Of a stretch of DNA of 64,000 nt, positions 1 through 64,000 are shown piece by piece. Under the pieces are notes generated by a model. That model worked only from the letters and a program-made list of their open reading frames with translations, did not search any database and was not told the origin of the DNA. How positions within the stretch are numbered: the stretch's first letter is position 1; each line of letters opens with the position of its first letter. The stretch covers positions 160,001 to 224,000 of the forward strand of contig CAXXNO010000008.1 in assembly GCA_963663235.2 (NCBI GenBank), written 5' to 3'. A program made the position numbers and the translations under genes. Origin of the DNA: Dehalococcoidia bacterium (GTDB lineage: Bacteria; Chloroflexota; Dehalococcoidia; Bin125).

Positions 1-230
1 CGGCGCCTATGATTGGGCGCTGGTGATGTTCATCGGGGCCTTCGGCGCGTCGTCGGCTCTGTTCTGGGTGGCAGGACGGCTGCGACATCCGGCTCCCACG
101 CCGCCGCGGCCCGCTCTGGAGCCGTAAGCGGGGCCTCCGGCCAAGTCGCCTGCAGGGAGAGCGCGACAGTAGCCACGGGGATGGCCTAGCGTAGCCCAGC
201 AGATGGCCAGCGTCGGCGACAAGGAGACAC

Positions 231-1469
231 ATGACCCGGCAGGCCCTCGAGCACCTACGTATTTGTGACTTCACGGGTCAGCTGGCTGGTGCGGGCGCGA
301 CAAAGTTCCTCGCCGCCTTCGGAGCGCAGGTGATCCGCATTGAGGATCCGGCGGTGCAGGGCCGCTGGGACGTCCTCCGGGGCGCGCCACCCTTTGTTGA
401 CCGTCGCCGCGGCATCAACTTGGGTGGCGCCTTCAACAACCACAACGTGGAGAAGCTAGGCATCACGATCGATCTCCGCAGCGAAAAAGGCCGCGATCTC
501 CTTCGACGCCTCATCGCCGTCTCCGACGCAGTCACCGAGAACTTCTCCGCCGGCGTGCTGGAGCGGCTGGGCTTCGGCTACGAGCAACTCAAGGCGATCA
601 AGCCTGACATCGTCTATGTCTCCAATTGTGGATTCGGCCACTCCGGCCCCTATCGCGACTACAAGACCTGGGGGCCCGTTGTGCAGGCGGTCTCCGGCCT
701 GACGTTTACTTCTGGCCTGCCCGATCTGCCGCCGGCTGGCTGGGGCTACTCCTATATGGATCACACCGGCGCCTACTTCATGGCCATGGCGGTGCTCTTG
801 GCGCTCAAGCACCGCAACCGCACCGGCGAAGGCCAGCATGTCGACATGGCCGCAACCGAAGCCGCCGCCGCGCTGAGCGGCCCCGCGATCCTCGACTACA
901 CGGTCAACGGGCGGCCGTCGCGCCGCGCGGGCATGCCGCACAGCAATCGCAGCCAGTATCCGCCGATGGCGCCGCACGGCGTGTATCCCGCCGCCGGCGA
1001 CGACGACTGGGTGGCGATCGCTTGCCGCAACGACGCCGACTGGCATGCCATCCAGCGTGTCGTCGACGAGCCCTGGGTTCATAAGGACTGCTTTGCCCGG
1101 CTCCAGGGCCGCCGCGAACACGAGGACGACCTGGACGCGCGCGTGGGAGAGTGGACCCGTCGGCGCGATCCGCGCGAGACGGCGCGGCTCCTCCAAGCTG
1201 CCGGTGTTCCGGCTTCGGCAGTCCAGCGGCCGCAGCAACGGATCGACCAGGACCCCAACACGAGCGCATGGGGTCTCTGGCCCACCGTCAATCACGCGGA
1301 GATGGGCGAGGTCCGCGTCGACGGCATCCCGGTGCATCTCTCCGAGACGGATTGGTCCATCACCCGTGCCGCACCGCGTTTGGGCGAGCACAACGACTAC
1401 GTCTTCGGCGAGATCCTGGGCCTGAGCACCGGAGAAATCGAGGGACTGCGGGCGGAGGGCGTGATTTGA
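231..1469 (+). CDS. Class III CoA-transferase (CaiB/BaiF family)
   Basis: 412 aa; N-terminal L.HLRICDFT...GA.VIRIE, ENFSAGVLERLG, and C-terminal APRLGEHN motifs typical of the family; RBS AAGGAG upstream. Confidence 0.9.
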   Translation: MTRQALEHLRICDFTGQLAGAGATKFLAAFGAQVIRIEDPAVQGRWDVLRGAPPFVDRRRGINLGGAFNNHNVEKLGITIDLRSEKGRDLLRRLIAVSDAVTENFSAGVLERLGFGYEQLKAIKPDIVYVSNCGFGHSGPYRDYKTWGPVVQAVSGLTFTSGLPDLPPAGWGYSYMDHTGAYFMAMAVLLALKHRNRTGEGQHVDMAATEAAAALSGPAILDYTVNGRPSRRAGMPHSNRSQYPPMAPHGVYPAAGDDDWVAIACRNDADWHAIQRVVDEPWVHKDCFARLQGRREHEDDLDARVGEWTRRRDPRETARLLQAAGVPASAVQRPQQRIDQDPNTSAWGLWPTVNHAEMGEVRVDGIPVHLSETDWSITRAAPRLGEHNDYVFGEILGLSTGEIEGLRAEGVI

Positions 1470-2752
1470 CCGACGACTCGTTGCCGGGTGCGCTCGCCGG
1501 CTTGCGCGTGATCGAGTGGTGCGACGAGAAGGGCGCGTATGCCGGCAAGCTCTTAGCCGACATGGGTGCCGATGTCATCAAGGTCGAGCCGCTTCACGGC
1601 GATCCCACCCGCCAGTACGCGCCCTTCGCCGACGACCAGCCGCATCCGGAGCGCAGCCTCTGGTGGTGGCAGTACAACACCAGCAAACGAGGCATCACGC
1701 TGAACCTGGAGGTGGAGCGAGGTCGTCAGCTGTTCCAGGAGTTGGTCGCCACCGCGGACGTGGTCATCGAGAGTCGGCCGCCGGGGGAGATGGCCGCTTG
1801 GGGTATCGACTACGGTGACCTCAAGCCGCGCAACGCCTCCTTGATCTGGGTCGCGATCACCCCCTTCGGCCGCGACGGCTCCCGCGCCCACGAAGAAGCG
1901 ACCGACCTCACCCTCCTCGCCGGCGGCGGCCCGGTCTGGATGAACGGCTACGACGACCATTCGCTGCCCCCTGTTCGCGGTGGTGGCAACCAGGGCTATC
2001 ACACGGGCTGCCACTACGCGTTCTTGACGCTCTTGGTCGCGCTCCTGCACCGCGACGAGACCGGTGAAGGCCAATTCATCGACGTGAACATGCACGCCGC
2101 CGCCAACGTCACTACTGAGGCCGGTAGCTATGAGTGGCTCGTCCGGCAGCGCACCGTGCAGCGCCAGACCGGCCGGCACGCGGCGGCGAATCCCACCATC
2201 CCCACGCAGGTTCGCTGCGCCGACGGCGTCTACATCAATACCGGCATCGCGCCCCGCCGGCCCCACGAGTTCCGCCGCATCCACGACTGGCTCGAGGACC
2301 TCTGCCTCCTCGACCAATTCGATGCGGCGCCGATCTTGCTCGTGGCAGCCGAGGGCGAGGAGATCCCGCCCGGCCGCATCTACGATGACGAAGAGGCTGC
2401 GGCCAAGGTCACCGCCGGCCGCGAAGGGATCAACGTCATCGCCGCCAATCTCACGGCTGGCGAGTTCTTCAGTCAGGGACAGGCGCGCGGTTTCCAGTTC
2501 GGCATCGTCTACGCACCGGAGGAGATGATGGAGGACCGGCACTTTATCGCGCGCGGGTTCCCGGTAGAAGTCGAGCATCCCGAGTTGGGCCGCGCGTTCC
2601 GCTATCCCGGCGCGCCCTATCGCTTCCAGCGCTCACCTTGGCGGATCGCGGGCCGTGCTCCACTGCTGGGCGAGGACAATGGTGCCGTATACGGCGAGCT
2701 CGGCCTGAGCGACCAGGATCTGGCGCAACTGAAGGCGGACGGGGTGATCTAG
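1466..2752 (+). CDS. Class III CoA-transferase, second subunit or paralogue
   Basis: TTG start overlapping the upstream TGA; LAGLRVIE...GADVIKVEP, NTSKRGITLNL and APLLGEDN motifs. Confidence 0.85.
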   Translation: MTDDSLPGALAGLRVIEWCDEKGAYAGKLLADMGADVIKVEPLHGDPTRQYAPFADDQPHPERSLWWWQYNTSKRGITLNLEVERGRQLFQELVATADVVIESRPPGEMAAWGIDYGDLKPRNASLIWVAITPFGRDGSRAHEEATDLTLLAGGGPVWMNGYDDHSLPPVRGGGNQGYHTGCHYAFLTLLVALLHRDETGEGQFIDVNMHAAANVTTEAGSYEWLVRQRTVQRQTGRHAAANPTIPTQVRCADGVYINTGIAPRRPHEFRRIHDWLEDLCLLDQFDAAPILLVAAEGEEIPPGRIYDDEEAAAKVTAGREGINVIAANLTAGEFFSQGQARGFQFGIVYAPEEMMEDRHFIARGFPVEVEHPELGRAFRYPGAPYRFQRSPWRIAGRAPLLGEDNGAVYGELGLSDQDLAQLKADGVI

Positions 2753-3447
2753 CGCTGAGTCTCTTCCGCCCGGGCAACCGGCCGTCGTGGCTGGAAAAGC
2801 CAGACCTCCGGCTCGCTGGGAAGATCATTCGGGCCGATGGCGAGCGAATCGACGTCCAGCCGCCGCACCGTGTGCTGTCTCGCCAGCCATGCAATCGGCG
2901 GCTTCAGCGTGGATTCCACCGTGGTCAACCCCTCGATGTAATAGTGCATCGGAATGACCACGCGCGGCGCCAGCAACGCCACGACGTGATCGATCTCCTC
3001 GTAGCTCAGTAGGTGACAGGAGTCGTCCACGGTGATCATCAGGACATCGACATCGCCGAGCTCCTCCTGCGCGGCCGCCGGGATCTCGTGGCGGTTATCG
3101 CCCAGATGGCAATACCGCACGCCGCCACTCTGAATCGTGAAGATGGTGTTCCGCATCCGGCCCTGGCCGGGCGCGCTGACATGGATGTCTGACACGCCGC
3201 ACACCGTCACGTCGCGGCGCCGAAACTCCCCGGGGCCTCGCAGCACCGACGGCTGTCCGGGCAAGCCATCGACGGCGTTGTGATCGAAGTGCTCATGGGT
3301 CACGAGCGCGATCTCCGTTTTGACGGAGGGTGTCGGCGCCAGAAACCAGCGATAGCGGGAAGTGTTGCCGAACGGATCGCTGAGGACGCTGACCCCCTGG
3401 GGCGACGTCCACATGAAGGTGCAATGCCCATAGTACGTCAGCGTCAT
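2749..3447 (-). CDS. MBL-fold metallo-hydrolase
   Basis: YYGHCTF, THEHFDH, HLGD and IPMHY motifs. Confidence 0.8.
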   Translation of the reverse strand: MTLTYYGHCTFMWTSPQGVSVLSDPFGNTSRYRWFLAPTPSVKTEIALVTHEHFDHNAVDGLPGQPSVLRGPGEFRRRDVTVCGVSDIHVSAPGQGRMRNTIFTIQSGGVRYCHLGDNRHEIPAAAQEELGDVDVLMITVDDSCHLLSYEEIDHVVALLAPRVVIPMHYYIEGLTTVESTLKPPIAWLARQHTVRRLDVDSLAIGPNDLPSEPEVWLFQPRRPVARAEETQR

Positions 3448-3528
3448 GCTCGGCACTGTAGCAGTGGCGCCGAGGTCCGTCGTAGAGTTGGATGGCAGAA
3501 AGCAGCGTGCCGCTCTCCCATCGGTCGA

Positions 3529-3921
3529 TCAGTCACGCAGCTCATCAAGACGATGGAGGAGGGCCGACACGCCCGACACTCCCGCTCCCAGCTCCTGCAC
3601 GCGCTGCCGCAACGTGCGGTCTGACGTCACCACCGTCAGCGACTCTGGCATGGAATCGTCCGCCACTATCTCCACGATGCGGTCGTCGGCGGCATCGCGA
3701 CCCCGACGACGCGCGTAGAGGAGCTGCACGCCCTCGTACTTGCCCTCCGGAAAGCCCGGCAGCGGGCGCCCCTCCAGCACAACGCTCACGCTCTCGCCGG
3801 TCTCGGCCGCGAGGTGCTGGAGTCGCTCAATCAGCGACCGCGCCGCTGCGGGGCGATCGCGCCACCATCCCGATGGCCTCGCCCCGATGACGTTCATCGC
3901 GTCCACGACGAGACGGGTCAC
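3529..3921 (-). CDS. NYN/PIN-like domain protein (YacP-like)
   Basis: LVVDAMNVIG, ADDRIVE and VVTSDRTL acidic motifs. Confidence 0.75.
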   Translation of the reverse strand: MTRLVVDAMNVIGARPSGWWRDRPAAARSLIERLQHLAAETGESVSVVLEGRPLPGFPEGKYEGVQLLYARRRGRDAADDRIVEIVADDSMPESLTVVTSDRTLRQRVQELGAGVSGVSALLHRLDELRD

Positions 3922-3972
3922 CTCACCGCCGCCTGGGGCAGCCCGCTGTGCGGACGGCTCGCACGCACAGCG

Positions 3973-4737
3973 CTATCGCAGTCGCTGCTCGCCGACCCCC
4001 GGCATGATCCACACCGTCGGTTCGGGCGCTGCAAATTGCAGCCCCTCCTGGTCAGGCGTCAGGCCGGTGATTGTCAGCTGAAACGGTGTCAGGTAGCGGA
4101 TCTCTCCGCCCTCCAAGCGAAACGGTCGGTCGTGGCCCGGGTACACAATGTCGGCGGCTCCCAGCATCTTCCGGATGCTGTCGTTCGCTTCCTGCTCGTT
4201 CCAGAAGACCAGCGGATTCCGGCCTGTCAGCGCGATCCGAGCGAAGTGGACGGCATCGCCGCTCACACCGGCGATGCCGCTGTCGGTCTCCACGAGCAAG
4301 CCCATGCTTCCAGGTGAGTGCCCCGGCAGCTCGATGACTCGCACACCCTTGGCCAGTTCGTCGCCTTCGACGACCTCCTGAATGCGAGTGGTTTCGATTG
4401 CCACGCCCGTCCATTGGGGCGTGGCCCAGTCGTTGGCGTGCGGCCGCTGAGCGTAGCGGCGCTCGCGCGGATGGATCAGCATGGGCGCTCTCGGGAAAAT
4501 GTCGAAGTTCTGCACGTGGTCCCAGTGTGCGTGGGTCATGAGCACCACGTCGATGTCATCGGTGGTCAGCCCGCGTTGCGCTAATGCTTCCGTCAGGGCA
4601 ACCCGTCGACCCACATGCGCCGTATCCACTAGGATTCTGCGCCCCTCGGATTCCACCAGGAGGACAGAGCAGAAGGCGGGCCGGCCGCTATCAGTCCCCC
4701 ACGACATACCGGGTAGCAAGACGTCGACCGTAGCCAT
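3973..4737 (-). CDS. MBL-fold metallo-hydrolase (lactonase/glyoxalase II-like)
   Basis: ATG at 4737 after GAGGAGG-like RBS; ILVDT, THAHWDH, PGHSPGS, SGDA and PGHD motifs. Confidence 0.8.
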   Translation of the reverse strand: MATVDVLLPGMSWGTDSGRPAFCSVLLVESEGRRILVDTAHVGRRVALTEALAQRGLTTDDIDVVLMTHAHWDHVQNFDIFPRAPMLIHPRERRYAQRPHANDWATPQWTGVAIETTRIQEVVEGDELAKGVRVIELPGHSPGSMGLLVETDSGIAGVSGDAVHFARIALTGRNPLVFWNEQEANDSIRKMLGAADIVYPGHDRPFRLEGGEIRYLTPFQLTITGLTPDQEGLQFAAPEPTVWIMPGVGEQRLR

Positions 4738-5262
4738 TGATTCCTCCTCTTGCGCGATGGATATGCATTCGATGATCGCTGCGTACGCCGTCTGACCGGC
4801 GTATTCTGCGCGAACCGTTGCCGGAGGTCCATTCCGGCAGTGATCACGCGTCTGTGTCCCGCCGTGGGGGACTCGCGCCGTCCCGATTCCGCACATCCTT
4901 CTCCGTGAATCGCCGGGCGCTGGTGGAGCCGATGTCGGCTGGGCCTTCCGGTGATGGGCGGCACGACGCCGTCCACCCGCCGATGATGCCGGCCTAGAGC
5001 GGGATTCGGCCCACGCCGTCTGACCGCCCTGCCCATTCGGCCGGGTCGTGCCGCGGCGAGTCCTCGATTCCGAGCGTCCCGTCCAAACTCCCACGTCGGC
5101 CATTCGCGTGCTGCGACGCCGCCTTCCGCGACCAGGACATGGAAATCGCCCGATCTCTCGGATGGACGTGGTCCTCCGAGTTAATGAAAGGGGACGCGTT
5201 TGTCGACGATCTGATCGGACAGGTCCCTGCGTTTTCGCGGGCGAGGGTCAAATGCGATTCCG

Positions 5263-5877
5263 ATGAATCCGACAGATTTTCTTGGGGCGACGATCGACCG
5301 GGAAGAGCCTGTGCACGCGCTTCGCGATTCGAACACGTGCCTGCCGAATGCACCACTTTTCCTCGACCGCCTCACTCACGCGTTGGTCCGGGGTACACGA
5401 TCCAACGCCGTCCTTGGCGTGCTGGTCGTCGATGTTGCGCCCGCAGTCGAGCTTGGTAATCCCGTCGACGGTGAACAGATCATGCGCACCCTGGCCGGAT
5501 GCATCACAGACACGCTGCGAAGCTCGGACACGGTTGCGCGGGTCGGCTCGGATGGATTTGCCGTCGTGCTGGAGGACGCCACAAACGCACTCAGCGCGGA
5601 GATGGTGACCGTGCGGATCCTTGACGCGCTGCGACCGCCGTTTGCCACCCAAGGACGTGAATTCCGCGTCGTTGCGAAGATCGGGCTAGCGTCCAGCATC
5701 CCGCCACATCCAAGACCGGAGGTGTTGCTGCGCGAAGCGGCGACCGCATTACACCGCGCTCAGGCCAAGGAGGGTTCGGGCTACGCGGTCTTCGACGCGT
5801 ACCACGACGCCCACGTCCTCGAGCAGCTGTCGGCGCCGCCGCGGTTCACCGCTGGCCGTGCGGCGCCTGCGGCATAG
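5263..5877 (+). CDS. GGDEF-domain protein with degenerate active site
   Basis: D..T.LPN..LF.DRL and LRSSDTVARVGSDGFAVVL align to the GGDEF fold, but GGDEF reads GSDGF. Confidence 0.7.
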   Translation: MNPTDFLGATIDREEPVHALRDSNTCLPNAPLFLDRLTHALVRGTRSNAVLGVLVVDVAPAVELGNPVDGEQIMRTLAGCITDTLRSSDTVARVGSDGFAVVLEDATNALSAEMVTVRILDALRPPFATQGREFRVVAKIGLASSIPPHPRPEVLLREAATALHRAQAKEGSGYAVFDAYHDAHVLEQLSAPPRFTAGRAAPAA

Positions 5878-6354
5878 AGCCGTCCCATGCCGCTCCTCAG
5901 GTCGGCCCTGATGTCGGCCGGCCGGGCGGGGACCTTCTCCTCCAAGGATGGTGCGGCGGATGCTCGCCAGGGCCGGTGCTGGTACCGCAGCTGAAAGCTC
6001 GCCGGTAGTCGCGGCGGCCGCCCGGCGTCTTCATGGGCTGTACGTTCGTACCCACGCCTTCGCGCCGCCACCAAGCATCCATGCATCGTGAGGCAACCTC
6101 GGTGGTGTTGTCGTGTCGTTGGCCACCGTTACGCTTGCGTCGTGCCGAGGGGGTTCCCTCCGCTATGCTGAGGCGACCGATCCCGGGGATTTGAGCGGGA
6201 GAGGCGGAGACACTGGCGCAACGGCCGCACGCCACGACGCGAATCGGCACGTTCCGCCAGGCTGGACGTGGTGGTCAGGACGACGCGCACTTCCGGTGCC
6301 CCTGGAGCGACAGCCGACACGGCTCTCGAAAGATCCGAGAAGAGCACTCCGCAC

Positions 6355-6430
6355 GGGCCCTTAGCTCAGCTGGCAGAGCAGCGGACTTTTAATCCGAAGG
6401 TCCAGGGTTCGAATCCCTGAGGGCCCACCA
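6355..6430 (+). tRNA. tRNA-Lys(TTT), CCA encoded; attL of the island
   Basis: 76 nt cloverleaf: GGGCCC acceptor stem, D-arm TAGCTCAGCTGGCAGAGC, anticodon loop CTTTTAA, T-arm CAGGG-TTCGAAT-CCCTG. Confidence 0.97.
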
Positions 6431-6566
6431 CCCGCTTCTTCATGGGACCGCCGCGAAGCCGGCCCGAATCGGGCCATGAGCAGCGGACTGCAAATGTTCG
6501 GCTCCGGAATGCGCTTGACTTCGTCCTCCGCCAGAGCGTCCATGGACCGGCCGAAGGGAGGCGTGC

Positions 6567-7530
6567 ATGGCGGCGGAATTCACGCCCGACCCGGGTGAGG
6601 GGACCGGCCTGGATGAGGCCATCGCGGCCTACCTGGCGGCCTGCGAGGTGGAGGGCAAGACCCCGCGCACCGTCCAGGCCTACGCCGAGACCCTGCGCCG
6701 CTTCCGCGCCATCTGCGCCGCCGAAGGCCTGCCCGATCGGGTCGCGGCCTTCCGCGCGGCCCACGTCTACGCCTTCCTCAAGGTCATCTCAGACAGCGGC
6801 GTCTCCCTAGGGACCCGGCACCGCCGCTTCCGCGAGACCCGCGCCTTCTTCTCCTGGTGCACTCGCATGGGCTATACGGCGCGGAACCCCTTCACGGGCA
6901 TCCCCAACGTCAAGGTCGAGCAGAAGGTGATCCAGCCGCTCACCGAGGACGAGATCCAGGCGCTGCTGGCGGTCTGTGATCCCGCCGGCGAGTTCGGCTG
7001 CCGCAACCGGGCGATCATTCTCCTCTTCCTCGACACCGGCCTGCGCTACGCCGAGCTCCACGGCCTCACCCTGGAGGATGTCGACTGGGAGGCCGGCCGC
7101 ATCCATGTCCGCCACGGCAAGGGGCGCAAACAGCGCGTGGTGGCGTTCGGCGCCGGGCCCTCCGGCGCCTTGCGGGACTACGTCGACCGCTTCCGCGGTG
7201 CGGTCCCGGGGGCCCTGTTCCTCACCATCCCGCGGCGGACGCAGCCGCGGCGCCCGATGAACCCGTACCTCTTGGGGACGCTCTTCCAGCGCCTGGGCGT
7301 GCGGGCCGGCGTCCACGCCAATCCCGCATCGCTTCCGGCACACCTTCGCCACCTGGGCGATCGAGAACCACGCCCGGGAGCTGGACGTGCAGTACCTCTT
7401 GGGCCACTCCACCTCGGCGATGGTGCGGCGCTACTCGGCGACCTACGACGCGGCCAAGGCGGCCGCCGCGCACGCCGCCTTCAGCCCCGCCGCCCGCTTG
7501 CTCGCAACCGAGGCCAGCGCGGGCGGCTAA
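6567..7530 (+). pseudogene. Tyrosine recombinase/integrase int1, +1 frameshift near 7325 (may be a sequencing error)
   Basis: Highly similar to 37286-38245. TGLRYAE and HGKGRK in frame; AATCCCGCAT has an extra C before HRFRHTF; LGHS...RRY follow in the shifted frame to TAA 7528-7530. Confidence 0.9.
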
Positions 7531-7536
7531 GCCGGC

Positions 7537-7577
7537 TTCCCAAGCAGAGGGTCGCGGGTTCGAATCCCTTCTCCCGC
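7537..7577 (+). other. 3' half of a tRNA-Gly(CCC) gene (att-like site)
   Basis: TTCCCAA-GCAGA-GGGTC-GCGGG-TTCGAAT-CCCTT-CTCCCGC corresponds to anticodon loop, stem, T-arm and acceptor strand; no 5' half is present. Confidence 0.8.
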
Positions 7578-8702
7578 TGTGGTGTTTCAAAACCCTATCG
7601 GCCTTGTGTGAGTCGCGTCCGCCAGAGAGTCTTCGCGCGGAGGGACGGCGATGTGGCTCTATTGGCGACTGTTTCTGGTCAGGCTGGGAATGCTCGGCCG
7701 GCGGCGACGGGATCTGATCCTCGAGAACCTGATTCTGCGCCAGCAGCTGGCGGTGTGGGAACGGTCCGGACGTCGACCGCGGCTCCAGACGCGCGACCGC
7801 CGGTTCTGGTCCGTCACGGCGCGGAACTGGGCCGGCTGGCGTGCGCATCTGCAGCTCGTTCAACCGGCGACCGTCATCGGGTGGCATCGGTTTGTCTGGC
7901 GCCGATACTGGCGCTGGAAGAGCCGGGGCGGTCAGCTCGGCCGGGTGCGGATCGATCTGGAGACGCGCCGCCTGATTGACCGGCTGGCAGCGGAGAATCC
8001 CACGTGAGGCGTGCGCCGCATCGCAGCCGAGTTCGCTGTGCTGGGGCACCCCGTGAGTCCCACAACGGTCTATCGTTATCGCCGAATCAGGCCGGCGCCG
8101 TCGCCCACCTGGCGGACCTTTCTGCGCCTGCATGCCCCCGAAATCTGGGCGGCCGACTTTTTCACCGTGCAGACGCTTACCTTGCGGACGTTCTACGTCT
8201 TCTTCGTGATCAGTCACGACCGCCGCCGGATCCTGCATGGGAACGTGACCGCGCACCCCACGGCGCCCTGGGTCTGGCGGCAGATCATCGCCGCCACCCC
8301 GTGGAACACGGCGCCTCGCTTCCTGATCCGCGACCGGGATCGCAACGACGGCGGTCACTTCGTGCCGAAGGCGGCGGCCCTGGGGATCGAAACGATCTTG
8401 ACCCCCGTGCGAGCCCCCAAAGCCAACGCGATCGCGGAGCGGGTGATTGGCACGATCCGGCGAGAGTGTCTGGACCATCTCATCGTGCTCACGGAACGGC
8501 ATCTCCGGCGGGTGCTCCGCGAGTACGTCGCCTACGACAACGACACGCGTCCCCACCAGTCTCTGGGCGACCAGCCGCCATCCGGTCCGCGGACGCCGAC
8601 GCTCCGTGGTGGGGCGCAGCGCCTAGCGAGCCGGCCGATTCTGGGCGGCTTACACCATGAGTACTTCTGGGATGCAGCGTGATGAGGTTTTGAAACACCA
8701 CA
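7578..8702 (+). mobile_element. TGT...ACA IS with rve (integrase-core) transposase, IS481/IS3-like; copy a, ORF 7651-8682 with nonsense TGA at 8005-8007
   Basis: Perfect 17 bp IR TGTGGTGTTTCAAAACC; DDE motifs WAADFF / IRDRD / AERVIG; sister copy 48128-49252 has TGG at that codon. Confidence 0.9.
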
Positions 8703-8989
8703 GGTCTTGCCTGATTGAGCATCAACCTTGTGATTGTGGTCACAACCATCCCGGACGAGGGGGGCACAGACACGCGTCCCGGACTCTGCAGTCGGTCTCA
8801 GGATGATCTAGACTCCCTCGAGTCGTACCGCAGGAGTTCGGGACGCTCCAGCGCATCCGATTATCGATGGGGGGCTACCTACTCGCAGATATCAGTACTC
8901 GCTTTTCCACTGTGATCGCTCGTGGCTGGCTTGCACTCGGTTGAGGCGACACAGAAATTAACCGGAGACGCTTCGGAAAGAGGGGAACT

Positions 8990-9394
8990 TTGAAGAAAAC
9001 GTATTCGTCACCGGAGGGCCACTGGATCACTCCGATCAAGATCAATCACTCGCACGGCATCAGGGCGGGGAACATGATCTTCGTGGGAGGGCAAGTCGAT
9101 TTCGACGATAAGGGAAATCTGCAGCATCCGGGTGACATCGTGACCCAGACTCGCGCGGCGATGGATAACCTGAAGCGGATAGTGGAAGATCTGGGCGCCA
9201 CGATGGATGACGTGGTGCAGATCAACACCTTCTATGCCGGAGAAGCCACCGAGGAGGACTGGGTACGCTGCGCCGAGATCCGGTTCGGCTACTTCAAAGC
9301 CCCCGGCCCAACGGCTACCGGCATACACGTGGGGAAACAACTGAACCTCCCTGGTCTCATGGTGGAGGTCAATGCCATCGCGGTCGTTGATTAG
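8990..9394 (+). CDS. RidA/YjgF/UK114 family protein
   Basis: GIRAGNMIFVGGQV...GDIVTQTR...PTATGI...MVEVNAIAV. Confidence 0.85.
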   Translation: MKKTYSSPEGHWITPIKINHSHGIRAGNMIFVGGQVDFDDKGNLQHPGDIVTQTRAAMDNLKRIVEDLGATMDDVVQINTFYAGEATEEDWVRCAEIRFGYFKAPGPTATGIHVGKQLNLPGLMVEVNAIAVVD

Positions 9395-9492
9395 TGGCTA
9401 TGCTTCCACGGGCGTGGATGCAGTCGCATTCGCTTGAGCGATCTTTTTTCCACGGCGTTGCCGAGAACATTGAGGAATCGAGAGGGTGACTC

Positions 9493-10713
9493 ATGACACG
9501 CAGGAAGCCTATATGGTTGGCAACCGGAATCCTCGTGGCGTTTGGACTTCTCGGCGTTGCGGCGGCGTGTGGGGACGACGAGGACGAAGCGGAACAAGCC
9601 GTCGCGCATGCAGTACCCGAGGCTGTGGACTCCAGAGCGCAGCTGGTCGCGCAGTTCCCGGCAGACGTTCAGCCCCTACTCGCGGATATTCCGGAACGCG
9701 TCATCGCGGCTCTCTGGGACGTGCGGCAGCAAGTACCGGGCACCGTGGTGTTCCGGATGTCGGCTGGTGAACTGGAAGATGCCCAAAACCGAGCGTACCG
9801 CGAGGAGTGGGGCAGAATTACGGGCTGGGAGGTTCTTCAGGCGGGCGATTTTCCGACTCTCGCCGACGTGAAGCTCCAGGCAGAGTCGGGCAACCCAGAG
9901 TGGGATATCGTCGAATTAGGTCTCGCGAATGCCGATTTGGCAGCGGACGAGGGTCTGCTTGAGAAGCTAGACCTCAGCCTTCTCCAGCACGCGACCGACC
10001 AGTACCCCGAAGGCTATACGTATACCGACAACTGGATCACCTATACCCAGTCCATGGTGGTCCTTGTGTTCAGGACCGATGTCTACCCGCTTGACGGCCC
10101 GCATCCTGAGATGGTCACGGACCTCTTCAACACCGCGGACTTTCCCGGTAAGCGGTGCATCTTTGGCTTTCCGCAGTACGCAGGCACGCTCGAATATGCG
10201 CTCGTTGCCGACGGGGTAGCAGTCGACGAACTGTACCCTCTGGATGTCGACCGCGCCCTGGCGAAGTTGGACACTGTCAAGGACGATGTCGTGTGGTGGG
10301 GGACCGGTGGCGAAGCGATCCAGTTCATCATCGACGGTCAGTGCGACATGGGGGTCGTCTGGCACGGGCGGCCGGCAATTCGGGTCCGAGACGAGCCAGA
10401 CCTTCCGATCGCCGCAGTGTGGGATGGCGCCATGCTGGCCCCCGGCGCCCTGATGATTCTCAAGGACGCGCCTCACTACGACGCTGCGATGTCACTCCTC
10501 GCTTACTCGCTCACTCCGCAGAACCAGTGCGACCTGCTGAATGACATTGGCTATGGTGTGCCGTTGGACGAGTCGTGCCTGAGCGATTTTGGGGTGGAGT
10601 GGAGCGTTACGGCAGAACACGTCGCGCAGAGCGCCAGTGACGAAGATGCTGCCTACTATGGAGCGAATATCGACCAGCTCATCGAGAAGTTTAATGCTTG
10701 GTTGACCGGCTAG
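9493..10713 (+). CDS. ABC substrate-binding lipoprotein, polyamine/PotD-like class
   Basis: Lipobox AAAC followed by GDDEDE; GNPEWDIV, FPGKR and LYPLDVDRALAKL motifs. Confidence 0.85.
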   Translation: MTRRKPIWLATGILVAFGLLGVAAACGDDEDEAEQAVAHAVPEAVDSRAQLVAQFPADVQPLLADIPERVIAALWDVRQQVPGTVVFRMSAGELEDAQNRAYREEWGRITGWEVLQAGDFPTLADVKLQAESGNPEWDIVELGLANADLAADEGLLEKLDLSLLQHATDQYPEGYTYTDNWITYTQSMVVLVFRTDVYPLDGPHPEMVTDLFNTADFPGKRCIFGFPQYAGTLEYALVADGVAVDELYPLDVDRALAKLDTVKDDVVWWGTGGEAIQFIIDGQCDMGVVWHGRPAIRVRDEPDLPIAAVWDGAMLAPGALMILKDAPHYDAAMSLLAYSLTPQNQCDLLNDIGYGVPLDESCLSDFGVEWSVTAEHVAQSASDEDAAYYGANIDQLIEKFNAWLTG

Positions 10714-10947
10714 TGAGAGTGGAAGGTCCGATTTTGCGTGGTCATCCCACTGCTGAGGGACGGATCTCTAGGTGAGAGTTGTATGACGGGGCAGGGAACA
10801 ACAGGAGCCTCCGTGTCGGTGTTAAGGCGGAAGTAGCGGGCCGAGAGACGTTGCTGGACGGAGTAGATGTGTGCCTCACACCTAATGGCGACCGCTACAT
10901 GATGGGGCAGTCGCGCTTCGCCTCGGCGAAGTGATTTCGAGCTTCAC

Positions 10948-11985
10948 ATGATGGGCGCCCCATTCGCTCTGAGTGTCATCAGCGACGGACGCCCAGCGCC
11001 CGGAGATCGGAACTACCAGCGACGCTTTGAGGAACTCCTGGAGGAAGCGCGCGTCGCCGATAGGCTCGGATTCCGCGGGTTTTGGACCTGCGAGCAGCAT
11101 TACGCGGCCGACGATGGGCATCTGGGTGCACAGTTCGCAGCCTTGGCCGGCTTGGCGACAAGCACGTCACGGCTGCGGCTCATGACGAATACTCTGCTGT
11201 TGCCGTTGTACCAGTGGAGGCAAGTCGTTGAGCAGGCTGTCGTGGTCGATCTCCTGTCCGGCGGCCGGCTGGAGATCGGGGTCGCGGGGGGTGGCAACGA
11301 GCGCGACTTCGATATGTTCGGTGTCGACTTCCACCGGCGCGGAGAGCTCATGGAACGGGGCATTCCGTTCATACGCCAAGGACTGGTGGCGGGCGAACTC
11401 GCCGACGGGCCGGGCGGTACCCTGTTGCCAATGACCCCCCGCCCAGTGCAAGAGCGTGTCCCAATCCTCGTCGGTGGCCTCTCTCCTCCTGCTGTAGACC
11501 GCGCGGTGCGGTTGGGCGATGGGCATCTCGCTTATGACTACGAACGGTTCGAGGAGAATCTGCCGAAGTTCTGGGACAGTCAACTGCGGCCGGCGATGGA
11601 CCGGCACGGTCGGTCCCTCGCAGATTTTCGATTCACGGCCACGGCGCCGTTCTGGGTGTCGGAAGATCCGGAGCGTGATTGGGAGATCCTCTACAAACCC
11701 GCCTACGCATTCCACATGGGCCAGTACCTGAAGCGCTACCGCTTCCGCACAGCGCAAGACGGCCAACAATATGTGCCGCCTGGTGTAGCCACCGACTTCC
11801 GGCGAGAAGATGTGCTCGTCGACACACCAGAGAACATCGCGCACCGCCTCCTGGCTACGTGGCGAAAAGCGCCTTGGCACGAGTTCAGCTTTTTCTGCCG
11901 ACTTCCCGGTATCCCACATGAACGAACGCTGGAGCATCTTGAATTTGTAGCCCATCGACTAGTTCCGCTGCTTACCGCTGGCTGA
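10948..11985 (+). CDS. LLM-class flavin-dependent oxidoreductase
   Basis: ADRLGF..FW.CEQH, D.LSGGRLEIGVAGG and PILVGG motifs. Confidence 0.88.
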   Translation: MMGAPFALSVISDGRPAPGDRNYQRRFEELLEEARVADRLGFRGFWTCEQHYAADDGHLGAQFAALAGLATSTSRLRLMTNTLLLPLYQWRQVVEQAVVVDLLSGGRLEIGVAGGGNERDFDMFGVDFHRRGELMERGIPFIRQGLVAGELADGPGGTLLPMTPRPVQERVPILVGGLSPPAVDRAVRLGDGHLAYDYERFEENLPKFWDSQLRPAMDRHGRSLADFRFTATAPFWVSEDPERDWEILYKPAYAFHMGQYLKRYRFRTAQDGQQYVPPGVATDFRREDVLVDTPENIAHRLLATWRKAPWHEFSFFCRLPGIPHERTLEHLEFVAHRLVPLLTAG

Positions 11986-12223
11986 CGTCGGCGAGACTGA
12001 GCGGGATTTCGGAGAGGCAAGGGGGTCCCTGTCGGCCGATCTTGCTGAGGGTGATCACCGGCGAACGCCTGATCTACAGGAGTCGGGATGGTGGGTTGGT
12101 GGTCCGGCCCTCATTCGACCGGAGGCGGTGTAGCGTGGACAGGACGCGTGCTGGGCAGGGAGGGCGCCGGCGCGGGCTCCACGAGATGCGCCGCGTCGAT
12201 CCCCCCACCTCGGTGACCGCTGC

Positions 12224-13351
12224 ATGAGTCGATCGGCAAGCGCAGAGGGCGCCGCCGAAGTGCGCCTCGAGGGGATTCAGCACCGCTTCGGCGAAGTCTG
12301 GGCCGTCCGCGGGATCTCCCTGACAGTTAAGCCTGGAGAGTTCCTCACCCTCCTCGGTCCGAGCGGATCGGGGAAGACCACGCTGCTCCGCATCATCGGT
12401 GGGCTCCTCCGGCCTTCTGAAGGCCGCGTGTACGTCGCCGGTCAGGACATCACGGCCCACCCGCCTCAAAAGCGCAACATGGGCTTCGTGTTCCAGAACT
12501 ATGCTCTCTTTCCCCACTTGTCGGTGTACGACAACGTGGCCTTTCCTCTGCAGATACGCAGAATGCGGCGCCAAAAAATACGCGATCGGGTGAACGAGGT
12601 CCTGACCCTGGTCCAGCTCACTGGTTTGGAGAACCGGTACCCGGCTCAGCTGAGTGGGGGTCAGCAGCAGCGCGTCTCGCTCGCTCGCGCGATCGTCTTC
12701 TATCCCAACGTCTTGCTCATGGACGAGCCGTTGGGATCCCTTGATAAGCGCTTGCGTCAGCAGTTGCAGTTGGAGCTTCGGCACCTCCAACACGATCTTG
12801 GCATCACGGCCATTTACGTCACACACGATCAAGAAGAAGCATTTGCCATGTCTGATCGGATTGCGGTCGTGCACGAGGGAGAACTTCGCCAGCTCGATCA
12901 GCCGTCGCAGGTCTACCGGAAGCCAGGTGACTCCTTCATCGCTGACTTTGTCGGCGACCTGAACCGCTTTGAGGGAGAGCTCGTCCAGAGCAACGGTCCG
13001 ACGGGTGTGTTGAGGACGTCGGACGGGATGGAGATCCTGATCAGCCTGCATGGCGTCGCGCAGGGAAGTCGACAGTTCGTCTGCGGCATCCGACCCGAGC
13101 GCGTGGAGGTCGGCGAAAACGCCGTGGGAGATAATCGCTACCGCGGAGTAGTCCGCGCTCTGACCTTTCAAGGTACCCACTACCGTTGTGAACTCGAGCT
13201 CCCGAACGGGAGGAGGGTATCCGCTTCAATCTACCGAGAAGATCCTGGAGTGCGGGAGGGGGAGGAAGTCTGGTTGGGATGGAACGCCGAGGAGGCACTG
13301 GTATTTGGCGGAGACTTCAACTCGAATGAGTCCGGCTTCAATGAGCGCTGA
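12224..13351 (+). CDS. ABC ATPase (PotA-like) with C-terminal TOBE domain
   Basis: GPSGSGKT, LSGGQQQR, LMDEP and YVTHD motifs. Confidence 0.93.
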   Translation: MSRSASAEGAAEVRLEGIQHRFGEVWAVRGISLTVKPGEFLTLLGPSGSGKTTLLRIIGGLLRPSEGRVYVAGQDITAHPPQKRNMGFVFQNYALFPHLSVYDNVAFPLQIRRMRRQKIRDRVNEVLTLVQLTGLENRYPAQLSGGQQQRVSLARAIVFYPNVLLMDEPLGSLDKRLRQQLQLELRHLQHDLGITAIYVTHDQEEAFAMSDRIAVVHEGELRQLDQPSQVYRKPGDSFIADFVGDLNRFEGELVQSNGPTGVLRTSDGMEILISLHGVAQGSRQFVCGIRPERVEVGENAVGDNRYRGVVRALTFQGTHYRCELELPNGRRVSASIYREDPGVREGEEVWLGWNAEEALVFGGDFNSNESGFNER

Positions 13352-13384
13352 AGGCTGTGAGCCGACGAGGAGCGCGGAACAGTA

Positions 13385-14269
13385 ATGCAGAGAGCGCTCA
13401 CGCTCCAGAAGACGATCGTGCAGCCTCGTACGCGCAACGCACTTCTGGCAGCGTGTCTCTTGGGTCCCACGCTTGTCTTGCTCGGCGTTCTGTTCGTCTA
13501 CCCTCTTGTCGACGGTGTGTTGATACGAAGTTTTTCTGATCCTGAGGTGGGGTTTCAGAACTATACGCGTCTCTACAGTTCTGTAGCATTCCGGAACATC
13601 CTGCGACTCACGTTCGAGATAGCGTTGTACACGACGCTGGTGTGCCTACTTCTTGCGTATCCATTCGCTTATTTTCTAACGACACTGCCGAAGCGGCGTG
13701 CACAATTCTTTTTGGCGCTCAGCCTCGTTCCATTCTGGACCGCGATCCTCGCCCGCCTTTATGCCTGGACAGCGATATTAGGGCGCCGCGGTATCATCAA
13801 CGATTGGTTGATAGAGGCCAACCTTATCGATGAGCCGATCGATCTTCTGTTCAACCGTACCGCGGTGATCATCGGCATGGTCCACATTCTGCTTCCATTC
13901 ATGATCATCATTCTCTATTCCACCATGATCGCGATCGACCGCGAGCTGCAAGATGCTGCAAGAAGCCTTGGAGCCAGCGGCTTTCAGACCTTTCGGCGTG
14001 TGTTCCTCCCACTCTCGATGCCTGGCGTCTACGCGGGTGTCCTCCTGGTCTTCATCATCTCGCTTGGATTTTTCATCACACCGGCTGTGCTGGGTGGCGG
14101 GGGCGACATCACTATCGCCATTTTCGTCCAACAGCAGGTGAGCATCTTGAATTGGGGCGTGGCTAGCGCCATGAGCATGGTGCTGCTCGTGGTTACAATC
14201 ATTCTCTTCTTCGTATTCAACCGATTGTTCGGCGCCGAGCGGATGGTAGCGGGAGCCTTGCGCGGATGA
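13385..14269 (+). CDS. ABC permease (PotB-like)
   Basis: Several TM segments; EAA-type loop DAARSLGAS. Confidence 0.9.
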   Translation: MQRALTLQKTIVQPRTRNALLAACLLGPTLVLLGVLFVYPLVDGVLIRSFSDPEVGFQNYTRLYSSVAFRNILRLTFEIALYTTLVCLLLAYPFAYFLTTLPKRRAQFFLALSLVPFWTAILARLYAWTAILGRRGIINDWLIEANLIDEPIDLLFNRTAVIIGMVHILLPFMIIILYSTMIAIDRELQDAARSLGASGFQTFRRVFLPLSMPGVYAGVLLVFIISLGFFITPAVLGGGGDITIAIFVQQQVSILNWGVASAMSMVLLVVTIILFFVFNRLFGAERMVAGALRG

Positions 14270-15093
14270 CCGTGGTGCGCAGAGTCAGCCCTATGAGAGT
14301 CGTTCTCTACATCGTCTTCGTGGGCGTGCTCATCTTCTTGTTCCTGCCGCTTATCGTGGTGATTCCCATTTCGTTCAACCCCGGAACAGTATTGCGGTTC
14401 CCTCCCGATGGCATCTCGCTGCGCTGGTACAACGACTTCTTTGGCGATCAGCGCTGGCTCGACGCTGCGTGGCTGAGCCTGCGCCTTGGCATCACCGTAG
14501 CCATTCTTGCAACCGTGTTAGCGCTCGGAGCCGCCGTCGCCCTGACGCGCTTCGTGACCGTGGGGAAGCCGCTGCTGCGGGCATTGATCCTGTCACCCCT
14601 CATCGTCCCCCTCATCGTCACGTCCATCGCCGTCTTCGAAGTCTTCAATGAACTCGGTCTCCTGCGATCTTTCTGGGGGCTCGTTCTTGCTCACACGATT
14701 TTGGCTCTGCCATTTGGCGTGATCATTATCGAGAGCGCATTGAGGAATTTCGACGTCACGCTGGAAGAGGCGGCTATGAGTCTCGGGGCGTCGCGCCTGG
14801 TCGCGTTCCGCAGGATCACCGTGCCGTTGATCGCGCCTGGTCTGTTCGGCGCAGCGGTCATCGCCTTCATTACTTCATGGGACGAAGTGGTTATGGTTCT
14901 GTTCGTCGGCGGTGCCAGGAACCAGACTCTCCCGGTCAGAATGTTTCAGTTCCTCGAGACGCAGATTCGTCCGACGATTGCGGCGATTTCGACGCTCTTG
15001 ATTGTCGCGTTGCTGATAGCCCTTGTTCTCCGTCAACTCTTAATCCTTCGCCAGCGGCGCCGGATGGGTTCTGTCAGATCTCAGGGCTCGTAA
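14266..15093 (+). CDS. ABC permease (PotC-like); last 8 codons supplied by an IS6 end
   Basis: EEAAMSLGAS, FITSWDEV and TLPV motifs. Confidence 0.9.
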   Translation: MTVVRRVSPMRVVLYIVFVGVLIFLFLPLIVVIPISFNPGTVLRFPPDGISLRWYNDFFGDQRWLDAAWLSLRLGITVAILATVLALGAAVALTRFVTVGKPLLRALILSPLIVPLIVTSIAVFEVFNELGLLRSFWGLVLAHTILALPFGVIIIESALRNFDVTLEEAAMSLGASRLVAFRRITVPLIAPGLFGAAVIAFITSWDEVVMVLFVGGARNQTLPVRMFQFLETQIRPTIAAISTLLIVALLIALVLRQLLILRQRRRMGSVRSQGS

Positions 15094-15110
15094 CTGTAGC
15101 GGAGCCTCGC
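15067..15110 (+). mobile_element. Solo IS6-family terminal inverted repeat
   Basis: GGTTCTGTCAGATCTCAGGGCTCGT is identical over 25 bp to the reverse complement of 62605-62629. Confidence 0.85.
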
Positions 15111-15119
15111 CCCCGACTC

Positions 15120-16361
15120 TGACCTGCCCCCCCAAAACTGATCCACGCGGAGTGAGAGGATTCCGGGGATCGGGAAGGGAGCCGGCATGGCACGCAAGCG
15201 GTACGCGGCCGAGGAGATCATCGGCAATCTGCGGGAAGCGGAAGTGGCCTTGGCCCAGGGCCAGACGATCGGAGCGGTGGCGCGGACGCTTGGGATCAGC
15301 GAGCCGACCTCTTACCGCTGGCGCCGGGAGTACGGCGGGTTGCGGGTCGATCAGGCGAAGCGGCTGAAGGAGCTCGAACGGGAGAACAGCCGCCTGAAGC
15401 GGCTGGTGGCGGACCAGGCGTTGGACAATGCGATGTTGCGAGACGTCGCAGCGGGAAACTTCTGAGCCCGGCCAAGCGGCGCCGGGCGACCACCCATCTC
15501 ACCGACCAGTACGCCGTGTCCGAGCGGCGGGCCTGCCAGGTCACTGGCCAGGCGCGGGCGACGCAGCGCTCTGTGCCCCGGCCGTCCACGGATGAGCCGG
15601 CGCTGATCGCGCGAATCGTCGCCCTGGCCACGCGCTTCGGCCGCTACGGCTACCGCCGCATCACGGCCCTGCTGCGTCAGGAAGGCTGGCGCGTGAACCA
15701 CAAGCGGGTCGAACGGCTCTGGCGCCAGGAAGGCCTGCGGGCCCCCGTGAAACAGCCCAAGCGGGGCCGCCTCTGGCTCGGGGACGGCTCGCTGGTGCGG
15801 CGGCGGGCCGAACGGCCCCACCACGTCTGGTCCTACGACTTCGTCTTCGACCGCACCGCCGAGGGGCGCCCGGTGCGGATCCTCGCCATCGTGGACGAGG
15901 ACCACGCGCGAGTGCCTGAGTCTCGACGTGGCCCGCCGGCTGTGCAGCGACGACGTCCTGGCGCGGCTGGCCCAGCTCTTCGTCGAGCGCGGGCCGCCGA
16001 CGTTTCTGCGGTCCGACAACGGCCCGGAGTTCACCGCCACCGCGGTGCGGGACTGGCTGCACCGGGTCGGGGTCACGACCCTCTTCATCGAACCGGGCAG
16101 TCCCTGGGAGAACGGCTATGTGGAGTCCTTCAACGGCAAGCTGCGCGACGAGTGCCTCAACCGCGAACGCTTCGACACGCTGCTCGAAGCCCAGGTCCTC
16201 ATAGAGGGCTGGCGGCGGGAATATAACCAGATCCGGCCCCACAGTGCGCTGGGATATCGCCCCCCGGCCCCCGAGACCCAGCAACCCCGGGAAGGTCCCC
16301 TGCCAATCCTCCCGGCGATCGGACTAACTTAACGACTGGTACAACGATCGGGGGCAGGTCA
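15120..16361 (+). mobile_element. IS3-family element, copy 1 (orfA 15187-15465; orfB ~15462-16332 with extra frameshift at ~15900)
   Basis: IR TGACCTGCCCCC/GGGGGCAGGTCA; 5 bp duplication GACTC (15115-19, 16362-66); slippery GGGAAAC at the orfA end; WSYDF, SDNGPEF and ENGYVESFNG motifs. Confidence 0.93.
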
Positions 16362-16392
16362 GACTCACGACCCACGGGCAGAGGAGTGCTCT

Positions 16393-16470
16393 ATGACCGA
16401 GGACCAGTCGCTCAACCTGCAACTCTACCGCTCCATGCGCAGCATCCGTAGCTTTGAGGAGAAAGTGTAG
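16393..16470 (+). pseudogene. N-terminal remnant of a TPP-dependent dehydrogenase E1 alpha subunit
   Basis: RBS GAGGAG, then MTEDQSLNLQLYRSMRSIRSFEEKV*, resembling the LY..M..IR.FEE motif. Confidence 0.6.
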
Positions 16471-16472
16471 CC

Positions 16473-16892
16473 ATGCCGGATTCTACTGTTCAAGCTCAGA
16501 CCGGGATCGAGACCGTAAAGCGCTGGCACAAGGCTATGGCCCGCGCTGATGCAGACGCGATCAAGGCCGCCGTCACCGACGACTTCAGCTGGCACATGGT
16601 TGGGTTGAAGGAGTTTCCGATCGGCCAGCCGCGCGAAGGCGGCCAGGGCATGGTCGACTATCTCACCGACTTGCTCGATGTGTTGGAGGTCCAGAGTGTC
16701 AACCGGCACACCTACCTAGAGGAGGGTGACACTGTCGTCAGCGTCGGCTCATCCCGACTAACCGCGAAGGCGAGCGGTAGGGCCATCGAGACGGATTACG
16801 CTCAGGTATTCACCGTTCGTGAAGGCAAAGTGGCCCGCGCTCGGGAATACGTCGACGTCGATGCCTTCCGCGACGCGCTGCGAGATGCGTAG
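16473..16892 (+). CDS. SnoaL/NTF2-like protein
   Basis: 139 aa; EGDTVV...SGR...VFTVREGKVARAREYVD. Confidence 0.8.
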   Translation: MPDSTVQAQTGIETVKRWHKAMARADADAIKAAVTDDFSWHMVGLKEFPIGQPREGGQGMVDYLTDLLDVLEVQSVNRHTYLEEGDTVVSVGSSRLTAKASGRAIETDYAQVFTVREGKVARAREYVDVDAFRDALRDA

Positions 16893-16921
16893 GCCCATCA
16901 GGTGCTATGTCCGCTGCCTGC

Positions 16922-18035
16922 TGTACTGGCCCAAAACTCTGTCCGTCTTGCCCGAGGGCCCTGTGAGGCTGAGCCTCCCGACCGAGGAGATCGGTCATGT
17001 GGCTCTACTTTCGCCTGTTCCTCCTGGGGCTCCGGCTGCTCCGCCGCGATCGCCGGGATCTCGTGCTGGAGAACCTCGCCCTGCGGCAGCAACTGGCGGT
17101 TTTCGAGCGCCGCGGCCGCCGGCCGACGCTCGGACCGGCGCTTCTGGTCGCGCCTCGCCCGGGGCTGGCACCCATGGCGGCGGCATCTCGTCCTGGTCCA
17201 GCCGGACACCGTGGTGCGCTGGCATCGGACCGTGTGGCGGATCCACTGGCGTCGGACGAGTCGGGTGCGCCGACTGGGCCGCCCGCGCGTCGACCCGGCG
17301 GTGATCGCCTTGATCCGGCGGCTGCGACACGAGAACCCGACCTGGGGAACGCGACGGATCCAGGGCGAACTCCATCAGCTGGGGCTCTCCGTGAGCCGCA
17401 CCACGATCCAGCGCTACGGCTCTCGACCCGCGCCCTCGCCGAGCTGGCGCACCTTCCTCCGGCTCCACGCGGCCGAGATCTGGGCCTGCGACTTCTTCAC
17501 CGTGCAGACGCTGACGTTCCGCACGCTCCACGTCTTCTTCGTGATCACGCATGCCCGCCGCGCCCTCGTGTATTGGAACGTCACGCGGCACCCCACGGCC
17601 GCTTGGGTTTGGCAGCAGATCCGCGAAGCCACCCCGTGGGGTCAGCACCCGCACTATCTAATCCGCGATCGCGATGCCAAGTTCGGTGGCGATTTCGTCC
17701 CGCGTGCCCGGGGCATCGGGATCGAAACGATCCGCACCCCGTTCCGCGCGCCCCAGGCGAATGCCATCGCCGAGCGCGTCGTCGGCACGCTGCGCCGCGA
17801 GTGCCTCGACCACGTGATCGTGCTCAACGAGCGGCATCTCCGTCGGCTCTTACGCGAGTACGTGGCCTTCTACAACGCGGCGCGTCCGCACCAAGCTCTC
17901 GACCAAGCGCCCCCTGCCGGCGACCGGGGAAGCGGCGGGCCTGGGACGCGAGTCGTGGGCGAGCCTATCCTCGGCGGCTTGCATCACGTCTACCGATGGG
18001 CCGCCTGACGCCGGACAGGGTTTTGGGCCGCCACA
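16922..18035 (+). mobile_element. TGT...ACA rve IS, copy b (transposase 16997-18008, frameshifted near 17130)
   Basis: IRs TGTACTGGCCCAAAACTCTGTCCG / TGTGGCGGCCCAAAACCCTGTCCG (reverse complement); WACDFF, IRDRD and AERVVG motifs. Confidence 0.9.
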
Positions 18036-18644
18036 CAGAGTCGGGACCGTCAGGAAGTCGGCGGCCCAGATCGCGTCGCGGTGATTGGCGAGGAAGGTCC
18101 GCCACCGCTGGGAGGGCGGGCGCCGACGGGCCTGGCGCCGGTAGCGGCGAACGGTCTCGGCACTGACCTCATGGCCCAACACCCGCAGCTCGCCTCGGAT
18201 GCGGACCGCGCCCCAACGCGGGTTCTCCCGCGCCAGGCGGAGGATGAGGGCGCGGGCCTCTTCGGGGATCCGCCGTCGACCGGGTCGTCTCGCGCGACTC
18301 TTGCGGGCCCAATACCGGCGCCAGCCCGACCGCTGCCACCGCACCACCGTGTCGGGGTGCAAGACCAGCAGGGACCCACGCCAGCCGGACCAGCGTCCCA
18401 AGACGTGCGCCCAGAGCACGCGATCGGCGTTCGTCACGCGGGGGTGGCGCTCGCACATCACCAATTGGTGGCGCAGCGCGAGATTCTCGAGGAGCAGGTC
18501 ACGGCGTGAGCGCCCGAAGCGCCCGACGAACCCGAGGAACAAGCTGAGCGCAGTCCGCATTCGAGCCTCCCATCCGTCACGGGAGGTTCCCGGCGAGGCT
18601 GCCGTGGTGCAAGTTCGAAGCGATCCGCATTCTGTGGTCCCACA
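18036..18644 (-). mobile_element. Truncated rve IS (5' half, ORF start 18560)
   Basis: End TGTGGGACCACAGAA; RRDLLLENLALRHQL...WAADFLTV, cut by the right end of copy b. Confidence 0.85.
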
Positions 18645-18752
18645 GGACCTTCATCAAGCGCGGCGGCTAAGCCGCCCGCAGGCGCGGAATAGGCAGAAGA
18701 GCCAGCACCTCCTGGGCGTCCGGGTAGTGAGGTCAGCGTCTAAGCTCTAGGT

Positions 18753-18944
18753 ATGGGCGACGACGACCACTGGGCACTCCCGCGTGAGGGAGATCTCGAT
18801 CCCGACCTAGCCGAGGAAGCCAGCGACTTCGACTGGGAGGCGCCGCGACGAGGCGTGTGGCCGATAGTCCTGCGGATTGTGACGGTTCTGCTCGTAGCGG
18901 CGCTGGCGGTCGTACCGGTCGTGCTTCTGCTGCAGGCATCCTGA
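18753..18944 (+). CDS. Small predicted single-pass membrane protein
   Basis: 63 aa; acidic N-terminus and a hydrophobic C-terminal helix. Confidence 0.5.
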   Translation: MGDDDHWALPREGDLDPDLAEEASDFDWEAPRRGVWPIVLRIVTVLLVAALAVVPVVLLLQAS

Positions 18945-19090
18945 AGACGCGCGGACCAGCAACAGGCTCGCCGAGCCCTTTCTTCCATCTCACCGCTCCG
19001 CGTGGGTGCCCTGCAGCACTCGTCCAGGCCGAATCACCCGTGCTCGAGGTCTGACCGCCTCCCCGAACACGTCCCCACCCCCGCCACAGC

Positions 19091-19812
19091 TGTGGTGTCT
19101 CACAACGTGCGGGTGTGGGGCGCCAAGACTGCATCTGTTCTGATCTTGAGTGCTGCCAAGGCGCACTCCTACACTCAGTCACGCCGAGAACAGAACGGGT
19201 GGATTATTCGTGCCCCAGAGGATGGGGTTTTGGGCCGGCACAGGTCGCGATCCGGCTGCGGAAGGCACCCAGGCTCTCGCCGCTGGTCGGCCGCCAGTCC
19301 CAGCGGCGTCCGTCGTCGACGATGGCCGGAAGTTCCGGCGCGATGTACATGCCCAGCGGGATGGGCCCGGGGCCAAAGGGGCCGAGCCGCGTGCCGCCGA
19401 CCACCGTGCCGGTGCGATCGAGCGCGTAGTGCAGCAGGTGGTACTCCATCTCGCAAACGGCGGGGACCCGGTCCAGGTTCCAACGCGCCGCGAAGTGCCG
19501 CACGCGCTTCTGCGCTGTATCGCGCGCCTGCGGTAGGGCGTCGATCGCGACGAGAATGGCCTGTGAGGCACGAAAACTCGATCGACCATCACGCGACGCG
19601 ACGGTAGACGTAATGGAGGCCGCCAAGCACGGGTTGCGCGAGGACTCGGCCATCCCTCGCAGCTGGGGTGGGACGCGGACCGCCTGGCGGCTCCAGGTTC
19701 AGTCCCTTGAGCGCTGTATCGGCCCAAAACCCTATCTGGGTCAAGCCTGTGGGGCACGAAAACTCCGGACGGCCGGGGCTCCTGGATGAGGATAAGGTTT
19801 TGGCACCCTACA
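19091..19812. repeat. Cluster of stacked rve-IS termini and MITE-like mini-elements
   Basis: TGT-type ends at 19091, 19114, 19562, 19715 and 19748; ACA-type ends at 19242 and 19812; transposase C-terminus PVLGGLHYVYRRVA* on the minus strand at ~19589-19714. Confidence 0.75.
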
Positions 19813-19858
19813 GCCAGGCTCTTGCGCCTTAGTGCACCGATTGGGAAGCAGCGAGGTG

Positions 19859-20264
19859 TTACCCGGCCGCGCCGGCCTCGGTTGCGAGTAAGCGGGCGGC
19901 GGGGCTAAACGCGGCGTGCGCGGCGGCCGCCTTGGCCGCGTCGTAGGTCGCCGAGTAGCGGCGCACCATGGCCGAGGTCGAGTGCCCGAGGAGGTATTGC
20001 ACGTCCAGCTCCCGGGCGTGGTTCCCGATCGCCCAGGTGGCGAAGGTGTGGCGGAAACGGTGGGGATTGGCGTGGACGCCGGCCCGGACCCCCAGGCGCT
20101 GGAAGAGCGTCCCCAAGAGGGACGGGTTCATCGGACGCCGCGGCTGCGTCCGCCGCGGGATGGTGAGGAACAGGGCTCCGGGGACCGCGCCGCGGAAGCG
20201 GTCGACGTAGTCCCGCAAGGCGCCGGCGGGCCCGGCGCCTTGCGGGACTACGCGCTGTTTGCGC
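19859..20264 (-). pseudogene. C-terminal fragment of a third tyrosine integrase (int3)
   Basis: RKQRVV...HANPHRFRHTFATW...LGHSTSAMVRRY, nearly identical to int1; 5' part removed at an IS end. Confidence 0.9.
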
Positions 20265-21379
20265 TGTGGCGGCCCAAAACCCTGTCCGGCGTCAGGGCGG
20301 CCCATCGGTAGACGTGATGCAAGCCGCCGAGGATAGGCTCGCCCACGACTCGCGTCCCAGGCCCGCCGCTTCCCCGGTCGCCGGCAGGGGGCGCTTGGTC
20401 GAGAGCTTGGTGCGGACGCGCCGCGTTGTAGAAGGCCACGTACTCGCGTAAGAGCCGACGGAGATGCCGCTCGTTGAGCACGATCACGTGGTCGAGGCAC
20501 TCGCGGCGCAGCGTGCCGACGACGCGCTCGGCGATGGCATTCGCCTGGGGCGCGCGGAACGGGGTGCGGATCGTTTCGATCCCGATGCCCCGGGCACGCG
20601 GGACGAAATCGCCACCGAACTTGGCATCGCGATCGCGGATTAGATAGTGCGGGTGCTGACCCCACGGGGTGGCTTCGCGGATCTGCTGCCAAACCCAAGC
20701 GGCCGTGGGGTGCCGCGTGACGTTCCAATACACGAGGGCGCGGCGGGCATGCGTGATCACGAAGAAGACGTGGAGCGTGCGGAACGTCAGCGTCTGCACG
20801 GTGAAGAAGTCGCAGGCCCAGATCTCGGCCGCGTGGAGCCGGAGGAAGGTGCGCCAGCTCGGCGAGGGCGCGGGTCGAGAGCCGTAGCGCTGGATCGTGG
20901 TGCGGCTCACGGAGAGCCCCAGCTGATGGAGTTCGCCCTGGATCCGTCGCGTTCCCCAGGTCGGGTTCTCGTGTCGCAGCCGCCGGATCAAGGCGATCAC
21001 CGCCGGGTCGACGCGCGGGCGGCCCAGTCGGCGCACCCGACTCGTCCGACGCCAGTGGATCCGCCACACGGTCCGATGCCAGCGCACCACGGTGTCCGGC
21101 TGGACCAGGACGAGATGCCGCCGCCATGGGTGCCAGCCCCGGGCGAGGCGCGACCAGAAGCGCCGGTCCGAGCGTCGGCCGGCGGCCGCGGCGCTCGAAA
21201 ACCGCCAGTTGCTGCCGCAGGGCGAGGTTCTCCAGCACGAGATCCCGGCGATCGCGGCGGAGCAGCCGGAGCCCCAGGAGGAACAGGCGAAAGTAGAGCC
21301 ACATGACCGATCTCCTCGGTCGGGAGGCTCAGCCTCACAGGGCCCTCGGGCAAGACGGACGGAGTTTTGGGCCAGTACA
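20265..21379 (-). mobile_element. TGT...ACA rve IS, copy c (inverted near-identical copy of b)
   Basis: Same IRs and same internal frameshift as 16922-18035. Confidence 0.9.
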
Positions 21380-21495
21380 GGGGTTTTGGCACCCTCCAGC
21401 CGGGCGGAGTAAGCTTCGGGGGCGGAGATGGCCTTACGGGTCGCGGGCTTCGTCTCCGACCGATCTCCGAAGGACTCGCTACGAGGGAGAATCTT

Positions 21496-22266
21496 ATGGG
21501 TCTGGGCGACGAGGTTCTGTTTGACGTCAGTGACGGCGTGGCAGTCATCACACTGAACCGGCCTGAAAAGTTGAATGCGTTCAACGACACGATGCTCGAC
21601 GGCATGGATGCCGCATTCGACCGGATCGACCGTGATCGCAGCATTGGGGCGGCGGTGATAACCGGTAGTGGGAATCGCGCGTTCACGGCGGGCATCGACA
21701 TGAATATGTTCACGGGCGGTCCCGGAGCGGCGCGGGCCTTCCTCGTGCGCCAGCTGACATCGCTCTATGACCGGGCCGTTCGGCTACGTGTGCCGATCAT
21801 CGCTGCAATTGAGGGGCATGCACCGGCAACGGGGTCCGAGTTCACGATGTGCTGCAATTTGGCGTACGCGGGGCAGGGGGCAACTTTTCGCTTCGCGGAC
21901 TTGGATATCGGACTGGCGTCGGCCGCGGGCATGTGGCGGGTGAGCGAGAAGCTCAGCCGGATGCGGTTCACCGAGCTCACGCTGACAAGCCGCCCGTTCA
22001 GCGCTCAGGAAGCGTACGAAATTGGTTTGCTGACTCGCGTTGTGCCGGACGGTGAAGCGCTCGCCACAAGCGTGGACGTTGCAAAGACGATCGCGGCCAA
22101 GCCCATGCTCGCACTGGAGGTAACAAAAAAGGCGCTCGACCACGGCTACGCTGATGATTGGCTCGCTTTCCTGGAGCTGCAGGAGACGACGCTCCGCTCC
22201 CATGATTTCGAGGAAGGGGTAGCGGCCTTCTTAGAAAAGCGGGTACCTTACTTCCGCGGCCGATAG
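21496..22266 (+). CDS. Enoyl-CoA hydratase/isomerase family protein
   Basis: VAVITLNRPEKLNA, AFTAGID and DFEEGVAAFLEKR motifs. Confidence 0.88.
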   Translation: MGLGDEVLFDVSDGVAVITLNRPEKLNAFNDTMLDGMDAAFDRIDRDRSIGAAVITGSGNRAFTAGIDMNMFTGGPGAARAFLVRQLTSLYDRAVRLRVPIIAAIEGHAPATGSEFTMCCNLAYAGQGATFRFADLDIGLASAAGMWRVSEKLSRMRFTELTLTSRPFSAQEAYEIGLLTRVVPDGEALATSVDVAKTIAAKPMLALEVTKKALDHGYADDWLAFLELQETTLRSHDFEEGVAAFLEKRVPYFRGR

Positions 22267-22351
22267 TCCAATGCGGCGAGGCGCTGGTCGACTCCAAAGC
22301 GTGTGTAGATCGCCAGCTGCTGGCGCAAGGCGAGGTTCTCGTGGACGAGGT

Positions 22352-22702
22352 CGCGCCGGGCCGGAGCAGTCCCTTGACGATCACCCCCGTCGCCGCCGAA
22401 AAGCCGCTCTCCATGACCTCCCGCCGCACGTCCGCCGTGCCCCGGTAGTTATCGGTCGTGGTGATGTAGTCGGCGGTCTTTACCACGTCGGCGCAGCTGC
22501 CACCCGCCGCTGCCAGGATCTGCTCCATCTCCCTGAGGATCTGCCGCGTCTGCGACACGATGTCCAGCCCGACCACGTTCCTATCCTCGTCGGTGCCGGT
22601 CATCCCAGAGATGAACCGCAGGTTCCCCTTCCGCACCGCGGGAGAGAACGTGTAACGCTCGCGCCACTGCCAGCCAGGGTTCACGACATCAGATGTGGCC
22701 AT
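22352..22702 (-). pseudogene. RidA family gene, 3'-truncated and joined to an rve transposase N-terminal fragment
   Basis: FSPAVRKGN..FISG...AATGVIVKGLLRPGA, then out-of-frame RRDLVHENLALRQQLAI (~22300-22360). Confidence 0.75.
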
Positions 22703-22880
22703 CCTGCTCTGCTTAGTGTTTAGGCAGATCCTCCGCCAGGCCCGGTGTGCTGGTGGGTCATATAGCTACGGCAGACTGTGGGGAGGATCACCATCGACGG
22801 CCAGCGTTTTACGCTAATGCGCCCCTCAGCCTCGCGATCGCGTCCATCGATAGCCCGCAGCCCGCCGGGGGCGGAGGTCG

Positions 22881-24092
22881 CTAGCCCAGTACCCCGTTCT
22901 CTGCCAGGTCGGCCAGTTCGTCGTCGCTAAGGCCCAGTCCGGACAACACCTCGTGGGTATGCTCACCCGGCGAGGGGGCAGGACCCCGCACCGCCACGTC
23001 CGCACCCCCGATGTGAAACGGCGCTGCTAGCGTCTCGAACCGCCCCGCGACGGGGTGCACAACCGGCGCGAACGCCTTCTGGGACCGCAACTGCGGGTCG
23101 CGGATGACCTCGGGCAGCTCAGCGACCGGGGCCCAGATCATGCCGGCGGCATCCAGCCGTTCGGCCCACGTCGCCACGTCCGCCGCCGCGAAAACGGTAT
23201 TGATCTCCCGCGTCAGTTCCCGGCTCCGCTCGCGCCGCCCTTCCAGCGTGGCGTAGCGAGGGTCGGTGGCCCACCCTGAGCGACCGAGCATCTGGCAGAA
23301 GCGCGGCCAGTAGCGGTCCGGCTGCGGCATCACGAGCATGACCCACCTGCCGTCCGCGCACCGGTAGGAGTTCCAGAGCGGGTTGATGGGCTGCGTGCGG
23401 TCATGGCGGAGCGGCTGCTGCCCGGCGACCAGCGCGGCGGCGAGGTCGGTGCCGAGGGTCCATGCGCCCGTGCCGAGCAGCGACACTTCTACCAGCTGGC
23501 CCTCGCCCGTCTGGTCACGCAAGCGCAGGGCCACCATGACCGCCGCCAGCAGGTTGAGCGTCGCCGTGTGGTCGCCATGGCCCCCGCGGCAGGGCGGTGG
23601 GGGCGAGGACGGCTCTCCCAATAGCGCCATGCTGCCGGCGCGGGCCCAGAACGCCGCGATGTCGAAACCGGGGCGGTCGGCGTCCGGTCCCTCACTGCCG
23701 TAGCCGGTGACGGACGCGTAGACGAGGCGCGGATTCGCCGCGTGAAGGGCAGCGGGCATGAGGCCGTAACGCTTCCGCCGAGACCCGAACAGGTTGGTGA
23801 GGAGGATATCGGCCGATTCGCAGAGCCGCCGCACCACTTCCGGGCCGCCGGGCCGATCGAGCGCGACAGTGACGGACCGCTTGCCCCGGTTATCCAGTTC
23901 AAAGGCGTAGTTGATCTCGAACTCGTGATCGAAGCCGAGGAGGCCCAGCGCGAAGTGGCGGTACGGATCACCTTCCGGTGGTTCGACCTTGATCACATCG
24001 GCGCCGAGGTCAGCCATGAGCGCGCCAGCACCAGGCGCCGCCAGCCAACTTGCCACCTCCACAACCCGAATGCCGTCCAGCGGAGCGACCAC
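22881..24092 (-). CDS. Class III CoA-transferase
   Basis: PLDGIRVVE, GADVIKVEP, DNRGKRSV and GEHT motifs. Confidence 0.9.
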   Translation of the reverse strand: MVAPLDGIRVVEVASWLAAPGAGALMADLGADVIKVEPPEGDPYRHFALGLLGFDHEFEINYAFELDNRGKRSVTVALDRPGGPEVVRRLCESADILLTNLFGSRRKRYGLMPAALHAANPRLVYASVTGYGSEGPDADRPGFDIAAFWARAGSMALLGEPSSPPPPCRGGHGDHTATLNLLAAVMVALRLRDQTGEGQLVEVSLLGTGAWTLGTDLAAALVAGQQPLRHDRTQPINPLWNSYRCADGRWVMLVMPQPDRYWPRFCQMLGRSGWATDPRYATLEGRRERSRELTREINTVFAAADVATWAERLDAAGMIWAPVAELPEVIRDPQLRSQKAFAPVVHPVAGRFETLAAPFHIGGADVAVRGPAPSPGEHTHEVLSGLGLSDDELADLAENGVLG

Positions 24093-24504
24093 AGCCCCCT
24101 CCTTTTCTCTCCCAGAACGATGGGAACCGCGCGGGCGGCCCGCAATCGGTCGTGGCAATCCGTCGGTTGCAATGCTGAGAGCGACCACGCGTCTTATGCT
24201 TGTGTTTCCGCCGCGTGGGTGTCCGCGGTCGTGTCGCAGCAGCGCCGATACTCGGGAAAGCGGGCGCACACCTCGTTCAGATAGGCGCTGTTGTCCAATA
24301 CTTGGTGCCTGAATGTCCCCTTCCGTCCTCGGCCACTGTCTCCAGAACCGCGAAGTCCGCCGCTTTCGCTGGGCGGATTCTAGAATCGCCGCGGCGAAGC
24401 AGGTGACCAACTCTCCCGCCAAGCATTCTTCTGCCGTCCACAGTTAGCGCTCCAGCCCTTCTGATCGGTTCCCAGCGGCCGTGTAGGCGAGCACGGGGCG
24501 CGAC

Positions 24505-25335
24505 TTACGCCAGGACTTTCTTTGAGGCCCGGTTGAGAAAGTCGATCACCGCCGCGATCGTCTGCTCCGGGCACTCGACCAGATCGGCGTGGCCAATCTC
24601 TTCGTAAACCTTGACCTCGCAGTCCGGGACGTGCTCGACCACCCACATGGCGCCCGCGCCCGACGGCGCCGCCTCCATGGGAGTGAGCATGTCCTTGGCG
24701 GCCGTGATGACGAGCGTTGGGCTCTTGATCTGACCGCAATCTTCGCGCAGGTCCATCTTCTCAATGGCTAGGATGGCCTGGACGACCGTTTCTACGGCGT
24801 TCGTGCCGACGATCTCGCGCACCGTCTCGATCAGGGCCGGCCCGTTTGGACCCTCAAGGTAGTCGGCCCCCACCGCCTGCGTGAGCACATGATCCGCAAG
24901 CTGCGGGCTGCAGCCCCAGGTTTGTACCATGTGTCGCCAGGTGCGGGCCATCATCCTGCGCATCAGGTCGCATTTGGCAAACGCGCAGTCGCTGACCACG
25001 CCGATGCACTTCTGTGGGTACTTGGCGGCGAACTTGAGTGCGATCATGCCACCGGCCGACGTCCCCATGACGTGAGCACGGTCGATATCCAACGCCTCCA
25101 GCAATGCGGCGAGGTCATCGGCCCAGAGGTCGAGCGAATAGGGCTGAAGTGGACGGTCGCTCAGGCCGTAGCCACGCTGGTCGTAGCTGATCAGCTGGAA
25201 GTGCTTGGCGAGCCCCTCCCACACCATGGCGAAGTTCTGCCGACCGAACAGGGACCCGCCGATCAGCGCCAGCGGCTCACCGGCTCCCATGAGCTCATAG
25301 TAGATATTGATTCCGTTCGCCGACACTTTCGGCAT
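24505..25335 (-). CDS. Alpha/beta-fold hydrolase
   Basis: YDQRGYGLS, nucleophile elbow GTSAGG and C-terminal GH. Confidence 0.88.
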   Translation of the reverse strand: MPKVSANGINIYYELMGAGEPLALIGGSLFGRQNFAMVWEGLAKHFQLISYDQRGYGLSDRPLQPYSLDLWADDLAALLEALDIDRAHVMGTSAGGMIALKFAAKYPQKCIGVVSDCAFAKCDLMRRMMARTWRHMVQTWGCSPQLADHVLTQAVGADYLEGPNGPALIETVREIVGTNAVETVVQAILAIEKMDLREDCGQIKSPTLVITAAKDMLTPMEAAPSGAGAMWVVEHVPDCEVKVYEEIGHADLVECPEQTIAAVIDFLNRASKKVLA

Positions 25336-25459
25336 AGCTACTTCTCCTTCCTGGCTTCGATCCTTCGAAGGTAGCGGTCAGCGGAGCGTCGCCGCGCGTC
25401 CTTCGCTCCGCGCAGGATATTCCGGCCTCACCAGCCGCCGAGAGGCGTGACCTCTCTCC

Positions 25460-25560
25460 CGAAGGTCGAGGGCCACTTCCATACCGCCGCCCAGCGCAAA
25501 TCCTCCCACGGCCGCGATTACGCTACGCTCGCTCCGCTCCAGGCGTCGCATCAACCCTGA
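25460..25560 (-). pseudogene. Enoyl-CoA hydratase internal fragment
   Basis: VIAAVGGFALGGGMEVAL motif; coordinates approximate. Confidence 0.65.
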
Positions 25561-25594
25561 ACGAACGGATGAACACCACGCGGCTGCAACGATC

Positions 25595-25863
25595 AAGGAC
25601 CACCGCGCCTCAAACAGCGCTACTGCCCCATGCGGGGCTTCGGACGCTTTGCGCCTGCTGCCCGTTTCTGCGCCGCGTTCGAAGAGCTCCCGACAGTACT
25701 TTTGCGGCGGCAGCCGAGGAGGTGCGTACCGCCCGCTCGCGGAGCAGCGGCGGCCTCTTTTCCATCCGCTGGTGCTCCTTGCCACGAAGATGGCCGACTC
25801 ATAAACGCAACCGGCGGCCAGTGCCGTCGGCTGCGCCTCAACGCCTTGAGATCTGACACAGCC
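25595..25863 (+). mobile_element. IS6-family 3' remnant
   Basis: KQRYCPMRGFGRF..AARFCAAFEEL; IR GAGATCTGACACAGCC. Confidence 0.8.
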
Positions 25864-26134
25864 GGCTGATTGGGCAGATCGGATCAGGTGCCGGACTCCG
25901 AGGCCAATTCTTTCACGCCGGGCCCATGTCCAATCATTTCATGCTCGGCTACAGGTCGCACGCAGGCACCTTCCCGCGCCAGGGTCCGTAACATCGGCGG
26001 TAGCACCATTACCACCCGTCGACATCTATCAAATTCTCCCACAGCCACGCGCTCCGAGCCGTCGTACCCACCACACCCCCTCGGGCACAGGAGCGCCGTG
26101 CGCAAGTGCGCCGCAGCGCAACAATCCTCCAGCG

Positions 26135-27943
26135 CTACGCAAGGCGCATACGGCCATAATCCAGGACGTTGTCGCTCCGGTGCGTGTAGCCCGTGACGTT
26201 GCTACGCAGGATCCATGCCGGCTGCAAGGTGTTGATATAGAAGTACGGGGAGTCTTCCGCTAACCACTGCTGCGCCTCATCCCAGGCCGTTAGCGCCTCA
26301 GGTGAATCGTCGTCGCCGACAGCGATACCTCTCTGCACCGCATCCCAGTACTTCTCGAAGTTGTCGGCAGCAGGGTCGTGACCGTATCCCGGCCAATTGC
26401 CCGGCGAAAACGGCGTGGTGGAGAAGGTCAGAATGTAGGGCACCGTCTGGTAGATCGCAAAGTCGCGGACAACGTGGGGGATCGTCCCTCCAGCCGTACT
26501 ATGTGCTTCATTGAGAGCGGCCGAGGTCAATCCGACCAGATTCAGTGTTATGCCGGCATCGGCGGCAGAGTCGCGCATGAGTATCGCAACCTGCTCCTGG
26601 TCCGGCGTTGTCAAGCTGAATCCAAAATCAAATGAGAACCCGTCGGAGAACCCAGCCTCAGCAAGGAGATCTCGCGCTTTCTGGATGTCCAGCTGATATC
26701 CGCCGTAATGTTTCTCGCCCGCGTAGCCCGGAACTACAGGGGAGATGACGCCGAAGGCCCGCGATCCCCGACCCCGGTAGACCGTGTTGATGATCTCTTC
26801 GTACGGAATGGTGTGGAGGAATGCCTGTCGGGCCCTCAAGTCGTCGAGTTCCGGTACGTCTGCACTCTTTAGTGGCCCCATGACCATCAGGTTCGTCTGC
26901 AGCGCCGGGACCTGCAACCCTTCTTCGCCCTCAGCCACTTCTTGCTCCCGCGCGAGCATCTGCTTTGCGATGTGCACATCGCCCTGTTGCACGAATGAGA
27001 GCCGTGTGGAGGACTCTGGTGCCAGCCTCCAGATCATTCGGTCGAAGTTTGGTGGGCCATGTACGTAGTTCGGGTTGGTCTTCCAGACCGCTTCATCGCC
27101 CGCGGTGAAACTCTCAAGCGAAAAGGCACCGAACCCGTGACTCTCTTGCGAGGCGAACTTCAGCGCCCACGGATCCTCCTCTGTCGCGTTCGCCTGCAGA
27201 AGCTTGCTGTCAACTATTGTCCCCCCATGCGCGTTCGCGATGCTATGGAGGAACGTCTCAAACGGGAACTCCAGGGTGAACTTGACATGGTCGTCGTCGA
27301 CTCTCTGGACCCGATTGGGATCGAGATCCGGCATCGCCAGCGACACAACCATGATGAACGCGCCGATGGCGCCCACGCCGACTCTCCGCCGGAAGGTGTA
27401 CACCACGTCATCAACCGTAAACTCGTTACCCGCTGGGCTGATGACGCCCCGCTTGATTTTGAATGTGTATTCCAAGCCGTCATCGCTCACGGTGGGGAAC
27501 GATTCTGCGAGTTCCGGCTCGAAGCTGTCCGGTGTGCCCGAAAGGTCCTGTCGGTCCCAGCCCGACCCCAACGGATCCGGGATGTACTTTTGGCGGATCA
27601 ACCGTGCGCCCTGGTTGACCTGCGCTTCCTGCGTCTCGTGCTCTGCTGAGAACTCCTGGTCCAGGGTGACCATTAGAGTGGCTTGGGCGACTACGAGGTC
27701 CCTTTCCTCGTCGACCTCCGTAGGCTCAGCGGCCGGCGCGGCTTCTTGCGCGGGGGCCGCCTCGGCAGCAGTCGGTTGCTCCTCGTCGTCGTCACCGCAT
27801 CCAACGATGGTCAGGCCCAGAAGGCCCGTGGCCGACGCTCCGCCCGCCTCCAACAGGTGCCGCCGCGATATCCGCTGCTTCGCTAGGGACCAGCGCGATG
27901 GGAGAGAGACTCGATCCTCGTTGCCTGGTGGTTCGTCTGTCAT
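26135..27943 (-). CDS. Peptide/nickel-type ABC substrate-binding protein, Tat lipoprotein
   Basis: SRRHLL Tat motif, IVGC-GDDDEE lipobox, and PELAES...SDDGLEYTFKIK family-5 signature. Confidence 0.88.
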   Translation of the reverse strand: MTDEPPGNEDRVSLPSRWSLAKQRISRRHLLEAGGASATGLLGLTIVGCGDDDEEQPTAAEAAPAQEAAPAAEPTEVDEERDLVVAQATLMVTLDQEFSAEHETQEAQVNQGARLIRQKYIPDPLGSGWDRQDLSGTPDSFEPELAESFPTVSDDGLEYTFKIKRGVISPAGNEFTVDDVVYTFRRRVGVGAIGAFIMVVSLAMPDLDPNRVQRVDDDHVKFTLEFPFETFLHSIANAHGGTIVDSKLLQANATEEDPWALKFASQESHGFGAFSLESFTAGDEAVWKTNPNYVHGPPNFDRMIWRLAPESSTRLSFVQQGDVHIAKQMLAREQEVAEGEEGLQVPALQTNLMVMGPLKSADVPELDDLRARQAFLHTIPYEEIINTVYRGRGSRAFGVISPVVPGYAGEKHYGGYQLDIQKARDLLAEAGFSDGFSFDFGFSLTTPDQEQVAILMRDSAADAGITLNLVGLTSAALNEAHSTAGGTIPHVVRDFAIYQTVPYILTFSTTPFSPGNWPGYGHDPAADNFEKYWDAVQRGIAVGDDDSPEALTAWDEAQQWLAEDSPYFYINTLQPAWILRSNVTGYTHRSDNVLDYGRMRLA

Positions 27944-28241
27944 GATGGTCCGCACTCCTCCCACGGGGAATCCTAGCAGGATTGTCAAGGGCGCCGGGTG
28001 ATGGGAAGGCTCGCGTCTAGGCGGATCAGCCTGAGCTTGTCCGTCGCCGAGCAGACGCGTCTGAGGTTCGGCAAGCGTGGTTGCGCGAGCGTCGGGCCTT
28101 CGAGCATCGGCGAGCGTCCGACCTGAGAGCAACCGGCTGGCAACGTCCCCCGTACCGGACGAAGCGCCGGGAGCTTGATCAGGCGCGGCAGGGCACCAAA
28201 GTTGCTCAGGGGCATCCGGATAAGGCGGAGGAAGAGGATTG

Positions 28242-28730
28242 TCACAACTGTGGCGTTCTTCGCCCCTGATGGCAGTCTGTCCGAGGCACCTTCTGGCGCT
28301 CAAGGCGGGGCGTGTGCTCCTGGCGGGGAAGCGTGCGATCGCGTCGACTCGGCAGGAACGGTCCGTTGATCCGACGGTAAAGCAGTTGGATCAGCCCCGT
28401 CGAGCCGCCTACCGGAGGGAGGCAGCGATTGGCGGCCTTCGCAGGATCGCACAGTTTCCGCAGGGCCCGACGCTCCGTCTGTCGGATCTGCTCGCGCCTC
28501 ACGCCGAGTCCCGCCGCGACCTCCTCGCGCTTTCGCGGCCACGTCGTGGAAGCCAAAGCCATCTCACGAACCCTGCGCTGGCCGGGCGACAGCAACGCGA
28601 GGCGCTCGTCGACTTCCTGGCGCAGCGCCGCGGCCGCCGCTTTGGGGAACGGCAGCACCGACGTGTGATCGGCGACCCGCTCCGCCAGCGCCGTCCGCTG
28701 CTCCTCGGATGGGGTGTTGGCACCTGACAC
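28242..28730 (-). pseudogene. Decayed sigma-70 region 4-like HTH gene
   Basis: LS..QRRV...EEVA..LGVRREQIRQTERRALRKL resembles the VTRERIRQIE..AL.KL motif. Confidence 0.6.
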
Positions 28731-28979
28731 CTACCTCTTGGTCGCGATACGCCCGAGCTCTTACCCGCGGACTCACGCCCAGAATTGTGGTCTCCTCTCC
28801 GGGTACCTATACTGTCGGCGCCCCCGGTCGCTCCCGGTACCGTCATGCGGCTATGTCAGACTGCAGCGGACCACACTGGAGCCGAATCCCGGACGTGCCG
28901 GACCGCGGCCTCGGAAGCCGGTTGACCTTGGGCTGTCGGAAGATCGCCTGGTGCTGGCCGAAGTAGCGAAGGCTCCGCA

Positions 28980-30020
28980 ATGGGGTTGATCGGTTCGCGC
29001 TTCGTTCGACGCAGGCTTCTGTTCTTTATACCGCAACTCCTTCTCGTTACGGTTATCACCTTTTCGCTCATCGAGTTCTTGCCGGGCGACCCGACAGACA
29101 TCCTGGTAGGCCCGCTAGCGCTACCGGAAGACAGGCAGCGCCTGCGGGAGAGCCTTGGACTCGATGATCCCGTCGTCGACCGATATTTCCGCTACGTCGG
29201 AAACGTCGTGACAGGGGACCTTGGCTACTCCTGGTATAACTCGCAGGCTGTGACACGCATCGTCGGCGAACGGCTTCCGCGTACACTCGAGCTGATCACA
29301 ATCACTCTCCTCGTCGCTCTCATAATCATGATTCCGCTGGGCGCGCGCGCAGCAACGCTGCGGAGGACGGGCAAGGCTGCAATCGCTGACAAGGCGATCG
29401 GAAAGGTGATCCAGGTGTATGGGCTGCTTGCTGGATCCTTGGCCGATTTCTGGGTGGCGCTGATCCTCATCTTCGTCTTCTACGCGTCTCTGGGCTGGTC
29501 ACCGCTTCCGAACGGCGCGTTTGGACTGGGCGTGGACAAACCGCCGAATGTTACGGGGTTTCTCACTATCGATACGGTCATCAGCGGAAACGGCGCCGCG
29601 TTAAAGTCGTACTTGGGGCATCTGGTGCTGCCCGTCGCGACGCTGGTTTTTGTCTACGGCGGTGGGATCCTGAAAATCACGATCGCCAGTATGGCGGAGA
29701 TCAAAAACAGTCTGTACCTGGAGAATGCGCAGGCCATGGGGCTGAAGAGCAACACTCTGCGTAGCATCCAATTTCGCAACGCACTGCCTCCAGTGCTGAC
29801 CATGATTGGCATGGTGTACGGCTTCCTTCTGGGTGGCGCCGTATTGGTAGAGGCGATCTTCGGCCTCAACGGTTTCGGAAAGTTTGGTGTCGACTCGGTG
29901 CTCCAGTCGGATTTCATCGCTGCGCAGAGCTTCGTCCTCATCGCAGCCGTCTGGGTCATGTTGGTCTACCTGATCGTTGACCTGCTGCTCGCGTGGACCG
30001 ATCCGAGGCTGCGGTTGTGA
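28980..30020 (+). CDS. ABC permease (DppB/OppB-like)
   Basis: LPGDP, LGLDDP, GDLGYS, RNALPP and GGAVLVEAIF motifs. Confidence 0.9.
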   Translation: MGLIGSRFVRRRLLFFIPQLLLVTVITFSLIEFLPGDPTDILVGPLALPEDRQRLRESLGLDDPVVDRYFRYVGNVVTGDLGYSWYNSQAVTRIVGERLPRTLELITITLLVALIIMIPLGARAATLRRTGKAAIADKAIGKVIQVYGLLAGSLADFWVALILIFVFYASLGWSPLPNGAFGLGVDKPPNVTGFLTIDTVISGNGAALKSYLGHLVLPVATLVFVYGGGILKITIASMAEIKNSLYLENAQAMGLKSNTLRSIQFRNALPPVLTMIGMVYGFLLGGAVLVEAIFGLNGFGKFGVDSVLQSDFIAAQSFVLIAAVWVMLVYLIVDLLLAWTDPRLRL

Positions 30021-30973
30021 GAAGATCCAGGTTCCTCGCCGCAGTAACTCCACGGCTCGAGTTGCTGGGTGGCACTCGCCTGCTGACTGTGCGTCGACCG
30101 GGACTGCAGGCGGGGCTGATCTACGGCGGCGTGGTGATCCTCATCATCTTGACAGCGATCGGCCCGGAGCTGGGGAGCTGGCTCGAAGGCTGGGCGCCGA
30201 AAGCGTTCACCTGGGGATCAGAAGAGGTCGACTCCGGCCATGCTCTGGAGGCACCGAGCGGCCGGCATCTCTTCGGGACAGACGCGATCGGAATGGACAT
30301 CTTCATGCGTATCCTCGCAGCTCCTCGGATCAACCTGTTCATCGGCCTCACGGCGGGCGCCATCTCTGTGGCTATCGGCTTGCCGTTGGGCTTGATCGCG
30401 GGCTATGTGGGCGGACGCGGCCGGGCGGCGAGCTTCCTCAGCGAGCTGATCATGCGGGCTCAGGACGTGTTGCAGTCGTTTCCCGTGTTTGTCTTCGCCT
30501 TGGTGCTGGTGGCTGTGCGTGGCCTCTCCGTGGAAAACGTTATTATCGCCTTGACGATCGTGAATCTGCCAGCGTTCGCGCGCCTGGCGCGGGCGGAGAT
30601 GCTCTTGGTGCGCGAGCAACCCTACGCGGATGCGGCCCGGATCTTGGGTCACTCCAACGCGTGGATCATCTTCCGGCACCTGGCACCGAACTCTATCGCC
30701 TCCAGCCTGGCGACTGTCCCGATGGTTATCGGCTTCGTTATCCTTTTCACGGCGAGCCTGAGCTTCGTGGGCGCCGGCGTGCCGCCCCCCACCCCAGAGT
30801 TAGGTGGGATGATAGCCCGGGGTGCCAACAACATGGTGACAGGTGAGTGGTGGCCGTCCGTCTTCCCCGGCGTCGCGCTCGGCCTGATCGTGCTCATCTT
30901 GGCGTTCGCTGCGCAGGATATCGCGGCGCGCATGCGGAGCGTCAAGCGGCCCGCACAGGTGGCGTCACGGTAG
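29993..30973 (+). CDS. ABC permease (DppC/OppC-like)
   Basis: HLFGTDAIGMD, IIFRHLAPN and LSFVGAG..PPTPELG motifs; start uncertain. Confidence 0.88.
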   Translation: MDRSEAAVVRRSRFLAAVTPRLELLGGTRLLTVRRPGLQAGLIYGGVVILIILTAIGPELGSWLEGWAPKAFTWGSEEVDSGHALEAPSGRHLFGTDAIGMDIFMRILAAPRINLFIGLTAGAISVAIGLPLGLIAGYVGGRGRAASFLSELIMRAQDVLQSFPVFVFALVLVAVRGLSVENVIIALTIVNLPAFARLARAEMLLVREQPYADAARILGHSNAWIIFRHLAPNSIASSLATVPMVIGFVILFTASLSFVGAGVPPPTPELGGMIARGANNMVTGEWWPSVFPGVALGLIVLILAFAAQDIAARMRSVKRPAQVASR

Positions 30974-31219
30974 CCTGGGCCGAACCCGGAAGATCCAGAG
31001 GCGCTCGAGCTTCGGATCGATGGCCCAACAGGCAGCAACCCACGAACAGTGAGAAACGCGAGGCGCTGCTGGAGGAGATCTGTTGACCGCCGAAGGTCGG
31101 CAATCAGAGGCTCGGTTCACTCAATCCCAGCCGCAAGCTGGACGGCGCACGGTAGCAACGGGTTTCGTCCTTGCGGGCGGGACGTCACCGTGGCACTCCC
31201 GCCGGGAAGTATGTGGTGG

Positions 31220-31420
31220 TGACTACCTGCCAAAGATCGTCGGGATTGCTAGTGCCCTCGAGTTAATGTGGACGGGTCGTGCCTTTGACGCGCAGGAGGC
31301 GCTCCAATTGGGTTACGTATCCCGGGCGATATCCGACGACCCACTCGTGCCGGAGATAAGAGCGTTTGCGCAAACACTCGCCGGCGGCCCCGCAGTCGCG
31401 ATCCAGCTGACCAAGCGCCT
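31220..31420 (+). pseudogene. Enoyl-CoA hydratase C-terminal fragment
   Basis: LPKIVG...ALELMWTGR.FDAQEAL.LG.VS...A.QLTKRL; coordinates approximate. Confidence 0.7.
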
Positions 31421-31720
31421 CATCGCCGCCCGCCCCGACTTTACGCATGTCCGCACCCGCCACCGCTCACCCGAGACCAACGCAGTCATCGAACGCTTCG
31501 TCGGGGCGCTGAAGTACGAGCACCGCTACTGGGATGACATGGAGGACGGGGCCATGGTCGCCCGTGCGGTCGCGCGCTCCTGCCAGCTCTCCAACGCCGT
31601 CCGCCCCCCCGCGAGGCCCCCGGCTTCCGCACGCCCCTCACTGCCTGGCAGCACCTCGACCGGCCGCCGACAGCAAAGCTCTCCGGGGGCGGATCTGTCT
31701 CATCTCGCTGACACGGGACA
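31421..31720 (+). mobile_element. IS3/IS481-like transposase 3' remnant with right end
   Basis: HVRTRHRSPETNAVIERF.G.LKYE...N.VRP; end ...GACACGGGACA. Confidence 0.75.
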
Positions 31721-31880
31721 CATCTTGCGCGCCGAGGCTCTTGCGATTCGCGCGCCGTGAATCTGATCGCCCTGCCTCCTCCAACGCACGGTCGCCAACA
31801 AACAGCCACGAACGTGCAGTTGTCCCGCTTGACGTCTGTGCTAGCCTCCCACTGCAGTTCACAGGCTGGACGGTGCGAAG

Positions 31881-32834
31881 ATGCTCAAGCCAGGATTCTT
31901 GATCACGGCGCCGCCGGGCCAGCGTAAAGTCGTCATCGATGTTGCCCAGGAGCTGGAGCATCGAGGCTTTTCGCACATCTTCTGTCCCCATGACACTACG
32001 CCAGCAGTTCTGCACGGGGTTGCCGCGCCATATGACAGCTTGAGCCTCTGCACCGCCATGATCCAGGCCACGAACCGAATCAAAGTCGGCAGCGGGGTGG
32101 CCATCACGTACACGCGCCATCCGGCGGAGATGGCGGCCGCGGCAGCGTTCAACCACGAGATCAGCGGCGGCCGCTTCTATCTGGGCCTCGGTCCAAGCCA
32201 TGACATTATCCTCAAGCACTTCAACATCGAGTCCGAGAAGCCGCTCGGCCACATGCGCGGCTACGTCGCGCAGGTCCGCGCCGCCGCAGCGGGCCAGCCG
32301 ATGCCGCCTATCATCCTCGGCGCGCTCCGCAGGAAAATGGTCCATCTGGCCGGAGAAATTGCCGATGGAGTGCTCGGTGCCAACTGGGCCCTGTCACATG
32401 TGCCGGAGTCGCTGAACGAGATCCCAAAGGCAAAACCGGACACGTTCCTCATGGGCCATATTGTCCCCGTTTGGATTTGCGAGGATCGGCGCGAAGGTCT
32501 CTCTGTTTTCCAACGGTGGATCGCCTACGCGATGACGATGGCGAATTACGCCCGATACTACCGTGAGGCAGGATACGTGGAGGAAGTCGAGCGGAGCACG
32601 GCGGCCACCAGCGTAAACGACACTGCGGCCGCCGAGGCAGCGATTTCTGAGCGGATGGCTGAGGACATTGGAATCTTTGGCACCCCCCCTCAGGTCCGAG
32701 AACGGATTGAGGAGTGGCAGGCTGCCGGCGTGAACTGGCTGACCTTGCAACCCGTCTACTCAAGCCGTGCGAGCTTCAGCAGCAAGAAGGGCTATCCGGC
32801 GGCAATTATGGCCCTGGCCGACATCTTTAAATAG
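31881..32834 (+). CDS. LLM-class oxidoreductase
   Basis: ATNRIKVGSGV, SGGRFYLGLG, AGEIADG and FGTPPQV motifs. Confidence 0.85.
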   Translation: MLKPGFLITAPPGQRKVVIDVAQELEHRGFSHIFCPHDTTPAVLHGVAAPYDSLSLCTAMIQATNRIKVGSGVAITYTRHPAEMAAAAAFNHEISGGRFYLGLGPSHDIILKHFNIESEKPLGHMRGYVAQVRAAAAGQPMPPIILGALRRKMVHLAGEIADGVLGANWALSHVPESLNEIPKAKPDTFLMGHIVPVWICEDRREGLSVFQRWIAYAMTMANYARYYREAGYVEEVERSTAATSVNDTAAAEAAISERMAEDIGIFGTPPQVRERIEEWQAAGVNWLTLQPVYSSRASFSSKKGYPAAIMALADIFK

Positions 32835-33004
32835 CGTTCGGAGCTGCTCGCGGTCCTGTGGTGGCGGAAGAGGCCTGGCGAACGGCCCGTACACGCCGCG
32901 GCCACTCGTGGCCGTATCTCCGGTGGTTCGTTTGCTCCTACAGCGGCCGGACGACGAAGCGGTAAGGGTCCGCAGAGACGCCGGCAGAACAGGCCACGGC
33001 GGAA

Positions 33005-33454
33005 ACGACGAAGTCCTTTGAGGACTTTCGAATCGAGGAGAAGTTCTCTATCCCGTCCAAGACGCTGACGGATGCGCACTTCCCGTTCTTCTCCGCACTC
33101 ACCGGCGACACCAACCCGATCCACTACGATCATGAGTTCGCCAAAGGCACCCGGTTCGGCAAGCGGGTGACACACGGCCTGCTGCTCGCAAGCATGACCG
33201 CGGCGGGCGCGTCAACGCTGAACCCGCTGTTTGAGGGTTCGATCGTGGCGTTCGTGGAGCAGGCGTCGCGCTTTCTCCAGCCGGTGTTGATCGGGGACAC
33301 GATCTATCCGGAGCTGGAGGTGAGCGCGCTGGTCCCCAAGACCAAGGTGAGGCTGGTGCGGCTCACCAGTCGACTCACCAATCAGCGGAACGAGCTCTGC
33401 CTGGAGGGCATGCACGCCTCCCTCATTCAGAAGCGCCCGTCGCCAACGGGGTGA
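33005..33454 (+). pseudogene. MaoC-family dehydratase, 5' frameshifted or decayed
   Basis: FEDF..., LTGDTNPIHYD, HGLL and F.QPVLIGDTI motifs. Confidence 0.75.
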
Positions 33455-33499
33455 CGGCTCGCGAGCGGCGATGCCCGGCAGCGGGGAGGAGGACAGCGA

Positions 33500-33688
33500 T
33501 TGAGCGAGTTTGGGATCATGCTCCCGCGAGCGGGCGAGCGGAGCAATCCGGAGAGCATGCACCGGATGTCGCAGCGGGCGGAGGCGCTGGGCTTCGGGTC
33601 CTGCTGGCTCTCCGACCATACCACTGACGCTATGACCCCCGTGCGGCGCAAGCTGGACATTGAGTTGGGCTGTTACGCGCCGCGCTGA
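33500..33688 (+). pseudogene. LLM oxidoreductase N-terminal fragment
   Basis: FGIMLP...AEALGFGSCWLSDH followed by an early stop. Confidence 0.7.
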
Positions 33689-33773
33689 GAACAGCACTGT
33701 TCAGCGCGAGCCCGCTGCTCGTCGCGCGTTGTCCAGCGCCGTCTTACCTGCAGGTGCGAGTCCGCCCTGCCAA

Positions 33774-34613
33774 TTAGGCCACCGGCCGGGGAGCCCCTTC
33801 ATCCTCCTCCGATACGCGGAAGAAATCTTCGATCGCTCCGTTCGGAGGTATCCGTAGCGCTGCGTCAAGACGGATCACGTCGCCGTTGAGATACGGATTG
33901 TCAATGATGTGGCGGACCAAACGAGCAAACTCCTCCGGCCTGCCCATGCGTTGCGGGAAAGGCACGGACTTACGGACCTCACGGAGCACGTCCTGCGCTT
34001 CTTGCGGCACACTGGCTACCATTGGTGTGTCGAACAATCCGGGGGCAATGGCGATCACCCGGATACCGTGAGGAGCGAGATCGCGAGCGATGGGCAGCGT
34101 CATGGTCGCAATCCCACCCTTCGAGGCGACGTAGGCCGCTTGGCCACTCTGTCCCTCGTAGGCTGCTATCGAAGTGGTACTGATTAACACTCCGCGCTCG
34201 CCGTCCGGACCTGCGTCGTTCTGAGCCATGGCCGCCGCCGCCAGCCGGATCACGTTGAAGGTTCCGACGAGGTTGACTTCAATGATGTTCGTGAACCACT
34301 CGAGCTCGTGCGGCCCGGCTTTGCTCAGGACGCGCTTGCATCCCCCGATCCCGTGGCAGTTGATGGCGACGTCGAGTCTGCCGAAGCGCTCTCTGGCCGT
34401 GCGAATCGCAGCTTCCACCTGTTCGGGGTTGCGGACGTCAGCGGCGACATGCTCAGCGGCCTCTCCTAACTCTGCAGAGAGCGCTTGCCCCTTCTCGCTA
34501 TCGACGTCGACGAGGACGACGCTTCCACCTGCCTCTACGATCATGCGGGCCGATGCCTCACCCAGCCCCGAGGCACCTCCGGTGATCAAGGCGACTCTCT
34601 GCGTCGGGTCCAT
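33774..34613 (-). CDS. SDR oxidoreductase (3-hydroxyacyl-CoA dehydrogenase type 2-like)
   Basis: TGGASGLG, ERGV, YVASKGG, TLPIARDLA and NPYLNG motifs. Confidence 0.9.
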   Translation of the reverse strand: MDPTQRVALITGGASGLGEASARMIVEAGGSVVLVDVDSEKGQALSAELGEAAEHVAADVRNPEQVEAAIRTARERFGRLDVAINCHGIGGCKRVLSKAGPHELEWFTNIIEVNLVGTFNVIRLAAAAMAQNDAGPDGERGVLISTTSIAAYEGQSGQAAYVASKGGIATMTLPIARDLAPHGIRVIAIAPGLFDTPMVASVPQEAQDVLREVRKSVPFPQRMGRPEEFARLVRHIIDNPYLNGDVIRLDAALRIPPNGAIEDFFRVSEEDEGAPRPVA

Positions 34614-34860
34614 GCTTCATCCTCATCTAGGTTTCGCGCGAGCTGATGTCGGCGCCAAACTATATTGGTGAGCAGACGTGTTGTCCACGATTTCCAGCCG
34701 CCTCGCCGCGGCGGCCTGGACGCTATCATGGCTGGACCGACACGACAAGCGGTTGTCTGTCGAGGACCGAGCTGAGATTGCGAACGGCGCTAGGAGATCC
34801 ATCTTGCCCCGCGGCGAGCGAGCGACGAGCGCCGAGACGAACCGTAAGGAGGAACGCAGC

Positions 34861-35742
34861 ATGGCAAAAGAGATCTTCTGTGCCTTCGGAATCGACGTCG
34901 ATGCCGTCGCCGGCTGGCTGGGATCCTACGGCGGCCAGGACTCCCCGACCGACATCTCCCGCGGGGTCTTCGCCGGCGAGGTCGGAGCACCACGCCTGCT
35001 TCAACTCTTCGAACGGTTTGGCATCAAGACCACCTGGTTTATTCCCGGCCACTCGATCGAGACGTTTCCCGACGAGATGCGCGCGGTAGCCGAGCAGGGC
35101 CATGAGATCGGCCTGCACGGCTATTCGCACGAGAACCCGGTCGCCATGACCCCAGAGCAGGAAGAGGCCGTCCTCGACAAGTGCATCGAGTTGATCGAGG
35201 GACTAAGCGGCAGCCGCCCCCGCGGCTACGTGGCGCCCTGGTGGGAGTTCAGCCCGATCACGAACGAACTGCTGCTGAAGAAAGGGATCAAGTACGACCA
35301 CAGTCTGCACCACGATGATGTCCACCCCTACTACGCCCGCGTGGGTGATCGCTGGACGAATATTGACTTCTCCAAGTCCGCAAGCGAGTGGATGAAACCG
35401 CTGGTCCGGGGGCAGGAGACCGATCTGATCGAGATTCCAGGAAACTGGTATCTCGACGATCTACCGCCGATGATGTTCATTAAGGCGGCCCCCAACAGCC
35501 ATGGCTTCGTCAATCCGCGCCATCTCGAAGAGATCTGGCGCGATCAGTTCGATTGGGTCTACCGCGAATACGACTACGCGGTCTTCACCATGACCATTCA
35601 CCCCGATGTCTCGGGACGCCCGCAGGTGCTGCTCATGCTGGAGCGGCTGTATACGTACATGACCCGCCATCCTGGCGTTCAATTCCGCACCTTCGAAGAG
35701 ATCGCGGATGACTTCGCCCAGCGCAGTCCGCGCGGGGGCTAG
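34861..35742 (+). CDS. Polysaccharide deacetylase family protein (CE4, PgdA/PuuE-like)
   Basis: [23 protein letters not shown] and [10 protein letters not shown] motifs; RBS AAGGAGG. Confidence 0.88.
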
Positions 35743-36140
35743 AGGAGAGATAGGCATGCCGGGTCGCCGGCTTGCCGTTCCAGTGCAGTCGCTCCTAAGC
35801 GATCTTGGCCGGGTTGGCGACCGGGGCTATCATTCCTCATAGTGTCGTCGTGGCGTAGAACTTCGCACGGCATGCGATCCGTGGGAAGCCGCTTCTCTGT
35901 CTGAGCTCCGACAGCGCCGGCGAGCGAATGGAACGCACTCAGATCGTCTAGCGCCGGAGACGCCTGCTCACTTCCATTCCCACATCCTGGTGCGCGTGTT
36001 GTCGGCAGCATCGGTCTCGTGCTCGCCGATCACCAGCGTCTCGTTGAGTCGCGCGAGCTTGCCTCGTGGGAGGACAAAACCCAGGCCGACGCGCATAACA
36101 GTGGTGCCGACCATGCTGGCCGAGCTTCTGGAGGTCGGTC

Positions 36141-36240
36141 ATGCTGCTCCACCTCGGCCTGCTGGTCGCCACACTGCGGCGGGTACTGCGCTCCCGCCAC
36201 GACCTGCTCCTGGAGAATCTCACGCCCAGGCAGCAGCTCC
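36141..36240 (+). pseudogene. rve-IS transposase N-terminal fragment
   Basis: MLLHLGLLVATLRRVLRSRHDLLLENL..RQQL. Confidence 0.7.
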
Positions 36241-36875
36241 TTAAGGACGCGCTTGAGCGTCGTTCGGCTGCCGCGCCCACGAAGGCGCTCCAAGATCTGC
36301 GCCTCCAGCATCGCGCGGGCTTGGTCCAACGGCAGACAGTCCAGAAGGGCCTCCCGGACGTGGTGTGCCTCGACGTTGGGACCCACACCGAGGACCGCGT
36401 AGCGCCGGTCGCGCAGTTCGATAGCCATGCTCGGAGGGATATCATCGAACCGACCGATCGCTTTGAGGACGCGGCGATTCTCGTGACGCCGGCCGGGTGT
36501 ACGGCGCAGCGACATGAGAATGTCCGCCGCTCCGCCCCAAGCGCTACTCCCGCGCGCTGAGTCCCCAATATCGCCCCCGCTTTTTCGACCGTGGCGGACG
36601 ACGATGACCGAAACGCCGGCCTCCGCCAGGCGAGCGACATCCCGCAACGCGGCGAGGGCTTCCCCCGAGGAGTTCTCGCCTTCGCCAGGAATCTCGGCCC
36701 ACGTCGGAGCCGGGAGCGTGGCGAAGAGAGCGGCCCGCTCCTGCTTCGCCTGCAGGCAGGCGGCCGTGAACGGGGGGTGGCGGTTGTAGCAGTCAAGGAG
36801 GTAGATGAGCCCGGCGGTGTCGAGGGCGCCGGCGAGGCGGGGATGGCTGGGGAAGCGTGCGCCTTGCGGGCTCAC
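36241..36875 (-). pseudogene. Chimeric remnant containing the C-terminal part of an AAA_25/RepA-like helicase
   Basis: VIVVRHGRK...ARGSSAWGGAADILMSL motif; Walker A region missing. Confidence 0.6.
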
Positions 36876-36992
36876 GGCCGATCCAGTTCAGTCATACTTG
36901 AATGATAGTTCGCCGGCGAGGCGGAGATGGCCGGGAACGCGTTCGCACCGAGGGCTCACGGCCCGCTCCAATCGTTCATAGATGAATGATAG
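36827..36992. repeat. Two diverged tandem ~82 bp units (period 84)
   Basis: 36827-36908 and 36911-36992 share CGCCGGCGAGGCGG, GGGCTCACGGCC and TGAATGATAG. Confidence 0.8.
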
Positions 36993-37101
36993 CGATCACG
37001 CGCTCCAAAGCCCACGGCGGCACGTCCGTTCGCCCGATTGCCCTCCAGATAGCGCACGGCGCCAACCTCGTCCCACAATTCGCAAAATGGCGAGCGGCTG
37101 C

Positions 37102-37146
37102 CTTTTAATCCGAAGGTCCAGGGTTCGAACCCCTGAGGGCCCACCA
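37102..37146 (+). repeat. 3' half of tRNA-Lys (attR of island 1 / attL of the next element)
   Basis: CTTTTAATCCGAAGGTCCAGGGTTCGAACCCCTGAGGGCCCACCA; 44/45 identity to 6386-6430. Confidence 0.93.
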
Positions 37147-37285
37147 CCACGCTTCTTTATTAGGCCGGGCTGCAATCCGGTCGAAACCGGGTCTGGAGCT
37201 TCGGACTGCAACGGTTCTGCTCCGCGATTCGCTTGACTTCATCCCCCGATCAGAGCGTCCATGGATGGGCGAAAGGGGGGCAATC

Positions 37286-38245
37286 ATGGTCGCGGAACTG
37301 GTACTTCAGACGGACGACGGCATGGGTCTGGGGGAGGCGATCGCGGCCTACCTCGCCGCCTGCGATGTCGAAGGGAAAAGCCCCCGCACCGTCGACGCCT
37401 ACGCCGAGACCCTGCGCCGCTTCCAGGCCGTCTGCCTCGCCGAGGCCCTGCCGGCCCGGGTCGCCGACTTCCGTCCTCCCCACGTCTACGCGTTCCTCAA
37501 GGCCGTCGCCGACAGCGGCGTCTCGCTGGGCACCCGGCACCGCCGCTTCCGCGAGACCCGCGCCTTCTTCTCCTGGTGCCTGCGCATGGGCGCCTGCGCG
37601 CGCCACCCCTTCACGGGCATCGCCAACGTGCGCGTGGAGCAGAAAGTGATCCAGCCGCTCAGTGAGGAGGACATCCAGGCCCTCCTGGCGGTCTGCGATT
37701 CCGGCGACGAGTTCGGCTGCCGCAACCGGGCCATCATCTTGCTCTTCCTCGACACCGGGATGCGCTACGCGGAGCTGCACCAGCTCACCCTGGCCGACGT
37801 GTCCTGGGAGGACCGCCGGATCCACATCCGCCACGGCAAGGGCCGCAAGCAGCGGGTGGTGCCGTTCGGCGATGGGCCGGAAGCGGCGCTGCGCGGATAC
37901 ATCGACCGCTTCCGCGGCGAGGACGAGGGACCGTTGTTTCTGACCATCTCACGCTGGGGGGAGTCGCGGCGCCCGATGAACAAATACCTGTTGGGCACCC
38001 TGTTCGCGCGGCTCGGCGAGCGGGCCGGCGTGCACGCCAACCCGCACCGCTTCCGCCATACGTTCGCTACCTGGGCCATCGAGAACCATGCGCGGGAGCT
38101 GGACGTGCAATACCTGCTCGGCCACTCGACGTCGGCGATGGTCCGTCGTTACTCCGCGACCTACGATGCCGCGAAAGCGGCCGACGCGCACGCCGCGTTC
38201 AGCCCCGCGGCGCGGTTTCTGGCGAGGTCGAACGGGACCGGTTAA
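37286..38245 (+). CDS. Intact tyrosine recombinase/integrase int2 (319 aa)
   Basis: Full catalytic set: TGMR, GKG, HRFRH, LGHS, RRY; RBS GGGGGG; leader homologous to that of int1. Confidence 0.95.
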   Translation: MVAELVLQTDDGMGLGEAIAAYLAACDVEGKSPRTVDAYAETLRRFQAVCLAEALPARVADFRPPHVYAFLKAVADSGVSLGTRHRRFRETRAFFSWCLRMGACARHPFTGIANVRVEQKVIQPLSEEDIQALLAVCDSGDEFGCRNRAIILLFLDTGMRYAELHQLTLADVSWEDRRIHIRHGKGRKQRVVPFGDGPEAALRGYIDRFRGEDEGPLFLTISRWGESRRPMNKYLLGTLFARLGERAGVHANPHRFRHTFATWAIENHARELDVQYLLGHSTSAMVRRYSATYDAAKAADAHAAFSPAARFLARSNGTG

Positions 38246-38268
38246 CCCTCTGCTTCCCAAGCAGAGGG
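38246..38268. other. Symmetric att-like core CCCTCTGC-TTCCCAA-GCAGAGGG
   Basis: Perfect 8 bp inverted arms around the tRNA-Gly(CCC) anticodon loop, starting directly after the int2 stop codon. Confidence 0.7.
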
Positions 38269-38592
38269 CCCACGGCGCCTGCGGCCAGCGCATGGCTTTC
38301 CTATCTGGGGAGGCAGACCGCACGGAATAATGAGCCCCCACAGCCCGGGGAAGCGCCCTTTGCGGTCGCTTGCATTCATCCCTGCAGCCTACGGCGGGCG
38401 CGCGTGCCCTGCGGCATGCCGGACAGCGCTGTGCATCCGCTCGGAGGTGGCCGCCCGCGAACAGACGAATGGAGCCCGCCATCGGACGACTCGCGCGGGC
38501 AGGTCACGGATCGACCCGAACCTCGTCCCACAATTCCCAAAATGGCCGACGTTCTCCCTTATCCTTCATACGACCCACTAGGGAGAACCACG

Positions 38593-40242
38593 ATGCGAAT
38601 AATCCTCATCGCTCTCTTGACGGGGATGCTGCTGCTGGCGTGCAGCCAGGGCACGGGAAGCAATACGCCCGACGATGCGGTTCCTGCCGAAACTCTGGCC
38701 ACGGACAGGAGCCATTCTTCGCGAGTCTTCCCTCGAGGAGAGACCTCGCTCGAAGAGAGGATCGCCAACTACCCCACCGTCGTCAGAGCTCGGATGACCT
38801 CCGAGTCCACCGAGGTGGTCGCCGGGGCGGGGAGGTTTGAGGGTAACTACTACGCTGCCTTGAAGTTCGACCTTGAAGTCGGTGAGTACCTGAATGGGAC
38901 AGGTGCCGACAACATCACGGCGATATGGGTCGCAGCCGATGAATTCGGCACCCGCCAGGAAGCCGAAGACGCGTTGCCCGACATCCGCGCCCGAAGGGAT
39001 ACGCAATGGGACAATCGGGAGGCGGTCTTCTTCCTGCAAGACCTGGGTGATGCTCAGGCTTTTCCCCTTGATGTCTTACCTACATTGCAGGGTGACAACC
39101 ATTACTACCTGTCGTTCGGTTTCTCTCAGCCCCACCGGGACGGCTACAGCCTGTCCAGCGAATACAGTAAGTTGTGGCTGCCGGCGACCGAGATCGCTTC
39201 GGGCGCTACCGGCCAGAGCGGGACCGTGCGGGACGGCCAGGAGTTCCTCCTGGCCGTCCCGACGGACCCAGCCGGTGCAGGCGCAAGTGGCGCGAGCACA
39301 CCGGCGGGTCCAACGATAACGCTGGGCGACCTGAAACAGCGGCTCGCAGCTGTTACCGCTGAGCTTAGCGCCAGCGACGGCTCGGAAGAATACAAAGAAT
39401 GCGTCCGGTTTAAATATCAGAATGAGCGCGAGGATAGGTACTTCATAGCCGAGGGTGAGGGTCGGCGAGTCTACGTCACGCATCCTACACATGAATTCGA
39501 CTCCGGCCAGCCCGCCGGCACCACGATCTATGAAGACGAAGTCGTCAGCGCCGAATCAACTGAACAGAGATCAAGGCTCTGGTTCGATGGACGGGACTCT
39601 GCCCTATTCGATGTCGTGACTGGCGACCTCGTACCAGAGCGCTCTGCATTTACATTCACCCAGACCGTGGTCTCTGCGCGGCCGATTCCCGCAGGAGAAT
39701 ACAAGGTCAATAACAATTACCTTCTGTTGGCCTTCATTCCCTGCAATCACGTCTTCACCTACGAAATGACGATGACCGTGACGGCACCCGAGGGCACTGT
39801 TCACGAGGCGTTCTTCGATCCGGTGGTGATTGGCGCGGCGGTAGGCGCCGACGGCTCACGTGGTGTTTTGAAGCCGGCGTCGTTTGCCATCGAGGGGGTG
39901 GGCACAACAGACATCAAGCGGATCCGGTGGGAGTCAGCAAGGGTCGAGATGCAGATTGATCCGCCCGGGAGGCCCACAGGCCATCACATCGACTTCATCG
40001 CCCTAGACGGGACGGTCGTGCTGCGGCTGGATTTCGACGACGCTGTCGACGTTGTTGAGGAGGGCCGCACGCGCGCGCTGACCTGGGGGGTATGCGAGCG
40101 GTCTTGGAATGACGGAGACCTTCTGATGCTGCGCATCAGTGAAAGTCCTCCCGGCCTGACTGGCGCGACCAACGATGTGCTATGTCCCCCGCCACCGCCT
40201 CAGAACCTGACGGCTTCCTTTCCTCCACGCAGGACTCGGTGA
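38593..40242 (+). CDS. Large lipoprotein of unknown function; possible truncated fibronectin-III start at the 3' end
   Basis: MRIILIALLTGMLLLAC lipobox; PPQNLTAS.. / ..QDSVTLTW split by a frameshift near 40220. Confidence 0.7.
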   Translation: MRIILIALLTGMLLLACSQGTGSNTPDDAVPAETLATDRSHSSRVFPRGETSLEERIANYPTVVRARMTSESTEVVAGAGRFEGNYYAALKFDLEVGEYLNGTGADNITAIWVAADEFGTRQEAEDALPDIRARRDTQWDNREAVFFLQDLGDAQAFPLDVLPTLQGDNHYYLSFGFSQPHRDGYSLSSEYSKLWLPATEIASGATGQSGTVRDGQEFLLAVPTDPAGAGASGASTPAGPTITLGDLKQRLAAVTAELSASDGSEEYKECVRFKYQNEREDRYFIAEGEGRRVYVTHPTHEFDSGQPAGTTIYEDEVVSAESTEQRSRLWFDGRDSALFDVVTGDLVPERSAFTFTQTVVSARPIPAGEYKVNNNYLLLAFIPCNHVFTYEMTMTVTAPEGTVHEAFFDPVVIGAAVGADGSRGVLKPASFAIEGVGTTDIKRIRWESARVEMQIDPPGRPTGHHIDFIALDGTVVLRLDFDDAVDVVEEGRTRALTWGVCERSWNDGDLLMLRISESPPGLTGATNDVLCPPPPPQNLTASFPPRRTR

Positions 40243-40435
40243 CCCTGACGTGGACTGACTTGCCCCATCTCCAAGTCGTGGCGACAGGTGCTGTCGCATT
40301 GGAGGCGAGGTGCGCGTCGTTCACCGAGCGGGGGCGAAGCCCGTCGCGCCCCGTATACGCACGCTCCGACGGGGCGTCGCGGTGTTCCTGGCGCCCCAGG
40401 GCCGGGTTGGAGCGTCCGAAGGATCGGCGGGGCCC

Positions 40436-41557
40436 TGTGGTGTCTCAGAAGTCGATCGGCATTGCCTAAATGCTTTGATCGCCGGAGCCTCCAGGCGGAG
40501 GCACGGCGATGTGGATCTATTGGCGGCTCTTTCTGATCGCGTTGCGCCTGACGGGGCGCCGACGCCAAGACTTTGTCCTAGAGAACCTGGTGCTGCGGCA
40601 ACAGCTGGCGGTCTGGGAGCGCACGGGGCGGCGCCCGACGTTGGCGGCCGCGGATCGGCGCTTCTGGTCCGTGACCGCGCGGCACTGGCGGGGGTGGCGT
40701 CGGCATGTCCAGCTGGTGCAGCCCGCCACCGTGGTCGGTTGGCACCGGACGGCGTGGCGGCGCTACTGGGGTTGGAAGAGCCGCGGACGACCTAGGGGTC
40801 GTCCGCGCATCGATCCCATCATCCGCTGCCTGATCGTCCGGATCGGGGCGGAGAATCCGACCTGGGGCGTGCGGCGCATCGCGGCCGAGCTGGCGGTGCT
40901 GGGCCATCCGGTCAGCGCGGCAACGGTGCAGCGGTATCGCGGGGACCGCCCTCCCTCGCCCAGTTGGCGGACCTTTCTGCGCCTGCACGCGTCCGAGATT
41001 TGGGCGGCCGACTTTTTCACCGTGCAGACGCTTACCTTGCGGACGTTCTACGTCTTCTTCGTGATCAGTCACGACCGCCGCCGGATCCTGCATGGGAACG
41101 TGACCGCGCACCCCACGGCGCCCTGGGTCTGGCGGCAGATCATCGCCGCCACCCCGTGGAACACGGCGCCTCGCTTCCTGATCCGCGACCGGGATCGCAA
41201 CGACGGCGGTCACTTCGTGCCGAAGGCGGCGGCCCTGGGGATCGAAACGATCTTGACCCCCGTGCGAGCCCCCAAAGCCAACGCGATCGCGGAGCGGGTG
41301 ATTGGCACGATCCGGCGAGAGTGTCTGGACCATCTCATCGTGCTCACGGAACGGCATCTCCGGCGGGTGCTCCGCGAGTACGTCGCCTACGACAACGACA
41401 CGCGTCCCCACCAGTCTCTGGGCGACCAGCCGCCATCCGGTCCGCGGACGCCGACGCTCCGTGGTGGGGCGCAGCGCCTAGCGAGCCGGCCGATTCTGGG
41501 CGGCTTACACCATGAGTACTTCTGGGATGCAGCGTGATGAGGTTTTGAAACACCACA
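40436..41557 (+). mobile_element. TGT...ACA rve IS, copy h, chimeric; open ORF 40509-41537
   Basis: Left end TGTGGTGTCTCAGAAG and 5' half diverged from copy a; from 41001 onward it matches copy a. Confidence 0.9.
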
Positions 41558-41844
41558 GGTCTTGCCTGATTGAGCATCAACCTTGTGATTGTGGTCACAA
41601 CCATCCCGGACGAGGGGGGCACAGACACGCGTCCCGGACTCTGCAGTCGGTCTCAGGATGATCTAGACTCCCTCGAGTCGTACCGCAGGAGTTCGGGACG
41701 CTCCAGCGCATCCGATTATCGATGGGGGGCTACCTACTCGCAGATATCAGTACTCGCTTTTCCACTGTGATCGCTCGTGGCTGGCTTGCACTCGGTTGAG
41801 GCGACACAGAAATTAACCGGAGACGCTTCGGAAAGAGGGGAACT

Positions 41845-42249
41845 TTGAAGAAAACGTATTCGTCACCGGAGGGCCACTGGATCACTCCGATCAAGATCAA
41901 TCACTCGCACGGCATCAGGGCGGGGAACATGATCTTCGTGGGAGGGCAAGTCGATTTCGACGATAAGGGAAATCTGCAGCATCCGGGTGACATCGTGACC
42001 CAGACTCGCGCGGCGATGGATAACCTGAAGCGGATAGTGGAAGATCTGGGCGCCACGATGGATGACGTGGTGCAGATCAACACCTTCTATGCCGGAGAAG
42101 CCACCGAGGAGGACTGGGTACGCTGCGCCGAGATCCGGTTCGGCTACTTCAAAGCCCCCGGCCCAACGGCTACCGGCATACACGTGGGGAAACAACTGAA
42201 CCTCCCTGGTCTCATGGTGGAGGTCAATGCCATCGCGGTCGTTGATTAG
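41845..42249 (+). CDS. RidA family protein (copy 2)
   Basis: Same translation as 8990-9394. Confidence 0.85.
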   Translation: MKKTYSSPEGHWITPIKINHSHGIRAGNMIFVGGQVDFDDKGNLQHPGDIVTQTRAAMDNLKRIVEDLGATMDDVVQINTFYAGEATEEDWVRCAEIRFGYFKAPGPTATGIHVGKQLNLPGLMVEVNAIAVVD

Positions 42250-42347
42250 TGGCTATGCTTCCACGGGCGTGGATGCAGTCGCATTCGCTTGAGCGATCTT
42301 TTTTCCACGGCGTTGCCGAGAACATTGAGGAATCGAGAGGGTGACTC

Positions 42348-43568
42348 ATGACACGCAGGAAGCCTATATGGTTGGCAACCGGAATCCTCGTGGCGTTTGG
42401 ACTTCTCGGCGTTGCGGCGGCGTGTGGGGACGACGAGGACGAAGCGGAACAAGCCGTCGCGCATGCAGTACCCGAGGCTGTGGACTCCAGAGCGCAGCTG
42501 GTCGCGCAGTTCCCGGCAGACGTTCAGCCCCTACTCGCGGATATTCCGGAACGCGTCATCGCGGCTCTCTGGGACGTGCGGCAGCAAGTACCGGGCACCG
42601 TGGTGTTCCGGATGTCGGCTGGTGAACTGGAAGATGCCCAAAACCGAGCGTACCGCGAGGAGTGGGGCAGAATTACGGGCTGGGAGGTTCTTCAGGCGGG
42701 CGATTTTCCGACTCTCGCCGACGTGAAGCTCCAGGCAGAGTCGGGCAACCCAGAGTGGGATATCGTCGAATTAGGTCTCGCGAATGCCGATTTGGCAGCG
42801 GACGAGGGTCTGCTTGAGAAGCTAGACCTCAGCCTTCTCCAGCACGCGACCGACCAGTACCCCGAAGGCTATACGTATACCGACAACTGGATCACCTATA
42901 CCCAGTCCATGGTGGTCCTTGTGTTCAGGACCGATGTCTACCCGCTTGACGGCCCGCATCCTGAGATGGTCACGGACCTCTTCAACACCGCGGACTTTCC
43001 CGGTAAGCGGTGCATCTTTGGCTTTCCGCAGTACGCAGGCACGCTCGAATATGCGCTCGTTGCCGACGGGGTAGCAGTCGACGAACTGTACCCTCTGGAT
43101 GTCGACCGCGCCCTGGCGAAGTTGGACACTGTCAAGGACGATGTCGTGTGGTGGGGGACCGGTGGCGAAGCGATCCAGTTCATCATCGACGGTCAGTGCG
43201 ACATGGGGGTCGTCTGGCACGGGCGGCCGGCAATTCGGGTCCGAGACGAGCCAGACCTTCCGATCGCCGCAGTGTGGGATGGCGCCATGCTGGCCCCCGG
43301 CGCCCTGATGATTCTCAAGGACGCGCCTCACTACGACGCTGCGATGTCACTCCTCGCTTACTCGCTCACTCCGCAGAACCAGTGCGACCTGCTGAATGAC
43401 ATTGGCTATGGTGTGCCGTTGGACGAGTCGTGCCTGAGCGATTTTGGGGTGGAGTGGAGCGTTACGGCAGAACACGTCGCGCAGAGCGCCAGTGACGAAG
43501 ATGCTGCCTACTATGGAGCGAATATCGACCAGCTCATCGAGAAGTTTAATGCTTGGTTGACCGGCTAG
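42348..43568 (+). CDS. ABC substrate-binding lipoprotein (copy 2)
   Basis: Same translation as 9493-10713. Confidence 0.85.
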   Translation: MTRRKPIWLATGILVAFGLLGVAAACGDDEDEAEQAVAHAVPEAVDSRAQLVAQFPADVQPLLADIPERVIAALWDVRQQVPGTVVFRMSAGELEDAQNRAYREEWGRITGWEVLQAGDFPTLADVKLQAESGNPEWDIVELGLANADLAADEGLLEKLDLSLLQHATDQYPEGYTYTDNWITYTQSMVVLVFRTDVYPLDGPHPEMVTDLFNTADFPGKRCIFGFPQYAGTLEYALVADGVAVDELYPLDVDRALAKLDTVKDDVVWWGTGGEAIQFIIDGQCDMGVVWHGRPAIRVRDEPDLPIAAVWDGAMLAPGALMILKDAPHYDAAMSLLAYSLTPQNQCDLLNDIGYGVPLDESCLSDFGVEWSVTAEHVAQSASDEDAAYYGANIDQLIEKFNAWLTG

Positions 43569-43802
43569 TGAGAGTGGAAGGTCCGATTTTGCGTGGTCAT
43601 CCCACTGCTGAGGGACGGATCTCTAGGTGAGAGTTGTATGACGGGGCAGGGAACAACAGGAGCCTCCGTGTCGGTGTTAAGGCGGAAGTAGCGGGCCGAG
43701 AGACGTTGCTGGACGGAGTAGATGTGTGCCTCACACCTAATGGCGACCGCTACATGATGGGGCAGTCGCGCTTCGCCTCGGCGAAGTGATTTCGAGCTTC
43801 AC

Positions 43803-44840
43803 ATGATGGGCGCCCCATTCGCTCTGAGTGTCATCAGCGACGGACGCCCAGCGCCCGGAGATCGGAACTACCAGCGACGCTTTGAGGAACTCCTGGAGGA
43901 AGCGCGCGTCGCCGATAGGCTCGGATTCCGCGGGTTTTGGACCTGCGAGCAGCATTACGCGGCCGACGATGGGCATCTGGGTGCACAGTTCGCAGCCTTG
44001 GCCGGCTTGGCGACAAGCACGTCACGGCTGCGGCTCATGACGAATACTCTGCTGTTGCCGTTGTACCAGTGGAGGCAAGTCGTTGAGCAGGCTGTCGTGG
44101 TCGATCTCCTGTCCGGCGGCCGGCTGGAGATCGGGGTCGCGGGGGGTGGCAACGAGCGCGACTTCGATATGTTCGGTGTCGACTTCCACCGGCGCGGAGA
44201 GCTCATGGAACGGGGCATTCCGTTCATACGCCAAGGACTGGTGGCGGGCGAACTCGCCGACGGGCCGGGCGGTACCCTGTTGCCAATGACCCCCCGCCCA
44301 GTGCAAGAGCGTGTCCCAATCCTCGTCGGTGGCCTCTCTCCTCCTGCTGTAGACCGCGCGGTGCGGTTGGGCGATGGGCATCTCGCTTATGACTACGAAC
44401 GGTTCGAGGAGAATCTGCCGAAGTTCTGGGACAGTCAACTGCGGCCGGCGATGGACCGGCACGGTCGGTCCCTCGCAGATTTTCGATTCACGGCCACGGC
44501 GCCGTTCTGGGTGTCGGAAGATCCGGAGCGTGATTGGGAGATCCTCTACAAACCCGCCTACGCATTCCACATGGGCCAGTACCTGAAGCGCTACCGCTTC
44601 CGCACAGCGCAAGACGGCCAACAATATGTGCCGCCTGGTGTAGCCACCGACTTCCGGCGAGAAGATGTGCTCGTCGACACACCAGAGAACATCGCGCACC
44701 GCCTCCTGGCTACGTGGCGAAAAGCGCCTTGGCACGAGTTCAGCTTTTTCTGCCGACTTCCCGGTATCCCACATGAACGAACGCTGGAGCATCTTGAATT
44801 TGTAGCCCATCGACTAGTTCCGCTGCTTACCGCTGGCTGA
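43803..44840 (+). CDS. LLM-class oxidoreductase (copy 2)
   Basis: Same translation as 10948-11985. Confidence 0.88.
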   Translation: MMGAPFALSVISDGRPAPGDRNYQRRFEELLEEARVADRLGFRGFWTCEQHYAADDGHLGAQFAALAGLATSTSRLRLMTNTLLLPLYQWRQVVEQAVVVDLLSGGRLEIGVAGGGNERDFDMFGVDFHRRGELMERGIPFIRQGLVAGELADGPGGTLLPMTPRPVQERVPILVGGLSPPAVDRAVRLGDGHLAYDYERFEENLPKFWDSQLRPAMDRHGRSLADFRFTATAPFWVSEDPERDWEILYKPAYAFHMGQYLKRYRFRTAQDGQQYVPPGVATDFRREDVLVDTPENIAHRLLATWRKAPWHEFSFFCRLPGIPHERTLEHLEFVAHRLVPLLTAG

Positions 44841-45078
44841 CGTCGGCGAGACTGAGCGGGATTTCGGAGAGGCAAGGGGGTCCCTGTCGGCCGATCTTGC
44901 TGAGGGTGATCACCGGCGAACGCCTGATCTACAGGAGTCGGGATGGTGGGTTGGTGGTCCGGCCCTCATTCGACCGGAGGCGGTGTAGCGTGGACAGGAC
45001 GCGTGCTGGGCAGGGAGGGCGCCGGCGCGGGCTCCACGAGATGCGCCGCGTCGATCCCCCCACCTCGGTGACCGCTGC

Positions 45079-46206
45079 ATGAGTCGATCGGCAAGCGCAG
45101 AGGGCGCCGCCGAAGTGCGCCTCGAGGGGATTCAGCACCGCTTTGGCGAAGTCTGGGCCGTCCGCGGGATCTCCCTGACAGTTAAGCCTGGAGAGTTCCT
45201 CACCCTCCTCGGTCCGAGCGGATCGGGGAAGACCACGCTGCTCCGCATCATCGGTGGGCTCCTCCGGCCTTCTGAAGGCCGCGTGTACGTCGCCGGTCAG
45301 GACATCACGGCCCACCCGCCTCAAAAGCGCAACATGGGCTTCGTGTTCCAGAACTATGCTCTCTTTCCCCACTTGTCGGTGTACGACAACGTGGCCTTTC
45401 CTCTGCAGATACGCAGAATGCGGCGCCAAAAAATACGCGATCGGGTGAACGAGGTCCTGACCCTGGTCCAGCTCACTGGTTTGGAGAACCGGTACCCGGC
45501 TCAGCTGAGTGGGGGTCAGCAGCAGCGCGTCTCGCTCGCTCGCGCGATCGTCTTCTATCCCAACGTCTTGCTCATGGACGAGCCGTTGGGATCCCTTGAT
45601 AAGCGCTTGCGTCAGCAGTTGCAGTTGGAGCTTCGGCACCTCCAACACGATCTTGGCATCACGGCCATTTACGTCACACACGATCAAGAAGAAGCATTTG
45701 CCATGTCTGATCGGATTGCGGTCGTGCACGAGGGAGAACTTCGCCAGCTCGATCAGCCGTCGCAGGTCTACCGGAAGCCAGGTGACTCCTTCATCGCTGA
45801 CTTTGTCGGCGACCTGAACCGCTTTGAGGGAGAGCTCGTCCAGAGCAACGGTCCGACGGGTGTGTTGAGGACGTCGGACGGGATGGAGATCCTGATCAGC
45901 CTGCATGGCGTCGCGCAGGGAAGTCGACAGTTCGTCTGCGGCATCCGACCCGAGCGCGTGGAGGTCGGCGAAAACGCCGTGGGAGATAATCGCTACCGCG
46001 GAGTAGTCCGCGCTCTGACCTTTCAAGGTACCCACTACCGTTGTGAACTCGAGCTCCCGAACGGGAGGAGGGTATCCGCTTCAATCTACCGAGAAGATCC
46101 TGGAGTGCGGGAGGGGGAGGAAGTCTGGTTGGGATGGAACGCCGAGGAGGCACTGGTATTTGGCGGAGACTTCAACTCGAATGAGTCCGGCTTCAATGAG
46201 CGCTGA
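45079..46206 (+). CDS. ABC ATPase PotA-like (copy 2)
   Basis: Same translation as 12224-13351. Confidence 0.93.
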   Translation: MSRSASAEGAAEVRLEGIQHRFGEVWAVRGISLTVKPGEFLTLLGPSGSGKTTLLRIIGGLLRPSEGRVYVAGQDITAHPPQKRNMGFVFQNYALFPHLSVYDNVAFPLQIRRMRRQKIRDRVNEVLTLVQLTGLENRYPAQLSGGQQQRVSLARAIVFYPNVLLMDEPLGSLDKRLRQQLQLELRHLQHDLGITAIYVTHDQEEAFAMSDRIAVVHEGELRQLDQPSQVYRKPGDSFIADFVGDLNRFEGELVQSNGPTGVLRTSDGMEILISLHGVAQGSRQFVCGIRPERVEVGENAVGDNRYRGVVRALTFQGTHYRCELELPNGRRVSASIYREDPGVREGEEVWLGWNAEEALVFGGDFNSNESGFNER

Positions 46207-46239
46207 AGGCTGTGAGCCGACGAGGAGCGCGGAACAGTA

Positions 46240-47124
46240 ATGCAGAGAGCGCTCACGCTCCAGAAGACGATCGTGCAGCCTCGTACGCGCAACGCACTTC
46301 TGGCAGCGTGTCTCCTGGGTCCCACGCTTGTCTTGCTCGGCGTTCTGTTCGTCTACCCTCTTGTCGACGGTGTGTTGATACGAAGTTTTTCTGATCCTGA
46401 GGTGGGGTTTCAGAACTATACGCGTCTCTACAGTTCTGTAGCATTCCGGAACATCCTGCGACTCACGTTCGAGATAGCGTTGTACACGACGCTGGTGTGC
46501 CTACTTCTTGCGTATCCATTCGCTTATTTTCTAACGACACTGCCGAAGCGGCGTGCACAATTCTTTTTGGCGCTCAGCCTCGTTCCATTCTGGACCGCGA
46601 TCCTCGCCCGCCTTTATGCCTGGACAGCGATATTAGGGCGCCGCGGTATCATCAACGATTGGTTGATAGAGGCCAACCTTATCGATGAGCCGATCGATCT
46701 TCTGTTCAACCGTACCGCGGTGATCATCGGCATGGTCCACATTCTGCTTCCATTCATGATCATCATTCTCTATTCCACCATGATCGCGATCGACCGCGAG
46801 CTGCAAGATGCTGCAAGAAGCCTTGGAGCCAGCGGCTTTCAGACCTTTCGGCGTGTGTTCCTCCCACTCTCGATGCCTGGCGTCTACGCGGGTGTCCTCC
46901 TGGTCTTCATCATCTCGCTTGGATTTTTCATCACACCGGCTGTGCTGGGTGGCGGGGGCGACATCACTATCGCCATTTTCGTCCAACAGCAGGTGAGCAT
47001 CTTGAATTGGGGCGTGGCTAGCGCCATGAGCATGGTGCTGCTCGTGGTTACAATCATTCTCTTCTTCGTATTCAACCGATTGTTCGGCGCCGAGCGGATG
47101 GTAGCGGGAGCCTTGCGCGGATGA
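46240..47124 (+). CDS. ABC permease PotB-like (copy 2)
   Basis: Same translation as 13385-14269. Confidence 0.9.
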   Translation: MQRALTLQKTIVQPRTRNALLAACLLGPTLVLLGVLFVYPLVDGVLIRSFSDPEVGFQNYTRLYSSVAFRNILRLTFEIALYTTLVCLLLAYPFAYFLTTLPKRRAQFFLALSLVPFWTAILARLYAWTAILGRRGIINDWLIEANLIDEPIDLLFNRTAVIIGMVHILLPFMIIILYSTMIAIDRELQDAARSLGASGFQTFRRVFLPLSMPGVYAGVLLVFIISLGFFITPAVLGGGGDITIAIFVQQQVSILNWGVASAMSMVLLVVTIILFFVFNRLFGAERMVAGALRG

Positions 47125-47948
47125 CCGTGGTGCGCAGAGTCAGCCCTATGAGAGTCGTTCTCTACATCGTCTTCGTGGGCGTGCTCATCTTCTTGTTCCT
47201 GCCGCTTATCGTGGTGATTCCCATTTCGTTCAACCCCGGAACAGTATTGCGGTTCCCTCCCGATGGCATCTCGTTGCGCTGGTACAACGACTTCTTTGGC
47301 GATCAGCGCTGGCTCGACGCTGCGTGGCTGAGCCTGCGCCTTGGCATCACCGTAGCCATTCTTGCAACCGTGTTAGCGCTCGGAGCCGCCGTCGCCCTGA
47401 CGCGCTTCGTGACCGTGGGGAAGCCGCTGCTGCGGGCATTGATCCTGTCACCCCTCATCGTCCCCCTCATCGTCACGTCCATCGCCGTCTTCGAAGTCTT
47501 CAATGAACTCGGTCTCCTGCGATCTTTCTGGGGGCTCGTTCTTGCTCACACGATTTTGGCTCTGCCATTTGGCGTGATCATTATCGAGAGCGCATTGAGG
47601 AATTTCGACGTCACGCTGGAAGAGGCGGCTATGAGTCTCGGGGCGTCGCGCCTGGTCGCGTTCCGCAGGATCACCGTGCCGTTGATCGCGCCAGGTCTGT
47701 TCGGCGCAGCGGTCATCGCCTTCATTACTTCATGGGACGAAGTGGTTATGGTTCTGTTCGTCGGCGGTGCCAGGAACCAGACTCTCCCGGTCAGAATGTT
47801 TCAGTTCCTCGAGACGCAGATTCGTCCGACGATTGCGGCGATTTCGACGCTCTTGATTGTCGCGTTGCTGATAGCCCTTGTTCTCCGTCAACTCTTAATC
47901 CTTCGCCAGCGGCGCCGGATGGGTTCTGTCAGATCTCAGGGCTCGTAA
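47121..47948 (+). CDS. ABC permease PotC-like (copy 2)
   Basis: Same translation as 14266-15093. Confidence 0.9.
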   Translation: MTVVRRVSPMRVVLYIVFVGVLIFLFLPLIVVIPISFNPGTVLRFPPDGISLRWYNDFFGDQRWLDAAWLSLRLGITVAILATVLALGAAVALTRFVTVGKPLLRALILSPLIVPLIVTSIAVFEVFNELGLLRSFWGLVLAHTILALPFGVIIIESALRNFDVTLEEAAMSLGASRLVAFRRITVPLIAPGLFGAAVIAFITSWDEVVMVLFVGGARNQTLPVRMFQFLETQIRPTIAAISTLLIVALLIALVLRQLLILRQRRRMGSVRSQGS

Positions 47949-47974
47949 CTGTAGCGGAGCCTCGCCCCCGACTC

Positions 47975-48127
<153 letters not shown>

Positions 48128-49252
48128 TGTGGTGTTTCAAAACCCTATCGGCCTTGTGTGAGTCGCGTCCGCCAGAGAGTCTTCGCGCGGAGGGACGGCG
48201 ATGTGGCTCTATTGGCGACTGTTTCTGGTCGGGCTGGGAATGCTCGGCCGGCGGCGACGGGATCTGATCCTCGAGAACCTAATTCTGCGCCAGCAGCTGG
48301 CGGTGTGGGAACGGTCCGGACGTCGACCGCGGCTCCAGACGCGCGACCGCCGGTTCTGGTCCGTCACGGCGCGGAACTGGGCCGGCTGGCGTGCGCATCT
48401 GCAGCTCGTTCAACCGGCGACCGTCATCGGGTGGCATCGGTTTGTCTGGCGCCGATACTGGCGCTGGAAGAGCCGGGGCGGTCAGCCCGGCCGGGTGCGG
48501 ATCGATCTGGAGACGCGCCGCCTGATTGACCGGCTGGCAGCGGAGAATCCCACGTGGGGCGTGCGCCGCATCGCAGCCGAGTTAGCTGTGCTGGGGCACC
48601 CCGTGAGTCCCACAACGGTCTATCGTTATCGCCGAATCAGGCCGGCGCCGTCGCCCACCTGGCGGACCTTTCTGCGCCTGCATGCCCCCGAAATCTGGGC
48701 GGCCGACTTTTTCACCGTGCAGACGCTTACCTTGCGGACGTTCTACGTCTTCTTCGTGATCAGTCACGACCGCCGCCGGATCCTGCATGGGAACGTGACC
48801 GCGCACCCCACGGCGCCCTGGGTCTGGCGGCAGATCATCGCCGCCACCCCGTGGAACACGGCGCCTCGCTTCCTGATCCGCGACCGGGATCGCAACGACG
48901 GCGGTCACTTCGTGCCGAAGGCGGCGGCCCTGGGGATCGAAACGATCTTGACCCCCGTGCGAGCCCCCAAAGCCAACGCGATCGCGGAGCGGGTGATTGG
49001 CACGATCCGGCGAGAGTGTCTGGACCATCTCATCGTGCTCACGGAACGGCATCTCCGGCGGGTGCTCCGCGAGTACGTCGCCTACGACAACGACACGCGT
49101 CCCCACCAGTCTCTGGGCGACCAGCCGCCATCCGGTCCGCGGACGCCGACGCTCCGTGGTGGGGCGCAGCGCCTAGCGAGCCGGCCGATTCTGGGCGGCT
49201 TACACCATGAGTACTTCTGGGATGCAGCGTGATGAGGTTTTGAAACACCACA
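48128..49252 (+). mobile_element. TGT...ACA rve IS, copy i; open ORF 48201-49232 (343 aa)
   Basis: 1125 bp with the same 17 bp IRs as copy a. Confidence 0.92.
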
Positions 49253-49726
49253 GGGTGCTCCTCGACTCCATGCGCAGCGAGCACCGGGACAAGCACGCCG
49301 CCCGGCGCTTCCTGCGGCGCCTGGTCGAGGTGGCCGAGCGCAAGCCAGAGCGCGTCACGACGGACAAGCCTCCGCCGTACCGCAGAGCGATCCGCTGGAT
49401 CCTGGGACGGAAGGTCGTGCACCGGACGAATCCATACCGCAACAATCCCACGGAACAGGACCACCGCGCGGTGCAGCAGCGCTATTATCCGATGCTCGGT
49501 TTCGGGAGCTTCGCCTCAGCGGCACGCTTCTGCTCGGCGTTTGAGGAGCTCCGCCAGTACTTGCGCGCTCGCGGTCGCCGCGGCGAGGGCGTCCCCCTGG
49601 CCGAGCAGCGACGACGCTTCGTCGGGCGCTGGCATGCACTGATCGCCGAAATGGCGGCGGCGTAGACAGGGCAACAGTGAGGGGGCTTCACTGCGCGTCA
49701 TCCGTGCCCTGAGTTCTGACAGAACC
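49253..49726 (+). mobile_element. IS6-family 3' remnant
   Basis: LLDSM.SEHRDKHAARRFL...EQDHRAV.QRYYPMLGF; IR CCCTGAGTTCTGACAGAACC. Confidence 0.85.
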
Positions 49727-49816
49727 AATGGTGGCATCCCTACAGGGGGACCGCGCTCCAGTATGGGGCGTAACCCCGGCCTCTCGTTTGGCGTGGGAGC
49801 GAGGCGTGCCGACCGC

Positions 49817-50152
49817 TTAGGGCTCAGACCTGCCACGGATCGGGACTTCCCTGAACTCCCCGGGGCGGACCTCATTGAGGGCCGAGCGAATCTCATCGGT
49901 GTGCAGGCGCACGTATGGCCATGCCGTGGACAGCAGTACCACGATCGCCAACCGCCTTCCGGTGAGGTTCTGCTGGTAGCGCATGTTCTGATCGGTGGTG
50001 ACGAGGACGTCATAGCCCTCGTCCTCGGCCCTAGCAATCAAGTCTCCATTGCCCAACTCCGACCACCCTCGCTCCGCCACGGTGTCGACCGTGTGGTCGC
50101 CGAGATGCCGCCGAAGAGGCGCGGGCGTGCCCTGATCGAACAGGATCCTCAC
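49817..50152 (-). CDS. DUF5615/PIN-like toxin
   Basis: RILFDQG...GW..L.NGDLI..AE..GYDVLVTTDQN. Confidence 0.78.
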   Translation of the reverse strand: MRILFDQGTPAPLRRHLGDHTVDTVAERGWSELGNGDLIARAEDEGYDVLVTTDQNMRYQQNLTGRRLAIVVLLSTAWPYVRLHTDEIRSALNEVRPGEFREVPIRGRSEP

Positions 50153-50154
50153 GA

Positions 50155-50376
50155 CTAGGCGGGCGTTCGTAGGGCCTTGGCCTCGTGCTCGAGAACAGCG
50201 CGCACCTGCCACTCCTCGACGCCTGGGAACCAGTCCAGGAACTCTTCCACCGTGGCCCCGCTCGCCAGGTTCTCGAACAGGGCCGAGACCGGCACCCTCG
50301 TCCCTGTGAAGATGGAGGCGCCGCTGACCTTGCCGGGCACGCTCTCGACCGCGGGGCAGGTCTCCCAATCCGTCAT
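50155..50376 (-). CDS. DUF433 antitoxin-like protein
   Basis: PGKVSGA.IF.GTRVPV..LFENL..G.TVEEFL..FP. Confidence 0.85.
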   Translation of the reverse strand: MTDWETCPAVESVPGKVSGASIFTGTRVPVSALFENLASGATVEEFLDWFPGVEEWQVRAVLEHEAKALRTPA

Positions 50377-51032
50377 GCCGTCACCTCGCTCTCGGTTGAA
50401 GAGCACTCCGCAGGCTCCTCGGAAACGTCGTCGTCGTCACCAAGGGAGTTCCCCAGCGCAGCGTCCTCCAGACAATCGTCGTCTTCCTCGTCCGGCAGGC
50501 GCGACGCCGTCTCCCGCACGTCGAGCTTACCAGTCACCACGTCGGCGACGAGCCTCGTGCGGTACTCCCCCATCAGTTCGATCTGCTGGCGGGCGCGGGC
50601 GGTAGCCGCATCAATGTCGGCGGAGGTCTTATCAATGTGCCCGACGATGGCGAGCTGTTCGTCCATGGGTGGAAGGAGAATTGGGTAGTTCTTCACATCG
50701 TCAAGTGAGAGGCCGTCTTTTGTCCCGCCGTTAGTGTTAATCCGGCCGTGAGTTTGGCCGACCGTTGAGAGGAGCACGTATCCAAGCCATCGCGAAGACG
50801 ATCCTGGCCGTGGTTGGCAACGCGCTACGTGTTGGCTTACATAGGCTTCATCGAGTTCTTCGGGAGCGAGTCCTACTGAGCCGATGTAGGCAGTGACCGA
50901 AACCAACAAGTCACCCACTCGGATTCGCGTTCGAGTAACTTCTGATGTCTCCGGTAAGTCTAATCTTACGGTGTCGTCGAACCGTAGTTGCAGTGAACCA
51001 CGGTTGAGATTCGCGACGCGAATGAACACTCG
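50373..51032 (-). pseudogene. hsdS: Type I R-M specificity subunit, C-terminal half
   Basis: GDLLVS..IG, LPPMDEQLAIV..ID and EYRTRLVADVVTGKLDVR; 5' half absent. Confidence 0.82.
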
Positions 51033-51284
51033 TTGCGAAGCCTGATCGCCGGCTGCGACGGCGACCCGGCCGGGCCAGCGCCGGCGGATCCCCCGGCCGC
51101 CGAACCGCCCCCGGAGTCCATGCGGTGCCATCCCGCCTACGATCCCTGCCTGCCCTACCTGTCCGGCGACGCCCTCGACTGCGGTGATCTCACCCAAGCC
51201 CAAAAGCCGGTGCGCGTGCGCGTCATCGGTGTAGACCCCTACCGGCTCGACAGAGACCGCGACGGTCGCGGCTGCACGAGTTGA
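51033..51284 (+). pseudogene. C-terminal remnant of a secreted protein with Excalibur-like Ca-binding motif
   Basis: CHPAY.PCLP...LDC...DPYRLDRDRDGRGC. Confidence 0.6.
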
Positions 51285-51756
51285 GCCGCCGCGCCGGGAC
51301 GCTCCCCCGCTCGCGATGGAGGCCTACCGGAGACCGCCGCCGCTCTCCACTTGCGTCACCGCGTCCCAAGTCGCTCCAACTCGCCCCTTCAGACCTCCGA
51401 GGCTCTTCCAGCAAGGTGAGTCAGTTCCCGTTGCTTGTAGGGCACGATCCTTGAGGAGTGCTGGAAGCCGTCCGTCGCTCGCCACCTGATCCTGCAACAA
51501 CGGGGTTCGCCGCGACCCCTTGAACTATCTGGACCACTGCATCACCGCGGCGCCCACAACGGCCGGACGCTCGGCCGCACACCGGATGGCGTGATCGGCA
51601 AAGCCAACCTATGGTCGTGACGCATAGCCCGATGTGTCGGCAGACTCCCGTGTCAGGACAGGCTAGGGGTACAAGATTCCACCAAGTGAGCAAGAACAGC
51701 GCTGCGCGGACGCCATCCGTCATCACCTCAAGCAGACTACGGGGAGTGATTGGCGG

Positions 51757-52629
51757 GTGGAGAGTTGGCCCGACGATCGGTACGACGCGGAGTCCAGCCC
51801 AGACGTCCTCCTGACCGATGGCGCGGATGCGGTCGCAATCGAGATCAAACAACTCACTGACGGGGAGAGCTTCCACACGCACGACCGGGCGCTGCAGTCG
51901 CTCATAGAGCGACTGGCCCCCGACTCAGCCCGTAGCTATGCGTTGTTTCCGCCACCCTCAATCAGGCTCCCTTTCGACCGCGCACTGGTCAAACAGATCA
52001 GGCCTCGAATAGCTATCGCCGCTACCGAGCTCCGGGTAGGCGAAGCGGTGGAAGTTCCCATACCGCGGCGAGCAACGGTCAGATTCTTGGACCAATCCGA
52101 CGTGGGATTCGTCTGCTGCTTCCACGCACGAAGTGACGATGTACGAGCAGTCTCTCGCGAAGTCGCAGGAATCTACTTCCTTGAGGACGGCGGTGGTCCC
52201 GACCACCAGTTCCTCTCGGAGGAACGCCGCTTATCGTTCCACCAGGCCCTCACGCGGGCCTGCCGAGACAGCGAACGAGGTGAGAGGGCAGAAGTCGAGT
52301 GGTTCGAAGAATGGGAGCTGCGAAGAGGCGAGGACTCCGACGAGGGCGAGGGTGGGGTGCTAGTCATTGCAGCCGTAGCAGGCTTCCTAGAGTCTGCAGC
52401 GATCGAGAGCGTCGACAAGGCGATCCGCCCGGCCAAGAAGAAGTTCGAGGCGAAGAAGTGGGCGGGGCGTCAGGCAGTGGCGCTCCACGCTGGCGAGCAG
52501 CAGCAGGAACTGTCGCCTGCTCTCTTTGAGAGCGCGATTGCCAGGTTGGAGGCCGCTGATGTGCAGCCTCTCGACTCAGTGTTCCTCGTTAGCGGCACGC
52601 ACGTGCGCCCGTTCAACTTCACTAGGTAG
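51757..52629 (+). CDS. Hypothetical protein with PD-(D/E)XK-like motif
   Basis: SPDVLLTDG..AVAIEIKQL; frame stays open upstream to ~51676. Confidence 0.55.
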   Translation: MESWPDDRYDAESSPDVLLTDGADAVAIEIKQLTDGESFHTHDRALQSLIERLAPDSARSYALFPPPSIRLPFDRALVKQIRPRIAIAATELRVGEAVEVPIPRRATVRFLDQSDVGFVCCFHARSDDVRAVSREVAGIYFLEDGGGPDHQFLSEERRLSFHQALTRACRDSERGERAEVEWFEEWELRRGEDSDEGEGGVLVIAAVAGFLESAAIESVDKAIRPAKKKFEAKKWAGRQAVALHAGEQQQELSPALFESAIARLEAADVQPLDSVFLVSGTHVRPFNFTR

Positions 52630-52783
52630 CACACCACCTGTCCGGTCTGTCCCATCACCGAGTCGAAGCGACAGGTACTGGTCTTCTGGGGTAAGGGTCA
52701 GGCGGTAAATCCTGCTGTGTGGACAGCGCTCGTACTAGGGTCCCGCTGGGCGTCCCGCCAAAAGCCAAACTGGGAGTATCCAC

Positions 52784-54027
52784 TGACCTGCCCCCCCAGA
52801 ACCGGTCCAGATCCTGTGCGAGGATTCGGGCCGGTGCGAAGGGAGTCGGCATGGCACGCAAGCGGTACGCGGCCGAGGAGATCATCGGCCACCTGCGGGA
52901 GGCGGAGGTGGTGCTCGCGCAGGGGGAATCGGTCGCGCCGGTCGCGCGCCGCCTCGGCGCGGCCGAGCCAACGTATTACCGCTGGCGGCGGGAGGACGGG
53001 GGGCTGCGGGTCGACCCGGCCAAGCGGCTGAAAGAACGGGAGCGCGAGAACAGTCGGCTGAAGCGGGTGGTGGCCGATCAGGCGCGGGCCAACGCGATGG
53101 TGCGGGACGTCGCAGCGGGAAACTTCTGAGCCCGGCCAAGCGGCGCCGGGCGACATCCTACCGCACGGACCCGTACGCGGTGGCGGAGCGGCGGGCCTGC
53201 CCGGTCACCGGCCAGGCGCGGGCGACACAGCGCGACGTGCCCCGGCCGTCCCCGGATGCGCCGGCGCTGATCGCGCGCAGCGTCGCGCTGGCCCCCCGCT
53301 GCGGCCGCTACGGCTCCCGTCGCATCACGGCCCGGCTGCGCCAGGCGGGCTGGCGGGTGAACCCCAAGCGGGTCGAGCGGCGCTGGCGTCAGGAAGGCTG
53401 GCGGGTCCCCGGGAAGCACCCCCAACGGGGCCGCCGCTGGCTCGCGGCCGGCTCGCGGGTGCGGCGGCGGGCCGAGCGGCCGTCCCACGTCTGGTCCGAC
53501 GCCTTCGTCTTCGACCGCACCGCCGAGGGGCGCCCGGTGCGGATCCTCGCCCTCGTGGATGAGGACCACCCGCGAGGGCCTGCGTCTCGACGTCGCCCGC
53601 CGACGGCGCCGCGACGACGGCCTGGCGCGGTTGGCCCAGCTGTTCGTCGAGCGCGGGCCGCCGACGTTTCTGCGGTCCGCCAACGGCCCGGCGTGCACCG
53701 CCACCGCGGTACGGGACTGGCTGCACCGGGTCGGGGGCACGACCCGCTTCATCGAACCGGGCAGGCCTTGGGCGAACGGCTCTGGGGAATCGTTCAACGG
53801 CAAGCTGCGCGACGCGTGCCTCAATCGCGAGCGCTTCGACACCCTGCTGGAAGCCCAGATCCTCATCGCGGGCTGGCGGCGGGAGGACAACCCGATCCGC
53901 CCCCACCGTGCCCTCGGCTACCGCCCCCCCCGCCCCGGAAACGCAGCAACCCCGGGAACCGTCCCATGACGCGCGTCCCGGCGATCGGACTCACTTAACG
54001 ACTGGTACAACGATCGGGGGCAGGTCA
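52784..54027 (+). mobile_element. IS3-family element, copy 2, heavily mutated
   Basis: Same IRs and GGGAAAC as copy 1; catalytic motifs changed (WSDAF, SANG). Confidence 0.92.
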
Positions 54028-54390
54028 CTACAGCGCGACCTACGGCAGCGCCCAGGCAGCCGAGCGCCACGCTGCCTTCTCGCCCGGCGACCAGATGCTC
54101 GTGTAGCCGCCCGAGGCCGCCCGTCCCATCGGCGCCAGCGCCCCCCAGATTCGCGCGCGGTCTGCACGGGCCCTGCTTCGCTGCCCACGCGGGAGCCACA
54201 TACCCGGACGGGAAAGCACGTCCGCCGGACGCCCCGTAGGGTGCGGCGGTACGCCGGGGAAAACGCGGATCCACGCCGGCAGGCTCCGCGACCTGCTCCA
54301 TACTGCCCCAGTCGTCACCCTGTAACCTCAGGGCAGCAGACTATCGCTTCTCGGATGCCGCGCGCCCCCTGAAGCGGGGAGGGACTCCCA

Positions 54391-57300
54391 ATGGCGCGAA
54401 CGGCCGTCCGCCTCGCGCCGTACGGTCCCCCCTCACGGGCTGCGCTCACGGCCGTGATCGCCGACGCGAAGCACAACGACCCACTCGCGCCGGTCACGGT
54501 TGTCGTACCGAGTAATTACGCAGGATTAGCGCTGCGGCGCGCGTTGGCGGTCTCGACGCTTCCCGGTTCCTCGCAGCCTGGGCTCGTCAATGTCCGCTTC
54601 ATGGTGCTCGCCCGCGTGATCGAGTTGGTCGGAGCGCCCCGGCTGGCGGCCCGAGGGCGACGCCCGCTCACCGCACCGTATCGGGCCGAAGCCGTCCGCG
54701 CGGCGGTAGAAGCGAATCCCGGCCCGTTCGCCGACGTCGCCCTCCTCGGGTCAACCGAGCGCAGCCTCCAAGCAACGTTCCGCGACCTTGCGGGCACTTC
54801 CAACGCGGCGCTCGATGCGTTGGCCACGATCAATGACCGATCCGCCCACATCGTGGCGCTCTACCGTGACTTCCGCGTTCGTACCGCCGACCTCTACGAC
54901 GAGCACGACCTGACGCAAGCCGCCGCCGAGTCGACCGCCGCCGGGTCGGCAGCGCTCACGGACATCGGCCGGGTGATCATCTACCTGCCGCGCACGCTGA
55001 CCGTCGCCGAGCACGACTTCGTCGCCGCGCTTGCGGCCGTGGAGGGCGTCGACGTCCTCGTCGGGCTGACCGGCGACGAAGACGTCGACGATCCGGTGCG
55101 CGAGGCCTGGGGCGCCCTTGGCACGGTCGATGAGATCGACGGTGCACTGATACCGCCGGTGGGGACCGCCATCGTGGCGGTGCCAGACCCCGAGGAGGAG
55201 ATGCGCGAGGCGGTTCGGCAAATCAGCAGCCTGCTGCTCGCCGGGACGCCGCTTCACCGCATGGCCATCCTCTACCGGCACGCGAGCCCCTATGGACTGC
55301 TGGCGGCCGAGCAATTGCAGGCCGCGAATCTCCCGTGGAACGGTCCCGCGACGCGGCAACTGGGTCAGACGCTGGCGGGACGCACGCTGCTCGGCTTCCT
55401 GGGACTGCCCGAACAACGTTTTCGGCGCGAAGCCGTCGCTGGCTGGCTCAACAGCGCGCCGGTATTTGACATGGCCGGCGGGGCTGTCGCCCCAGCGCAC
55501 CGCTGGGAGACACTCGCGCGCGCCGCCGGCGTCGTGGAAGGTATCGCCCAGTGGCGCGGCCGGCTCGCGCAGCACGCGCGTTCGCTGGAGAACGAGCGCA
55601 CGCAGCTCGAGAACACCGGCGATGACCAAGCCTGGCGCATCCGTCGCGTCGAGCACGACCGGGACGATCTCGCGCGCCTGCGTACGTTCATCGATGATCT
55701 GGCTGATCAAGCCGCATCGGCCGGGTTACGCACGTGGAGCGACTTCTCAGGCTGGGCGCGAGGCGCGCTGAACCGGTACCTGGGCGGTGAGGGGCACACC
55801 GCCGGCTGGCCGGAGGAAGAGACTGAGGCGTACCGCCAGGTACTACAGGAGCTCGGTCAGCTCAACGAACTTGACGCGGTGCGCGAGGCGATCGATTCCT
55901 CGACCTTCCGTGCCGCCGTTGCGCAGCTGCTCGAACGCGCAGCCGGCCGCGTGGGGCGCTTCGGCGAAGGTGTCTTCGTCGGACGGCTGGCCGACGCCGT
56001 CGGCGTGGACTTCGACGCGGTGTTCATACTCGGCATGAGCGACGGGGCGATGCCGCCGGGCCAGCGCGAGGACCCCCTGCTCCTGGATAGCGAGCGGGAG
56101 GGCGCCGGGATCGAACCGCGTTCCCACCGCACCGCCACCGAGCGGCGCGAGTATCTGGCTGCGCTCGCCTCGGCCGAGCAACGGACGCTGGTCTTCCCCC
56201 GTGCCGACGTGCGCGGGCGGCGTGCCCGGCGGCCCAGCCGTTGGGTGATCGAGACCGCCTCCGTGCTCGCAGGCGAGCGCATCTTTGCGTCCGAGCTCGA
56301 TCCCGACGCCAACCGGCCCTGGTTCCGAGAGCTGCCATCGTTCGAATGGTCAGTGACGGACGGTGGCGAGCCGGCGCAGTCGCAGGAGTACGACCTGCGC
56401 AGCCTGTTGCGCTGGCGTTCCGCCGGGCACGCTGTTGCCAACCACTACCTCGCGGCCTCCGAGCCGGCGCTGGCCAATGGTCTGACACTTACGCTCGCAC
56501 GCCGGTCGGGCCGCTTCACGCGCTGGGACGGCCACATCCCGGCCACGCTGGCGCGCTCACCACTCGCCGGTCACCCCGTCTCAGCGACCGCGCTGCAGAG
56601 CTGGGCGGAATGTCCGTTCCGCTACTTCCTCGGCCACGTGCTGCGCGTGTCCGAGCTCGAACTGCCGGAGACCGAACTCCAGATCTCGCCACTCGAGAAG
56701 GGCACGCTGATCCACCGCGTGCTCGACCGATTCCTACGCGAGCTGCCACCGCGCACCGAACCGGCGCAGCCTTGGACGGTCAAGGAACGCGCCCGCATGC
56801 GCCAGATTAGCGAACAGGAATGCGACAGCGTGGAACACTCGGGGCGCTCAGGGCATGTGTTGTTGTGGGAGCTGGAACGGCCGCGGATTCTACGCGACTT
56901 AGAGCGGTTTCTCGATGAGGACGAGGCGCTTCGCCGACGCTTCGGTACCGTCACGGTCGCGAGCGAACTCGCATTCGGGCTCGACGGCGACGAGGCGGCC
57001 ACGGTGGAGCTCGCGCCAGACCGCACGGTTCAGCTGCGTGGCAAGATCGACCGCGTTGACCGAGCCATCGACGGCTCGCAGCTGGTGGTGATCGACTACA
57101 AGACCGGGAAACTCCGAGATGTCTACAAGGGACTCGATAACGATCCGGTGCAGGGTGGCAGACTGCTGCAACTTCCCATCTACGCGGCCGCCGCGCGCGA
57201 ACGCTACGCGCTGCCGGAGGTGCAGGGCTTCTACTGGTTCGTCGACGAGCAGGGCGACGGTGCTCTGCGCGGTTACCCGCTCGACGCAGAAACGTGACTC

Positions 57301-57520
57301 GCGGTTCGTAACGGTGCTGCGCGTGATCTCCGAAGGCATCGAGGGCGGCGTCTTTCCGCTGCGACCCGGGCCGCAACGCCAAGGCGTCCATGAGCACTGT
57401 CGCTTCTGCCCCTATTCCACGCTCTGCCCCGCCGATCGCGGCGCCACGTGGGAGCGCAAACGCGGTGCACCGGAGATCGCGACGTATCGGGCACTGGCCG
57501 AGCCAGAGGGAGAGGCATGA
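54391..57520 (+). CDS. AddB/AdnA-like inactive-helicase + PD-(D/E)XK nuclease subunit (frameshift ~57290)
   Basis: CPFRYF and CRFCPYSTLC Fe-S staple cysteines; RGKIDRVD...IDYKTG...QLPIY. Confidence 0.85.
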
Positions 57521-60500
57521 CCAAACCGCTCCCCGACCAGGCAGCACGCGATCGGATCCACGACGATCTGGATGCCACAATCTTTCGTCGAAGCAGGCGC
57601 CGGCACGGGGAAGACGTCGGCCCTCGTCGACCGCATCGTGCAGCTCGTGGCAAGTGGGCGAACCATCGCCAACCGCCTGGCCGTTATTACCTTCACCGAC
57701 GCTGCGGCGGCCGAGCTGCGGGACCGCGTGCTCGTTGCGCTTGAAGGCGCGGCGGCCGATCCCGCGCGGCCGGAGACGGAGCGCGCACGCTGCACGACCG
57801 CGCTGGGAGTGATCGAGGCGGCGGCGATCGAGACGCTGCACTCCTTCGCTGCGCGCATCCTCTCTACACATCCGCTGGAAGCGGGCCTGCCACCCGGTTT
57901 CGCGGTCGTCGATGAGACTCGAGCCGCCGCCGCGTTCGATCACCGCTGGGCTGGCCATCTCGAGGCGATGCTTGAGGATCCGGCGCTGCGGGAGCCACTC
58001 CGTCGCGCCTTCATGATGGGCCTGACGATCGGCGACCTGCGCACGCTGGCACACGCACTGCACGAGGACTGGGACCGGCTGGAGGCGGAAGCCGCGGCGC
58101 TGCCGTCGCTGCCGATATTCCCCATCGACGTGGCACCCTTCGCGACTGACCTGGCAGGGCTCTGCGCTGAGCGCAAGCACTGCGCCGAGCAGACAGACAA
58201 GCTCTACCTCCGCCTCGAGCAGCTTGCGGTATTCGCGCAGCAGCTGGAGTCCGCTATCGGCGACGATCTCGAGTCCCTCCGCCTGCTGCCGCTCTGCCCG
58301 AGCCTCCGCGTGGGGAATGTCGGCAGCGCCGTGAACTGGGATGACGGCACGCTCGCCGAAGTGCGCGGTGCGCTTGGCGACCTCGGTGAACGCCGCGCCG
58401 CGCTCCTCGAAGGAGCGAAGGCAGCTGTCATCCCACCGCTCTACACCGTGCTGCGCCGCTTCGTGCTCGACTACGCAGAGGAGCGGCGGCGGAGCGGACA
58501 GTTGGAGTTCCATGACCTGCTGGTGCGGGCCCGCGACCTCTTGCGAGGCGATGGCGGCGTGCGCCGCGCCCTGCGCGAACGATTCTCACACCTGCTGATC
58601 GACGAGTTCCAAGACACCGATCCGCTGCAAACCGAGATCGCGTTCCTGCTGGCAGCCGATCATGACGGCGATCCGCCCCCCTGGCGCACGGCCGCCGTGG
58701 ATGCAGGCCGATTGTTCTTCGTTGGCGACCCGAAACAGTCGATCTACGGATTCCGCCGCGCCGACATCGAACTCTACCAGGCCGTGCAGGATTCGCTTCG
58801 CCACGGAGACTGAGCAGCTGACACAGAACTTCCGCTCGGTTCCTGCCATCACCGATTGGGTGAACGGCATGGTCGCACCGCTCATGGGCGCCGAACCGCA
58901 ACCAGGGCAGGCGACCTACATTCCCCTCCACGCCCACCGACCGGCGCACCCAGCGGACGTGACCGTGCACCTGCTGGGCGAGCCTCGTGATGTGAACGTG
59001 CCTGAGGTCCGACGTGAGGAGGCGGCGGCGATCGCCCGCGTGGTGCGCGAGACGAAAGACGGCCGCTGGCAGGTGCTCGACCACCGCGATGATGCCGGTC
59101 GCGAGCACTTCCGCGCCGCGCAGTTCCAGGACATCGCGATCCTCGTACCGACACGCACCTCGCTGCCGGGGCTGCTCGCCGCTTTCGAAGAGGCCAGCAT
59201 CCCGTACCGGCTGGAGAGCCGATCACTTGTCTATGGGACGCAGGAGGTACAAGACCTGCTCGCGATTCTGCGAGCGATCGACGATCCCACGAATGAAATC
59301 GCGCTGGTCGCGGCGCTGCGCTCACCGGGATTCGGTTGCGGAGACGACGACCTCATGAGCTACGCCGCTGCGGGCGGCCGCTGGGATTATCGGCGAACAC
59401 CTCCGGACGCGCTTGCGGCTGATCATCCAGTGGTGGTGGGACTGGCCTGGCTGCGCAGTAGCTATCAGCAACGCTGGTGGCAGCCGGTCAGCACGACCAT
59501 CGATCACGTCATCCGCGATCGGCGTCTGCTCGAGCTCGGGACCGTCGACCGGCGCCCGCGCGAGCGCTGGCAGCGGCTGCGCTTCGTCCTCGACCAATCC
59601 CGCGCTTTCATGGACGCTGGCGGATCCACCCTGCGGGAGTTCCTCGCGTGGGCCGAGCGACAGGCCGACGAGGGCGCTCGCGTCATCGAAACCGTCGTGC
59701 CGGACCCCGACGACGACGCAGTGCGCATCATGACCATCCACGCGGCGAAGGGCCTTCAGTTCCCGATCGTGGTGCTCAGCGGGCTCAACGTGCAGCCGCA
59801 AGACCGTGCTCGACCGGTGCTCTGGACCGACGGCGGGCGCCCGGACTTGCACCTGCGCCACGACTTCGAGACGGCAGAGTACGACGCGCTGCGGTCACAC
59901 AATCGGGATCTCGAGCAGTTCGAAGACGTACGGTTGTTTTACGTGGCGGCGACGCGCGCGCGCGATCACCTGCTCGTGAGTCTCTTTCATCCAACGAAGG
60001 GATCAGCTGCGAAGTCGCGCGCCGCCAAGCTGTACGCGCTCGCCCAGCAGCGGCCGGAGTTATGGCGGCGCGGTGGAGCCGTCGACCGCGCCGGCGGTCG
60101 CGGTATCAGCGGCACCGGCACACGCGCCCCGATACGGCCGCCGAGCGAGCGGCGTGGTTTGAACGGCGGGAGCAGGCGGTCGCTCAGCACGGCACTTTGC
60201 GCGCGGTATCCGCGACGGCCCTCGCGAAGGCGTCCGCCACGGACGGCGGACCCGAACCTTGAGAAGGAGCCGCCGCTAGAAGAGGACCCGCCGTGGCGGC
60301 GTGGCCGAGCCGGAACGGCCATCGGGCGCGCCGTGCACTCCGTGCTGCAGACGATCGACTTGGCCACAGGCGATGGGCTCCAAGAGACCGCCCGCGCGCA
60401 GGCGGCGGCCGAGGGCGTGGCGGACAGCGCCTCGGAAATCGAGCGGCTGGCGCGGGCTGCGCTCGGGTCCGCCGTCGTACGCGCCGCTGTCGCTTCGGGG

Positions 60501-60860
60501 CGCTACTGGCGCGAAGTCTATGTCGGTGCGGCCGTCGACGGCGTGCTTGTTGAGGGCTTCATCGATCTGCTGTACGAGGAGCCCAACGGCTACGTGATCG
60601 TCGACTACAAGACCGACGCCCTCCCCGATGACGGCGCGATCGACGGCGCGATGCAGCGTTACCGGCCCCAAGGGGCCGCGTACGCGCTCGCGCTCACTGA
60701 AGCCCTGGGCCAACCGGCGACGCGTTGCGTCTTCGTCTTCCTCACCCCGGTCGATCTGATCGAGCAAGAGATCGCCGACCTGGACGAGGCCATCCGCGAC
60801 GTGCGCAGTCGAATCTCGACGCTGCCGGGCGGCCCGTCCGTGGTCGCGCGAACCGCGTGA
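57517..60860 (+). CDS. AddA/AdnB-like UvrD helicase-nuclease (several apparent frameshifts)
   Basis: AGAGTGKT, DEFQD, GDPKQSIY, TIHAAKG, YVAATRAR and GFIDLL..DYKT motifs spread over different frames; ATGA-coupled to the upstream gene. Confidence 0.87.
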
Positions 60861-61099
60861 TCGGCGCCGGGGTTCGCAACGACCGCGCCCGCGGCGGGCT
60901 GGCCGATCGCGACGTGTCATGCACGCGACCACTCAGCGCTTCTTGAACCCTGGTCGCAACACCCCGACGAATCGCTCCATCGTCTTCACACCCATGTCGG
61001 TACTCCGTCGAGATCGATCGCAGAGCGGTTGATGGAGCCTCCGTCCACTCTCCGAGAATCCGGAGACGAGGGTCGTTCATGGGCGCGCCGCCGTCATTC

Positions 61100-61675
61100 C
61101 CAAAGTGTACGCCCATCGCTTGTTCCGCCTCTCCGTTGGTCGCCCCGCAGCCTGCGAGCCACACGGTGATGGTGGCCTGCTCCGTCGCAGTCAGGGTGAG
61201 GCCCCACTCCTGCTTCACGGCGCGGTGCTGACGCGCATAGGCGCACTGCTCCGCCGCCGTGTCGAGAATCCGGGCCGCGATGCCGTTCAACTGATCCGGC
61301 GTGCGACTCCCCTTGCTCGCGTTGAACGATTGCGCCGTCGGGTTCAGGTTCGCCCGATCACTCGAGAAGCGATCCTTCCTCGCTGCGGGCCAGTCGCAGC
61401 CCCTGAGCGCGACGTGGTGATCGTGCGCGATGGCACGCGAATGCACGGCATCGTGCGGTTTCGTCCAGGTCGGTGCGGCATTGGCGGGAGCGGGTGGGTA
61501 ACCGCCCCACTCGTCACGATCGTAGTCGTCTCCCGTGCACGAGTGAGTGGCGGGGACGGAATCCGGCGGGGGCTCCGGTGTGACCGCTGGCGGCTCGTCC
61601 TGGACTACCGCTGGCGGCCGTTCCTCAACGATAGCGGCTGAACTCGCTCCTTGGCCCTCTGTAGGTTCGCCCGCT
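61100..61675 (-). pseudogene. DUF1524/HNH-like nuclease remnant cut by IS6
   Basis: YDRDEW, DHHVAL, D.ANL....S.NASKG, C.YA....VK..WGL; left boundary approximate. Confidence 0.65.
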
Positions 61676-62629
61676 GGTTCTGTCAGATCTGAGGGCAGCG
61701 GGGCCAACGATGCGTGGTGATCCGGCGAGCGTTGATGGTGTCCTAGGCGACCTGCATCTCCTGGATCAGGGACCGCCAGCGGGCGACGAACAGCGGGCGC
61801 CGCGTCGCCAACGGGATCGGTAGTCCGGGCCGGGGCGGAACGCGAAAGTACTGGCGCAGCGCATCGAAGGCCGCGCAGAACTGGGCAGCGGAAGCGAACC
61901 GCCCGAAGCCCCGCATCGGATAGTAGCGCTGCTTGATGGCGCGGTGATCCTGCTCAATCCAGTTGTTGAGGTATTGATTGCAGCGATGTCGCACCTTCCG
62001 CCCGACGATCCACCGGATCGCCTTGCGATACGCGGGATGCGCGTCGGTCGTGATGCGTAAGGGCTTCCGTTCGGCGATCTGTATGAGACCCCGCAGGAAG
62101 CGTCGCGCGGCATGCTTGTCGCGGTGCGCGCTCAGCATCGAATCGAGCAGCGCGCCCTCCCGGTCGATCGCGCGATAGAGGTAGCACCATCGCCCGGCGA
62201 CCTTCACGTAGGTCTCATCGATGTACCAGGAGACGCCCGCGCGACCGCGCCGCTTGGCGCGAAGCCGGTCCGCCAGGAGTGGCGCGAAGCGGAACTCCCA
62301 ATCGCGGATCGTCTCATGCGTCACCGTGTAGCCTCGCTCGAGGAGCAGTTCGGCGACGTCCCGGAAGCTGAGCTTGTACCGCAGGCGCCACAGCACGGCG
62401 AGCAGCACGAGGTCCGTCGGGTACTGGAGATCGTTGAAGGGCGTGCCGGTCCGCTCGTTGAAGCGCCGTCCACACGCGCGACAGTTGAATCGCTGGTAGC
62501 CTAGCGTCGTGCGATGCCTGCGCTTGGTCGTCGCAGTCGAGCGGCAGTGCGGACAGTGCATCGGCGTCTCCTCGTTGCGTCATGAACGAGGCGACGCTAC
62601 GCCGACGAGCCCTGAGATCTGACAGAACC
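61676..62629 (-). mobile_element. IS6-family element; transposase 61743-62561 with N-terminal Zn finger
   Basis: IR GGTTCTGTCAGATCT(C/G)AGGG; CPHC/CRAC, WYIDETYVKV and EQDHRAIK motifs. Confidence 0.93.
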
Positions 62630-62805
62630 GGATCCCAAAGAGCCGCCGCAGCGCCTAGGCCAAGTAGCGTGCCAGGTCGGTACCGTGGCTGTAGGAGTGA
62701 TTGGAGGGAACGGGATCCGGACGCGGATCGAACGTCCCCTCGGCGATCTCGGTCGCGCGGACCTGCGCAGCGCCTTAGACTCTCGGCGCTTGAGAGGCGG
62801 CACCA

Positions 62806-63720
62806 ATGAGCGAGATCGAGTTCGGGATTCACCTGAGCCTGTTGCATGGGGCCAAGGACGACGCGCGCAACGCCGAGGCGCTGGGCTACGATTACCTGCT
62901 CACCGGCGAGCACATCATGTTCCACGGCCCCACAACGAACACCCTGATCGCGCTCGCAACGGCGGCCGGCGCGACGCAGCGCATCAAACTGATGAGCAGC
63001 ATCACCCTGGTCCCGCTCTATCCTGCCGTCCTCCTAGCCAAGCAAGCCGCCGTGCTGGACGTGGTCTCCGGCGGACGCTTCCATCTCGGCGTCGGCGTCG
63101 GCGGCGAGTTTCCCAAGGAGTTCGACGCCGTCGGCGTGCCCGTCGGCGAGCGCGGCGCCCGCACGAACGAAGCGCTAGAAGTGATCGACAAGCTCCTGAC
63201 CGAGGAAGACGTGTCCTTCCACGGCCGCTTCACGCAGCTCGACGGCGTCACGCTTGCGCCCCGGCCGGTCCAAAAGCCGCGGATGCCGTTCTGGGTGGCC
63301 GGACGCCGCGACGCGGCGATGCAGCGCGCGGCACGCTACGCCGAGGGCTGGCTGCCCTACATGTACACGCCACAGATGCTGGCCGAGAGCCTGGACAAAC
63401 TCGCCCGCTTCACCGCCGAGGCCGGCCGGCCCGCGGGCACGGTGCGAGGCGGTCTCTTCGTCTTCACCTGCGTGCACGAAGACCGCGACACGGCGCTTGA
63501 CCTGGCGAACCGGCAGCTCAGTCGTCAGTACAACCAGGACTTCTCGAAGATTGTGGAGAAGTACACGATCGTCGGCACGCCTCAGGACTGCATCGCGCGG
63601 ACGCAGGAGTACGTCGAGGCCGGCGCGCGGACCATCGTGTTCGCCCAAGGCTGTCCGCCCGAGTACGTCCCCGAGAACACCCGGCGGATCGCTGAGACGG
63701 TCATCCCCGCTGTCCGCTGA
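62806..63720 (+). CDS. LLM-class oxidoreductase
   Basis: AEALGYD...GEH, LDVVSGGRFHLGVGVG and VGTPQDC motifs. Confidence 0.9.
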   Translation: MSEIEFGIHLSLLHGAKDDARNAEALGYDYLLTGEHIMFHGPTTNTLIALATAAGATQRIKLMSSITLVPLYPAVLLAKQAAVLDVVSGGRFHLGVGVGGEFPKEFDAVGVPVGERGARTNEALEVIDKLLTEEDVSFHGRFTQLDGVTLAPRPVQKPRMPFWVAGRRDAAMQRAARYAEGWLPYMYTPQMLAESLDKLARFTAEAGRPAGTVRGGLFVFTCVHEDRDTALDLANRQLSRQYNQDFSKIVEKYTIVGTPQDCIARTQEYVEAGARTIVFAQGCPPEYVPENTRRIAETVIPAVR

Positions 63721-63753
63721 GACGGGCAGGCTGGCCTTGCTTCTGACTTGCCC

Positions 63754-63969
63754 TGTCCCGGCCCAAAATCCTATCCGTTTTAGGGCGCCAAAACCTCATC
63801 GCTGGCCATGGACAGCGCCGCGTGTCGCGCCGGGGTCGGGCGGCTCATCCGGTCGCGCGGCGGCCCGCGGCTTACCGAACCCCCGACGGGAGAAGGACTC
63901 CACGTGGCCGTTCTCTCAGGGACTGCCCTGTGGCGGCTCAAACCCTGTGGGACCGCAAAATGTAATCCG
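63754..63969 (+). repeat. Second cluster of stacked rve-IS termini
   Basis: TGTCCCGGCCCAAAATCC (63754), TTTAGGGCGCCAAAACCTC (~63779), TGTGGCGGCTCAAACCC (63929) and TGTGGGACCGCAAAA (63946). Confidence 0.7.
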
Positions 63970-64000
63970 ACGGCTTCGTGGCCATCAATTCCGCTGGGAG

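Follow-up and report, generated by a model that had tools for sequence, protein, structure and literature searches.

The locus analyzed here raises the question of why an integrase gene should be bracketed by pieces of two different tRNAs, tRNA-Lys upstream and tRNA-Gly(CCC) downstream. Target change by tyrosine integrases is poorly understood, and the locus lies in a 64-kb stretch of DNA (the window) from an uncultured Dehalococcoidia bacterium, whose genome (G000) is a 92% complete assembly. A preliminary description of the window had proposed that the integrase has a pair of attP sites, enabling it to use either tRNA as its target, or, alternatively, that the second site is a point of cargo exchange or capture directly behind the integrase gene. 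All four observational statements on which that proposal was built were confirmed on re-analysis, and the features concerned are collected in Table 1.

Table 1. Features of the integration modules in the window (positions are those of the window).
Feature	Position	Strand	Details
tRNA-Lys(UUU) gene	6355-6430	+	ARAGORN; attL of island 1; crossover loop CTTTTAA 6386-6392
Conserved upstream element of int	6515-6547	+	TTGACT 6515-6520; AGAGCGTCCATGGAC 6533-6547, including palindrome GTCCATGGAC
int1, Lys-clade tyrosine integrase	6567-7530	+	ATG 6567, stop TAA 7528-7530; out of frame
Gly-type core behind int1	7531-7551	+	Linker GCCGGC, loop TTCCCAA 7537-7543, right arm GCAGAGGG
tRNA-Gly(CCC) 3′ half behind int1	7537-7577	+	Anticodon loop to acceptor position 72; end cut by IS
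IS element, DDE rve_3 transposase	7578-8704	+	Inserted directly past the Gly half
Gly-type core behind int3	19837-19858	-	CACCTCGCTGC, TTCCCAA 19847-19841, then TCGG and unrelated sequence
int3 fragment, residues about 186-317	19859-20264	-	tblastn; cut by IS at 20265
tRNA-Lys 3′ half	37102-37146	+	Loop CTTTTAA 37102-37108; boundary of islands 1 (right end) and 2 (left end)
int2, intact 319-aa Xer-like tyrosine integrase	37286-38245	+	Pfam PF00589, SAM-like N-terminal domains
Gly-type core behind int2	38246-38268	+	CCCTCTGC/TTCCCAA/GCAGAGGG, perfect 8-7-8 inverted repeat

The upstream site was the more conventional of the two. A single tRNA was called in the window by ARAGORN, tRNA-Lys(UUU), and a second copy of the 45 nt of its 3′ half was identified 30,716 nt away in the same orientation with one mismatch (44/45 nt identical), two matches of this half being reached in 0/100 shuffles. 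The identity block begins in the anticodon loop, the left flanks diverge leftwards from it, and in genomes and assembled contigs the left contexts of Lys sites change exactly at the loop. This is the arrangement of an anticodon-loop tRNA island, in which an intact tRNA marks one end, a 3′ fragment in the same orientation marks the other, and an int gene within the island adjoins the tRNA (int1 and int2), the int1 ATG lying 136 nt past tRNA-Lys and the int2 start 139 nt past the Lys half. A full tRNA-Lys or its 3′ half was also present upstream of 8/8 full-length ints at at least 79% identity, and the related genome G003 holds five Lys sites in one direction, spaced 9.7-12.6 kb apart with an int after each. 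The Lys half proved to be a working attachment site with crossover in the anticodon loop CTTTTAA, such that crossover in the 7-nt loop, as previously supposed, was supported for Lys, and no chromosomal target other than tRNA-Lys is in evidence for int1 and its relatives at this tRNA (the Lys clade). Assembled contigs from 4/4 sequencing runs displayed loose ends exactly before 37102 with several left contexts, some of them tRNA-Lys-like; these ends, known from contigs only, fit other occupancy states, but related organisms could be their source. The ordinary part of the window consists of tandem islands at tRNA-Lys, two or more in number, that contain metabolic cargo and IS elements; at the head of each stands a Xer-like tyrosine integrase of 319 aa.

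Membership of int2 in the tyrosine recombinase superfamily was established by PF00589 (123.3 bits vs. a cut-off of 27.1, E=1.2e-35, residues 125-293), and R160, K188, H254, R257, H280, and Y289, which we take to be the catalytic residues by analogy with XerD and lambda Int, were invariant in a nine-sequence alignment. Toward the N-terminus, Pfam identified SAM-like core-binding domains only, from residue ~22 of 319, with no arm-binding domain of the lambda type, and the closest solved structures were Xer-type (4a8e, 5hxy, and 1a0p). These data show a compact Xer-like tyrosine recombinase lacking an arm-binding domain, in agreement with the earlier view of the protein. The int1 reading frame is broken by one additional C in the CCC run at 7323-7325 compared to int2 and int3; a tblastn search with int2 matched int1 as two segments, 76% and 100% identical, that lie in different frames, and int1 is offset by 1 nt against int3, to which it is 92% identical over 407 nt. 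The extra C could be a genuine frameshift or a homopolymer error, and the disruption had escaped the preliminary description. Alignment of the two modules headed by int1 and int2 extends from 6371/37088 to 7551/38268 and ends there, delimiting a 1.2-kb module of Lys 3′ half, conserved upstream element, int, and Gly-type core. The upstream TTGACT/AGAGCGTCCATGGAC motif also precedes ints of the Lys clade, of a sister clade associated with tRNA-Gly (the Gly clade), and of a 70% clade, and presumably acts as a promoter or operator.

The downstream site contains in each case the tRNA-Gly(CCC) anticodon loop TTCCCAA. Behind int1, 6 nt past the stop codon, the Gly half aligned with positions 29-72 of the native tRNA-Gly(CCC) of a relative (95.5% identical across 44 nt; E=4e-14) and has one C:T mismatch in the T stem, and the IS element that follows opens a 7.6-kb unit whose duplicate sits at 40495-48127. 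The int2-type site retains just 8 nt of the 3′ stem and is therefore unable to rebuild tRNA-Gly; T stems are likewise broken in the Gly halves behind int1 and in a copy on contig C14, so that none of these sites would regenerate the target tRNA. The 15-mer TTCCCAAGCAGAGGG had exactly two exact occurrences; at up to three mismatches, the setting for which (rather than for exact matches) the chance figure was computed, three matches were found, a number not above chance (25/100 shuffles reach three), and the significance of the core therefore rests on its position and its genome-wide copies.

Comparison of 11 junctions from G000 (seven), G003 (three), and G005 (one), spanning two int lineages, revealed what is conserved around this loop, in a sample that is small and related, with gene flow among the three genomes (G000 and G003 have 2,223 nt in common at 99.9%). 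A 15-nt core, C-N-G-C/TTCCCAA/N-C-N-G, was almost invariant, with C-4, C-1, all seven loop positions, C+2, and G+4 present in 11/11 and G-2 in 10/11, while at positions -5 to -12, outside the core, the commonest base reached only 5-8/11 and the linker from stop to loop varied in sequence and from 6 to 11 nt in length. The sequence 3′ of TTCCCAA changed across the 11 junctions, falling into approximately seven classes of right flank with several for each of the two int C-terminal lineages; constant flanks at this point had been named beforehand as evidence against the two-site proposal. Four of the 11 continue into Gly-type 3′ halves, intact to decayed, and G000 has three further Gly 3′ halves, with different, compensated T stems, that do not directly follow an int. 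A tRNA-3′-half pattern persisted in the right flanks to about +14 (T+9 8/11, C+10 10/11, and G+14 11/11), and the flank "switch" may partly be old divergence of tRNA-like halves, not exchange. Direct repeats of the int end plus TTCCCAA enclose two segments in all, each 2-3 kb long. In G000, C4:941363-943501 is flanked by a 117-nt direct repeat of the int 3′ end and core and encodes an HxlR regulator as well as an acyl-CoA dehydrogenase that ends in a fusion with the final ~30 codons of int, and in G003 a 3-kb segment on C2 lies between two copies of CCGGTTGATC.CCTGC-TTCCCAA. The events at the core all look old, the bracketing repeat being only 94% identical, and no sign of present activity at the core was seen in the data examined.

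A survey of the integrase family placed the downstream site in context. The Gly-type core was absent in 5/8 full-length ints at at least 79% identity and in 5/5 at 67-78%, was decayed at locus L016, and at L020 an IS lies 4 nt past the stop; the core is missing from many Lys-clade ints, and integration at Lys can therefore do without it. In a set of 91 ints with 41-66% identity a tRNA piece was located downstream in 32 and upstream in one, and 31/32 downstream pieces derive from all-pyrimidine anticodons (CCC 16, TTT eight, TCC four, and TCT three), indicating that target hopping among such loops happens in the family. The sole att site of the sister Gly clade (41-66% identical) is a Gly 3′ half downstream of int, and since downstream att sites prevail in two subclades out of three within the 104-int clade, a downstream site could be ancestral.

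The first explanation to be weighed is that of a true dual-target element, in which the same Int would recognize both cores and integrate at tRNA-Lys or tRNA-Gly(CCC). Both cores fit C-N-G-N/Y-T-Y-Y-Y-A-A/N-C-N-G (the Gly core and the Lys anticodon arm having C-4, G-2, C+2, G+4, and the loop Y-T-Y-Y-Y-A-A in common), a consensus matched by only 4/46 G000 tRNAs, and the hopping among all-pyrimidine loops is consistent with such a capacity. Gly-clade ints occur in G000 as fragments only, with no intact copy, yet the genome has seven int-linked TTCCCAA junctions; a Gly-clade int may simply be unassembled since the assembly is only 92% complete. Locus L123 of genome G048 combines, at a single int, an upstream Lys-type half with a perfect downstream Gly 3′ half, but this int belongs to the Gly clade and its Lys half is the decayed one, thus each clade keeps one good site. 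No Lys-clade int was found beside an intact tRNA-Gly among 18 loci of five relatives (five of which include a complete tRNA-Gly(CCC)), and across G000, G003, G005, G009, G015, and G048 no Lys-clade copy was at tRNA-Gly with an unused Lys half. Integration through the int2-type site would break tRNA-Gly, and the decayed Gly halves behind int1 and on C14, together with the absence of the core from many Lys-clade ints, also argue against two functional attP sites, making the dual-target proposal doubtful.

A marginally better, still unlikely, explanation is an inert relic, a leftover attP(Gly) of ancestral or foreign origin, gained by fusion with a Gly-type element, that would have no present role and whose flanks would result from IS activity, deletions, and old divergence. 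The possibly ancestral downstream site, the decaying Gly halves, and the loss of the site in many relatives agree with it, as do the IS elements adjoining junctions (at 7578 for int1, 27 nt on for int3, and in L020) and the P arm common to L123 and L124, which suggests chimeras via homologous exchange. However, a relic should decay like its surroundings, whereas the core is almost invariant beside a variable linker, both int lineages have the boundary at this one loop, and direct repeats of the site enclose two segments. Chance resemblance of a transcription terminator or mRNA 3′-end structure of int to the tRNA-Gly anticodon arm was rejected as highly improbable: a 10-bp hairpin forms in the int2 copy right past the stop (MFE -23.2 kcal/mol for a 55-nt stretch), but its z-score is just -1.7, there is no T tract, and a terminator scan made no call. 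The int1 and int3 copies form no hairpin (z-scores -0.3 and +1.2), leaving one of the three window copies with such a structure, yet they keep the loop and flanking bases, and int1 and C14 have a full tRNA-Gly 3′ half that a terminator would not need.

No reciprocal product of Gly-core recombination was found, the int2-type right flank occurring solely behind int (four places in 3/61 family genomes searched), and no CTTTTAA+GCNG hybrid was present in G000 or, as a genuine case, in the family loci, the two matches, in L081 and L106, being in unrelated contexts. A tRNA-Gly 5′ half was not found in G000 (best match C3:7964-8023, positions 16-75). ARAGORN called neither a Gly(CCC) nor a Gly(UCC) tRNA in this genome; as the essential UCC gene is also absent from the 92%-complete assembly, the missing tRNA-Gly proves nothing. 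Contig C6 of G000 carries separate, distant Xer-like genes (27-29% identity). For free or circular forms in viruses or plasmids, the best IMG/VR match was 34% identical and the best PLSDB match, among the matches listed, ~31%. The ORF at 38593-40242 gave no lead in the protein atlas, and no int flanked by att pieces of two tRNAs was described in the literature searched, largely at record level.

Several candidate readings of individual loci were discarded. Right flanks beginning TCCG (G003 A8717, G003 L016, and G000 C4:484833) were considered as decayed tRNA-Lys halves, i.e., Gly × Lys hybrids, and dropped; they had no BLAST match to int modules at E≤0.01 and best matches to the tRNA library of 8-10 nt (E≥0.29), with the generic tRNA-3′-half pattern alone remaining. 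Neighboring tRNA-Gly(CCC) and tRNA-Lys genes as a trivial source of the two pieces were dismissed, no locus having both. Locus L194, where int is followed by a full tRNA-Gly and the nearest kin have Lys halves, was set aside since its C-terminus and downstream region are unrelated to those of its kin and it is therefore uninformative. Contig joints linking 38543 via 15 nt to 38251, 38544 via CG to 37064, and 38215 to 37107 are hints of permuted or tandem modules and not evidence, coming from contigs only, at low depth, with sides of 21-34 nt placed at 90% likeness.

The preferred explanation, with a probability of about 0.5, is that the Gly piece represents a genuine second core of the att type at the boundary of module and cargo, used repeatedly in the past; the consensus common to the Gly core and the Lys anticodon arm also speaks for this reading. 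The alternative of a cargo-exchange or capture point fitted best, and from the preliminary description the conserved TTCCCAA core and the flank changes stood, while the dual-target integrase did not. The region is the 1.2-kb integration module of a genomic-island family piling up in tandem at tRNA-Lys(UUU), in which the tRNA-Gly(CCC) anticodon stem-loop 6-11 nt past the stop would form the second core, resembling the sole att site of the sister clade downstream of int and probably delimiting the conserved int module from variable cargo. Site-specific recombination at TTCCCAA may repeatedly have altered the sequence to its right by joining to real tRNA-Gly 3′ halves, by 2-3-kb insertions, and by cargo replacement. 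Cutting at the Gly core would be due either to the adjacent Lys-type Int or to a co-resident Gly-type Int, and the sister Gly-clade integrase could be the enzyme. A more far-reaching version, which we consider quite unlikely, is that one Xer-like integrase works on two heterospecific cores around its own gene, CTTTTAA upstream and TTCCCAA downstream; cargo bounded by a Gly-type core at the left and a Lys-type core at the right would then be swapped between islands by a double site-specific crossover, and the module could land in either tRNA.

The arrangement has several parallels among known systems. In pSAM2-type elements the order is int-attP with attP just 3′ of int, and in the sister Gly clade, too, TTCCCAA with the 3′ half of tRNA-Gly(CCC) lies behind int, within 50-220 nt and in the orientation seen here. 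In contrast to this one-site clade, the Lys-clade Gly core abuts the stop codon (6-11 nt), mostly lacks a tRNA 3′ half, and coexists with a working upstream Lys site. Integrons also combine a tyrosine recombinase lacking an arm-binding domain with an adjoining site where foreign DNA accumulates, but here the site is downstream of int rather than upstream and divergent, mimics a tRNA anticodon arm, and is accompanied by no attC-type sites, just two segments bounded by repeats of the int end plus TTCCCAA, so the attI/attC definition does not apply. Xer/dif-integrating elements (IMEX) are similar in the two-domain architecture, simple core, and Xer-type nearest structures, and differ in that the target here is an 8-7-8 tRNA anticodon arm vs. 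the 28-bp dif with a 6-bp spacer and that int is island-borne. In engineered recombinase-mediated cassette exchange, heterospecific sites flank a unit and a double crossover swaps cargo without loss; two cores with different spacers flank a unit here, a purely conceptual likeness. Anticodon-centered sites are reportedly class "A" of Islander, following a sublocation scheme for tRNA att sites attributed to Williams in 2002, and the window resembles such islands in its intact tRNA and displaced 3′ fragment, int next to the tRNA, identity from the start of the loop, and tandem accretion, while differing in the second core from another tRNA directly behind the same int. In the Islander survey, 2083/3919 islands are anticodon-centered and only four arrays of at least three islands occur in 2168 genomes (PMC4383910), against which the five int-headed units in G003 are an unusual tandem depth. 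The Dehalococcoides ssrA islands, from the same bacterial class, likewise stack in tandem at one small-RNA gene and have a conserved left-edge integration module phylogenetically discordant with the cargo, but are described with the serine recombinase DsiB, a 20-bp ssrA repeat, and no second site, in contrast to the tyrosine integrase and second core found here (PMC3146451).

The locus points to heavy island accretion in Dehalococcoidia beyond the known ssrA case. Close relatives in the integrase family are found at tRNA-Lys(UUU), tRNA-Gly(CCC), tRNA-Gly(UCC), and tRNA-Arg(UCU), all with all-pyrimidine anticodons, and in one small clade the same int gene lies between the cores of two targets. 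Were the second core a relic, it would still date a change of attachment site, from Gly downstream of int to Lys upstream. If active, it would provide a mechanism for shuffling cargo between islands and a testable target-switching intermediate for which a 319-aa enzyme and 15-23-bp sites suffice, and if one enzyme indeed exchanges cargo through both cores, the family would offer a natural cassette exchange and a living intermediate toward a new integrase target.

The integrase genes and the tRNA-Lys and tRNA-Gly pieces noted in the preliminary description were confirmed at their window coordinates, including the tRNA-Lys, the Gly half, the int2 hairpin, and the int3 loop (see table). ARAGORN identified a single tRNA in the window, and its 3' 45 nt were repeated with one mismatch upstream of int2 (two matches in 0/100 shuffles). 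The int1 gene was out of frame due to one extra C in the run at 7323-7325, which could be a genuine frameshift or an error in a homopolymer. The stretch from its TTCCCAA loop to the insertion sequence (IS) was 95.5% identical over 44 nt to the native tRNA-Gly(CCC) of a relative (positions 29-72). The int1 and int2 modules aligned with 80% identity (6371/37088 to 7551/38268), ending exactly past GCAGAGGG, while TGC-TTCCCAA lay 11 nt past the int3 stop with unrelated sequence beyond. Int2 carried a SAM-like core-binding domain and the Pfam catalytic domain (123 bits) and no further domain N-terminal to them, and the nearest solved structures were Xer-type recombinases. Upstream of int, AGAGCGTCCATGGA (palindrome GTCCATGGAC) was located ~13 nt past TTGACT; this candidate promoter or operator occupied the same place in loci L006, L007, L014, L015, L123, and L139-L143 and was kept across clades with only 45-70% protein identity. 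The 82-nt repeats and 35-nt motif near the second Lys site may be arm-type or accessory sites.

Features of the integrase modules and islands (window positions)
Feature	Position	Description
tRNA-Lys(UUU)	6355-6430	sole tRNA
TTGACT + AGAGCGTCCATGGA	6515-6547; 37233-37266	upstream of int
int1	6567 (start); 7528-7530 (TAA stop)	starts 136 nt downstream of tRNA-Lys(UUU)
int1 Gly-type site	7537-7577	behind linker GCCGGC; TTCCCAA (7537-7543), then tRNA-like sequence
IS	7578-8704; 48128-49254	copies 99.6% identical; first truncates end of Gly half behind int1
7.6-kb unit	7637-15247; 40495-48127	once per island, 97.8% identity
Inverted IS pair	16921-18035; 20265-21380	99.8-100% identical
int3	20264-19859	minus strand, IS-truncated; 92% identity to int1 over 407 nt
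82-nt direct repeats (two)	36827-36992	right end of island 1; 76% identical
35-nt motif	37057-37091; 38512-38546	89% identical; just left of Lys site and 244 nt right of Gly core
Lys 3' half	37102-37146
int2	37286-38245	319 aa, open frame; downstream of Lys 3' half
int2 Gly-type site	38246-38268	CCCTCTGC/TTCCCAA/GCAGAGGG, perfect 8-7-8 inverted repeat
ORF	38593-40242	549 aa, lipoprotein-like, no Pfam family; within 38561-40253

The window (C8:160001-224000), from an assembly of 2.75 Mb, 68% GC, and 14 contigs (G000), contains two integrase-only genomic islands arranged in tandem at tRNA-Lys, both belonging to the common anticodon-loop class. This assignment was based on the domain make-up, the cargo, the lack of phage, conjugation, and excisionase genes between the Lys sites or behind int2, and the lack of close integrase relatives in IMG/VR (best ≤34%) or among the PLSDB matches listed (about 31%). 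The Lys sites were 30.7 kb apart, and the cargo between them and behind int2 included ABC transporters, luciferase-like monooxygenases, a CoA-transferase, an enoyl-CoA hydratase, a short-chain dehydrogenase, and several IS elements. A single Lys island of 30.9 kb with the same layout was present in the related genome G005, and G003 had five same-direction Lys sites spaced 9.7-12.6 kb apart with an int behind each (C2:7742-32232 and C1:1988250-1997986; int-headed units of ~10-12 kb). The Islander report describes anticodon-centred tRNA islands as very common and tandem arrays as known and rarely deep, and by its counts a five-unit array is rare (PMC4383910). Starting at the int2 3' end, G000 and G003 had 2,223 nt in common at 99.9% identity, indicating recent gene flow. 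Among contigs from 4/4 public runs, loose ends fell exactly before 37102 with several different left sides, some of them tRNA-Lys-like; these contigs may derive from related organisms, and joints seen in them were weak.

The 7.6-kb unit encoded an IS, a RidA-like protein, a solute-binding protein, a luciferase-like monooxygenase, an ABC ATPase, and two permeases, and the near-identity of its IS copies gives it the look of a composite transposon. The inverted IS pair flanked a 2.2-kb piece carrying the int3 fragment, and homologous recombination between the IS copies could invert this piece. Contigs over the lipoprotein-like ORF had summed depths that in 4/4 runs mostly exceeded those of upstream island-1 DNA by factors of tens to hundreds, and had loose ends at 38561 and 40253, indicating that this gene also occurs in other, much more abundant contexts.

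The sequence GCTTCCCAA occurred 29 times in G000, including six copies directly behind int 3' ends and three at the start of Gly 3' halves that had no int immediately before them; a seventh int-linked copy lay on C14. Alignment on the loop of 11 junctions from three related genomes (G000 int1, int2, int3, C14, C4:941363, C4:943501, and C4:484833; three from G003 and one from G005) revealed a conserved core with sharp boundaries: C-4 (11/11), G-2 (10/11), and C-1 (11/11) in the left arm, all seven TTCCCAA columns (11/11), and C+2 and G+4 (both 11/11) in the right arm. Columns -5 to -12 were conserved in just 5-8 of 11, and the linker between stop and core varied in sequence and length (6-11 nt). 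The right flanks followed a generic tRNA-3'-half pattern to about +14 (T+9 8/11, C+10 10/11, G+14 11/11) and are therefore not fully unrelated, such that part of their differences may reflect old divergence of tRNA-like halves.

Several right flanks were found within each of the two int C-terminal lineages, including intact to decayed Gly-type 3' halves (int1, C14, G003 A11695, and roughly C4:943501), CCCACGG... common to int2, G003, and G005, and four or five remaining types; the proposal that some were decayed Lys halves forming Gly x Lys hybrid sites failed BLAST tests. Gly halves elsewhere in G000 (C3:7979, C4:33052, and C4:34586) differed in their T stems (three versions, with compensating changes) and thus originate from separate functional tRNA-Gly genes or separate att copies. 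Direct repeats of the int end plus core bracketed one segment in G000 and one of 3 kb in G003. The former (C4:941363-943501; repeat of 117 nt, 94% identity) encoded an HxlR regulator and an acyl-CoA dehydrogenase whose frame reads into the last ~30 int codons. Two further G000 site pairs were inverted, 2.4 kb and 0.2 kb apart. At G000 C3:7700-8300, a tRNA-Gly(CCC) piece (D arm to 3' end), a decayed Gly 3' piece, a decayed tRNA-Lys piece (loop CTTTAAA), and a contig-end int followed one another, with an inverted TTCCCAA 220 nt upstream, an order matching none of the simple integration models.

Integrases were collected from relatives' genomes, GTDB (one genome per species), and JGI metagenomes and the 320 nt on either side were scanned with a tRNA library; the tree and counts covered 143 distinct full-length proteins, leaving out partial or interrupted genes (int1 and L005 among them), products <250 aa, and duplicates.

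tRNA pieces flanking 143 integrases by identity to int2
Identity	Integrases	tRNA upstream	tRNA downstream	Exact downstream TTCCCAA
≤40%	39	34 (Pro, Val, Lys, Leu, Met...)	4	0
41-66%	91	1	32 (Gly-CCC 16, Lys-UUU 8, Gly-UCC 4, Arg-UCU 3, Asn 1)	8
67-78%	5	4 (Lys)	0	0
≥79%	8	8 (Lys)	2 (Gly-CCC pieces)	3

All-pyrimidine anticodons (CCC, UUU, UCC, UCU) accounted for 31/32 downstream pieces in the 41-66% bin; a more distant upstream-tRNA clade targeted Pro, Val, Leu, Met, and others. In the FastTree phylogeny, which gave only local support values and had many long branches, a well-supported clade of 104 ints comprised three subclades: the Lys-upstream clade was nested in one, and downstream att pieces dominated the other two. 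The close clade was narrow, with any match at E≤1e-40 in 8/65 family genomes. Two ints 68% identical to int2 (L011 in G015 and L012 in G009) lay behind a tRNA-Lys 5' half (positions 1-40) rather than a 3' half, with extra Lys 3' halves 95 kb to 1.5 Mb away, one inverted; this may be a 5'-fragment island class or a rearrangement.

An invariant core, variable linker, changing right flanks, and bracketed inserts together have the look of a used recombination site, and neutral decay would not readily produce such a pattern. The Gly-type core is accordingly read, with a probability of about 50%, as a genuine second recombination site, used in the past, at the boundary between module and cargo, whichever enzyme acted. 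That it is instead an inert relic is improbable. Several observations call for restraint, and all of the evidence derives from three related genomes. T-stem mismatches behind int1 and C14 indicate that the Gly halves are not maintained as tRNA parts. The core was missing behind L003, L004, and L010, decayed behind L016, IS-displaced behind L020, and absent in the 67-78% clade, and is therefore not needed for Lys integration; all events at it look old. A terminator is very unlikely given no T tract, no call at the site in a terminator scan, and a hairpin in one of the three window copies.

The preliminary description had proposed an integrase with two attP sites that targets either tRNA. This interpretation is supported in part. 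The five full tRNA-Gly(CCC) genes among 18 loci examined, in five relatives, had no Lys-clade int (0/5), and a true dual-target integrase is judged improbable, slightly more so than the relic. The int2-type site is unable to rebuild tRNA-Gly. No reciprocal product was found, the int2-type right flank occurring solely behind int (four places, 3/61 genomes), and a search for a CTTTTAA+GCNG hybrid gave none. One enzyme recognizing both cores is plausible: the invariant positions C-4, G-2, C+2, and G+4 and the loop Y-T-Y-Y-Y-A-A are all shared with the tRNA-Lys(UUU) anticodon arm, and the consensus fits 4/46 G000 tRNAs (Lys-UUU, Lys-CUU, Glu-UUC, and Arg-UCU). The sister Gly-clade ints, with a Gly 3' half downstream, occurred as fragments only in the G000 assembly (92% complete) and intact in G003 (L033). 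Another, L123 of G048, was preceded by a decayed Lys half and followed by a perfect Gly half, suggesting that each clade keeps one good and one decaying site; its left arm was also present in L124, a Lys-clade copy of the same genome. ARAGORN identified 46 tRNAs in the whole G000 assembly and no tRNA-Gly(CCC) or tRNA-Gly(UCC); Gly(CCC) was present only as fragments, several of which lay next to a degraded Gly-clade int at C4:33-35 kb.

Other elements are known to carry attP immediately 3' of their int gene. Tandem islands with a swappable integration module at ssrA are described for Dehalococcoides in PMC3146451; those use a serine recombinase, whereas the window islands use a tyrosine-type int. 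Among the papers listed in literature searches, none described a single int gene with att pieces from two different tRNAs on its two sides. The locus is for the most part an ordinary tandem array of islands, and what is new is the conserved Gly-type core behind int.

Follow-up and report, generated by a model that had tools for sequence, protein, structure and literature searches.

A near-pure A:T>C:G substitution footprint in defective IS3 copies of a Dehalococcoidia bacterium and two related genera

The IS3-family element at positions 52784–54027 of the window (the whole 64,000-nucleotide stretch of Dehalococcoidia DNA that we analysed) is a member of a non-autonomous subfamily, with an already frameshifted orfB and intact termini, and its own changes are almost exclusively A:T>C:G transversions. 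Other copies in this genome carry the load, as do relatives belonging to two other genera; it falls similarly on all codon positions, spares the ends of the element and is missing from the other multi-copy repeat families of the genome. Judging from the letters, the spectrum is of the type expected from 8-oxo-dGTP misincorporation on both strands, and we tentatively favour, at slightly under even chances, a past mutator phase of the MutT type, recorded in DNA that was unselected at that time. A host episode and an element-linked process are not separable here. The features referred to below are the following:

52784–54027, + strand: focal IS3-family copy, 1244 bp, 74.5% G+C, non-autonomous
52784–52795, no strand: left terminal inverted repeat, TGACCTGCCCCC, same sequence in 12 of 12 full copies
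52851–53129, + strand: orfA, 92 aa, HTH_Tnp_1; numerous missense changes of the A>C/T>G type
53117–53123, + strand: GGGAAAC heptamer in the orfA frame, of the form X XXY YYZ, kept in all copies compared; candidate −1 frameshift site leading from orfA into orfB
53123–53569, + strand: orfB remnant, part 1, in the −1 frame; HTH_21 and, by position, start of the rve core
53561–53569, + strand: one-base insertion breaking orfB, GAGGACCAC against GAGTA-CAC in intact relatives
53559–53969, + strand: orfB remnant, part 2, rve/rve_3, in a frame that differs from part 1
54016–54027, no strand: right terminal inverted repeat, GGGGGCAGGTCA; the last 29 bases are free of mutated A/T sites
15119–16361, + strand: copy 1, the reference used in the initial annotation, 69.6% G+C, 85% identical to the focal copy

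The boundaries given in the initial annotation are correct: the element is delimited by IS3-type terminal inverted repeats (5'-TG...CA-3'), which read TGACCTGCCCCC ... GGGGGCAGGTCA in all 12 full copies. The product of orfA matches the helix-turn-helix of IS3 type in a profile search (PF01527, 60.9 bits, window positions 52851–53126), and the TGA stop of this gene has become TGC in part of the copies and reads. Both catalytic Asp codons of orfB, which had been described as changed, indeed read GCC: the motif WSYDF has turned into WSDAF (codon at 53501–53503) and RSDNGPEF into RSANGPAC (codon at 53679–53681), while the rve/rve_3 match scores 75.6 bits in the focal copy against 102.1 bits in copy 1. 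A +1 frameshift in orfB is common to copy 1 and the focal copy; since the insertion at 53561–53569 is present in copy 1 and also in the copies of a second genus (G003; the genome studied here is G000), it predates the hypermutation. orfB is intact in a copy on another contig (C14), whose ends are those of the focal subfamily. Target-site duplications of 3–5 bp, as made by IS3-type elements, flank none of the 12 high-GC copies and none of the inspected G003, G005, G010 and C14 copies, and were therefore dropped as proof of transposition. The ends of copy 1 carry a 5-bp direct repeat, GACTC.

Raw comparison of the focal copy with copy 1 gives 183 substitutions, among which 60 are A:T>C:G (33 A>C and 27 T>G) and five are in the reverse direction (five C>A, no G>T). 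The remainder comprises 53 G<->C exchanges, three A>T changes and 62 transitions, a class that had been described as nearly absent. The reported directional excess is nevertheless real, and it is stronger after polarisation, in which we counted the alignment columns where outgroup copies from another genome agree: the focal lineage has 48 changes of its own, and 45 of them (94%) are A:T>C:G (20 A>C and 25 T>G). The 132 changes on the side of copy 1 are of ordinary type, with four A:T>C:G, and in the tree of copies this element has a long branch to itself, whose spectrum is likewise ordinary. The background share of the class, taken from recent duplications, is 25/104, an upper limit for A:T>C:G, and the binomial probability of 45/48 against it is p = 1e-24. 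In total, 14% of the 322 A/T sites changed in the focal lineage, as against one G:C>A:T change at 777 G/C sites, and the G+C content of the element went up from 71% to 74.5%. When the mismatches of the family copies are pooled, 1934 of 2312 are A:T>C:G; the family-wide mutated sites (n = 65) are 32 A and 33 T, always changed towards C or G. As for the orfB product, the count of amino-acid changes made by hand in the initial annotation stands (49 differences, 34 due to A>C/T>G only, eight mixed and seven other), and no new stops have appeared relative to copy 1. The mutT-like character proposed for the spectrum is thus upheld: 94% A:T>C:G on both strands compares with 97% in P. aeruginosa mutT mutation-accumulation lines, according to PMC12318082, and a mutator phase would account for the 45:3 ratio with no extra assumption.

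Of the A/T sites at codon position 1, 20% are mutated, compared with 22% at position 2 and 13% at position 3 (p = 0.46). This similar load at all positions indicates accumulation that was neutral with respect to codons, consistent with a mutator phase and at odds with a RIP-like process, i.e. a targeted defence that mutates repeated or mobile DNA to silence it. No A/T site is mutated at element positions 1–68, and for termini and body the counts are 0 of 32 and 65 of 319 A/T sites, respectively (p = 0.0015), suggesting that the mutated elements kept moving. The sparing of the termini also fits an element-coupled mutagenesis, in which A:T>C:G changes would be made as defective elements are copied or repaired. 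Sequence context, which the initial annotation had put forward as a test of targeting, does not point to any: around the mutated sites of the family there is no motif, contrary to what a RIP-like process would leave. The base at −1 is G at 38% of the mutated and 42% of the unmutated sites; at +1, C is found at 42% against 35% and G at 46% against 32%, so that the only trend is an overall enrichment of G or C at this position (88% against 67%). The element-coupled reading is weakened here, as this context is unlike the one reported for Pol IV in PMC12318082, namely A/T sites with a 5' G and/or a 3' C.

The hypermutation had been attributed to one IS3 copy. In fact, the load is common to 17 copies of a high-GC subfamily in this genome (12 full copies and five at contig ends, 96–99.5% identical) and to relatives in two other genera, G003 and G005. 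The relatives in G003 are less mutated, and the one in G005 was hypermutated independently. Mutated sites of independent lineages overlap twofold (22 against 10.7 expected, p = 6e-5), and the catalytic residues were lost in parallel in such lineages, two points that a RIP-like defence would explain, as it would the restriction of the load to mobile-element copies. Between the copies of the present genome, the overlap of mutations is far beyond this twofold hotspot effect: the mutations are common to the copies through descent, and the changes are nested with phylogeny in the tree of copies. Mutated elements with intact termini therefore went on multiplying, to 17, and handed down their mutations, and the multi-copy repeat families that would be the best targets, including 100%-identical ones, are without the signature. 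A full-text literature search gave no report of a RIP-like process acting on bacterial insertion sequences with transversions. Altogether, the RIP-like silencing envisaged in the initial annotation appears highly improbable.

Nearest-copy comparison yields 4–19 A:T<>C:G changes and 0–5 others per copy, a pattern that speaks for element-coupled mutagenesis; it also led us to abandon a per-copy phylogeny with the signature on internal branches and ordinary private changes, nearest neighbours differing mainly by A:T<>C:G. The changes private to single IS copies are A:T>C:G in 6 cases out of 21. Among 595 site pairs, 47% are incompatible and linkage is seen only below 25 bp, which makes the per-copy tree unreliable and takes from the element-coupled reading the very tree that would reveal the coupling. 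The scrambled phase could be due to gene conversion, chimeric repeat assembly or recurrent hits. Relative-rate tests gave little signal, the strongest contrast being 10 against 22 (p = 0.05). In G003, five intact sibling IS3 copies with the same ends are 100% identical over 1240 bases, and the active IS6 copies of the present genome are 99.7–100% identical; the act of transposing thus does not seem prone to error, which favours the mutator phase over a process tied to the element. Conversely, in G005 just 4 bp separate a heavily mutated copy from one with far fewer changes, an arrangement that element-coupled mutagenesis accommodates and a mutator phase does not readily explain. Beyond the three genera, a search of public metagenome contigs for near relatives gave only two protein matches, 63% and 24% identical, and the orfB C-terminus matched 80 loci of many phyla in public genome contigs at no more than 78% identity, records of its own group possibly being excluded.

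Contigs from four public runs, belonging to four studies, reproduce the changes, which answers the call of the initial annotation for independent reads. The contigs of all four runs carry the same substituted letters as the focal copy, and 26 of the 26 variant places within the element are of the A:T>C:G class, as a mutator phase would predict; in the flanks, 5 of 13 variants, all from one run, are A:T<>C:G. A sequencing or assembly artefact is difficult to reconcile with this agreement of letters and class, with the presence of the signature in separate assemblies of two other genera, with the nesting of the changes in the phylogeny and with the normal flanks and other repeats of the same assembly. 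Indel problems are present in this assembly: the reading frames of rpoB and rpoC are interrupted (922 and 854/1496 aa), whereas each gene is a single open frame in relatives (1238–1419 aa for rpoB, up to 1593 aa for rpoC), and the single-base insertions of the focal copy at 53924 and 53959 are absent from the reads of the four runs. Even counting these defects and the phase scrambled beyond 25 bp in its favour, an artefact is extremely improbable. Note that summed word depth is far greater over the element than over its flanks and is not readable as copy number. One run labelled as a sponge metagenome contains 0.28 of the words, from which no habitat inference was drawn, and there is no RNA run among the sequencing runs listed as containing the sequence.

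In the other repeat families of this genome, 17–35% of the differences are in the A:T<>C:G class, and no other repeat pair with at least eight mismatches exceeds 45%. The 104 differences between recent duplications include 69 transitions in addition to the 25 A:T<>C:G changes, and segmental duplications that adjoin an IS copy have 11 A:T<>C:G changes among 43 differences. A 3.3-kb segment in common with G003 is 99–100% identical and without the signature: a 3.19-kb part of it has six differences, three of them A:T<>C:G, with one A/T>C/G in the direction of the present genome, as against an expectation of about 39 for DNA that had been under the same regime with one in four of its A/T sites neutral. 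A mutator phase must hence be older than the duplications and this segment. The lack of signature in same-genome DNA of similar ordinary divergence counts against such a phase and for a process coupled to the elements, as does the restriction of the signature to particular IS lineages in three genomes. The signature does extend to a second IS family. Among the private changes of three decayed IS6 relics, located on contigs C12 and C11, A:T>C:G accounts for 14/39, 15/24 (16/52 when fewer outgroups are used) and 7/26, compared with 3/65 in an intact IS6 copy and 2/41 in the active one, and by a rough estimate 10–13% of their A/T sites changed, against 14% in the IS3 lineage. A similar density in two unrelated families that differ in transposition chemistry is consistent with a mutator phase and hard on element coupling. 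On C12, however, an IS3 orfA remnant without hypermutation directly adjoins the hypermutated IS6 relic, which does not sit easily with a past regime affecting all unselected DNA. Relic IS3 fragments have ordinary, G:C>A:T-rich spectra (some flanking DNA is included in their alignments). The initial annotation had also reported the signature in non-IS pseudogenes; the carriers that we found are the IS6 relics, and the sole non-mobile neutral test, an integrase fragment, gave 5/37 A:T>C:G, so that in this one case non-mobile neutral DNA lacks the signature, a further point against the mutator phase. A G+C scan for additional hypermutated islands was discarded as too unspecific, 138 windows reaching 74% G+C.

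A long-lived and still running genome-wide A:T>C:G bias, visible only where selection is absent, would explain why unselected relics of two IS families are affected, why A:T<>C:G changes occur in the small neutral-looking samples (5/13 flank variants, 3/6 in the G003 segment) and why private A:T>C:G changes in core genes outnumber G:C>T:A (23 against 13). This genome has the most such core-gene changes among 13 family genomes (23/174, where about 16 are expected by an estimate from the ratio to A:T>G:C in the other genomes), an excess that a past mutator phase could equally have left. Several observations oppose a bias that is still active: A:T>C:G changes in core genes are no commoner than A:T>G:C (28), the recent duplications are rich in transitions, the changes private to one IS copy are ordinary, relic IS3 fragments are G:C>A:T-rich, the integrase fragment is unremarkable and GC3 stands at 0.889, short of 1. 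At four-fold sites, comparison with sister genomes gives 65 A:T>C:G and 65 A:T>G:C, these sites being saturated and confounded. In view of the core-gene, duplication and GC3 figures, this reading, the first of two offered by the initial annotation, is weakened to the point of being quite improbable. The second, an episodic or element-linked process, fits better; RIP-like silencing of a single copy found no support. Note that the genera of the family differ in GC3, with values between 0.74 and 0.97, which hints at shifts of mutational regime within the group, as a mutator phase would have it, but does not demonstrate them.

According to the mutator-phase reading, a cell lineage, either the ancestors of the host or a community member exchanging mobile DNA with it, would have failed to keep 8-oxo-dGTP out of its DNA over many generations. 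The footprint would have been retained only where selection was absent, in defective IS copies. Meanwhile, the subfamily would have gone on moving in trans, the probable helper being an intact, same-ended relative of the kind found on C14, so that selection preserved the termini and the mutated sequence spread to about 17 sites, and the regime would not have operated genome-wide in the most recent period. With the signature in three genera, several mutator phases or a common donor would be needed. The repair genes do not settle the matter. The six Nudix genes score 25.7–34.6 bits against TIGR00586, far from the cut-off of 97.9; such weak matches to the MutT model are all that is found in 65 of 65 family genomes, and 3 of 14 control genomes pass, so that a MutT defect, which a mutator phase would suggest, is not demonstrable. 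Fpg is present (282.9 bits), as is a MutY-like gene (205.7 bits, below its cut-off).

In the alternative, oxidised dGTP would be used in inaccurate synthesis while elements are mobilised in trans or afterwards, oxidative stress perhaps contributing, so that only moving lineages accumulate changes. In this respect, Y-family polymerases are encoded here (IMS matches: one strong, two weaker; a DinB-like gene is present), and PMC12318082 reports that Pol IV misincorporates oxidised guanine nucleotides. A Prim-Pol (IEE-like) polymerase gave no match in this genome, which is 91.9% complete. We found no such element-coupled process in our literature searches, and we regard it as unlikely. The wider proposal that the family subjects only defective transposons to A:T>C:G mutagenesis, whether mobilisation-coupled (oxidised dGTP in trans-mobilised copying or repair) or dedicated (a RIP-like defence), is rather unlikely; it would imply that such transposon lineages are pushed towards high G+C and inactivation, with the chromosome left unaffected.

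The general view is that unselected bacterial DNA decays towards A+T, even in GC-rich genomes (in agreement with PMC2936529), and for this reason it has long been puzzling how high G+C arises. In the present case, unselected DNA of a bacterium with 68% G+C and of two related genera went the opposite way, through one transversion class, and our full-text literature searches turned up no account of an A:T>C:G footprint restricted to insertion sequences. If the MutT-type phase that we favour is correct, defective IS copies would preserve traces of past mutator episodes in uncultured bacteria, and would offer a direct way to gauge the frequency with which these episodes raise genomic G+C. If the process were tied to the element instead, bacteria would have a mutagenesis restricted to transposons, of a kind not seen before. 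On either reading, the element family provides dated neutral markers for separating the two.

Among known systems, Pol IV (DinB) resembles the present case in its A>C transversions giving alanine and glycine, and a DinB-like gene is present here, but its 5' G/3' C preference is not reproduced, and localisation to insertion sequences is not among the Pol IV properties described in PMC12318082. mutT mutator lineages such as those of P. aeruginosa (PMC12318082) also show near-pure A:T>C:G on both strands. Missense changes towards Ala, Gly, Arg and Pro with few stops are a further common trait. Unlike in those lineages, the load belongs here to a natural, uncultured genome and its relatives, where it is seen in no other DNA than defective IS lineages. 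It amounts to 14% of A/T sites, is lacking in recent duplications, is not dominant in core genes and is not accompanied by a demonstrable mutT defect. Related mutator lineages reportedly include the mutT mutators of E. coli and those of the long-term evolution experiment in its mutT phase.

Fungal RIP makes C>T transitions, lowers G+C, affects all sizeable duplicates and stops proliferation. It has in common with our case a heavy load of a single class on repeated mobile DNA and the destruction of transposon coding capacity; it differs in that the changes here are A:T>C:G transversions that raise G+C, that identical families are spared and that the copies multiplied. Diversity-generating retroelements, in which one-strand adenines are changed to any base via a reverse transcriptase and a template repeat, likewise hypermutate a defined stretch in a directional and base-specific manner, whereas A and T are hit equally here (32 and 33 sites) and only towards C or G. 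Finally, non-autonomous IS derivatives mobilised in trans are typically miniature and decay by deletions and mixed substitutions. The present subfamily differs from them in its full length, its single transversion class and its 0/12 target-site duplications, and resembles them in its broken transposase gene, its preserved inverted repeats, its high copy number and the intact, same-ended relative on C14.

The focal element belongs to the IS3 family and spans 1244 bp (window 52784–54027), with TGACCTGCCCCC at one end and GGGGGCAGGTCA at the other.

Features of the focal copy (window coordinates) and of its intact relative in the same genome
52851–53129: orfA, with an HTH_Tnp_1 match of 60.9 bits
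53117–53123: GGGAAAC heptamer in the orfA frame, 5' of the -1 frame of orfB
about 53561–53569: one-base insertion breaking orfB
orfB remnants: HTH_21 39.6, rve 18.6 and rve_3 75.6 bits
G000:C14:9712–10955: intact relative; terminal repeats as in the focal copy, orfA open, GGGAAAC heptamer present, orfB complete with DDE motifs

Copy 1, a low-GC relative (window 15119–16361), scores higher in orfB (HTH_21 64.8, rve 35.2 and rve_3 102.1 bits). The insertion that breaks orfB is common to the focal copy, copy 1 and the copies of G003, a genome of another genus of the family, and is absent from six more distant relatives; the transposase gene was therefore dead before the A:T>C:G (A>C or T>G) events. 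The C14 relative, whose orfB retains the motifs WSYDF, RSDNGPEF and ENGYVESFNGK and which is about 72–75% identical to the defective copies, is from its sequence a candidate transposase source for them. Single-base insertions at window 53924 and 53959 bring the focal copy to 1244–1245 bp, versus 1242–1243 bp; they are absent from the contigs of each of the four public sequencing runs. The assembly of G000 (the genome of the window) probably carries single-base indel errors, so that indels in IS copies have to be read with care. At G000:C4:535817–542344, the rpoB open frame is only 922 aa long and rpoC is split into frames of 1496 and 854 aa; in relatives, each of the two genes is one longer frame.

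The focal copy and copy 1 differ by 183 substitutions (A>C 33, T>G 27, G<->C 53, transitions 62, C>A 5, A>T 3), with an A:T>C:G asymmetry that is real, 60 against 5 in the opposite direction. The initial annotation described transitions as nearly absent, which does not hold for this raw comparison (62/183); its amino-acid count is supported by 49 orfB differences (34 due to A>C/T>G alone, 8 mixed and 7 of other kinds), as is its remark that no stops were gained (zero new stops in orfB). In a maximum-likelihood tree of 18 of the 20 G000 copies (two short contig-end pieces excluded) and nine copies from three other family genomes, the focal copy falls beside the G003 copies, to which it is 95% identical, and copy 1 stands alone on a long branch. 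Polarisation, that is, counting the alignment columns where the focal copy differs from the state common to G003a and copy 1, yielded 48 focal-specific changes, 45 of which are A:T>C:G (20 A>C, 25 T>G), the rest being one T>C, one G>A and one C>A; with three outgroups, the proportion is 40/43. The 132 copy-1-specific changes are of ordinary type (G:C<->C:G 52, transitions 59, G:C>T:A 15, A:T>C:G 4, A:T>T:A 2). As rates, 14% of 322 A/T sites changed in the focal lineage versus one G:C>A:T at 777 G/C sites. With the share of this class among recent duplicates (25/104) as background, the 45/48 excess has a binomial p of 1e-24.

The mutated bases are A at 32 sites and T at 33 sites, and the sole context effect is a G or C at +1 (88% of mutated versus 67% of unmutated sites). 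Codon positions 1, 2 and 3 had 20%, 22% and 13% of their A/T sites mutated (p = 0.46). At the termini (positions 1–68 and 1215–1243), none of 32 A/T sites is mutated, versus 65/319 in the body (p = 0.0015). In our reading, the coding part decayed neutrally and the ends were under selection to stay recognisable, which suggests that mobilisation of the mutated copies in trans went on.

The signature had been presented as hypermutation of one IS3 copy; it is instead carried by a family of 12 full-length and five contig-end copies in G000 (14 contigs, 2.75 Mb, 67–70% G+C), which are 96–99.5% identical and have 73.6–75.0% G+C. The copy-1 form is present twice (98.6% identity). All 12 full high-GC copies have perfect termini and none has a target-site duplication in the flanks checked (e.g. 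window 52772–52783 and 54028–54039); none was visible either at the inspected copies of G003, G005, G010 and C14. Copy 1 is flanked by the direct repeat GACTC (5 bp). With G003a and G003b as reference, the 15 analysed copies display 91 derived alleles: 26 fixed in all 15 (21 A:T>C:G), 44 at intermediate frequency (38 A:T>C:G) and 21 in single copies (6 A:T>C:G). The derived A:T>C:G load per full copy is 37–51.

The A:T<>C:G class was reproduced inside the element by contigs spanning element and flanks from four public runs of four studies: all 26 listed variant places in the element are A>C, G>T, C>A or T>G, versus 5 of 13 listed flank variants (the others being five transitions, two G<->C and one A>T; Fisher p = 2e-5), 11 of these 13 coming from one run's strain only and two being also found in a second run. 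Over window 52744–54075, summed word depth in these runs (X1, X2, X8 and X9), which is not a copy number, is tens of times higher for the element (67–904) than for the flanks (0–17); these samples may hold the element in far greater abundance than the 17 copies of G000 explain.

Within G000, self-comparison put 1934 of 2312 mismatches (84%) between focal-family pairs (95–99.5% identity) in the A:T<>C:G class, against 309/1860, 91/459, 6/17 and 25/104 for all other repeats at 90–95%, 95–98%, 98–99.5% and ≥99.5% identity, respectively. When 1170 pairs were scanned with greater sensitivity, 62 showed significant directional asymmetry, 12 of them outside the focal family, and six of these 12 involve an IS6-family element (272-aa transposase at window 61743–62561; element region 61676–62630). 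This element has at least six near-identical copies in G000 and three decayed relics with an A:T>C:G excess, two of which share the change DETYVKV to DETSVKG.

A:T>C:G among private changes of IS6-family sequences in G000
C12:39946–40612, truncated relic: 14/39
C11:33200–33875, relic with an open frame (Y>S, V>G, Y>D): 15/24, or 16/52 with fewer outgroups
C11:46827–47101, relic: 7/26
Intact diverged copy: 3/65
Truncated copy adjoining copy 1b, the second copy of the copy-1 form: 0/29
Active form: 2/41

Fragmentary relics of IS3 relatives are rich in G:C>A:T, and an inverted integrase fragment (window 19859–20264) has 5/37 A:T>C:G. A 7.6-kb internal duplication (40495–48127 versus 7637–15247, 97.8% identity) shows 22/134 A:T<>C:G and an unusual 55/134 G<->C, a share that probably stems from a locally more divergent part.

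Five core genes were compared across 13 family genomes through private changes, counted where all other genomes are invariant. In G000 these number 174 (A:T>C:G 23, A:T>G:C 28, G:C>A:T 53); A:T>C:G makes up 0–21% in the other genomes, and GC3 is 0.889 in G000 for a family range of 0.74–0.97. Four-fold sites are saturated. The core genes argue against a regime of the 45:3 type having lasted long and are compatible with a limited phase. For the same five genes, GC3 is 0.74 in G001, 0.76 in G004 and 0.97 in G009, and private changes are strongly G:C>A:T-biased in G004 (52/70) and G001 (77/114).

A 3.3-kb segment (window 37102–40435; G000:C8:197102–200435) is 98.9% identical to G003:C2:4441–7769, its right 2.2 kb matching the end of G003 contig C1 at 99.6% identity, whereas identity between core proteins of the two genomes is only 73%, a contrast indicative of very recent horizontal transfer. 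A single patch (37151–37248) holds 19 of the 25 mismatches; the remaining 3186 bases contain six (two transitions, one G<->C, three of the A:T<>C:G class), only one being A/T>C/G toward G000. Ordinary divergence is similar to that between the focal copy and G003a (three ordinary changes in ~1240 aligned bases), and, with a quarter of its A/T sites taken as neutral, the focal lineage's regime would have given the segment ~39 A:T>C:G changes, which it lacks; this estimate presupposes that segment and focal lineage were in the same cells over the same period.

Among repair genes, G000 has Fpg, a MutY-like gene scoring under the cut-off, one DinB-like and two IMS-like Y-family polymerase genes and six Nudix genes, none diagnostic, as in all 65 family genomes; the genome has no Prim-Pol match. 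A Y-family-like polymerase gene found twice (IMS domain, 62 bits; G000:C12:57236–57634 and C9:142331–142729) lies within a duplicated 9.3-kb segment starting at the right end of the IS copy C12:52953–54202.

Outside G000, full copies were found only in G003, G005 (another genus) and G010, and fragments in G004, G009 and G015, among the 65 family genomes searched. Pairwise differences between G003 copies of the focal clade are mostly of the A:T<>C:G class (13/14, 20/28, 7/8). G005b lacks the shared orfB frameshift; of 291 A/T sites that three other lineages conserve, it has changed 63, and 53 of these changes are A:T>C:G, versus 14–22 A:T>C:G for the intact G003d and C14 lineages and for G010, which has an interruption late in orfB; in G003d and C14, transitions at these sites are about as many. 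G005b and the focal family share 22 mutated sites, twice the 10.7 expected (p = 6e-5), and catalytic motifs changed in parallel across lineages (e.g. WSYDF to WSDAF). The heavily mutated G005b forms a head-to-tail tandem with the lightly mutated G005a (L003 1501–3985, or G005:C1:578532–581016; 81% identical, separated by 4 bp, CACG). Related multi-copy IS3 elements of seven genomes of other phyla have 21–35% of their variable columns in the A:T<>C:G class. In G003, no difference separates five intact sibling IS copies, indicating that transposition as such is accurate. These siblings speak against a process tied to the elements themselves as the maker of the changes; such a process, for which no mechanism is known, would account for their confinement without timing assumptions, and we regard it as rather unlikely.

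The footprint is genuine and MutT-like in kind; it marks entire lineages of defective IS elements in three genera and is missing from selected or recent DNA. Spectrum purity, similar density in two IS families and accurate ordinary transposition would be explained by a past mutator phase, in the host line or in a donor of the same community, which we tentatively propose could have left it; this would require all comparators to be younger than the phase and several hosts to be involved. Our literature searches turned up no A:T>C:G footprint restricted to insertion sequences. In Pseudomonas aeruginosa mutT lines (PMC12318082), A:T>C:G accounts for 97% of base substitutions and arises at 1.32e-8 per A/T site and generation, with Pol IV contributing at sites with a 5'G or 3'C; at this rate, which is that of another species, changes at 14% of A/T sites would by our arithmetic correspond to the order of ten million generations.
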